NCBI GenBank assembly: GCA_964548875.1
Contig: CAZJSP010000003.1
Location: forward strand, 1 to 35,942
Reading direction: 5' to 3'
Origin: an uncultured Candidatus Saccharibacteria bacterium
Lineage (GTDB): Bacteria; Patescibacteriota; Minisyncoccia; Minisyncoccales; JANBVM01
DNA length: 35,942 nt
A program made the position numbers and the translations under genes. The notes under the pieces are model-generated. The model searched no databases. It had not been told where the DNA came from and was given only the letters and a program-made list of their open reading frames with translations. Below, piece after piece: positions 1 to 35,942 of this stretch (positions within the stretch are counted from its first letter, which is position 1; each line of letters opens with the position of its first letter).

Positions 1-43
1 ATTGTCAATCAAGCGGTTGCGCGTTCGAGTCTCGTCATCCGCG
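1..43 (+). tRNA. tRNA-Asp(GTC), 3' part only (truncated by window start)
   Basis: Anticodon loop with GTC at 4-6, T-arm GCGCG-TTCGAGT-CTCGT (one C:T mismatch), acceptor 3' strand CATCCGC and discriminator G43; no encoded CCA. Confidence 0.8.
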
Positions 44-47
44 CATT

Positions 48-77
48 AAAATCTGATTAAGTTCAGGTTTTTTGTTT
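48..77 (+). terminator. Intrinsic terminator after tRNA-Asp
   Basis: AAAATCTGA...TCAGGTTTT inverted repeat followed by a T-rich run. Confidence 0.6.
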
Positions 78-133
78 TGACTCTAGATAAAATTAGTGGG
101 GAAATATAAAACAATAACTAATTTAATTTTTAA

Positions 134-610
134 ATGAAAAATTGTACTTTTTGTAAAATTTATCAAGAGAAAAAAGGGATTATTTATGAAAATGATTATT
201 TCTTTGCTCAATTTGATAAATATCCTGTTTCTCCTGGCCATTCTGAAGTAATACCTAAAAGACATATTGCTTCTTTTTTTAATTTAAACAATAAAGGGTG
301 AAGTAAAATTAAATCAGCTATTTCTGCTGTAGTTGATAAGATTGAAACAAGTAATTTAAAAAAGGTTTATCAAGAATTTATTGATAAACCTTTAGATCAA
401 AAATCAATTATTTTTTGTAAAGACACTTTAAACCATGCGGGAATTGATAAAAAACCAGATGGTTATAATATTGGCATAAATGAGGGTAGGGCAGCAGGAA
501 GAACAATTGATCACTTACATATTCATATTATTCCAAGACTTTCTGGTGATGTTAAAAATTATATTGGAGGAGTAAGACACGTAATTCCCGGAAAAGGTAA
601 TTATAAATAA
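134..610 (+). pseudogene. HIT-family nucleotide hydrolase (158 codons) interrupted by one in-frame TGA at 299-301; not in the ORF track
   Basis: Manual translation: MKNCTFCK...DKYPVSPGH..IPKRH...NKG*SKIK...PDGYNIGINEGRAAGRTIDHLHIHIIPR...GGVR..IPGKGNYK. It has the CxxC and the histidine triad HxHxH, in a single frame throughout. Confidence 0.85.
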
Positions 611-940
611 TTATTTTTCTACGCTTTTTAAGAAAATTCTTTCTTTAAAGCCTCCTCTTTTCCTTCTTTTATCCTTCTGTTTTTGAATAATTTCTTTTTT
701 GTTTAAATTAAACGATTCAATCATTGCATCTATTATTTCGTAGATGTCGCTTATTTCATTTATTAATTCTTCTTTATTATCTTTAGCTTCAATTACTTCT
801 TTTGTTTCTTCTTCTAGTTTTTTTAGTAATGCTTTTTGAAACTCTTTTTTGTTTAATTTTTCAAAATCTCCTTTTTGATTATTCTTTTTAATAATTTGAG
901 GAATTTTGTCCCTTATTAATTTGTTATATATTTTTTTCAT
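611..940 (-). CDS. MazG-like / phosphoribosyl-ATP pyrophosphohydrolase-like NTP pyrophosphatase (109 aa; true start 940, not 1108)
   Basis: YNKLIRDKIP N-terminus, KLEEETKE...EISDIYEII acidic motif, KRGGF near the C-terminus. Confidence 0.85.
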   Translation of the reverse strand: MKKIYNKLIRDKIPQIIKKNNQKGDFEKLNKKEFQKALLKKLEEETKEVIEAKDNKEELINEISDIYEIIDAMIESFNLNKKEIIQKQKDKRRKRGGFKERIFLKSVEK

Positions 941-1029
941 TGTTTGTTTTTTTATTTTATAAAAAAATAGCATAAATCTCAATAATTTTTTGATTTGTGC
1001 TCTTAGGGCTTTGAATAAAAACTTTTTAT

Positions 1030-1229
1030 TTGGAAAAATTTTATTGCAAAAAATTCTCGATTTTCTTACAGATTCAGAAGAGATTTGGCTTAAAATAGCT
1101 ATATACAATGAAAAAGCAATAAATTTTTATCAAAAATTTGGCTTTCATATTGTTCCCGGTACTGAAGGTAAGCATAAAATAATTGAGAGAAAGTTTATTC
1201 CTACTGTTCAGATGAAAAGAAATCAGTAA
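1030..1229 (+). pseudogene. C-terminal remnant of a GNAT acetyltransferase
   Basis: GKILL...IWLKIAIYNEKAINFYQKFGF resembles the GNAT C-terminal N..A..FY.K.GF motif; the N-terminal half is missing. Confidence 0.6.
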
Positions 1230-1422
1230 AAAAATAATTTTTTCAATATCTGAGCATTGATTAACAAATTCAGAAAAAACATCAGATATGCCGAAACATT
1301 GTATTTAATTCAAAAAATATTTTTGTATCTCACAAAAAATTAATTATTTAACAATATTTCAGTTCTAACATTATTTACGATGTTTCAAATAGAAGGCAAG
1401 TTTCTAACCTTCTTGTTTTATC

Positions 1423-1450
1423 TTGACAAATAGCCATATAATATTATAAT
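1423..1450 (+). promoter_or_regulatory. Consensus sigma70 promoter
   Basis: TTGACA (1423-1428), 16-nt spacer, TATAAT (1445-1450). Confidence 0.7.
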
Positions 1451-1467
1451 AAAGAAGGTGATGAAAG

Positions 1468-1629
1468 ATGAAAAGATCAAGATCTTTAACAGCAATTACA
1501 ATAGTAATTTATTTTTTGATAGCAATAGCAACTACAGTTTATTCTTTAGATTTAGTATTTGCTGTAGGCTATCTAATTATAAATTTTCTACTATGTATCG
1601 GGGGATTCTTTGACTATCTTGTTATGTAA
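1468..1629 (+). CDS. 53-aa small membrane protein with two hydrophobic segments; not in the ORF track
   Basis: MKRSRSLTAITIVIYFLIAIATTVYSLDLVFAVGYLIINFLLCIGGFFDYLVM; AAGGTG RBS-like site 7 nt upstream; own promoter and terminator. Confidence 0.6.
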   Translation: MKRSRSLTAITIVIYFLIAIATTVYSLDLVFAVGYLIINFLLCIGGFFDYLVM

Positions 1630-1651
1630 ACAGTCAAAGACCCCTTTTTTT
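1600..1651 (+). terminator. Intrinsic terminator overlapping the small ORF 3' end
   Basis: GGGG-AT-TCTTTGACT...AGTCAAAGA-CCCC followed by T7; the stop codon lies in the loop. Confidence 0.7.
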
Positions 1652-1740
1652 ATTTAATTTTAAAAGGGTGGTGAAGTGGTAAAAAATTTTAAAAAAAACG
1701 ACAAAAAATAGTCTTTCTTAATTGTAAGTATTTTTAGATT

Positions 1741-1878
1741 TTATTCAGATTTTATTGCCTCTTTTTCTTCCTCTAGTTCTTTAATCTGTTTCTCCAAGTT
1801 ATTTATTTTAGTTTCTATCATTTTTATTCTAGTCTCTTTCTCTGCTGGTACTTCAATTTTTTTAATTTCTTCAGACAT
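1741..1878 (-). CDS. 45-aa acidic coiled-coil hypothetical protein; not in the ORF track
   Basis: MSEEIKKIEVPAEKETRIKMIETKINNLEKQIKELEEEKEAIKSE; heptad I/L periodicity and genome-typical codons. Confidence 0.55.
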   Translation of the reverse strand: MSEEIKKIEVPAEKETRIKMIETKINNLEKQIKELEEEKEAIKSE

Positions 1879-2017
1879 TTTATATTTACTTAAATTAATA
1901 AAAAGATCTTTCTAAATTATAAGGGCTATTTTTAACTATTGTAAACTTTTTTAATTTGGTTAAAATATTCATTCTTGTTAAAATGGAGATAGGATTTCAG
2001 GCTAATCAATAAAAATT

Positions 2018-2617
2018 ATGGATAAAAATCAAATTAAAAAATTAACTTCTTTTTTCTTTGAGGTCGGAACTTTAAGAAAAATACCAAGAAGTCATCAACA
2101 AGCCCTTTTAATGCAGGACTTATCTGATAATATTGCTTCTCATTCTTTTAGGGTGGCTTTAATTGGCTATTTTATGGCTGAAGAGCTAGAGGTTGATTCA
2201 GGAAGGGTGGTTAAAATGTGTCTTTTTCATGATTTGGAAGAAGCTAGAACAGGAGATCAAAACTGGATTCACAAGAATTATATTAAATCTTTTGAGGGAG
2301 AGGTTAGAGAAGACCAGGTAAAGAATTTAAATAATAAAGACGATTTTAAAAAAATATCTCGCGAATATGACGAAAGAGAGACGTTAGAATCAAAAATAGC
2401 AAAAGATGCTGATATCTTAGATCAAATGCTTCTATTAAAAGAATATGTAATGCAAGGCAATAGTGAAGCAAAAAGATGGTTAGATCGTGGGAATAAAGAG
2501 GGAGGACATGAAAATTGTTTACATACCGATTTGTCTAAAAAAATAGCCGAAGAAATTAAGAATCAGGAGCCCAGTTCTTGGTGGTCTGAAGTTTGGACTC
2601 CTCATAAAAGAAAATAA
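2018..2617 (+). CDS. HD-domain hydrolase (YfbR/HDDC2-like 5'-deoxynucleotidase family)
   Basis: LRKIPRS, IASHSFR, LFHDLEEARTGD, KDADILD motifs. Confidence 0.85.
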   Translation: MDKNQIKKLTSFFFEVGTLRKIPRSHQQALLMQDLSDNIASHSFRVALIGYFMAEELEVDSGRVVKMCLFHDLEEARTGDQNWIHKNYIKSFEGEVREDQVKNLNNKDDFKKISREYDERETLESKIAKDADILDQMLLLKEYVMQGNSEAKRWLDRGNKEGGHENCLHTDLSKKIAEEIKNQEPSSWWSEVWTPHKRK

Positions 2618-2620
2618 TTT

Positions 2621-3571
2621 ATGTTAATTGATCAAGTAAATATTACAGTTATAGCTGGAAGCGGAGGAGATGGGGCAGTTGGTTTTCGAAAGAAGGGTAA
2701 GGGTCCGACAGGAGGAAACGGAGGTAGGGGGGGAGATGTTTATTTAAAGGGGGTGAGAGATTTAGGAGCTCTTAGTCAGTTTAGATATAAGAAAAAAATC
2801 AAAGCGGAAGATGGTCAAGACGGAAGATCAGGATTTAGAGATGGAAAATCAGGTCAAGATATTTATTTAAATATTCCAGTTGGTACCATTGTCAGAAATA
2901 TAACAAGGCAAATTCAATATGAAATTATGGAAGAGGGGCAGACTATTCTTGTTGCTAAAGGAGGTAGAGGAGGTAAGGGAAATTTTATTTTAAGGTCTTC
3001 AAGAAACGTTACCCCTAAAACAGCTCAACCTGGAAGAAAAGGAAAAAGAAATGAGTTGGGGTTAGAACTAAAGTTTATTGCTGATGTTGGCTTAATTGGG
3101 CTACCTAATGCAGGCAAGTCTAGCCTTCTTAATGAGCTAACTAATGCTAAGAGTAAGGTTGCTAATTATGCGTTTACAACCTTAGAGCCTCATTTAGGAG
3201 TCTATAATAATATAATCTTAGCCGATATTCCTGGGCTGATTAAGGGAGCCTCTAAAGGTAAGGGTTTGGGAGCAAAATTTCTTCGCCATATTGAAAGAAC
3301 AAAGATTCTTTTTCATTTGGTGGCAGGAGATTCTGAAGATTTAATTAAAGACTACAAAACTATTAGAAGAGAATTAGAGAAACATAGTAAAAACCTGTTA
3401 GACAAAAAAGAAATTATTTTAATTGGTAAAAGTGATTTAATTAAAGAAAATGATTTTGGAAAAATTAGAAATAAGTTCAAAAATACTATTAAAAAAGAGG
3501 TTCTCTTTATTTCAATCTATGATTTTGATAGTATAGAAGAGATTAGGAGAATACTTGATGATTTAAAGTAA
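2621..3571 (+). CDS. obgE: GTPase ObgE/CgtA (short form, no C-terminal domain)
   Basis: Gly-rich Obg fold, GLPNAGKS P-loop, YAFTTLEP, DIPG, FLRHIERT. Confidence 0.95.
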   Translation: MLIDQVNITVIAGSGGDGAVGFRKKGKGPTGGNGGRGGDVYLKGVRDLGALSQFRYKKKIKAEDGQDGRSGFRDGKSGQDIYLNIPVGTIVRNITRQIQYEIMEEGQTILVAKGGRGGKGNFILRSSRNVTPKTAQPGRKGKRNELGLELKFIADVGLIGLPNAGKSSLLNELTNAKSKVANYAFTTLEPHLGVYNNIILADIPGLIKGASKGKGLGAKFLRHIERTKILFHLVAGDSEDLIKDYKTIRRELEKHSKNLLDKKEIILIGKSDLIKENDFGKIRNKFKNTIKKEVLFISIYDFDSIEEIRRILDDLK

Positions 3572-3645
3572 AATTATTGTTTAAAAAGCATCTTTTAATA
3601 GGTTTGCTTTTTATCTTAATTTAAGTTAAAATTAAGGGAGAAGAT

Positions 3646-4656
3646 ATGCTAAAAGACATTGAAAATAAAGCTAAAAAAGAATTAGAAAAATCAAAAAACC
3701 TTAAAGAACTTCAAGGGGTTTTTAAAGACTTTTTAGGTAAAAAAGGAGAGCTTTCTTTAGTTTTAAGGAATTTAAAAAACTTACCAGAAAAAGAAAGGGT
3801 AGAGCGGGGTAAAAAAGCCAATCAATTGAAAAAAAAGATTGAAAAAGAATTTGAAAAGAAAAAGAAAGTTTTAAGTCAAAAACCAAGTCAAAAAAGAGAA
3901 GAGTATTTTGATGTTACTATTCCAGGAGAAGAACCTGTTTTAGGACACTTACACCCAATTACTAAAACTACTAGAAGGATTATTGATATTTTTAAAAGAA
4001 TGGGGTTTGAAGTGGCTGATAGCCCTGAAATAGAAACAGAATGGTATAATTTTGATGCACTTAATGTTCCTCAAGATCATCCTGCTAGAGATAATTGGGA
4101 CACTTTTTGGGTTGATAGCAAAAAGAATTTACTTTTAAGGGCCCACACTTCACCTGGTCAAATTAGGTATATGGAAAACAACAATCCTCCCTTGAGGATT
4201 ATTAATCCGGGTAAAGCTTTTAGACACGAAGCAACAGATGCTTCGCATGAAATGCAATTTTATCAAGTTGAAGGGCTAATGATTGATCGAGAAACATCTG
4301 CTTCTCATTTTAAAGCAGTTTTAAAACATTTTTTTGAAAGATTTTTTAATACCAAAACTAATATTCGTTTAACTCCTGACTTTTTTCCTTTTACAGAACC
4401 TTCTTTTGAAGTAGCAATGAGTTGTCTTATTTGTGGCGGTAAGGGTTGTTCTGTTTGTAAACAAACTGGTTGGATAGAATTGGCTGGGGCTGGCATGGTT
4501 CATCCTAATGTTTTAAAGAATTGTAAAATAGATCATCGAGAATGGCAGGGGTGGGCTTTTGGTATGGGAATAGACAGATTAGCCATGATGCGACATAAAA
4601 TTGACGATATTCGTTTATTTCATTCTGGAGATTTAAGATTTTTAAAACAATTTTAA
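3646..4656 (+). CDS. pheS: Phenylalanine-tRNA ligase alpha subunit
   Basis: GHLHP, FDALNVPQDHPAR, HTSPGQ, FPFTEPS, CxxC..CxxC insert, AFGMGIDR. Confidence 0.97.
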   Translation: MLKDIENKAKKELEKSKNLKELQGVFKDFLGKKGELSLVLRNLKNLPEKERVERGKKANQLKKKIEKEFEKKKKVLSQKPSQKREEYFDVTIPGEEPVLGHLHPITKTTRRIIDIFKRMGFEVADSPEIETEWYNFDALNVPQDHPARDNWDTFWVDSKKNLLLRAHTSPGQIRYMENNNPPLRIINPGKAFRHEATDASHEMQFYQVEGLMIDRETSASHFKAVLKHFFERFFNTKTNIRLTPDFFPFTEPSFEVAMSCLICGGKGCSVCKQTGWIELAGAGMVHPNVLKNCKIDHREWQGWAFGMGIDRLAMMRHKIDDIRLFHSGDLRFLKQF

Positions 4657-4657
4657 T

Positions 4658-6700
4658 ATGATTTTTTCTTATAATTGGTTACAAGAATACGTTAAAGATA
4701 AGTTACCAAAGCCAAAAAAGTTGGCTGATCTTTTGAGTAAACATTCTTTTGAAGTTGAAGAAGTTAAAAAGAAGAATAGTGATTTTGTTTTAGATATTGA
4801 TGTCAGGCCTAATAGGGCAGGAGATTGTTTTTCTCATTTAGGAATAGCAAGAGAATGTTCCGCTATTATCGGTTCTAATTTTAAAATTCCAGAAATAAAA
4901 TTTAAAGAAGATAAAAAAAATAAAACGAAAGAATTAATTAATGTAAAAGTTCAAGAAAAAGAATGCTTGAGATATACGGCAAAAGTGATTACTGGGGTTA
5001 AGGTTAAAGCGTCCCCACAATGGCTCCAGAAAAAATTAAAAGTTTGTGGCTTAAAACCAATCAATAATATTGTTGATATTATGAATTATGTAATGCTTGA
5101 AACGGGACAACCAATGCATGCTTTTGATTTAGATAAAATTGAAGGAAAAGAAATTATTGTTAGGTTTGCTCAGAAAGGAGAAAAAATGTTTTCTTTGGAT
5201 AACAATGAGCTCAAATTAAATGAAAATATTTTAGTCATTGCTGACCAAAAAAAATCTGTTGCTGTTGCTGGTATTAAGGGAGGAAAAGGGCCTGGAGTTG
5301 ATCAAAATACTAGTCGAATAGTTTTAGAAGCTGCCAATTTTGACTCTAAAAAAATTCGTCAAGCTTCTCGGTTATTAAAATTAAGAACAGATGCTTCTTA
5401 TAGGTTTGAACATGGATTAGATTTAAATCTGACAGAAAAAGCTATTCAGAGGGCTTCTCAATTGGTTGAAGAAATTGCTCAAGGAAAAACCTCTTTAGGG
5501 GTTATAGATTACTATCCTGAAAAATCCTTACCAAAAATAATTAATTTTGATGCAAATAAAATCAAAAGACTGCTTAATATTGATGTTCCTAAAAAAGAAA
5601 TTAAAAGAATTTTAAAAACCCTTGGTTTTAAAATTTTAGAAGAGAAAAAGGCTAATATGAAGATAGAAGTTCCCACCTTTCGAATAGACGTTACGATCCA
5701 AGCAGATCTAATAGAAGAAATTGGTAGAATTTATGGTTATGATCAAATACCAACTATTTCTCCTCAAGGGACTCTTCTTACTCCAATAAAAAATTTAAAT
5801 ATTTTTTGGGAAAATTTTGTCAAAGATAGGTTAAAAGAAAGCGGATTTACTGAGGTTTATAATTATTCTTTTATTAGTAAAGAGGATTTTGATACTTTTA
5901 ATTTTGATTACAAAAAAATTTTTGAGTTAGAAAACCCTTTAAGTGAAAATTATCAATATTTATCTCCTAGTTTTATTCCTAATCTTTTAAAGAATGTTAA
6001 AGATAATTTTAGATATTATGATTATTTTAAAATTTTTGAACTAGGTAAGGTTTTTCAAAAATTTGAAAAGATAAAAGAAAAAAGATGTTTGACTGGATTA
6101 ATTGCTCATAAAGGAAAAGAGGAATCTTTTTATCGTATTAAAGGGGCGGTAAGTTCTTTATTAAGGGGTATGGGCCTATCAGACTTTTACTATGATAATT
6201 ATGAAATTAAGTTGAATAGCTGGAATGAAACAATTTGGGACTCTAATAAATTAGCCGAAATTAAAACAGGAGAAGAGTCAATTGGTTTAATCGGTTCTGT
6301 TTCCTCTAATCTTTTAAAATCTTTAGATATTAAAGGAAAAATTATTTTGTTTGATCTTGATTTTGAGACATTACAAAAATTAGCAACAGAGGAGCACGAA
6401 TATAATCCTATTTCTTCTTACCCTAGCGCAGTCAGAGATTTATCTATTATTGTTCCACAAAAAGTCAATACAGCTGAAATTTTAAATATTATTCATAGAA
6501 CAGGTAAGGAACTTATTAGAGATGTTGATTTGTTTGATATTTATCAAGGAGAAAACTTACCAGAAGGAGAAAAAAGTTTAGCTTTTCATATTGTTTATCA
6601 ATCTAAAAAGGAAACCTTATCTTCTCAAGAAATTAAAAAATTACATGAAAAAATTATTAAAAATTTAGAAAAAAATATTAATTGGAAAGTAAGAAAATAA
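4658..6700 (+). CDS. pheT: Phenylalanine-tRNA ligase beta subunit (lacks the B2 OB-fold)
   Basis: PNRAGDCFSHLGIARE, GQPMHAFD, RFEHG, DLIEEIGRIYGYD, C-terminal RDLS/DIYQG anticodon-binding domain. Confidence 0.96.
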   Translation: MIFSYNWLQEYVKDKLPKPKKLADLLSKHSFEVEEVKKKNSDFVLDIDVRPNRAGDCFSHLGIARECSAIIGSNFKIPEIKFKEDKKNKTKELINVKVQEKECLRYTAKVITGVKVKASPQWLQKKLKVCGLKPINNIVDIMNYVMLETGQPMHAFDLDKIEGKEIIVRFAQKGEKMFSLDNNELKLNENILVIADQKKSVAVAGIKGGKGPGVDQNTSRIVLEAANFDSKKIRQASRLLKLRTDASYRFEHGLDLNLTEKAIQRASQLVEEIAQGKTSLGVIDYYPEKSLPKIINFDANKIKRLLNIDVPKKEIKRILKTLGFKILEEKKANMKIEVPTFRIDVTIQADLIEEIGRIYGYDQIPTISPQGTLLTPIKNLNIFWENFVKDRLKESGFTEVYNYSFISKEDFDTFNFDYKKIFELENPLSENYQYLSPSFIPNLLKNVKDNFRYYDYFKIFELGKVFQKFEKIKEKRCLTGLIAHKGKEESFYRIKGAVSSLLRGMGLSDFYYDNYEIKLNSWNETIWDSNKLAEIKTGEESIGLIGSVSSNLLKSLDIKGKIILFDLDFETLQKLATEEHEYNPISSYPSAVRDLSIIVPQKVNTAEILNIIHRTGKELIRDVDLFDIYQGENLPEGEKSLAFHIVYQSKKETLSSQEIKKLHEKIIKNLEKNINWKVRK

Positions 6701-6702
6701 TT

Positions 6703-8616
6703 ATGGCAAAAAAGAAAAAATCAAATTATACGGCAAAAGACATTCAGGTTTTAAAAGGGTTAACTCCAATTAGAAAAAGGCCTGGAATGTATATAGGGTC
6801 AACAGGATCTCAAGGATTACATCATCTTATTGTTGAGGTTGTTGGAAACAGCATTGATGAGGCGATTATGGGTTATTGTGATGAGGTTAAGGTTTCTTTC
6901 TTACCGAAGAATAGGATCTTAATTGAGGATAATGGAAGAGGAATTCCGGTTGATAAACATTCTCAAACTAAAAAATCAGCTTTGGAGACCATTATGACCA
7001 CTCTTCATGCTGGAGGTAAGTTTGGGAGTAAGGCCTATGACTCAACAGGAGGATTACATGGTGTTGGAATTTCAGTAGTTTCGGCTTTATCAGAATATAT
7101 GCAGGTTACTGTTTGTCGTGATGGTTATAAATATACCCAAGAATATTCAAAAGGAAAAGCTACCAGTAAGCTGAAGAAGGTAGGGAAGTGCAAGGGAAGC
7201 GGAACAACTATTTTATTTGAGCCAGACCCTACAATATTCCGTAATTTAAAGTTTAATAAGAAAAAGATTATTAATTATTTACGTCAGCAAGCCTATTTAA
7301 CTAAGGGATTAAAAATTGTTTTTAAAGATGAAACAATAAAACCTACCTATGATTATGTTTTCTATTTCGAAGGGGGGATTGTCTCTTATCTAAAATATTT
7401 AATTGGTAGTAAGAAATTAGTTAATAAAGATGTTTTTTATTGCCATGATGGGGAAGAGGGAATTTTAGTTGAATGTGCTTTTATTTATACTGATGACTAC
7501 GAAACTTCTGAAAATACTTTTGTAAATAATATTTGTACTCATGAGGGAGGAACACATCTGACTGGCTTTAGAAGTGCCTTGACCAGAACCGTTAATGATT
7601 ATGCTAGAAGTAACGGGTTTTTAAAAGAAAAAGAACCTAATTTTAGCGGAAGAGATGTGAGGGAGGGATTAACTGCTATTGTTTCCGTTAAGGTTCCAGA
7701 ACCTCAGTTTGAAGGACAGACAAAAGGTAAGCTGGGTAATCCTGAAGCTAAAACAGCCGTAGAAAGAGTTGTTAATACAGCTTTGTTAGATTTTCTTGAG
7801 AGAAACCCTCAAAATGCTAAAAAAATTATTAGTAAATTTATTCTTACTCAGAAAGCAAGAAAAGCAGCTAAAGCAGCCAAAGACACTATTTTAAAGAAAA
7901 AATTATTAAAAGGGTTGGCTTTACCTGGAAAATTAGCTGGCTGTACTTCAAGAGAGCCAGAAAAATCAGAACTTTACATTGTAGAGGGTCAATCAGCTGG
8001 AGGCAGTTCTCGACAAGCTAGAGATCGTCATTTTCAAGCCATCCTTCCCTTAAGAGGAAAAATACTAAATGTAGAAAGAGCTCGTCTTGACCGAATCTTA
8101 AATTCAAAAGAAATTAAATCTTTAGTTATTGCTTTAGGGACAGCCATATCTGATGATTTTGATATTGAAAAATTAAGATATCATAAAATTATTATTATGT
8201 GTGATGCTGATTCTGATGGTAATCATATTAAGACCTTACTTCTAACTTTATTCTATCGTTACTTTAGGCCACTAATTGATAATGGCCACATTTATGTTGC
8301 CTGTCCTCCTCTTTATAAAATAAAAGCAGGTAAAAAAAGAATCTATGCCTTTACAGAAAAGGAAAAATTAGATATTTTAAAGAAACTAGGAGATGTTAAA
8401 AAATCTATTCAAAGATACAAGGGATTAGGTGAAATGAATCCAGGAGAACTTTGGAAAACAACAATGAATCCCGAAAATAGGAAATTATTAAAAGTAACAG
8501 TTGAAGAGGCTAGAGAAGCAGATAAGATTTTTGACACTTTAATGGGAAAGGAAGTCTCCTTAAGAAAAAAGTTTATTCAAAATTATGCAGAGAAGGTGCA
8601 GAACCTTGATGTTTAA
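6703..8616 (+). CDS. gyrB: Type IIA topoisomerase B subunit (GyrB, or a ParE-like paralog); start at ATG 6703
   Basis: RKRPGMYIG, DNGRGIP, LHAGGKF, GGLHGVG, FEGQTK, PLRGKILNV, DAD.DG, QRYKGLGEM. Confidence 0.88.
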   Translation: MAKKKKSNYTAKDIQVLKGLTPIRKRPGMYIGSTGSQGLHHLIVEVVGNSIDEAIMGYCDEVKVSFLPKNRILIEDNGRGIPVDKHSQTKKSALETIMTTLHAGGKFGSKAYDSTGGLHGVGISVVSALSEYMQVTVCRDGYKYTQEYSKGKATSKLKKVGKCKGSGTTILFEPDPTIFRNLKFNKKKIINYLRQQAYLTKGLKIVFKDETIKPTYDYVFYFEGGIVSYLKYLIGSKKLVNKDVFYCHDGEEGILVECAFIYTDDYETSENTFVNNICTHEGGTHLTGFRSALTRTVNDYARSNGFLKEKEPNFSGRDVREGLTAIVSVKVPEPQFEGQTKGKLGNPEAKTAVERVVNTALLDFLERNPQNAKKIISKFILTQKARKAAKAAKDTILKKKLLKGLALPGKLAGCTSREPEKSELYIVEGQSAGGSSRQARDRHFQAILPLRGKILNVERARLDRILNSKEIKSLVIALGTAISDDFDIEKLRYHKIIIMCDADSDGNHIKTLLLTLFYRYFRPLIDNGHIYVACPPLYKIKAGKKRIYAFTEKEKLDILKKLGDVKKSIQRYKGLGEMNPGELWKTTMNPENRKLLKVTVEEAREADKIFDTLMGKEVSLRKKFIQNYAEKVQNLDV

Positions 8617-8626
8617 TTAAATTATT

Positions 8627-8824
8627 ATGCAATCTAATAATGTTTTAGTAAAAATTGGAAGCTTCTTAAATGAAGTAAAGGTTGAAATGAAAAAAGTAGA
8701 ATGGCTAACAACAAAACAGACAATAAATAGTACTATTGTGGTTCTTGCTATTTCCTTGGTTGTCGCTACTTTTTTAGGTGGGCTTGATTATATTTTTAGT
8801 CAATTACTGAACTTATTTATTTAA
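8627..8824 (+). CDS. secE: Preprotein translocase subunit SecE
   Basis: EVKVEMKKVEW motif plus one TM helix; directly upstream of nusG. Confidence 0.93.
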   Translation: MQSNNVLVKIGSFLNEVKVEMKKVEWLTTKQTINSTIVVLAISLVVATFLGGLDYIFSQLLNLFI

Positions 8825-9370
8825 ATGAAAAAAGATACAAGAAAACAAGACAGGAATTGGTATGTTTTACATACCTATTCTGGTTACGAAGATTCGGTTG
8901 CTAAAAACCTTAAACAAAGAATCGAATCTTTAGAGATGGAAGACAAAATATTTGATGTGGTTGTTCCTAAAGAAAAAAAGATTAAAATTAAAAATGGTAA
9001 AAGAAAAGTTGTTGAGGAAAAAATATATCCAGGTTATGTTTTGGTTGAAATGATTGTTACTGAAGACTCCTGGTACGTTGTTAGAAACACCCCCAATGTA
9101 ACGGGCTTTGTTGGGTCGGGGACAACACCAGTTCCAGTTTCTCAGTCAGAAATCGATCATCTAAAAAAGAGGATGGAGGTTGAAGAGCCTAAACCTAAGA
9201 TTACAGTTAAGCCTGGAGAATTAGTAAAAATTACTGATGGTCCCTTTAAAGGTTTTGAAGGAAAGGTTTCAGAGGTAGATGAAGATCGAGAAAAAATTAA
9301 AGTATTAGTTAATATGTTTGGAAGAGACACCCCAGTCGAACTTGACTCTCTTCAAATTAAAAAATTTTAA
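8825..9370 (+). CDS. nusG: Transcription elongation factor NusG
   Basis: WYVLHTYSGYE, YPGYVLVEM, VTGFVG, KOW domain, FGRDTPVEL. Confidence 0.97.
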   Translation: MKKDTRKQDRNWYVLHTYSGYEDSVAKNLKQRIESLEMEDKIFDVVVPKEKKIKIKNGKRKVVEEKIYPGYVLVEMIVTEDSWYVVRNTPNVTGFVGSGTTPVPVSQSEIDHLKKRMEVEEPKPKITVKPGELVKITDGPFKGFEGKVSEVDEDREKIKVLVNMFGRDTPVELDSLQIKKF

Positions 9371-9377
9371 ATAAATT

Positions 9378-9797
9378 ATGGCTAAAAAAGTTAAATCTGT
9401 TATTAAACTACAAATCCCAGCTGGAAAAGCTAATCCAGCCCCTCCTGTCGGTCCAGCTTTGGCCCCGCACGGCTTAAATATGGCAGAGATTTGTCAAAAA
9501 TTTAATAATATTACTAAAGATAAAAAAGGTATTATTCCGACAGTTATTACTATTTACGAAGATAAAAGTTACGATCTTAAAGTTAAAGAGCCTTTAACTG
9601 CTGATTTAATTAAAAAAGCAGCAAACATTGAAAAAGGATCAGGAGAGCCAAACAAGAAAAAAGTAGGAAAAATTACAAAAAAACAATTAGAAGAAATAGC
9701 TAAAGAGAAAATGCCTGACTTAAATACTACTAATTTAAAACAGGCAATGAAAATTGTAGCTGCTACAGCTAAAAATATGGGGGTAGAAATTAAATAA
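9378..9797 (+). CDS. rplK: 50S ribosomal protein L11
   Basis: [31 protein letters not shown]. Confidence 0.97.
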
Positions 9798-9801
9798 ATT
9801 T

Positions 9802-10323
9802 ATGGCCCAAAGACCATCTAAAGATAGATATTATCTCGACATAGCAAAACAAGTTGCTCAAAGATCAACTTGTTTTCGAGTAAAAGGAGGAGCAATTATT
9901 GTTAGAAATGACACAATAGTTTCAACTGGCTATATTGGAGCTCCAAGAAAAACTAAAGATTGTATTACAAGGGGTGATTGCTTAAGAAGAGAAATGAACA
10001 TTCCGCACGGGGAAAGATATGAGCTTTGCAGAAGTGTTCATTGCGAACAAAATGCAATTATTAATGCTGCTAGATCAGGAGCAAGTGTTATAGATGGAGA
10101 CTTATTTCTTTATGGAGAAAGAGAAGAAAACAAGCCGATTGATTTTTTTCCTTGTTTTATTTGTAAGAAAATGATTATTAATGCTGGAATAAATAGGGTA
10201 GTTTCTTCTTTAGAAAACGGGGAATTAAAGATTTTCAAAGTTGAAGAATGGGTAAAAGATTGGACCGAAAAAGACATGCTTGATGATCAATATAAATATG
10301 GAGAAAGTCAGAATAAAAAATAA
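9802..10323 (+). CDS. dCMP deaminase (ComEB/DCTD family)
   Basis: RSTC, HCEQNAI and PCFIC zinc-deaminase motifs. Confidence 0.9.
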   Translation: MAQRPSKDRYYLDIAKQVAQRSTCFRVKGGAIIVRNDTIVSTGYIGAPRKTKDCITRGDCLRREMNIPHGERYELCRSVHCEQNAIINAARSGASVIDGDLFLYGEREENKPIDFFPCFICKKMIINAGINRVVSSLENGELKIFKVEEWVKDWTEKDMLDDQYKYGESQNKK

Positions 10324-10331
10324 TTTAATCA

Positions 10332-11033
10332 ATGGTTAATAAAAAAGGCAAATTAATTGTTTTTGAAGGTATAGATGGTTCTGGTAAATCAACCCAAAGT
10401 AAACTTTTTAAAAGATACTTAGAAAAACAGGGGGAGGAGGTTATTGAAATTAGTTTTCCTCAATATGGTAAAAAAAGTGCTGGTTTAATAGAAGAATATT
10501 TAAAGGGGGTTTATGGAAGCGCTGAGGAAGTTGGACCTTACAGAGCTTCTATTTTTTTTGCTTGCGATAGATATGACGCTTCTTTTCAAATTAAAGAATG
10601 GTTAGAAAAGGGTAAAATTGTAATTGCTGATCGCTATGTTTCATCTAATGCGGGCCATCAAGGAGGAAAGATTAATAATCCTCAAGAAAGAACTAATTTT
10701 TTAAAATAGCTATATAATTTAGAATATAATATTTTTCAAATTCCAAGGCCTGATATTGTTTTTATTCTAAAAACTTCCTCTAAAATTGCTAAAAAAATGT
10801 CAGGGAAAATTATTGATGAAGAAAAAAAGAGAAAAAAATCATCTTTTCTTGGAAAAAAGAAAAGAGATATTCATGAAATTAATCTTAAGCATCTAGACAA
10901 TGCTTTAAAATCCTATTTGGAATTAGCTCGAGAATTTCCAGACAATTTTAAAGTAATAGAATGTTTAAAAGAAGGGGAGCTGCTGTCCATTGAAGAAGTT
11001 TATAATAAATTAATAAAAGAATATAATAAATAA
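10332..11033 (+). pseudogene. tmk: Thymidylate kinase interrupted by one in-frame TAG at 10707-10709 (the two track ORFs are one gene)
   Basis: EGIDGSGKST P-loop and IADRY; past the stop the same frame reads FLK*LYNLEY...PRPDIVFIL and joins the 10797 ORF (RDIHE). Confidence 0.85.
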
Positions 11034-11034
11034 T

Positions 11035-11709
11035 ATGGCAAACATTCTTCAAAAAAAAGGTTCTCATAAAATTTTAGCTATTATGGCTGGAATAGACGAA
11101 ACAGCTTTAGAATTAATTGAGAGGGCGGGAAGAACAGCTTATCAGAGCAGAGATAAAATTAATAAAGGTTCAGCTGATAAGTTTGTAGAAATGATCAGAA
11201 AAAGAGGCCATGAAAGTGTTTTAGAGCATTCAGCAATGACGGTTGAATTTAATAATGTTTCTCGAGGTTTTACTCATGAGCTTGTAAGGCATAGATTGGC
11301 TAGCTTCACTCAGGAATCAACTCGTTATGTTGATGAAAGTGATTTTAATGCCATTATTCCTCCAACAAAAGACAAAGATAAAAAACTGGTTGAAATTGAA
11401 CTACCAAACAAAGAAAAAATTAAGGTTTCTTTTCAAGATTGGGCGGATCTAAATGAACAAATGTATCGAGGCCTTAGAAAGGAAGGTTGGCCCTGTGAAG
11501 ACGCAAGACAAATTTTACCAATTGGAATTAAGTCTCAAATTGTTATTACTGCTAATTTCAGAGAATGGAGGCATATTTTTAAATTAAGAACAAATCCTCG
11601 GGCTCATTGGGAAATTAGGGGAGTAATGACTAATCTTTTAAAAGAGGTGAAAAAAATTATCCCTATTGTTTTTGAAGATATTCAAATTAAAAATGGAACT
11701 AGAAAATAG
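11035..11709 (+). CDS. thyX: Flavin-dependent thymidylate synthase
   Basis: GHESVLEH, RHRLASFTQESTR (RHRx7S motif), EDARQILP, NFREW, AHWEIR. Confidence 0.95.
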   Translation: MANILQKKGSHKILAIMAGIDETALELIERAGRTAYQSRDKINKGSADKFVEMIRKRGHESVLEHSAMTVEFNNVSRGFTHELVRHRLASFTQESTRYVDESDFNAIIPPTKDKDKKLVEIELPNKEKIKVSFQDWADLNEQMYRGLRKEGWPCEDARQILPIGIKSQIVITANFREWRHIFKLRTNPRAHWEIRGVMTNLLKEVKKIIPIVFEDIQIKNGTRK

Positions 11710-12937
11710 AGATCCAACCATTTATCAACTAATTGAAAAAGAAATTCTTCGTCAAAAAGAAGGTATTGGTTTAATTGCTTCGGAGAATTATGCAAGCCCG
11801 GCTGTTTTAAAAGCCGTTGGTACTCCCTTAAGCAATAAATATTCTGAGGGATATCCCTTTAAAAGGTATTATGGGGGGAACCAATTTATTGACGAAATAG
11901 AAAATTTAGCAATTGAAAGAGCTAAAAAACTATTTGATGCAGAGCATGCGAATGTTCAGCCTCATTCTGGCTCTCAAGCTAATGCTGCCGTTTATTTGGC
12001 CCTTCTTAATCCAGGGGACAAGGTTTTAGGTTTTGATTTAAATGCAGGAGGACATTTAACTCATGGCTCTTCAGTTAACTTCTCAGGAAGACTCTATGAT
12101 TTTAAGCATTACGGAGTAGATAAAATAACTGAAATGTTAGACTATGATGAAATTGAAGAAATAGCTTTAAGTTTTAAACCAAAGTTGATTATTGCTTCAA
12201 CTACTGCCTACTCTAGAATTCTTGATTTTAAAAAATTTAAAGAAATTGCTAAAAAAGTTAATGCTTATTTAATGGCCGATATTGCTCATATCGCTGGCCT
12301 TGTTGTAACCGACCTTCACCCCTCTCCTTTCCCTTATTGTGATGTTGTGACTAGTACAACTCATAAAACATTAAGAGGGCCTAGGGGGGCGCTTATCCTC
12401 TCTAAAAGAGAATTAGCAGATACTATTGACAAGGCTGTTTTCCCTGGAACTCAAGGAGGACCCTTTGAAAATGTTATAGCGGGTAAAGCAGTTTGCTTTT
12501 TAGAAGCGATGCAAAAATCATTTCGTGAATATCAAGCTACTGTTTTGTCTAATGCAAAGGCTATGGTGAATGAGTTTCAGAAGCAAGGAGTGAGAGTTGT
12601 AAGTAGGGGAACCGATAATCATTTATTTATAATAGACATTTCTCAGTTTAATTTGAGCTCTCGTTTAATACAAGATGAACTAGAGAAATCAGGAATTTAT
12701 GTTAATAAAAACACAATTCCTTTTGATCAAAAATCTCCTTTTGATCCTTCAGGAATCAGAATGGGAACTCCTTCCATAACTACTAGGGGAATGGGTGAGC
12801 AGGAAAGCAGAGAAATTGTTAGACTAATTGTTAGATTGATTAAAAATCTACATAGACCAAAGATTAAAAAAGAAGTTAAGGAAAAGGTAAAAGATATTTG
12901 TAGTTCTTTTCCTATTTATGAGAATTTAAATTGGTAG
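11693..12937 (+). CDS. glyA: Serine hydroxymethyltransferase (start at ATG 11693)
   Basis: LIASEN, NKYSEGYP..RYYGG, GGHLTHG, TTHKTLRGPRG PLP-lysine motif. Confidence 0.97.
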   Translation: MELENRDPTIYQLIEKEILRQKEGIGLIASENYASPAVLKAVGTPLSNKYSEGYPFKRYYGGNQFIDEIENLAIERAKKLFDAEHANVQPHSGSQANAAVYLALLNPGDKVLGFDLNAGGHLTHGSSVNFSGRLYDFKHYGVDKITEMLDYDEIEEIALSFKPKLIIASTTAYSRILDFKKFKEIAKKVNAYLMADIAHIAGLVVTDLHPSPFPYCDVVTSTTHKTLRGPRGALILSKRELADTIDKAVFPGTQGGPFENVIAGKAVCFLEAMQKSFREYQATVLSNAKAMVNEFQKQGVRVVSRGTDNHLFIIDISQFNLSSRLIQDELEKSGIYVNKNTIPFDQKSPFDPSGIRMGTPSITTRGMGEQESREIVRLIVRLIKNLHRPKIKKEVKEKVKDICSSFPIYENLNW

Positions 12938-12939
12938 AA

Positions 12940-14394
12940 ATGAAAAAAAAGATATTTAAACCAGTTATTGGTCTTGAAATTCATTCTGAACTAAAAACAA
13001 AATCTAAAATGTTTTGTTCTTGTCCAAATGATTTTAACTCTGAGCCGAATAAAAATATTTGCCCTCTTTGTCTTGGTCATCCAGGAACTTTACCGGTAAT
13101 TAATCAAGAAGCCGTTAAGCAAGTCATTAAGGCTGGGCTGGCTTTGAATTGTGAAATTGCTGAAGTGTCAAAGTTTGATAGAAAAAACTATTTTTATCCT
13201 GATCTACCCAAAGGGTATCAGATTTCTCAATATGATATGCCTTTTTGTAAAAATGGTTTTTTAAAAATTAATAATAAAAAAATTAGAATTAGAAGGATTC
13301 ATTTAGAGGAAGATGCGGGCAAACTTATTCATACTCATCAAAATTACAGTTTAGTTGATTTTAATAGGGCGGGAGTTCCTTTGATGGAGCTAGTAACTGA
13401 GCCCGATATTTATTCAGCTGAGGAAGCTATTTCTTTTGCTAAAGAATTACAATTGATTTTACGTTATTTAGATATTTCAGAAGCTGATATGGAAAAAGGA
13501 CAAATGAGAATTGAGGTTAATATTTCCCTTTCTCAATCTTCAGGGAAGCCAGATTTATCAGGAACCAGAATTGAGGTTAAGAATTTAAATTCTTTTAAAT
13601 CTGTAGAGGGAGCAATTGAATATGAAATTAAAAGACAATCAAGAGTTTTAGAAAAAGGGAAGAAAATTATTCAGGCTACTAGAGGTTGGGACGCTGACAA
13701 AAGAAAAACTATTGATCAGAGAAAAAAAGAAGACGCTCATGATTATCGCTATCTTCCAGAACCAGACTTATTACCTCTTATTTTTTCAAAAGAAGACATT
13801 GAAAGTATTAGGAAAGATGTTCCTGAATTACCCCAAGAAAAAAGAATTAGGTTTAAAAATATTTACCAATTAAAAGAAGATGATGTTGAATTTTTTATTC
13901 AAAATATAGAAATTGGATCTTTCTTTGAAAGGGTTATTGATATTTTTAATAAAAAGAAAAAAAAGAATTTTAATAATTTGGTTCAGTTAACAGCTAATTA
14001 TTTAATTAGTGATTTGCAAGGGCTACTTAATCAAAGCGAGGACATAGAAGAAATTTTATTCTCTCCAGATTCTTTTGCTGAGTTTATCCAACTAATTAAT
14101 AGTAAAGAAATTTCTAGTAAAATTGCTAAAAAAGTTCTTGCTAAAATGTTTCGGACAGGCAAAAAACCTTCTTTGATTATTAAGAAAGAGGGTTTGAAAA
14201 AAATGAATGATAAGGAAGAAATAAACGAGGTTGTTCAAAAAGTTTTCAAGGAAAACTCTAAAGCAGTTTCTGATTTCCGTTCAGGTAAAGAGAATGCCTT
14301 TAACTTCTTAATTGGACAAGTTATGGCTAAAACTCGAGGTAGAGCTAACTTAGAAAAAGTTAAAAAAGTATTAAAAGAAGAGTTAAAAAATTAA
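12940..14394 (+). CDS. gatB: Asp/Glu-tRNA amidotransferase subunit B (start at ATG 12940)
   Basis: IGLEIH, RKNYFYPDLPKGYQISQ, HLEEDAGK, DFNRAGVPLMELVTEP, EVKNLNS, YRYLPEPDL. Confidence 0.97.
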   Translation: MKKKIFKPVIGLEIHSELKTKSKMFCSCPNDFNSEPNKNICPLCLGHPGTLPVINQEAVKQVIKAGLALNCEIAEVSKFDRKNYFYPDLPKGYQISQYDMPFCKNGFLKINNKKIRIRRIHLEEDAGKLIHTHQNYSLVDFNRAGVPLMELVTEPDIYSAEEAISFAKELQLILRYLDISEADMEKGQMRIEVNISLSQSSGKPDLSGTRIEVKNLNSFKSVEGAIEYEIKRQSRVLEKGKKIIQATRGWDADKRKTIDQRKKEDAHDYRYLPEPDLLPLIFSKEDIESIRKDVPELPQEKRIRFKNIYQLKEDDVEFFIQNIEIGSFFERVIDIFNKKKKKNFNNLVQLTANYLISDLQGLLNQSEDIEEILFSPDSFAEFIQLINSKEISSKIAKKVLAKMFRTGKKPSLIIKKEGLKKMNDKEEINEVVQKVFKENSKAVSDFRSGKENAFNFLIGQVMAKTRGRANLEKVKKVLKEELKN

Positions 14395-14399
14395 TTTAT

Positions 14400-14561
14400 T
14401 TGACCTGTTAAAATTTTCTTGTTACACTTTTATTATATGAAAACTAGAATTTCGCAAAAATATTATTACCACTACAACTTTCCCTTAGAAAGTTAGTTTT
14501 GGCTTACTTGCGAAAAATAATACTATCAAAACAACTAACTTTCTAACGAAAGTTAGTTTTT
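14400..14561 (+). promoter_or_regulatory. Promoter plus putative leader-peptide transcription attenuator
   Basis: TTGACC-17-TACACT with TG extension; mutually exclusive pairings 14476-14482:14488-14494, 14485-14498:14533-14546 (14 bp) and 14533-14543:14548-14558 followed by Ts. Confidence 0.7.
14437..14496 (+). CDS. 19-aa Tyr-rich leader peptide MKTRISQKYYYHYNFPLES
   Basis: ATG 8 nt after the -10 box; codons TAT TAT TAC CAC TAC; stop inside the antiterminator strand. Confidence 0.65.
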   Translation: MKTRISQKYYYHYNFPLES

Positions 14562-14574
14562 AATTATAAAAAAT

Positions 14575-15012
14575 ATGAAAAAAATAATTATTTTTGACTT
14601 TAATAGAACAATTTATGATCCAATTCAAGATAAGATTGAAGAAAATCTAGATTCTATTTTAAAAAACTTAATTGATAAAGGATACGCCTTATATCTTGTA
14701 AGTCATGGAATAGCCAGCGACAAAAGCTTTATTGAAGAATTTAAAATCATTAATTTTTTTGAAGAAACTTATGTCACTAGAAATAAAAAGAAAGCCTTTG
14801 AAAGAATTTTAGATAAAAGTGAGGCTCAACCAGAATATAGTTTTGTTATTGGCGACAGGATTGAGGCAGAAATTAGAATCGGGAACATTTTAGGATTTAA
14901 TACGGTTTGGTTTAGAAAGGGTAAGCTTAAAAATAGAAGGGGAGAAGGTAGGGACGAAAAAGCGAATTATGTGATTGGTGATTTAAATGAATTAAATAAT
15001 TTAATTAATTAG
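14575..15012 (+). CDS. HAD-superfamily hydrolase (capless, motif I DxN variant)
   Basis: IIFDFNRTIY, LVS, IGDRIEAEI..G..LG. Confidence 0.8.
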   Translation: MKKIIIFDFNRTIYDPIQDKIEENLDSILKNLIDKGYALYLVSHGIASDKSFIEEFKIINFFEETYVTRNKKKAFERILDKSEAQPEYSFVIGDRIEAEIRIGNILGFNTVWFRKGKLKNRRGEGRDEKANYVIGDLNELNNLIN

Positions 15013-15095
15013 TTCGTTAACAAATCGTTTAGCAATAGGAAACTGAAGATAGCTGTCTTTAGTTTCCTGTTGCTAAATGCAGCAGGAGGAGTGAT

Positions 15096-16276
15096 TTGAA
15101 TGAAACAACTATTAAAGAAGTTAAAAAAATGCTTCCCCTATAAGGGAAAGCAGTCTAAAGCATTATTTCAGGCTAACGCCTGATAATGCTAGGCTCCCTC
15201 TTTCAGAACGACAATTAGTCCAACTCAAAAGAGCACTATATTTAGTGCTCAGAGGGCTTGGGGCTATGGAAAGAATAGCCGGCACCCCTGGAACAATTCA
15301 TGATCCAGAAGGGCGGTGGAGGTGTTACAGAAGAATAACACTTAAGCCTGTACCAAGGAGAAATAGAAAATATTTTTCCTCCCTGCAAAATTTTACCTTC
15401 CCAAACGACCTTCCAGAAATTATTAAGGTAGACTTAGTGATTTCTAGAGAAGGAGAGGTTAGAATATGTAAGATTGATGCTCACAATCCTAACGGGATGG
15501 GGTATACGGCATTGGCAAGAGAGATGCATAATGCTAAACATCCCTCTTCAAAGCCTGGTTTTGGGATCCTTGAAGCGATAAAAAATCGAATAGATCCTGG
15601 AGAACGCTATATAATAGTCCTTCCACAAAAGGGAACTTTTTATGTTCCCGAGAATAAATTTATCGTGGAGGACTCAAAAAGATGGGAGTAAAATCTCGTC
15701 TTTTTGTGGACTCTGGTGGTAGTTTACCTTTAAGAGGAAACGACACCATAAGGAATATGCCTTTTGGTTTATCTGATCCTCTCTATATGAGTTTAATTAA
15801 AGGTTATAAAAAGGGGTTAAATTTTTAATCCCTCCTCGACTTTTTCTAGGGTCAAAATCCATTCTTTCTATTATTAGAAATGACGATAGAAATGAGTGGA
15901 TTGAACACTCTTTAAGAAGCTTTATAGATCTAAAAGCATTAAGGCTTCTACGAGAATTGATTCCTTCGACTTATTATTCCTCTATCCCTCCAATGGTTAC
16001 ATACGAAAACCATTAGGAGGGGCAGGGATGAGCGGTGTGATTTTCCCATGGGAAAAACCATTTAGTTTTTATCCAGGGAAGAATTATATTGCTCAAGAGT
16101 ATATTCCTTTAAGAAGAAAGGAATATTCTTACTGGGAAAAAGATGGAAATCTTGAAGTAGATAAATTTTACGAAAGATTTACCATCTGGCTCTCAAAGGG
16201 GGGTTTGGCGGACTGGGTTGTGACCGCCAGAACAAGCCCCAAAGTTCATGGGGCCACAGACTGCTTACAGATATAA
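15096..16276 (+). pseudogene. Circularly permuted ATP-grasp ligase (glutathionylspermidine synthase-like), about 390 codons, four single-base frameshifts
   Basis: Pieces join to give KVDLVI..RICKIDAHNPNGMGY, PPRLFLGSKSILSII, LIPSTY, KPLGGAGMSGV and YIAQEYIP; AGGAGGAG SD at 15084-15091; breaks near 15123-15129, 15670, 15808-15816 and 15992. Confidence 0.7.
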
Positions 16277-16280
16277 AAAA

Positions 16281-16340
16281 AGAGGGAATAGAAACGGGCG
16301 ATTCAAAGGATTCCCGGTTACTTTTCCCTCTCTATTTTTT
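16281..16340. terminator. Hairpin between convergent genes, probably a bidirectional terminator
   Basis: AGAGGGAA...TTCCCTCT stem flanked by A and T runs. Confidence 0.5.
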
Positions 16341-16372
16341 TATCTAAAATCAGCAGTTACTGCAAATATTTT

Positions 16373-18577
16373 TTAGTAATTATTCTTTAAAAAAACCTTA
16401 ATTAATTTTTCTGCTTTTTTAGATTTTTTTACCCATTGAATTTCTTTATCCTTTTTAAACCAAGTTTTTTGACGTTTACTAAACTGTAAGGTATGTAGAA
16501 TAATCTTTTCTTTTATTTTTTTTCTATCTTCTTTTGTTAAATTAAAATCAGGATAATAGGGGAACCATTCCTGGTAACCTATTATTTCTAGAGAGGCAGA
16601 GGGCCCTATTTTTCTTATAATTCCAATAGCTTCTTTTTCTAGTCCTTCCTTAAACATTTTCTCAACTCTTTGAGTAATTCTTTTTTCTAAGTTTTCTTTT
16701 TTAGGCTTAATTCCAATTTTTAAAACGTCAAATAAGGCGTCTTTTTTATTTCTTTGTTCCCAATAGGGTTGGCCTGTTTCCCTACAAACCTCTATAGCCC
16801 TTATTACTCTCCTTTTGTTTTTTCGATCGATTTTTTCAAAACCTTTAGGATCAAGTTTTTGATAAATAGTATTTAATTCTTTTAACGATTTTTTTTCTAA
16901 TTTTTTTCTTAAATCTTGATTGGGAGAAACTTCTGCAAGAGAAAAATTGCTTGTAAGTGCTTTTAAATAAAGACCGGTTCCTCCCACTAAAAAGGGTTGT
17001 TTGCCTTTTCTAATAACCTTTTTAATGGCTTTAAGGGCAAGATTTTTATAAACACCAACATTAAAGTCTTCTTTTAAAGAAATACAGTCAATTAGGTGAT
17101 GGTTAACAGTTCTTTGTTCTTTTTGGCTTGGCTTATCAGTTCCGATACCAATTTCCTTATAAACCTGTTTTGAGTCAGCAGAAATGATTTCTCCATTAAA
17201 TTTTTGAGCTAAATTAATAGCCATTTTTGTTTTGCCTGAAGCAGTAGGCCCTAGAATAACAATCAGCTTAGGTAGTTGTTTTTTTCCTTTTAATCCCCAA
17301 GGATAAGCTTCTTCAATTTTTACCTTTATTATCTCTCCTAAGTTAATGCTTTGATTGCTTCTAATTCTTACTGTTTTGTAGGTTCGACTCTTACCAAAAG
17401 CGTATTTTTTTGTTTTCTTATTTATTAAAATTTTAATAGTTTTGCCTATGTATTTCTTGTTATTTCTTAAAGCGCTTTTTTCTAAAACTTTTGTTAATTT
17501 ATTTTGTCTTCTCTGCTTTTCTTGAAGAGAAACTTGTTTCTTCATTTTTTCTGCTTCAGTTCCTTTTCTTTCTGAATATTTTGCTATATAGGCCATATCA
17601 AAACCTATTTCTTGAAAAAGACTTAATGTGTCTTTAAATTGCTTTTTTGTTTCTCCTGGAAAACCAACAATAATATCGGTTGATATCGCAATATTGGGCA
17701 CTTTTTTTCTAAGACTTCGAATTATTTTCTTATAGTCTTCAACCGTATAATTTCTATTCATTGCTTTTAAAATTTCATTATTACCAGACTGTATAGGAAT
17801 ATTTAAGTATTCTCCCAATTTTTCTGTTACTGCAATTTGGTTAATTAACTTTTTAGAAAAGTTTTTAGGATGAGGACTAGTAAACCTAATCCAAAAATTT
17901 CCTTTTGTTTGATCTATTTTTTTTAAAATTTCAGGAAAGTCTATTTTTTTATTACTAGGAGAAAGATAATCATTAACATTTTCTCCCAAAAGCCATATTT
18001 CTTTTGCTCCATTTTTAATGCTCTCTTTTACATCTTTAATAATGTTTTGATGTTTTCGACAAATAAGAGGGCCTCTGGTATAGGGGACAACACAATAAGT
18101 ACAAAAATTATTGCAACCAGAGGAAATAGGAATGAGAGCAGAGTGTTTGTTTTGAGAAAGAGAATTAATGTTGCAATAATTCATTGCAAGTTCTTTATTA
18201 AAACCCTTATCTCTTGGATTAAAAAAAGGATAATACTGTTTTTTTTGAATTATTTGGGGCCATCGCTGAAGAGTTTTAATTGGTAGAATAAAATTAAAGT
18301 ATTTTTTAAGTTTCAATCTGTCTTTTTCCAGCAAACAACCAGTTAAAAGGGTTTTTAGTTTTTTATTCTTTTTCTTTATCTTTTCAAATTTAGAGGCAAA
18401 ACCTCTTAATCTGTCAATAGCAGACTGCCTTATTGAGCAAGCATTAACTATAATTAAATCGGCATCTTTCGCTGAGGAAGCAGGTTGATAGTTGTTTTCT
18501 TCTAAGATTCGGGTTATTTTTTCTGAATCAGATTCGTTTTGCTGGCAACCATAGGTAAGAATAAAATATTTCTTCAT
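16373..18577 (-). CDS. miaB: Fusion of MiaB (tRNA methylthiotransferase) and MiaA (tRNA dimethylallyltransferase)
   Basis: N-terminal TYGCQQN/NACSIR/TGC, radical SAM CNNFCTYC, DIIVGFPGET and TRAM domain, followed in frame by GPTASGKT, ISADSKQVY, VGGTGLY, RRVIRAIEV, KRQKTWF. Confidence 0.92.
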   Translation of the reverse strand: MKKYFILTYGCQQNESDSEKITRILEENNYQPASSAKDADLIIVNACSIRQSAIDRLRGFASKFEKIKKKNKKLKTLLTGCLLEKDRLKLKKYFNFILPIKTLQRWPQIIQKKQYYPFFNPRDKGFNKELAMNYCNINSLSQNKHSALIPISSGCNNFCTYCVVPYTRGPLICRKHQNIIKDVKESIKNGAKEIWLLGENVNDYLSPSNKKIDFPEILKKIDQTKGNFWIRFTSPHPKNFSKKLINQIAVTEKLGEYLNIPIQSGNNEILKAMNRNYTVEDYKKIIRSLRKKVPNIAISTDIIVGFPGETKKQFKDTLSLFQEIGFDMAYIAKYSERKGTEAEKMKKQVSLQEKQRRQNKLTKVLEKSALRNNKKYIGKTIKILINKKTKKYAFGKSRTYKTVRIRSNQSINLGEIIKVKIEEAYPWGLKGKKQLPKLIVILGPTASGKTKMAINLAQKFNGEIISADSKQVYKEIGIGTDKPSQKEQRTVNHHLIDCISLKEDFNVGVYKNLALKAIKKVIRKGKQPFLVGGTGLYLKALTSNFSLAEVSPNQDLRKKLEKKSLKELNTIYQKLDPKGFEKIDRKNKRRVIRAIEVCRETGQPYWEQRNKKDALFDVLKIGIKPKKENLEKRITQRVEKMFKEGLEKEAIGIIRKIGPSASLEIIGYQEWFPYYPDFNLTKEDRKKIKEKIILHTLQFSKRQKTWFKKDKEIQWVKKSKKAEKLIKVFLKNNY

Positions 18578-18615
18578 GTTTTTATTTATAGTAAATAATT
18601 ATTTTTCTCAAACAA

Positions 18616-18638
18616 AAAACAGTCTTTTCGACTGTTTT
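18616..18638. terminator. Short terminator hairpin after the Kazal-domain gene
   Basis: AAAACAGTC-loop-GACTGTTTT. Confidence 0.65.
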
Positions 18639-18642
18639 CTAT

Positions 18643-20376
18643 TTAAAGATCGATATCTATCAAACCACTTTGAGATTCTTCCTCCTGATTTAAATTTTTT
18701 AATTGAATTTCAGCTGAACAGTTAACCCATCCCTCAGGAACATCACAAGGGGTGGGGAAGTAAACGCATTCTCCTCCGGCTGGATCTTGAGCTGGTGTAA
18801 TAACCTGGATACACATAATTGATCCATCTGTATTTGAAGAAAAAACACACTCCCCATCAACACATTTTACTTTTTCTGAAGATGATCCATCGGGAAGGGG
18901 ACAATCTTGATCTGTTTGGCATTCAAACTTTTTACTTGGTTCTTCACAAATACTATAACTTCTGCTTATTCTTATTTCTTGCAATCCATTACAACATTCT
19001 TGGTGGGTAGGACCTAAAACAGGATTTCTATTAACTTCTTCTCCTTCGTTAGCGCAAGGCAATTCAGTTTGACATTCTCCTCTGTAAAGAATTTCAACAT
19101 TAGCCTTTTGGGCCTCACAAATATTTTGATAGGTATTTCCGTCTTCTCCACAAACTGGAACAAAAATACTGGTACAGCTAATCTCTGAACCATCGTCTGT
19201 TTTATAGCCCCCAACTGTCTGGATTAAACTTTTTATATTGTTTGATAAGGATTGGCTAGATCTTATTTCGATGAAAGCATCAATATAATCTCCTTTTTCA
19301 AAATATTCTTGAGCCTTTTCTAAATCTATTTCCGATTCTTCTACTAATTCGAATACTTCTGGGAATATTGATTTATTTAAGCCCTTTTCAAGAATTAAAG
19401 ATTTAATCCCCTCTATTAAGTCATCGCCATAATCAATCTTTTCTACAACTGAATTCTCATCAGCTCCTGTTTGCTCTTTTATTTTTTGAAGATAGCTGTC
19501 TCTGACATTATTAATTATCTCTTTTGTATCCTCTCTTAATATTTTTCCTTTTAAATTATCAATAATATTAAGAATAATTTCTTGGTCTTCATCAATTTTT
19601 TCAATATATTCTTTTAATTGGCTTTGGTTTTCACTAGACAGACCCTCTAAAGAAGACTTTAGCTTTTCTATTCTTTCTTCTTTTTTCTCCTCTATTTTTT
19701 CTTGATATTCTGAAGGTAAATTTTCTTTTACTTTTTCTAAGATTCTTATATTTTTGATTTCGTCAAAGCTTCCGCTATCTATATTGTTAAAGGCTTCATT
19801 GATAGTTTCAGGAATATTAGAAACCCCCTGAACCTTGATTAAGATATTTTGAAAGCTTTCTAAATTGTTACTTCTAACCTCTCTTATCCTTTCTAAAGAT
19901 TTTTCTGGAATATTATCTTCTAGCTTTTCTAGTATTCTTTGATGAAGAATTTGTTGTTGAGAATATTCTTCGGAAAAATTTTTAACTTGTTCATTGTTTT
20001 CAGCTTGTTCTTGGATTTTATTAGTGGCTTTTTCTGTTTTCTCAATTCTTGATTGATATGAAGATATTGTTTTTTCAATTAAATCTTCATTTGATTCCAT
20101 TTCAACTATTTTTCTTAATTCAAGTAGTTTCTCATTTGCAAATTGAAACTCAAGCTCTGCTTTTTTAACAGAATCAAAAGTAAGAATTGATCTTACATTT
20201 CTAGTCCAATCCCTAATAAAATAAAAAGGGTGATTAGGTAGAACATTTGGTTCTCCTACTCCTAAATCAGAAGACTGAACCTGATACTCAGGAATAAAGT
20301 TCTCAGCCTCTAAGAAAGATATTGGTAAGCTTAAAATTAAGGAAAAAATCAGGAATGTAAAAATAAGTTTTTTCAT
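18643..20376 (-). CDS. Secreted/surface protein: signal peptide, DUF5667-like helical region, Kazal-type and other Cys-rich modules
   Basis: MKKLIFTFLIFSLILSLP; LPNHPFYFIRDW; PVCGEDGNTYQNIC...YRGEC; CQTDQDC; CIQVITPA..ECVYFPTPCDVPEGW. Confidence 0.75.
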   Translation of the reverse strand: MKKLIFTFLIFSLILSLPISFLEAENFIPEYQVQSSDLGVGEPNVLPNHPFYFIRDWTRNVRSILTFDSVKKAELEFQFANEKLLELRKIVEMESNEDLIEKTISSYQSRIEKTEKATNKIQEQAENNEQVKNFSEEYSQQQILHQRILEKLEDNIPEKSLERIREVRSNNLESFQNILIKVQGVSNIPETINEAFNNIDSGSFDEIKNIRILEKVKENLPSEYQEKIEEKKEERIEKLKSSLEGLSSENQSQLKEYIEKIDEDQEIILNIIDNLKGKILREDTKEIINNVRDSYLQKIKEQTGADENSVVEKIDYGDDLIEGIKSLILEKGLNKSIFPEVFELVEESEIDLEKAQEYFEKGDYIDAFIEIRSSQSLSNNIKSLIQTVGGYKTDDGSEISCTSIFVPVCGEDGNTYQNICEAQKANVEILYRGECQTELPCANEGEEVNRNPVLGPTHQECCNGLQEIRISRSYSICEEPSKKFECQTDQDCPLPDGSSSEKVKCVDGECVFSSNTDGSIMCIQVITPAQDPAGGECVYFPTPCDVPEGWVNCSAEIQLKNLNQEEESQSGLIDIDL

Positions 20377-20409
20377 TTTTTTTAATATTTTATTATTAGG
20401 ATAATTCGA

Positions 20410-22125
20410 CTATCTTTTTTTGTTTAGATCTATTTTTCTTTTTTTAATAAATTCTTTTAATTTCATTGGACCTAAATTCTTACCTTGGAATCTTGGACTA
20501 ACAGATTTATTTTTTACTTCTCTTTCTCCAACAATCAAAAGGTAAGGAACTTTTTGTATTTCCCCTTTTTTTATTTTCTTGGAAAGAGTTTCATCTTCAT
20601 CCTTCAAGACTGAACGAAAACCATTGTCTAGTAGTTCTTTTTGAACATCTTTAGCTCTTTTAGATTGTTTAGAGCTAATTGGAATAACCCATATTTGTTC
20701 AGGCGACAACCAAAAAGGTAGATTGCCAGCATAATTTTCCAACAACACCCCTAAAAATCTTTCAATTGATCCAAATAAAGCTCGATGAATCATATAGGGT
20801 CTTTTTTCTTTGCCTTTTTGATTAATGTAAGTCATGTCAAATCTTTCTGGAAGATTAAAATCTACTTGTATAGTAGTACATTGATGCTCTCTTTTTAAAG
20901 AATCTTTAACTTTAATATCGATTTTAGGACCATAAAAAGCACCTCCTCCTTTATCGGTAAGAAAGTCGATTTTATTGTCCTTAAGAGTTTTCTTAAGGGC
21001 TTGAGTAGCCTTTTTCCACTTATTTTCTGACCCAACATATTTATCAGGACGGGTTGAAAGATAAACCTTAAATTCTTTAAATCCAAAAACCCTGAATATT
21101 TTAAAACTTTGTTTAAGCAGTTCTTCAATTTCTTGAAAAAGATCTTTTTCTGAACACCAGATATGGGCATCGTCTTGAGTAAAGCCTCTTACTCTAGTCA
21201 GGCCATGTAATTCCCCTGATTTTTCATATCTATAAACTGTTCCAAATTCTGCATACTTAATTGGCAGGTCCTTGTAGCTTCTAATTTCACTCTGATAAAC
21301 CTTGATATGAAAAGGGCAATTCATCGGTTTGATTAAATATTGGTCTTTTTCAACATCCATAGGAGAAAAAAGACTTTCTTGATAAAAGTTCCAATGGCCG
21401 GAAGCTTTCCAAAGATCAACTTTTCCAATATGAGGAGAAATCAACCACTTGTAACCTTTTTGAGTTAATTCTTCTCTTAAATAGTTTTTCATTATTTGAA
21501 TTATTTTCGCTCCATTTGGTTGCCAAATAGGAAGACCAGGCCCAACTTCTTCATCAAACAAAAACAATTTTAATTTTTTACCTAAAATTCTGTGATCTCT
21601 TTTTTTAGCCTCCTCTTGATTTTTTAAATAATTCTTTAATTCTTTTTTTGTTTCAAATCCTACTCCATATATTCGAGTTAGCATTTTTCTGTTCTCATCT
21701 CCTTTCCAATAAGCTCCGGCTATTCTAGTTAATTTAAAAGACTGAGGATTAATTTCTTCAGTTGATTTAACGTGAGGGCCCCTACAAAGATCAATAAAAT
21801 CAGAGCTTTGATAAAAACTAGGAGTTTCTTCCATTTCTCTTATCAATTCTTTTTTATAGGGTTGATCTTTAAATTCTTTCTTTATTTCTTCTTTAGAAAG
21901 CTTAACTTTTCTGAAGGTAATATTCTTTTTAATATTTTGCCTCATTTTATTTTCAATTTCATCTAAATCTGTTTCACTAATTGGTTTAGAAAATTCAAAA
22001 TCATAGTAAAAACCATCTTCTATGGCAGGACCTATAGCAAGCTTTACGTTAGGGTATATTTCTTTTATAGATAAAGCCAAGATATGGGCTAATGAATGAC
22101 GAATTTTTTCTATTTTTTTAGACAT
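20410..22125 (-). CDS. thrS: Threonine-tRNA ligase (no N-terminal TGS domain)
   Basis: RHSLAH, GFYYDF, DLCRGPH, RDHR, KPMNCPFH, RVRGFTQDDAH, FYGPKID, HRALFGSIERF. Confidence 0.97.
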   Translation of the reverse strand: MSKKIEKIRHSLAHILALSIKEIYPNVKLAIGPAIEDGFYYDFEFSKPISETDLDEIENKMRQNIKKNITFRKVKLSKEEIKKEFKDQPYKKELIREMEETPSFYQSSDFIDLCRGPHVKSTEEINPQSFKLTRIAGAYWKGDENRKMLTRIYGVGFETKKELKNYLKNQEEAKKRDHRILGKKLKLFLFDEEVGPGLPIWQPNGAKIIQIMKNYLREELTQKGYKWLISPHIGKVDLWKASGHWNFYQESLFSPMDVEKDQYLIKPMNCPFHIKVYQSEIRSYKDLPIKYAEFGTVYRYEKSGELHGLTRVRGFTQDDAHIWCSEKDLFQEIEELLKQSFKIFRVFGFKEFKVYLSTRPDKYVGSENKWKKATQALKKTLKDNKIDFLTDKGGGAFYGPKIDIKVKDSLKREHQCTTIQVDFNLPERFDMTYINQKGKEKRPYMIHRALFGSIERFLGVLLENYAGNLPFWLSPEQIWVIPISSKQSKRAKDVQKELLDNGFRSVLKDEDETLSKKIKKGEIQKVPYLLIVGEREVKNKSVSPRFQGKNLGPMKLKEFIKKRKIDLNKKR

Positions 22126-22159
22126 ACTAATATTTTATCATAATTTTATTATTTTACTT

Positions 22160-22234
22160 AAAATAAAACCCCTTCAAAAAGAGGTTAGTTAATTATTAAA
22201 TAAAATTTCAACCAACCTCTTCTTAGAAAGGGTT
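22160..22234 (-). terminator. Long terminator-like hairpin between dnaE and thrS
   Basis: On the minus strand AACCC-TTTC-T-AAGAAGAGGTTGGTT pairs with AACTAACCTCTTTTT-GAAG-GGGTT, followed by TTATTTT. Confidence 0.7.
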
Positions 22235-22270
22235 CTTAGTGGTTATTTTAATTTTATAAACAAAAATCAT
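22223..22270 (-). CDS. Possible 15-aa leader peptide MIFVYKIKITTKNPF upstream of thrS
   Basis: ATG 8 nt after TTGCCA-17-TATAAT (22307-22279); ACC ACT Thr codons just before the hairpin base; stop inside the stem. Confidence 0.45.
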   Translation of the reverse strand: MIFVYKIKITTKNPF

Positions 22271-22308
22271 ATTTCGTAATTATAATCAAAAATAATGGTT
22301 ATGGCAAA

Positions 22309-25300
22309 TTAAATTTCTTTAATTTCTTCAATTTCATTACAAAGAATTTTTGGTGAATCTTCTTTTTTATCAATAGTTCCTGAAATTAAAACAATATTAT
22401 TTTCTTTAATTAGATGGGAGTTCTCTTCAAACACTGATGGAAAAACAACAACCTCAACTCGGCCAGAAAAATCTTCTAAGGTTAAAAAACACATTGGTCT
22501 TTTGCTTTTTTTAGTAATAATTCTATTAATTTTTAGAATAATGCCTCCAACCGTTACATGGCGATCTGGGACAGAGTTTAAATTAGAGATTTTAACAGCC
22601 CTCTTTTCAATAATATTTTTAAAATCATCTAGGGGATGAGAACTAATAAAAAGACCTAAAAGATTTTTTTCCCACAATAATTTTTCTTCTTTAGTTGCTG
22701 GTTCAGTTGGTTCAAGATTAATTTTCTCATCAAACTTCATTCCAGCAAAAAGAGCTTTTTGACCACTATTCTTTCTTTTTTCTTTTTCTCGACTTCTTTC
22801 AACGATAGTAGGGATATTTGAAAGAAGAGTATTTCTTTCAGCAAAATTATCAAATGCTCCAGCCTTAATTAAGCTTTCTAAAGCTCTCTTATTTAAATTA
22901 CGAGGACTTATCCTTGAAGCAAAATCATTAATTGATTGAAAGGTTCCGTTTTCCTTTCTCTCTTGAATAATGGATTCAACTATTTTAGCTCCTACATTCT
23001 TAACGGCTAAAAGACCAAAACGAATCTGATTTGTTTTAGGTACAACTGTAAAATTCCTCCAACTCTCATTAATGTCCGGTGGAAGAACCTCAAGGTTCAT
23101 TTTTTCACACTCTTTAATTAGGTCTCCAACTCTTTCATTGTCTGAACCAACTGATGTTAAAAGAGCGGCCATAAATTCAATTGGATAATTAGCCTTTAAA
23201 TAGGCTGTTTGATAAGCAATAAAAGCATAAGCGCAACTGTGTGAATTATGAACAATAAAATCATTGGCAAGAAAATTATGAGTATCCTTTATTGTTAAGT
23301 CATATGTTTCTTGTTTACCTATTGGTGTAATCTCTAAAATTTCATCCCAATAAACATCAGAATGGGCAAGATCAAGAACTGGTTTTGAAGAGTTTTGAGG
23401 AAGAGCTCTTCCGATAATTTCTAAAGTTTCTCTTGAATATCCTTTTTTGTTTTTATCTATCCATAATAATTTTTTAGAAAATCCATGCTTTTCGGCAAAT
23501 TCTGTAAAATTATAGCCAGCTTGAACTATTTTTTCTCTTATTTTTTCTCTTATTTCAATAGGGATGATGTCTTTGCTTCCTTTGACGCTCCATTTTTTAA
23601 TTTTTCCGTTAGTAGTTAAGTATTGCTTAATAGCCCCATCTAAGTCTTGTTTTTTCTTTCCAATAAGGTGTGATCTAATTACCCTGGAGAAGTTTTTTAT
23701 ATTTCTATATTGATTTATGGTTAAGATATAATCTTTTTTAACTTTTATTTTTCCTTTATTCTTGTACTTATTTTTTTTCTGATGAAGAGAAGCAACAACA
23801 CCTAATCTTAAAAGAAGATGTTGAATTTGTTTAGCTAGACTTAGAGAAGGGGTGGTGTAAAAAATCTGAGGACATTTTCTTTTTAAATTAATAGATCCAT
23901 TTTTTTGAAAAGTTTTAGCCAAAAGAATCGTAATTTGTCGTTTATTGAGACGGAACACGAATTCAGGGAAAGATTTTTCGGTGGGTTTTTTATTATATAT
24001 TCCTATTTTACGCATCCACTCTATTGCTTCAGAGGCTTTTTTCAAATTAACTCTCTCTATATAAAAAGAATTTTCTTGCTTGTTAAAAGCGACTTTTGTG
24101 TTTTTAAACTTTTCTAGTGATTTTTTATAATCTTGAATTGTTTTATTGTTATCAGAATAGAAATAGAATTCACGGGAATAGTAAGGGCTATTTTCTGCAA
24201 TCATATATCCTAATACAGCAAGTTGGTAGTCTTTTATATTGGCAATTCCCTTATTATTAATAGAAATTTCTCTTGCCAAGCCAATCCTGTCTCCTTTTTT
24301 TATGTTCTCAAGTTTTTCCCATCCCTTAATTGTAAGAAAAGGATGGTTTGAAGTTGATTTAATTTCTTTTCCTAGTCTGGTTTTTATTTTATAGACTTCT
24401 TTTTTCCCATTTTGAAAAACTTTTACAGTTGGAGATTCTTCAAGCTTTAATTCGTCATTAAGTGAGTGAATAGAGGGAAGCTTTTTATTATCATAAATCT
24501 CTTGAATAGTCGTTTTGCTTCCAGTCTTAGCGTTTATTATTTCTGTGTCCCCAGTTAAACACCTATTAAACCCATAACTAGCAAAAGGCAATATCCATTC
24601 CCATATTTTCTGAGCAACTTTTTCGCTAATCTGGTTATCTTTCATTCCTTGAATTAGCTTCTTTTTTTGCTCAACAAGTAAAGATCTTATTTTCTTACCT
24701 ATAGCTTTTCTCAAAATATCAGCTTCTGAAAGGCTAAACCCGGCTAATTCTTGAGCAATTTTCATTAAGTCTTCTTGATAAACGGGAAGCCCATATGTCT
24801 TTTTAAGAATTTTTTCTAACTTAGGATGCAAATACTCAACCTTTCTTTTTCCTTTTTTACGTCCAATATATTCTGGAATAAAAGACATTGGGCCGGGCCG
24901 ATAAAGAGCAATCATAACAATTAAATCTTCTAAGTTGGTCGGCTTTAACTGCTTTAAATATTTTCTGAATCCAGCTGATTCTAATTGAAAAACACCTATA
25001 GTTTTTCCTTTTTGTAAAAGCTTGTATGTTTTTTTATCATCAAGAGGAATTAAGCTAATGTCTATTTTTTCATTTTGAACAGCATAAATTCTAGACAAAG
25101 TATCTTCAATAATGGTTAGGTTTTTTAATCCTAAAAAGTCCATCTTTAAAAGTCCTAGGTCTTCTATGGCGTGCATTTCATATTGAGTAATAATATCCTT
25201 TTCATTTTGAGAGGGGTGTTGAAGAGGGACACTATTGTCTAGAGGGTTTTTTGAAATTACTACTCCGCAGGCATGGGTTGAAATATGCCTAATTACCCCC

Positions 25301-26790
25301 TCTAATTTTTTAGCTAAATTAATAAGGACCTCTCCTTTATTACTGTTTTTATATAATTCTTTTAATTCTGAAACCTCGTCTAAAGCCTCGTCTAAAGTGC
25401 TACCCGTAGGAATCATTTTAGCTATTCGATCACAATAACTATATTCATACCCTAAAGACCTACCAACATCCCTAATAGATCCTCTGGCTGCCATTGTTCC
25501 AAAAGTACAAATTTGAGCCACATTATTTCTTCCATATTTTTGAGCCACATAATCTAAAAGTTCATTCCTGCGCCGATCAGTAAAGTCTAAATCAATATCA
25601 GGCATTGAAATTCTGGCTGGGTTTAAAAATCTTTCAAAAAGTAGGCCCCATTTTAATGGATCTATGGTTGTAATGCCTGTAGTGTATGCAACAATTGATC
25701 CTCCAACCGAACCTCTTCCTGGACCAACAACAATTCTTTGGTCTTTAGCCCATTTAACAAAGTCTTGAACAATTAAGAAATAAGAAGAAAATCCCATCTT
25801 ATTAATAATGTCTAGTTCGTAATTAAGACGATCTTTTACTTCTTCGCTTAAGGGTTCTCCATATAGTTTTTTAGATCCTTTTAAACATAATTCTTTTAAA
25901 TACTCTTGACTTGTCTGGTTTTCAGGGGTTTTAAAACCTGGAATCTTGGTTTTTCCTAATACAAATTCAAAATTACATCGATCTGCTATTTTTTGAGTAT
26001 TTTTAATGGCCTCGGGGTAATCCTTAAAGTCTTCAGCCATTTGTTCTGGTGAACGAATTGAGAAATCATCTGCTTTCATACTGATCCTTTCAGGATCATC
26101 AATATCAGCCCCTGTATTAATTAACATTAAAATGTCTTGAGCTTCAGCATCTTCTGGTTTTAAATAATGAGAGTCATTTGTTGCAACCAAAGGAATATCA
26201 AGTTCTTTTGAAAGCCTAACCAATCCTTCATTTGCAATTTTTTGTTTTGAGATATTGGGATGATGTTGTAGTTCTAAGTAAAAATTATCTTTACCAAATA
26301 TTTTCTGATATTTAAGAGCTGTTTCTTTTGCTTCCTTATATTGGTCAGCTAAAATTAAGCTCGGAACCTTGCCCTGGATACAGGCCGTTAAAGCAATCAA
26401 TCCTTCTGAATGTTTAGCCAACAGTTCTTCATCAACTCTAGGTCTATAATAAAAACCCTCCAGATGAGCTTTAGTAATCAGCTTAACTAAATTTTTATAT
26501 CCTGTTTCATTTTTAACTAAAAGAACCAAGTGATACCTCTTGTTGTCTATGTTGGGTCTTTTTTGTTGCATCCCTTCATAAGCAAGATACATTTCAGCCC
26601 CAATAATTGGTTTAATGCCGGCTTTTTTTGCTTTTTTATAAAATTCTATAGCTCCATACAAAACACCATGGTCGGTAATGGCAACTGAATCCATTCCTAG
26701 TTTCTTTGTGTATTCTAATAATTCGTCTATTTTCGATAAACCATCTAAAAGAGAATAGTGAGTATGAACGTGGAGATGAGTAAACTTCAT
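22309..26790 (-). CDS. dnaE: DNA polymerase III alpha subunit containing an intein
   Basis: HLHVHTHYSLLDG PHP domain, GPGRGS, PDIDLD, KMDFLGL, YGFNR/SH, C-terminal OB fold. Confidence 0.97.
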   Translation of the reverse strand: MKFTHLHVHTHYSLLDGLSKIDELLEYTKKLGMDSVAITDHGVLYGAIEFYKKAKKAGIKPIIGAEMYLAYEGMQQKRPNIDNKRYHLVLLVKNETGYKNLVKLITKAHLEGFYYRPRVDEELLAKHSEGLIALTACIQGKVPSLILADQYKEAKETALKYQKIFGKDNFYLELQHHPNISKQKIANEGLVRLSKELDIPLVATNDSHYLKPEDAEAQDILMLINTGADIDDPERISMKADDFSIRSPEQMAEDFKDYPEAIKNTQKIADRCNFEFVLGKTKIPGFKTPENQTSQEYLKELCLKGSKKLYGEPLSEEVKDRLNYELDIINKMGFSSYFLIVQDFVKWAKDQRIVVGPGRGSVGGSIVAYTTGITTIDPLKWGLLFERFLNPARISMPDIDLDFTDRRRNELLDYVAQKYGRNNVAQICTFGTMAARGSIRDVGRSLGYEYSYCDRIAKMIPTGSTLDEALDEVSELKELYKNSNKGEVLINLAKKLEGVIRHISTHACGVVISKNPLDNSVPLQHPSQNEKDIITQYEMHAIEDLGLLKMDFLGLKNLTIIEDTLSRIYAVQNEKIDISLIPLDDKKTYKLLQKGKTIGVFQLESAGFRKYLKQLKPTNLEDLIVMIALYRPGPMSFIPEYIGRKKGKRKVEYLHPKLEKILKKTYGLPVYQEDLMKIAQELAGFSLSEADILRKAIGKKIRSLLVEQKKKLIQGMKDNQISEKVAQKIWEWILPFASYGFNRCLTGDTEIINAKTGSKTTIQEIYDNKKLPSIHSLNDELKLEESPTVKVFQNGKKEVYKIKTRLGKEIKSTSNHPFLTIKGWEKLENIKKGDRIGLAREISINNKGIANIKDYQLAVLGYMIAENSPYYSREFYFYSDNNKTIQDYKKSLEKFKNTKVAFNKQENSFYIERVNLKKASEAIEWMRKIGIYNKKPTEKSFPEFVFRLNKRQITILLAKTFQKNGSINLKRKCPQIFYTTPSLSLAKQIQHLLLRLGVVASLHQKKNKYKNKGKIKVKKDYILTINQYRNIKNFSRVIRSHLIGKKKQDLDGAIKQYLTTNGKIKKWSVKGSKDIIPIEIREKIREKIVQAGYNFTEFAEKHGFSKKLLWIDKNKKGYSRETLEIIGRALPQNSSKPVLDLAHSDVYWDEILEITPIGKQETYDLTIKDTHNFLANDFIVHNSHSCAYAFIAYQTAYLKANYPIEFMAALLTSVGSDNERVGDLIKECEKMNLEVLPPDINESWRNFTVVPKTNQIRFGLLAVKNVGAKIVESIIQERKENGTFQSINDFASRISPRNLNKRALESLIKAGAFDNFAERNTLLSNIPTIVERSREKEKRKNSGQKALFAGMKFDEKINLEPTEPATKEEKLLWEKNLLGLFISSHPLDDFKNIIEKRAVKISNLNSVPDRHVTVGGIILKINRIITKKSKRPMCFLTLEDFSGRVEVVVFPSVFEENSHLIKENNIVLISGTIDKKEDSPKILCNEIEEIKEI
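23245..24561 (-). mobile_element. 439-aa intein with a degenerate LAGLIDADG homing endonuclease (aa 744-1182 of DnaE)
   Basis: Begins CLTGDT, block B TSNHPF, block F TYDLTI..THNF, ends VHN followed by Ser; removal restores GFNR-SHSCAY. Confidence 0.93.
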
Positions 26791-26798
26791 AATAATTA

Positions 26799-26867
26799 AT
26801 TGTACTGTTTGTTTTTTGTTAAGTCAAAATAAAAATTAAATTAAAAATTTTTAATTTTTGCTATAAT
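26799..26867. promoter_or_regulatory. Divergent promoters for dnaE and rnhB
   Basis: Minus strand TTGACT-17-TACAAT (26827-26799); plus strand extended -10 TGCTATAAT (26859-26867). Confidence 0.55.
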
Positions 26868-26873
26868 TATAAT

Positions 26874-27512
26874 ATGAAAAAACCAAATCTTATTGAGGAA
26901 AGAAAAATATGGAAAAGAGGCATTAATATTATAGCTGGAATAGATGAGGCGGGAAGAGGCCCTTTAGCTGGGCCAGTAGTAGCAGCTGCTGTTTTTTTGA
27001 AAAAAAGAAAAATTTGTTTTGATTCCATTAAAGATTCAAAAAAAATAAGCCCTAAGAAGAGGGTAAGGATTTATAATATTTTGATTCAGAGCTCTTATTT
27101 AGAGTGGGGGATAGGAGCAGTTTCTGAAAAGGTAATAGATCAAATTAATATTTTAGAGGCAACCAAGAAGGCAATGCGCAAGGCTGTTTTGAATTTAGAA
27201 AAGAAAATTTATCCTCAAACAGTTGACTTTCTTCTTATAGATGGTAATTTTAAAATCAATTTTGATCTTTGCCAAAAATCTATTTCAAGGGGAGACAGTT
27301 CTGTTTATTCAATTTCTTTAGCTTCTATTATTGCCAAAGTAACAAGAGACCAAATAATGGAAAAATATCATAAACAATACCCCTTATATCAGTTCCAACA
27401 GCACAAGGGTTATGGAACTAAACAACATCGTAATACTTTAAAAAAATATGGTCCTTGTAAAATTCACAGAAAGACGTTTAGTCCAGTTAGTGGCTTAATT
27501 GATAAATCTTGA
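26874..27512 (+). CDS. rnhB: Ribonuclease HII
   Basis: GIDEAGRGPLAGPV, DSKK, LIDG, ASIIAKVTRD, HKGYGT, HRKTF. Confidence 0.96.
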   Translation: MKKPNLIEERKIWKRGINIIAGIDEAGRGPLAGPVVAAAVFLKKRKICFDSIKDSKKISPKKRVRIYNILIQSSYLEWGIGAVSEKVIDQINILEATKKAMRKAVLNLEKKIYPQTVDFLLIDGNFKINFDLCQKSISRGDSSVYSISLASIIAKVTRDQIMEKYHKQYPLYQFQQHKGYGTKQHRNTLKKYGPCKIHRKTFSPVSGLIDKS

Positions 27513-27558
27513 TTTTTAAAAAATAAAATGTAAGAATTAAACATTAATTTTTTGAATT

Positions 27559-27804
27559 ATGACAGCACCAAAATCTAGAGGAACAAAATCAAAAAGAGAT
27601 AAAAGAAGGCTTCATATTCGTTTAAAGAAGCCTAATTTAGTTAAATGTAAAAAATGCGGTAAATCAATTTTACCACATACCGTTTGTTCTTTTTGTGGTT
27701 ATTATAAAGACAAACAGATTATTAATGTTCTAGAAAAAGAAGAGAAAGACAAAGAGAAAGAAGATAAAAAACCTTTAGACCTTAAAAAGCTATCTAAAAA
27801 ATAA
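27559..27804 (+). CDS. rpmF: 50S ribosomal protein L32 (Zn-binding form, charged C-terminal tail)
   Basis: PK...[23 protein letters not shown]. Confidence 0.93.
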
Positions 27805-27806
27805 TT

Positions 27807-28232
27807 ATGGCTTCTAGACATTTATCAAGGAGTATTGTTATGCAATCTCTTTATGAATGGGACTTTTCCGAAAAAGAAAGAGATTTAAAAGAAATTACAG
27901 AAAGAAACATTAAAGATTTCGGACCAGGATTAAAAGATCATAAACAATTTGTTTGGTCGTTAATTACAGGGGTTATTAAAAGCATGGAAAAGATTGATAA
28001 AATTATTGAAAAATCTGCCCCTCAATGGCCCATAGATCAAATTTCAATTGTTGATAGAAATGTTTTAAGAATAGGAATTTATGAATTATTATATGCCGAC
28101 AAGGAAGCTGTTCCTTCAAAGGTTGCAATTAATGAGGCTATAGAGTTGGCCAAGTCTTTTGGAGGAGAAAATTCAGGAAAGTTTATTAATGGTGTTTTAG
28201 GTACAGTGTTCGATTTAATAAAAAAAGAATAA
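27807..28232 (+). CDS. nusB: Transcription antitermination factor NusB
   Basis: [45 protein letters not shown]. Confidence 0.96.
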
Positions 28233-28235
28233 TAA

Positions 28236-28288
28236 CTGGTTGCTAGTAATTGATAATTAATCTTTAGTTGTTAATTATTAGCGACTAG
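28236..28288 (+). promoter_or_regulatory. 25-bp RNA hairpin before rnc; putative RNase III autoregulatory site
   Basis: 28236-28260 pairs without interruption to 28264-28288 using six G-U pairs; 3-nt loop. Confidence 0.65.
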
Positions 28289-28295
28289 AAAATTT

Positions 28296-28985
28296 GTGAA
28301 AAAATTTTCCAAAATTGAAAAAAAGCTAGGAATTGAATTTGAAAATAAAGATTTGTTAATTCAGGCTTTCACTCATCGTTCCTATCTAAATGAAAATTCT
28401 AATTTTCATCTTTCTCACAATGAAAGATTAGAGTTTTTAGGAGATGCTGTTTTGGAGCTGGTTATTACCTATTATTTATTTAAAAAACACATTGATCAGC
28501 CAGAAGGATTGTTAACTAGTTGGAGGGCAGCTCTTGTCAACACAAGGATTCTTGCTAAAATTGCTCATGAGTTGGATTTCCATAATTTCTTACTTGTTTC
28601 TAAAGGAGGAACAAAAGAAATCAATAATTCAGGAGCTTCTGTTTTAGCCAATACCTTTGAAGCTTTTATTGGAGCATTGTACATAGATCAAGATTATAAT
28701 GCTTGCAAGGAATTTATTAGAAAGCATCTTATTAAGGAATTACCAGAAATAATAGAAAAAAAACTTTACAAAGATGCTAAATCAAAATTTCAGGAAAAGG
28801 CTCAAGAAAAGACAGGAATTACTCCTACTTACAAAATATTAAAAGAAGTGGGGCCTGATCATAGGAAAACTTTTACTTTAGGTGTTTTCTTAGAAAAAAA
28901 ATTAATAGCTAAAGGGAAAGGCTCCTCTAAACAGAGAGCAGAGGAAGTAGCAGCTAAAAAAGCTTTAAAAATTAAAAAATGGTAA
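28296..28985 (+). CDS. rnc: Ribonuclease III (GTG start)
   Basis: THRSY, NERLEFLGDAVL, FEAFIGALY, dsRBD GPDH..F...G.G.SKQ.AE. Confidence 0.97.
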   Translation: MKKFSKIEKKLGIEFENKDLLIQAFTHRSYLNENSNFHLSHNERLEFLGDAVLELVITYYLFKKHIDQPEGLLTSWRAALVNTRILAKIAHELDFHNFLLVSKGGTKEINNSGASVLANTFEAFIGALYIDQDYNACKEFIRKHLIKELPEIIEKKLYKDAKSKFQEKAQEKTGITPTYKILKEVGPDHRKTFTLGVFLEKKLIAKGKGSSKQRAEEVAAKKALKIKKW

Positions 28986-28989
28986 AATT

Positions 28990-29487
28990 ATGTTAGTTAT
29001 TCGCTTATTACGTATCGGTAAAAAAAATCAGCCTTCATTTAAGATGGTTGTAACGGAGAAAAAATCTTCTCCGACTAAAGGAACTTTTATTGAGCAGGTT
29101 GGTTTTTGGAATCCATTAACAAAAGAAAAAAATTTAGAAAAAGAAAGAATTGAATATTGGTTATCGGTTGGAGCTAAACCATCAAATACTGTTTATAACA
29201 TGTTAGTAGAAGATGAAATTATTAAAGGAGAAAAAAGAAAAAAGCATGGTAAGCTTAAAAAGAAAAAAGAGGAAGAGGGTAAAGAAGCTCCAAAAGAAGA
29301 AGTAAAAGAAAAAGTTAAGGAGGAGGAAAAAAAGGCTGAAAAGAAACCAGAAGAAAAAGAAGAAGACAAGAAAGATAAAGAAGCTGAAAAGAAACCAGAA
29401 GAAAAAGAAGAGAAAGACAAAGAGAAAGAAGCTGAAAAGAAACCAGAAGAAACCAAGGAAGAAAATTCAGAGAACAAAAAAGAATAA
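28990..29487 (+). CDS. rpsP: 30S ribosomal protein S16 with a long Glu/Lys C-terminal tail
   Basis: IRLLRIGKKNQP, VGFWNP, YWLSVGAKPS.TV. Confidence 0.95.
   Translation: MLVIRLLRIGKKNQPSFKMVVTEKKSSPTKGTFIEQVGFWNPLTKEKNLEKERIEYWLSVGAKPSNTVYNMLVEDEIIKGEKRKKHGKLKKKKEEEGKEAPKEEVKEKVKEEEKKAEKKPEEKEEDKKDKEAEKKPEEKEEKDKEKEAEKKPEETKEENSENKKE
29335..29452 (+). repeat. 48-bp-period coding repeat in the rpsP tail
   Basis: GCTGAAAAGAAACCAGAAGAAA at 29335, 29383 and 29431 (AEKKPEE). Confidence 0.85.
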
Positions 29488-29492
29488 TTGTC

Positions 29493-29520
29493 TTGACATT
29501 CGACAATTAAGAAATATAAT
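29493..29520 (+). promoter_or_regulatory. Consensus sigma70 promoter for khpA
   Basis: TTGACA-16-TATAAT. Confidence 0.7.
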
Positions 29521-29615
29521 ATTGTTAAGTAGCGTTTGATTCGTTGAGTCTCTTGAATGATTACAACAGATTGAAAGGTCGAGCTACTAAAACTAATTTA
29601 GAAAGAAATATTTAC

Positions 29616-29921
29616 ATGCCACAAGAAGACAAAGAATTTCTTGAATTCTTAATTAAAGCTTTGGTTGATCATCCTGAAGATGTAAAAATTGAAAGGAAGG
29701 TTGATGAAATGGGAGTATTGCTTTCTCTTCAAGTTCACCCAGAAGATATGGGACAGGTTATCGGAAGAGGAGGTTCTACTGCAAAAGCAATCAGAAGCTT
29801 AGTAAGAATTGTTGGACTTAAAAACCACGCTAGGGTAAATCTAAAGATTGAAGAGCCAGAAGGAAAAAGCAAGAAAGAAGATGACTCTTCTGACAAAAGC
29901 TTAGACGATCTTAAGCTGTAA
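29616..29921 (+). CDS. khpA: KH-domain RNA-binding protein KhpA (true start ATG 29616)
   Basis: LVDHPEDV, DMGQVIGRGG.TAKAIR GxxG loop; located between rpsP and trmD. Confidence 0.9.
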   Translation: MPQEDKEFLEFLIKALVDHPEDVKIERKVDEMGVLLSLQVHPEDMGQVIGRGGSTAKAIRSLVRIVGLKNHARVNLKIEEPEGKSKKEDDSSDKSLDDLKL

Positions 29922-29939
29922 GTTAAGTTTACTCTTAAT

Positions 29940-29977
29940 AAAAACAGTGCTATCTTATTAGAATAGGACTGTTTTTA
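29940..29977 (+). terminator. Intrinsic terminator after khpA
   Basis: AAAAACAGT-G-CTAT...ATAG-G-ACTGTTTTT. Confidence 0.6.
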
Positions 29978-29986
29978 ATTTTCATT

Positions 29987-30664
29987 ATGATTCAATTTGA
30001 TATTCTTACAATTTTTCCTGAGATATTTGATCCCTATATTAAAACCAGCTTAATTGGTAAAGCGGTTGAGAAGGGTCTAATTAAGATTAATGTTCATAAC
30101 TTAAGGAAATGGGCAGTTGATGAACATAAGACTGTTGATGATAAGCCTTATGGCGGAGGACTAGGAATGGTTTTTAAGGTAGAGCCAATTTATAGGGCCA
30201 TAGAAAACATCAAAAACAAAAGAATTAAGAAAGAAAACAGAAAAATAATTCTTTTTTCTCCTAGAGGAAAGCTTTTTAATCAAAGAAAAGCAACTTTTTT
30301 AAGTAACAAAAAACAAATTATTTTAATTTGTGGTAGATATGAGGGGGTAGATGAAAGAGTTGCTAAAAAAATTGCTGATTTAGAATTATCAATAGGGGAC
30401 TATGATTTAATGGGGGGAGAGATTCCAGCAATGGCTATTATAGAGTCTGTTTCTAGATTAGTGCCTGGCCTTTTAGGTAAAGAAGAATTTTTAAAAGAAA
30501 GACAAAAAAACAATAGTTTTATTGAATACCCCCAATATACAAGACCTGAAATTTTTACAACTAAAAATAATAAAAAATGGAGAGTGCCAAAAGTTCTTCT
30601 TTCTGGAGATCATAAAAAAATCAAGGAGTGGAAGGAAAAAAGAGCAAAAAGGATAGGAGAATAA
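29987..30664 (+). CDS. trmD: tRNA (guanine37-N1)-methyltransferase
   Basis: LTIFPE, VDDKPYGGG.GM, CGRYEGVDERV, SIGDY.L.GGE, EYPQYTRP, VPKVLLSGDH. Confidence 0.97.
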   Translation: MIQFDILTIFPEIFDPYIKTSLIGKAVEKGLIKINVHNLRKWAVDEHKTVDDKPYGGGLGMVFKVEPIYRAIENIKNKRIKKENRKIILFSPRGKLFNQRKATFLSNKKQIILICGRYEGVDERVAKKIADLELSIGDYDLMGGEIPAMAIIESVSRLVPGLLGKEEFLKERQKNNSFIEYPQYTRPEIFTTKNNKKWRVPKVLLSGDHKKIKEWKEKRAKRIGE

Positions 30665-30709
30665 TTGATATCTTGAAAAAAATAAAGTAAGATGTTTACA
30701 TAATAAGAA

Positions 30710-30791
30710 GGGTGGTTGGCGGAGCAGCAATCGCATCAGTCTGTAAAACTGACGTCTTCGGACTTCGGGGGTGCAAGTCCCTCACCACCCA
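30710..30791 (+). tRNA. tRNA-Tyr(GTA)
   Basis: GGGTGGT/ACCACCC acceptor stem, TCAGT-CTGTAAA-ACTGA anticodon arm, long variable arm with TTCG loop, discriminator A. Confidence 0.93.
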
Positions 30792-30800
30792 CATTGTAAT

Positions 30801-30874
30801 GCCTGGGTAGCTCAGTCAGTTAGAGCACGTCTTTGGTAAAGACGAGGTCAGCGGTGCAACTCCGCTCTCAGGCT
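30801..30874 (+). tRNA. tRNA-Thr(GGT)
   Basis: GCCTGGG/CTCAGGC acceptor stem, GCTC/GAGC D stem, CGTCT-TTGGTAA-AGACG anticodon arm. Confidence 0.93.
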
Positions 30875-30899
30875 CAGATTATTATTTAATTAATTATTT

Positions 30900-31064
30900 A
30901 TGGCTAAAAAAAGAAAAAAGATTTATGTTAAAATGAAATGTGAAGAATGTAATAGAATAAATTATTTTCTTCATAAGTCAAAAGGTGTTGAAGATAAGTT
31001 AGAACTTAAAAAGTTTTGTAAGTGGTGCAAAAAGCACACCCTTCATAAAGAAACAAAAAAATAA
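30900..31064 (+). CDS. rpmG: 50S ribosomal protein L33 (54 aa, Zn form); not in the ORF track
   Basis: [22 protein letters not shown]...[22 protein letters not shown]. Confidence 0.93.
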
Positions 31065-31071
31065 TCAAGAT

Positions 31072-31142
31072 GGGGGCGTAATTCAATAGCAGAATATCGG
31101 TCTCCAAAACCGACAATAGGGGTGCAACTCCTCTCGCCCCTG
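31072..31142 (+). tRNA. tRNA-Trp(CCA)
   Basis: GGGGGCG/CGCCCCT acceptor stem, TCGGT-CTCCAAA-ACCGA anticodon arm, discriminator G; follows rpmG as in the canonical gene order. Confidence 0.92.
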
Positions 31143-31156
31143 CTAACATCAATATT

Positions 31157-31462
31157 ATGTTTTTAATTTTAATTTCGGGTTTTGGCGGAGGGGTTGTAAG
31201 AGGACTGGTTGGTTTTATTAAATATCAATTTTCTTACAAAAATGTGGGTTTTAATTTCCCTTATTTTTTAGGAACCTCGTTTATTTCTGGTGTAACAGGC
31301 CTTCTTATCACTTTAGCAATAAAAAGTTTAGGCTTTACCTTGCACGGCACTTTTGACCCAGCCATAGCTTTTATTATTGGATACGCTGGGGGAGATTTTG
31401 TAGAAAATGTCTATAAAATCATTATTAAACAGTCATCTCTATATGAAGAAAATAAGAATTAA
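31157..31462 (+). CDS. Small Gly-rich membrane protein (about 3 TM), function unknown
   Basis: Hydrophobic segments GFGGGVVRGLVG, FISGVTGLLITL, AFIIGYAGGD. Confidence 0.7.
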   Translation: MFLILISGFGGGVVRGLVGFIKYQFSYKNVGFNFPYFLGTSFISGVTGLLITLAIKSLGFTLHGTFDPAIAFIIGYAGGDFVENVYKIIIKQSSLYEENKN

Positions 31463-31480
31463 AAATATCCTTATTTTTTA

Positions 31481-32098
31481 ATGAACAGTTTAATCAATTA
31501 TTTAATTGAGGAAGAACGGCTTAAATCTCCTCATATTATTGAAGCTTTTAAAAAAATTAAAAGGAATGATTTTTTACCTGAAGACATTAAGTTTTTATCT
31601 GAAGAAAAAAAAGCTCTGCCTATAGGCCACAACCAAACAATTTCTCAGCCTCTTGTGGTAGCTTTTATGATAGAAGAATTACAACCTCAAAAAGGAGATA
31701 AAATACTAGACGTAGGTTCTGGTTCAGGATGGACAACAGCTCTTTTATCACAAATTGTGGGATCAGAAGGAAGGGTGATCGCTATTGAGTTAATTCCTGA
31801 ATTAAAAAATTTCGGGGAAAAAAATGTTTCTCATTATAATTTTATTAAAAAAGGGGTTGCAAAATTTATTTGTAAGGACGGATCAAAGGGTTATGAGAAA
31901 GAGGCCCCTTTTGATAAAATACTGGCCTCAGCTTCAGCTCGAAAAATTCCTCAAGCTTGGAAAGAACAATTAAAAATTGGAGGAAAAATTGTTGCTCCTG
32001 TTAAATCTTCTATTTGGGTGGTTACAAAAAATGATAAAAATGATTTTAAGGAAGAAGAGCATTATGGCTTTAGTTTTGTTCCTTTAATTGAAAAATAA
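31481..32098 (+). CDS. pcm: Protein-L-isoaspartate O-methyltransferase
   Basis: PIGHNQTISQP, LDVGSGSGW, DGSKG...APFDKI, QLKIGG, FSFVPL. Confidence 0.93.
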   Translation: MNSLINYLIEEERLKSPHIIEAFKKIKRNDFLPEDIKFLSEEKKALPIGHNQTISQPLVVAFMIEELQPQKGDKILDVGSGSGWTTALLSQIVGSEGRVIAIELIPELKNFGEKNVSHYNFIKKGVAKFICKDGSKGYEKEAPFDKILASASARKIPQAWKEQLKIGGKIVAPVKSSIWVVTKNDKNDFKEEEHYGFSFVPLIEK

Positions 32099-32100
32099 CA

Positions 32101-33141
32101 ATGAAATTTTTTTCAAAGAAATTCTTTGTTCCAATTTTATTAATATTGTTATTTATTGTCAGCCTTTTATTTTTACAAGGATTCTTTTTCCCAAAAGATA
32201 GGGGAGAGGGGTATAATAAATCCTTTACAATAAAAAAAGGAGAAAATGTTTTCACTATCGCTGAAAATCTTTACCAAGAAAAGCTCATTAAGCATCCTAT
32301 TCTTTTTAAATCCTATCTTTTTGTTACCGGTACCAGGGCACAATTACAAGCTGGTTATTACGAGTTAAATTCAAAGATGAGTATTGCAGAGATTGTTCAA
32401 AAAATAATAGCAGGGAAAACAATTAAAATCACAATAACCATCCCTGAGGGGTGGAACTTAAGAAATATTGCATCCTACTTAGAAGAAAATGAGTTTTATG
32501 GAAAAGAAAGCTTTTTTAAAATAACTGGATACCCATTAGTGGGTTATAACTTGGAAGAAGACATTGCTCCTTCTGTTTTTAATTATAGTTTTTTAGAAAG
32601 TAAACCAGAAACAGTGGGCTTAGAAGGATTTATCTTTCCCGATACTTATGAATTAGAAAAGAATTTTGAATTAAAAGATTTTGTAGAAAAGACTCTAATT
32701 AATTTTAATCAGAAATTAAATCAAGATTTAAAAATCGAAATAGAAAATCAAGAAAAAACAATATTTGAAATAATTACAATGGCTTCTTTAATTGAAAGAG
32801 AACTAAGGGGCAGTGAAGAGAGGGAGATTGCTGCAGGAATCCTTTGGAAAAGATTAGACAATAATATAGCATTACAAGTAGATGCCTCTATATTATATTT
32901 AACAGGCCGACGATCAGAAATCTTTAAAACAGATCTTGAAATAGATTCTCCATATAATACCTATAAATACAAAGGTTTACCTTTGGGTCCCATCTGTAAT
33001 CCTGGGATTGATAGTATTAAGGCAGTTATATATCCCATCAAATCAGATTATTGGTATTATTTATCAACTCCAGAAGGAGAAACTATTTTTAGTCGAACCT
33101 TAAAAGAACATAATATTGCAGTAGCAAAACACTTAAAATGA
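32101..33141 (+). CDS. mltG: Endolytic transglycosylase MltG (YceG family)
   Basis: N-terminal TM, TIPEG, LEGFIFPDTY, MASLIERE catalytic Glu, SPYNTY..GLP.GPICNPG. Confidence 0.93.
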   Translation: MKFFSKKFFVPILLILLFIVSLLFLQGFFFPKDRGEGYNKSFTIKKGENVFTIAENLYQEKLIKHPILFKSYLFVTGTRAQLQAGYYELNSKMSIAEIVQKIIAGKTIKITITIPEGWNLRNIASYLEENEFYGKESFFKITGYPLVGYNLEEDIAPSVFNYSFLESKPETVGLEGFIFPDTYELEKNFELKDFVEKTLINFNQKLNQDLKIEIENQEKTIFEIITMASLIERELRGSEEREIAAGILWKRLDNNIALQVDASILYLTGRRSEIFKTDLEIDSPYNTYKYKGLPLGPICNPGIDSIKAVIYPIKSDYWYYLSTPEGETIFSRTLKEHNIAVAKHLK

Positions 33142-33662
33142 AAATTTTAATTATTATAGCCTTTCGTGATTTTCAAGACATAGAATATTTAGTCCTTAAA
33201 AAAGAATTAGAAAGAGAGGGGATTAAAACTGAAACAGTTTCTAATAAAAAGGGGATAGCTGTTGGAGTTTTTGGAGAAACAGTGGAAATTAAAAAAACAA
33301 TATCTGAAATCGATGTTTCCGATTATCATGGAATTGTTTTTGTTGGAGGAGGGGGGTGCTTACCTCACTTGAACAATGAAATTTCTTATCAGATAGCAAG
33401 AGATGCCTCTAAAAAAGACTTATTATTGGCCGCTATTTGTATTGCCCCTGTTATTTTAGCCGAATCAGGAGTACTAAAGAATAAAAAGGCAACTGTTTGG
33501 AGCTCATTAATGGATAGGTTTCCTGTTAGAGCTTTAAAAAAGAATGGAGTAGAATATCAAAAAAAGAATGTTGTTCAGGATGGAAGAACTATCACTGCAA
33601 ATGGTCCCAAATCTGCCTTTTTATTTGCTCACAAAATAATTGAAGTGTTGACAAGAAAATAG
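33138..33662 (+). CDS. DJ-1/PfpI-family protein
   Basis: FQDIEY, FVGGGG, AAICIAP nucleophile elbow, DGRTITANGP. Confidence 0.9.
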   Translation: MKILIIIAFRDFQDIEYLVLKKELEREGIKTETVSNKKGIAVGVFGETVEIKKTISEIDVSDYHGIVFVGGGGCLPHLNNEISYQIARDASKKDLLLAAICIAPVILAESGVLKNKKATVWSSLMDRFPVRALKKNGVEYQKKNVVQDGRTITANGPKSAFLFAHKIIEVLTRK

Positions 33663-33684
33663 AAAAAATATATTATAGTTTTAT

Positions 33685-33761
33685 CCACAGACAACAGGCA
33701 TTTAATTAAGACCTGTCGAGGAAAACGGCTTTTTAATCTGTGGTTTTATCACAGTTTTTTT
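33685..33761 (+). promoter_or_regulatory. Ribosomal protein L10 leader with terminator/antiterminator
   Basis: CCACAGACAACAGG...CCTGTCGAGG resembles the L10-leader AGAC..AGG/CCT..CGAGG core; terminator CTGTGG/TCACAG-T7; CCACAGA can alternatively pair with TCTGTGG. Confidence 0.75.
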
Positions 33762-33768
33762 ATTTAAT

Positions 33769-34287
33769 ATGACAAAAACAAAAAAAGAAAAAGAAATAAT
33801 TGTTGAGGATTTAAATCAAAAAATGAAAAAACAGACAACAATGTTGTTTGTTGATTTTGCTGGATTAAAGGTTCAAGACACATTTAAATTAAGAAGGTCT
33901 TTGGATCAAGCTAATAGTGAATTAAAAATAGCAAAAAAGACATTAATTCAAATTGCTTCTGATAAAAACAATTTAGATGTGAACGTAAAAGAAATGGGAG
34001 GAGAAATAGCTTTAGTTTTTGGTTATGAAGACGAAGTTGCTCCAGCCAAAACAGTCTACAATTTCTCTAAAGAAAATAAAGATTTAAAAATATTAGGGGG
34101 GTTTTTAGAAAATAAATTTCAGGGTTCAGAAAAAATTATTGAATTAGCACAGCTTCCTTCTAAGGAAGAATTGCTAGGCAAATTGGTTGGAAGTGTTTCT
34201 TCCCCAGTTACTGGCCTTGTTAGAAGTTTACAATACAATATTAAAGGTCTATTATTTGCATTAAATGCAATTAAAGAAAATAAATAA
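33769..34287 (+). CDS. rplJ: 50S ribosomal protein L10
   Basis: DFAGLKV, LRR, AKKTL, ILGG, LAQLPSKEELLGKL. Confidence 0.95.
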   Translation: MTKTKKEKEIIVEDLNQKMKKQTTMLFVDFAGLKVQDTFKLRRSLDQANSELKIAKKTLIQIASDKNNLDVNVKEMGGEIALVFGYEDEVAPAKTVYNFSKENKDLKILGGFLENKFQGSEKIIELAQLPSKEELLGKLVGSVSSPVTGLVRSLQYNIKGLLFALNAIKENK

Positions 34288-34307
34288 ATTAATTAATAAA
34301 TAAAAAA

Positions 34308-34853
34308 ATGGCAGAAGAAAATAAAAATAAAGAGGAAGAAAAGAAAGAGGAAAAAGTAGAAGAAAAAAAGGAAGAAAAAAAGGAAGAAAAGAAAGAAGAG
34401 AAAAAGGAAGAGAAGAAAGAAGAGAAGAAAGACGAAAAAGACAAGAAAGAAATAGAGATTCCTCAGAAATTTAAAAAACTTGTTAAAGAAATTGAGGAAA
34501 TGAGTGTTTTAGATCTAGCCGAATTAGTCAAAATTTTAGAAGAAAAATTTGGAGTGTCTGCTACTCCTCAAATTGTTGCTGGTGGGGTTGCTCCTGCTGG
34601 AAATGGAGGGGCGGAAGGAGGTGACGAAGAAAAAAGCAGCTTTAATGTCGTCATTACCGAGGTAGGAGACAAGAAAATTCAGGTTATTAAGGCTATCAGA
34701 GATGCAACTAAGAAAGGATTAAAAGACTCCAAAGACTTAGCTGATTCTATCGCCTCTGAACCTCAAACTATTAAAGAAAATGCCAGTAAAGAAGAGGCTG
34801 AAGAGTTAAAGAAAAAGTTTGAAGAGGCCGGAGCAAAAGTAGAGCTTAAATAA
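34308..34853 (+). CDS. rplL: 50S ribosomal protein L7/L12 with an N-terminal EEKK-repeat extension
   Basis: MSVLDLAELVK.LEEKFGVSA, KIQVIKAIR, GLKDSKDL, EEAGAKVELK. Confidence 0.95.
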   Translation: MAEENKNKEEEKKEEKVEEKKEEKKEEKKEEKKEEKKEEKKDEKDKKEIEIPQKFKKLVKEIEEMSVLDLAELVKILEEKFGVSATPQIVAGGVAPAGNGGAEGGDEEKSSFNVVITEVGDKKIQVIKAIRDATKKGLKDSKDLADSIASEPQTIKENASKEEAEELKKKFEEAGAKVELK

Positions 34854-34862
34854 TGCTTTTTC

Positions 34863-34896
34863 AAAAAACCCCTGGATATTAATCTAGGGGTTTTTT
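34863..34896. terminator. Bidirectional terminator between convergent genes
   Basis: AAAAAACCCCTGGA-loop-TCTAGGGGTTTTTT. Confidence 0.8.
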
Positions 34897-34898
34897 AG

Positions 34899-35942
34899 TT
34901 ATTTTAAATTTATTTGATAAAGAGAGTCTCCGCTTAAAAGATAAATATTTTTTTCATCGTTATCAACGTAAATATCAAGTAAATTATTAAATCTTTTACT
35001 TTTAAATTGCTGAATTATTTCTCCAGACTTATTAATAACAACAACCCTATTTTGATCTGGTTCTAAGATATAAATATAATTTAAATAGGTATTTGTTAAT
35101 ATTTTAGAGTAAGAGATTGGTAAGGGAAAAATCTCTAAATCAATCTTTTTTCTTAAATTACCTGTATAATATTCGTAAATAGAATTATTATTTAAAACCC
35201 ATATTGATTTGTCTATGGTAAAAGATTCAGCTTCTTTGTTCATATCATAATATTCTTCAGACAGTAGCCATTGTTGAGCGTCTCCCCATCTAAAATTACC
35301 TAAAAAGGGATATCTAATAATAGAGCCTGTTTTTTGGTTAAGAAAATAAAGATGACTATGAAAAGTATCAAAATCATCAAAATAAACATCTGGACTATAA
35401 GAACCTAAAGAATAATAAAGAGGGGAATAGTCCTCCAATAATATTAATCGGTCAGGTTCTGAAAAGAAAATTATTGAATCGTTAAAAGAAGCCCCTTCTT
35501 TAATCTTATGATCAGCCTTAATAATACTATCTTCCTTGTCCTGGTTTAAAATAACTATATGATCGTTATCAGGCTTATAAAAATAGAATTTGTTATCTGA
35601 AATTAAAAATTGAGTGGGGGCAAAATTATAATCTGCAAAACTAAAGAAAAGGGTGGGATCTTCTAATATTTGTAGTTTGTTCAAAACGAATAGTTTTTCT
35701 TCAATTTTGCCTTGATGTTCGTGAAGCAATAAAGTAAAAGACTGAGAAAGGCCTTTTGACTTTTCCTCTAGGTTAAAAATTTGTAGCCACAATGACTGAA
35801 ACAAACGATTAATTTCTTTTTCTGAATCTTTATCCTTTTCCTCAAATAAATGATTAGCCTCTATAATCTTCTCTTCTATAAGAACAAACTCTTCTCTATA
35901 ATCTTGAATTTGATTCTTTTTTCTAACGTAAAAGAGTGTAAG
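34899..35942 (-). CDS. Hypothetical protein, 5' truncated, with a probable C-terminal beta-propeller (NHL-like)
   Basis: The frame stays open from the window end to 34899; repeated beta-rich units (LYFLN, IWVLN, IYILEPDQNRVVVI, IYLLSG). Confidence 0.7.
   Translation of the reverse strand, partial: LTLFYVRKKNQIQDYREEFVLIEEKIIEANHLFEEKDKDSEKEINRLFQSLWLQIFNLEEKSKGLSQSFTLLLHEHQGKIEEKLFVLNKLQILEDPTLFFSFADYNFAPTQFLISDNKFYFYKPDNDHIVILNQDKEDSIIKADHKIKEGASFNDSIIFFSEPDRLILLEDYSPLYYSLGSYSPDVYFDDFDTFHSHLYFLNQKTGSIIRYPFLGNFRWGDAQQWLLSEEYYDMNKEAESFTIDKSIWVLNNNSIYEYYTGNLRKKIDLEIFPLPISYSKILTNTYLNYIYILEPDQNRVVVINKSGEIIQQFKSKRFNNLLDIYVDNDEKNIYLLSGDSLYQINLK

Follow-up and report, generated by a model that had tools for sequence, protein, structure and literature searches.

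The locus considered here raises two questions: does the short region in front of a small HAD gene switch transcription of the genes behind it, and, if so, which signal does it read? It lies in a 35,942-nt stretch of DNA from an uncultured Candidatus Saccharibacteria bacterium; further in this study the whole analysed stretch is referred to as the window. We assign a probability of about 0.7 to a joint reading in which the region is a ribosome-mediated leader-peptide transcription attenuator and the genes that it controls form a patchy, mobile two-gene cassette consisting of a capless HAD and a predicted glutathione-synthetase-like ligase.

Anatomy of the leader and its expected behaviour

All features of the leader and of the cassette are located on the plus strand. 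The predicted promoter consists of the σ70-type hexamers TTGACC (14400–14405) and TACACT (14423–14428), separated by a 17-nt spacer, with a TG before the second hexamer. The leader ORF (uORF), MKTRISQKYYYHYNFPLES*, has 19 codons (14437–14496), and its core aligns without gaps with the uORFs of related loci. Its ATG starts only 8 nt 3' of the −10 hexamer, and thus the uORF is probably leaderless. The candidate regulatory codon cluster TAT TAT TAC CAC TAC AAC (Y Y Y H Y N) occupies positions 14461–14478. It is followed by helix 1:2, formed by AACTTTC (14476–14482) and GAAAGTT (14488–14494), which by itself is weak (−5.0 kcal/mol). In the minimum-energy fold this hairpin is enclosed by an 8-bp outer stem (14450–14457/14508–14515), so that the default 5' domain spans positions 14450–14515. 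Segment 2, the 5' strand of the antiterminator (14485–14498), overlaps both the 3' arm of hairpin 1 and the uORF stop codon (14494–14496). The antiterminator 2:3 is a perfect 14-bp duplex (14485–14498/14533–14546; −16.2 kcal/mol). Segment 3 also serves as the 5' arm of the predicted intrinsic terminator (14533–14566), which has an 11-bp stem (14533–14543/14548–14558), the loop TAAC and a T-rich tail (−11.2 kcal/mol). The U-tract is short: TTTTT, including two stem bases, and then AATTAT. Every coordinate of the promoter, the uORF and the helices given in the preliminary description of the locus was confirmed, and the outer stem is absent from that description. The leader sequence (14406–14586) is identical in an independently assembled contig.

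The leader RNA folds with an energy of −27.3 kcal/mol compared with −12.7 ± 2.9 kcal/mol for shuffled sequences (z = −4.97), none of the 200 shuffles reaching the observed value. Promoter-like hexamers as such are no more common than in shuffled sequence (15 found, 16.2 expected). We then surveyed the genome containing the window for terminator-like hairpins with an ORF of at least 120 aa starting within 110 nt. Among the 84 hairpins retained, the terminator considered here ranks second by the strength of an upstream competitor pairing (−16.4 kcal/mol). The first rank belongs to the leader of thrS (22126–22308, minus strand), which has the same build as the HAD leader: promoter, 8 nt, uORF, competitor and terminator. 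These two leaders are the only top-ranked entries with a uORF. What lifts the predicted element above chance is, above all, its homology to leaders of other organisms, described in the next section.

From this arrangement we infer that the uORF is translated and that a stalled ribosome chooses between the alternative folds. Transcription would start at or beside the ATG of the uORF. With smooth translation, or with no translation at all, segment 2 would be held in helix 1:2 or covered by the ribosome at the stop codon; in that case the terminator 3:4 would form and stop RNA polymerase at the end of its stem, with 16 nt left to the HAD start. A ribosome held up at the aromatic, His and Asn codons immediately before segment 1 would instead cover that segment, and helix 2:3 could pair, block the terminator and allow transcription of the cassette. 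Folding of the window leader with the ribosome-covered part masked agrees with this scheme, as the preliminary description had expected. The antiterminator is the minimum-energy fold when the A site is placed on any of the five YYYHY codons (14461–14475), and only then; the terminator takes over when the A site is at AAC (14476) or at the stop codon. Masked minimum-energy folding was relied upon for the window only, being noisy across the family, and the free RNA already adopted the antiterminator, with zero terminator pairs, in 15 of the 35 leaders folded. Since the free RNA of many relatives prefers the antiterminator and masked folding is noisy, the attenuation model needs kinetic control.

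Homologous leaders in other organisms

The comparison covered 104 non-identical loci whose upstream sequence is 200 nt or longer, that is, 103 loci of HAD homologs and the window. In 41 of them a terminator-like hairpin ends no more than 70 nt from the HAD start; for the other 63, the heuristic used detected no terminator directly upstream. The automatic procedure parsed 31 of the 41 loci into a uORF, hairpin 1, competitor and terminator. The final leader set, 37 with the window, consists of these 31, two leaders parsed by hand (L091, L092) and three found by a covariance model (L112, L097, L046). By sequence comparison, the window element is homologous to about 37 leaders preceding homologs of the same small HAD gene, mostly in Patescibacteria; the loci L035, L037, L040 and L053 come from Saccharibacteria metagenome-assembled genomes. 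The leaders have four parts in common: a strong σ70-type promoter, a short and often leaderless uORF, hairpin 1 and an intrinsic terminator, and in all of them the 3' arm of hairpin 1 is able to pair alternatively with the 5' arm of the terminator. Promoters of the form TTGAC(A)-16/17-TAnnnT scoring at least 9 of 12 are present in 29 of the 37 leaders, and the gap between the −10 box and the ATG equals 6–9 nt in 12 of the 37. The terminator stem ends 7–43 nt before the HAD start, leaving no space for a second promoter.

The window leader and 13 others were aligned by MAFFT with the mean column identity of 65%, and the covariance model R1 gives the window a score of 60.9 bits (E = 2.7e-9). Covariation was assessed on 21 model-aligned rows, one spurious minus-strand row being kept in. 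In helix 2:3, 90.0% of cells are paired, as opposed to 25–57% when the partner strand is slid, and both sides have changed in 6 of the 12 pairs. The respective values are 94.3% and 3 of 8 pairs for helix 1:2, and 89.6% and 8 of 12 pairs for helix 3:4; for the two latter helices jointly they are 91.4% and 11 of 20 pairs. Slid-partner controls over all helices give 25–60%. Neither the covariation score of helix 2:3 nor the joint score of helices 1:2 and 3:4 was reached by any of 500 shuffles, a test that overstates significance because the aligned sequences share ancestry. In the divergent leaders L052, L053, L069, L129, L043, L078, L093 and L094 the helix sequences are unrelated, and the complementarity of segments 2 and 3 is kept. 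The median competitor energy is −18.4 kcal/mol for 19 leader terminators versus −12.6 kcal/mol for 116 other hairpins from the same loci (one-sided Mann-Whitney p = 4e-8), with values of −16 kcal/mol or lower in 95% and 26% of cases, respectively.

An absence of conserved uORFs from relatives had been named in advance as an outcome that would speak against the attenuator. The opposite was found, conservation extending to the uORF, to the helices and to their covariation, and so this objection fails. The proposal of a leader-peptide attenuator with a near-leaderless uORF and helices 1:2, 2:3 and 3:4 ahead of HAD and peptide-ligase-like genes is thus supported by family conservation and covariation.

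Homologous leaders were reached solely via the HAD protein homologs. A DNA search of 60 relatives with the 186-nt leader produced just short AT-rich chance matches at E up to 10. In 151 sampled genomes of the class, model R1 detected no true leader besides the one in the window's genome; a match in genome G080 (35.9 bits) was rejected as an ordinary terminator with no uORF. In the window's genome, the R1 search found no second copy of the leader above the level of E = 0.08. The same leader also precedes other genes, namely GATase1/peptidase C26 in L032 and a SLOG-HAD fusion in L046, and is present in tandem in L031. The tRNA genes near the leaders have no consistent identity. The window and 18 related loci were compared with Rfam 15, the families considered including the Trp, His, Phe, Thr and Leu leaders, T-box and riboswitches; at the gathering score nothing except tRNA and tmRNA was found. 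At E up to 10, the sole overlap with the leader was an opposite-strand chance hairpin far below the gathering score, and the HAD leader has no sequence or model similarity to the Rfam leader families. A T-box, in which UGG would pair with the 3' end of tRNA, was rejected as well: only about 30 nt precede the UGG, Stem I cannot fit, and there is no Rfam match.

The cassette and the state of the window copy

The whole cassette, that is, the leader, the HAD gene and a ligase remnant, occupies positions 14395–16372 between gatB and a convergent miaB-miaA fusion. Gene 1 (14575–15012) encodes a capless HAD-like hydrolase of 145 aa. It matches the Pfam domain Hydrolase_like (32.6 bits with the cut-off of 22), and of solved HAD hydrolases, which are about 240 aa long, its profile covers just the core. 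The homologs are 34–45% identical. HAD phosphatases have motif I of the form DxDx[T/V], the second Asp being the general acid/base. In this family the motif reads D8-F-N10-R-T12 and is invariant in 32 of 32 aligned homologs, Asn replacing the second Asp. Hence, of the earlier assignment of gene 1 as a HAD phosphatase, the fold stands and the phosphatase motif does not: judged from its sequence, gene 1 is a member of the HAD fold by the Pfam and solved-structure profile matches, yet departs from phosphatase motif I.

Gene 2 (15100–16276) is the remnant of a ligase with a predicted glutathione-synthetase-like ATP-grasp fold, now spread over at least three reading frames. With intact homologs as tblastn queries, ligase residues 25–190 map to 15161–15664 (frame 3), residues 253–308 to 15816–15983 (frame 1) and residues 325–427 to 15989–16273 (frame 3). 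Two sequencing runs yielded contigs that are identical to the window and include the frame break near 15160; contigs from the runs span the window partly and leave 15668–16171 uncovered. For the intact ligase of locus L093, the AlphaFold model has pLDDT of 90.2, and its top Foldseek matches are 8fbz, 1m0w and 2hgs (E = 1e-16, TM 0.6–0.67), followed by 3n6x, YgiC and YjfC. The Pfam scores of the ligase are below the thresholds (CP_ATPgrasp_2, 17.1 bits with the threshold of 32; GSH-S_ATP, 11.3 with that of 23), and the named homologs among those listed are all "hypothetical", none having a Pfam domain on record. In L032, glutamate-cysteine-ligase-like and gamma-glutamyl-hydrolase-like genes accompany the HAD/ligase pair.

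The distribution of the cassette is patchy. No HAD ortholog was found in 60 relatives, and in both genomes of the same genus the cassette is missing from this site, the gatB stop abutting miaB-miaA. In no locus other than the window does gatB adjoin the cassette; a suspected gatB synteny of L093, prompted by a 487-aa upstream ORF in both, was rejected, as the L093 ORF encodes MetRS.

A possibility that we consider doubtful, and nevertheless the strongest of the alternatives, is that the window copy is a decaying relic: a transferred cassette with a frameshifted ligase whose leader no longer regulates usefully. The split of the ligase over at least three frames, the presence of the break near 15160 in the identical contigs of two runs and the lack of the cassette in both same-genus genomes point in this direction, as does the composition, since the ligase remnant has the GC content of 0.36–0.42 compared with 0.22–0.33 for the leader, the HAD gene and the flanking gatB and miaB-miaA. 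The thrS leader is likewise reduced here: its uORF carries ITT, that is, two Thr codons, whereas in relatives the run contains 3 to 8. At the same time, the HAD ORF is whole and retains all 17 family-invariant residues, and the leader likewise keeps its promoter, uORF, 14-bp antiterminator and 11-bp terminator intact. Decay of this copy would in any case be compatible with the attenuator reading. Given the loss of a Trp codon that is near-invariant in the family, the weak helix 1:2 and the broken partner gene, the window copy may be relaxed or decaying.

Codon cluster, possible triggers and relation to known systems

In the alignment, YYYHY of the window corresponds to the family core [Y/F]-W-H-[Y/H/F] (GYWHY). 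The position of this core relative to the RNA helices is fixed: of the 31 leaders parsed automatically, 29 have a Trp codon 3–24 nt upstream of where segment 2 begins, the distance being 16–19 nt in 20 of these 29. Codon usage was calculated for the eight codons before segment 1 in 34 de-duplicated leaders (272 core codons). Trp is enriched 10-fold, His 6.7-fold, Tyr 3.8-fold and Asn 3.1-fold; Asp, Glu, Pro, Val, Leu, Ile and Lys are depleted (Leu 0.22×, Asp 0.07×), and Phe (1.5×), Ser (1.0×) and Cys (1.1×) are close to the background. Judged by this alignment, the family hallmark is a single Trp beside His, the Tyr run being peculiar to the window copy; Trp is absent altogether from two leaders, those of the window and L052. 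Conservation of the uORF is lowest at the third codon position (0.70 versus 0.79 and 0.77). The frame from an ATG to TGG is open in all 32 of 32 leaders for frame 0 and in 2 and 1 for the others, the value for frame 0 being partly due to construction. The Trp is preceded by 8 to 26 residues and lies 21 to 72 nt from the stop codon. Outside the core of three to four residues the peptide is not conserved family-wide, and where it runs through the shared RNA hairpin, its C-terminal part uses one reading frame in the window and L090 and another in the other leaders. Queuosine sensing through NAY codons (Asn, Asp, His, Tyr) was rejected given the depletion of Asp and Trp as the top residue. A separate Phe-rich uORF precedes a prephenate dehydratase gene in L093; it was considered as an attenuator and rejected, since masked folds gave no antiterminator.

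The most likely trigger of the attenuator, to which we give roughly even odds, is a shortage of charged tRNA for the codons of the cluster. In an auxotroph, the leader would then report on the supply of several amino acids at once (Trp, His, Tyr and Asn), with the window copy weighted towards Tyr and His; for this copy taken by itself, a mainly Tyr/His-weighted response is possible. The preliminary description regarded the host as a probable auxotroph, and this fits the lack of matches to chorismate synthase, TrpA and HisD in the window's genome. Codon-specific attenuation apparently operates in this lineage, since uORFs with 3 to 8 consecutive Thr codons and a terminator precede thrS in 12 of the 13 other evaluable family genomes. 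The thrS leader has a run of one codon matching the amino acid of the enzyme, whereas the HAD leader has a mixed cluster and no known product link. Because the cluster is mixed rather than a single-codon run, it fits the codon reading and the arrest of the ribosome by its nascent peptide alike.

The latter explanation keeps the same attenuator and replaces the trigger: a nascent [Y/F]-W-[H/F] peptide (YYH in the window) would arrest the ribosome from the exit tunnel, either intrinsically or in dependence on a small molecule or a ribosome-targeting drug. TnaC, SpeFL and the Erm and Cat leaders are examples of arrest peptides. We consider this unlikely, even though it would account for a near-invariant single Trp in place of a codon run, whereas the thrS leaders of the same lineage differ markedly in having homopolymeric Thr runs. 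The substitutions in the core are also conservative: His and Tyr are exchanged between L040 and L044, and the replacement of Trp by Tyr in the window takes two base changes. In one subfamily the N-terminal MxNFPDxSRxNS is kept via the synonymous Arg codons CGT, AGA and CGA. However, the distances from Trp to the N terminus and to the stop vary within the ranges given above, the peptide has no family-wide conservation beyond the core, and two leaders have no Trp at all. The roughly constant distance between the Trp codon and the RNA helix is equally explained by a codon-level sensor.

Still less probable is a specific response to Tyr-tRNA, or to the ms2i6A37 status of the tRNAs modified by MiaA and MiaB, as proposed in the preliminary description. 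Such a response is suggested by the window, where four of five codons are Tyr, the antiterminator forms just with the A site on these five codons and the next gene is the miaB-miaA fusion; in addition, a miaA homolog lies directly upstream of the leader in L131. The upstream regions of HAD homologs, which that description suggested examining for conserved Tyr-rich uORFs and covarying stems, yielded the conserved uORFs and the covarying stems and no Tyr run: at least four Tyr in five codons were found in none of 103 regions, and three Tyr in 3. As the window Tyr run aligns with Y-W-H-Y, and given the Trp next to His elsewhere, Tyr is not supported as the amino acid sensed by this type of element. 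MiaA-modified tRNAs read U-initial codons, and the codons of His and Asn fall outside this set. U-initial codons do make up 99 of the 272 core codons; but His and Asn are enriched, Leu is at 0.22× and Ser and Cys are at the background, contrary to what ms2i6A37 sensing would require. The flanks of the other loci contain miaA in one case of 119 (L131), and convergent miaA/miaB follow gatB in 11 of 13 family genomes that have no cassette; thus the adjacency of the cassette and miaB-miaA in the window is positional. Finally, the conserved short ORF adjoins an ATP-grasp-type ligase, and ATP-grasp enzymes acting on ribosomal peptides exist, but that it encodes a precursor or substrate peptide for the ligase, with the hairpin just setting the peptide to enzyme ratio, is very improbable, as the C-terminal part is read in two frames with variable ends, RNA pairing is conserved instead, the complementarity of segments 2 and 3 would be left with no role, and the leader also occurs in tandem and before the other genes in L032 and L046.

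Classical proteobacterial attenuators include trpL, pheL, hisL and thrL, the ilv and thr leaders being multivalent, and E. coli pheST is controlled by the pheM leader. Similarly to trpL, pheL, hisL and thrL, the HAD leaders have a promoter-proximal ORF, codons 5' of segment 1, three mutually exclusive helices and a terminator before the gene. In E. coli trpL the spacing between the Trp codons and segment 2 is about 19–22 nt, and the prevalent spacing in the HAD leaders is close to it. In contrast to the classical systems, the HAD leader would regulate a non-biosynthetic cassette in a probable auxotroph, its cluster is mixed (Trp, His, Tyr or Phe, Asn) with one Trp, and the uORF is often leaderless. 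With the TnaC, SpeFL, Erm and Cat leaders it shares a short uORF and the expected remodeling of downstream RNA by a stalled ribosome, and its single Trp amid aromatic residues recalls TnaC. Unlike arrest peptides, it has neither a fixed Trp-stop or Trp-Pro spacing nor a long conserved peptide, and it is predicted to switch by means of an antiterminator/terminator pair, not through Rho or by exposing a ribosome-binding site.

The pheL attenuator is treated in PMC3082878 and the theory of attenuator sensitivity, in PMC1183508; an E. coli uORF sensing several classes of ribosome-targeting antibiotics is described in PMC12121999. Leaderless short polycysteine ORFs of mycobacteria are described as cysteine-responsive attenuators (bioRxiv 10.1101/834739). 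Like them, the HAD leader would be a leaderless first cistron that responds to the supply of amino acids and governs the genes behind it in the operon; it differs in the phylum, the codons and the genes; the HAD leader itself has a clear predicted intrinsic terminator/antiterminator pair. In the literature searched, supplementary files aside, we found no study of attenuators or leader peptides in Patescibacteria or the Candidate Phyla Radiation and no described cis-regulatory element for Patescibacteria, and Rfam has no family for the HAD leader.

Patescibacteria are tiny, mostly uncultured, auxotrophic bacteria. The leaders described here suggest that textbook ribosome-coupled attenuation, often leaderless, is at work in them and can be read from sequence with good comparative support, one genome holding both a thrS leader of the Thr-run type and a cassette leader of the Trp/His/Tyr/Asn type. 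With somewhat less than even odds, we further propose that the leaders constitute a new family of leader-peptide switches in Patescibacteria, possibly also present in metagenome-assembled genomes labelled as other phyla, which would gauge host-derived aromatic amino acids and His, through either several tRNAs at once or the nascent chain, and turn on a pathway of the ligase and the DxN HAD. Since the promoter and the terminator look canonical, an assay of the switch in E. coli or in a cell-free system may be feasible. The prediction is that slower decoding of the Trp, His, Tyr and Asn codons induces the cassette. By tying a physiological signal to an anonymous, horizontally scattered pair of a ligase and a DxN mini-HAD, the leader would make the function of the pathway testable. 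If the proposal is true, the leader would represent the first defined cis-regulatory sensor of these uncultured episymbionts and would point directly to the purpose of the pathway.

Leader structure and folding in the window

The window is contig C3 of genome G000, an assembly of 526 kb in 51 contigs that is 96% complete. Each feature listed for the leader in the preliminary description was present on reading of positions 14100–14900 (+): the promoter (TTGACC at 14400, a 17-nt spacer, TACACT to 14428), the 19-codon uORF MKTRISQKYYYHYNFPLES with its stop codon (14437–14496), helix 1:2 (14476–14482 with 14488–14494), the perfect 14-bp helix 2:3 (14485–14498 with 14533–14546) and the terminator, an 11-bp stem followed by T's (14533–14558). 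The ATG lies 8 nt past the −10 hexamer. Promoter-like hexamers are no commoner in the window than expected by chance (15 vs 16.2 in shuffles) and, taken alone, mean little here. The free leader RNA folds into helix 1:2 and the terminator (−27.3 kcal/mol, z = −4.97), and folding places an extra outer 8-bp stem around hairpin 1 (14450–14457 with 14508–14515, +).

The leader was then folded with the ribosome footprint masked from A−18 to A+12, a purely thermodynamic procedure. With the A site at any of the five codons of the Tyr/His cluster YYYHY, the 2:3 antiterminator formed without the terminator; with the A site at AAC 14476 or at the stop codon, the terminator formed. These folds of the window leader agree with attenuation. 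Over the whole leader family such folds were noisy and many free RNAs already preferred helix 2:3, so that kinetic control must be assumed.

Homologous leaders and conservation of the RNA switch

Homologs of the HAD protein (about 146 aa, 34–45% identity) and of the ligase encoded after it come mostly from organisms named as Patescibacteria. HAD homologs led to 53 genome and 66 metagenome loci. The loci evaluated, 104 including the window, were all non-identical and had 200 nt or more upstream. Many of the upstream regions showed the architecture of the window leader. A terminator-like hairpin ending at most 70 nt from the HAD start was present in 41 loci; in 31 of these, automatic parsing recognised a uORF, hairpin 1, a competitor (the upstream strand pairing with the terminator 5' arm) and the terminator. 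By this heuristic, the other 63 loci lack a terminator-like hairpin so close to HAD; in several of them the HAD gene directly adjoins the upstream gene. Two leaders were added by hand (L091, L092) and three by the covariance model (L112, L097, L046). Together with that of the window, these make 37 leaders.

The arrangement varies among loci. Locus L031 carries two leaders in tandem (2706–2984), and the order in L112 is leader, ligase, HAD. In L032 (326–2225) a leader precedes a GATase1/peptidase C26 gene, behind which comes the gene of a GCS2-family ligase, and in L046 (2289–3438) it precedes a SLOG (LDcluster4)–HAD fusion. L069 may have a second, internal attenuator: between its HAD and ligase genes, at about 1150, stands a terminator-like hairpin whose upstream competitor is very strong (−31.8 kcal/mol).

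A MAFFT alignment of the window leader with 13 others had 65% mean column identity and placed the window's TATTATTACCACTA-CAACTTTCC over GGCTATTGGCATTACGAGCTTTCC of L145. Covariation was assessed in 21 rows aligned to the model, among them one spurious row from the minus strand. The alignment was fitted to helices 1:2 and 3:4, helix 2:3 being left out of the model. In helix 2:3, 90.0% of cells are paired (25–57% with the partner slid) and 6 of 12 pairs show changes on both sides; for helices 1:2 and 3:4 together the values are 91.4% and 11 of 20. In both cases the covariation score was reached by 0 of 500 shuffles, counts that overstate the case, given the relatedness of the rows and an alignment built on helices 1:2 and 3:4. 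The divergent members (L052, L053, L069, L129, L043, L078, L093 and L094), whose helix sequences are unrelated while complementarity of segments 2 and 3 is kept, are the stronger evidence. Two controls point the same way. The median upstream competitor energy is −18.4 kcal/mol for 19 leader terminators vs −12.6 for 116 other terminator-like hairpins of the same loci (p = 4e-8). Among 84 terminator-like hairpins of G000 ranked by competitor, the HAD leader is second, after the leader of thrS.

The uORF and helices 1:2, 2:3 and 3:4 are thus conserved in the textbook order originally described. We rate the HAD leader a real, conserved attenuator, and put the probability of the leader-peptide mechanism as described at about 0.7.

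The uORF and its codon cluster

A promoter of the form TTGAC(A)-16/17-TAnnnT, with a score of 9 or more out of 12, stands ahead of 29 of the 37 leaders. The ATG lies 6–9 nt past the −10 hexamer in 12 of them, the window among them, which suggests leaderless translation of these uORFs. Conservation of the uORF is lowest at the third codon position, and ATG-initiated open frames are rare in its other two frames.

Of the 31 parsed leaders, all but those of the window and L052 have a Trp codon 3–24 nt ahead of segment 2 (16–19 nt in 20 of these 29). Over the eight codons preceding segment 1 in 34 de-duplicated leaders, Trp is enriched 10x, His 6.7x, Tyr 3.8x, Asn 3.1x and Phe 1.5x; Asp, Glu, Pro and aliphatic residues are depleted. 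The Tyr run taken initially as the sensing element is not a conserved feature: at least four Tyr in five codons occur in 0 of 103 related upstream regions. Y-Y-H of the window thus replaces the family's Y-W-H, and six Tyr/His/Asn codons in a row are kept. Chorismate synthase, TrpA and HisD have no match in G000, which fits the auxotrophy that had been assumed for the host.

A second leader-peptide attenuator lies between dnaE and a thrS-like gene (20410–22125, −) at 22126–22308 (−), with TTGCCA-17-TATAAT, 8 nt, the uORF MIFVYKIKITTKNPF (22270–22223, −), a competitor and a terminator. Of 13 other family genomes that could be evaluated, 12 have a thrS uORF with 3 to 8 consecutive Thr codons. The element resembles a classical Thr attenuator controlling thrS in the window's lineage. 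The Thr runs indicate that codon-specific attenuation operates there, which makes a codon-level stall trigger the likelier one for the HAD leader as well. The mixed cluster of the HAD leader, as opposed to the single-codon run of thrS, leaves some weight to the less likely rival, a nascent arrest peptide.

Other elements were noted in passing. In L093 (4889–5060) a uORF MKTIKTTYFFFSFTCSGGDKGTCSC, probably leaderless given its start 9 nt past a TATGCT −10 hexamer, and a terminator stand ahead of a gene for prephenate dehydratase (PF00800, E = 4e-42); no antiterminator was recovered there in masked folds. In the window, 18643–20376 (−) encodes a 577-aa protein in which DUF5667 is accompanied by a Kazal-type serine protease inhibitor domain (E = 5e-7), a domain that seems unusual in such a bacterium, and the DnaE gene (22309–26790, −) contains an intein with a LAGLIDADG domain (Intein_splicing E = 1e-27, LAGLIDADG_3 E = 1.5e-8).

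The regulated cassette

In the window annotation, the SHMT gene and GatB (12931–14394) are followed by a 145-aa HAD-like ORF (14575–15012, +), broken ORFs in at least three frames (15100–16276, +) and a convergent 734-aa miaB-miaA fusion (16373–18577, −; UPF0004, Radical_SAM, TRAM and IPPT domains). Directly after gatB, convergent miaA/miaB stand in 11 of 13 family genomes, both same-genus genomes included, so that 14395–16372 is a lineage-specific cassette; in the remaining two another gene is inserted after gatB. Judged by lengths of the ORFs adjoining gatB, MiaB and MiaA of relatives appear to be either fused or separate. No HAD ortholog was found in 60 relatives (best matches E = 5e-5, 28–33% identity). 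The suggested sensing of MiaA/MiaB (ms2i6A37) status is unsupported, because the gatB–miaBA adjacency predates the cassette, miaA is nearby only in L131 among 119 other loci, and the enriched His and Asn codons start with bases other than U. A tRNA or tmRNA gene, of no consistent identity, occurs in the flanks retrieved for 8 of the 33 loci with a leader (L084, L085, L094, L031, L033, L044, L076, L099), which fits a cassette moving between genomes.

The downstream genes had been described as a HAD phosphatase and a peptide-ligase-like gene; a HAD-like ORF and a ligase remnant are indeed present. Motif I of the HAD family, a capless core, is an invariant D-F-N-R-T (alignment A1 of the homologs). 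HAD phosphatases have a second Asp where this family has Asn, and the protein may not be an ordinary phosphatase. With 400 aa set as the minimum, 22 loci have an ORF (411–460 aa) after HAD on the same strand; no Pfam family scored above threshold for it, and its homologs are unnamed or hypothetical. The predicted structure from L093 (pLDDT 90.2) matched eukaryotic-type glutathione synthetases (E = 1e-16, TM 0.6–0.67), glutathionylspermidine-synthase-like proteins, YgiC, YjfC and 'Ligase Cp1B', and the protein atlas was consistent with these matches. In the window the ligase gene is disrupted, its parts lying in three or more frames. The break near 15160 falls within contigs of two runs that match the window exactly, at low depth. 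The GC content of 15100–16276 is 0.36–0.42 vs 0.22–0.33 over the leader, HAD and flanking gatB and miaB-miaA. We take the ligase gene for a probable pseudogene of a cassette acquired recently.

Rfam has no family at the leaders of the window or 18 related loci, and no literature on such elements in Patescibacteria was found. The window copy of the leader may be relaxed, because its partner ligase gene is broken. Leader-peptide attenuation is itself a known mechanism; new, as far as checked, are the leader family, its codon cluster, the frequent leaderless start, the host group and the regulated cassette.
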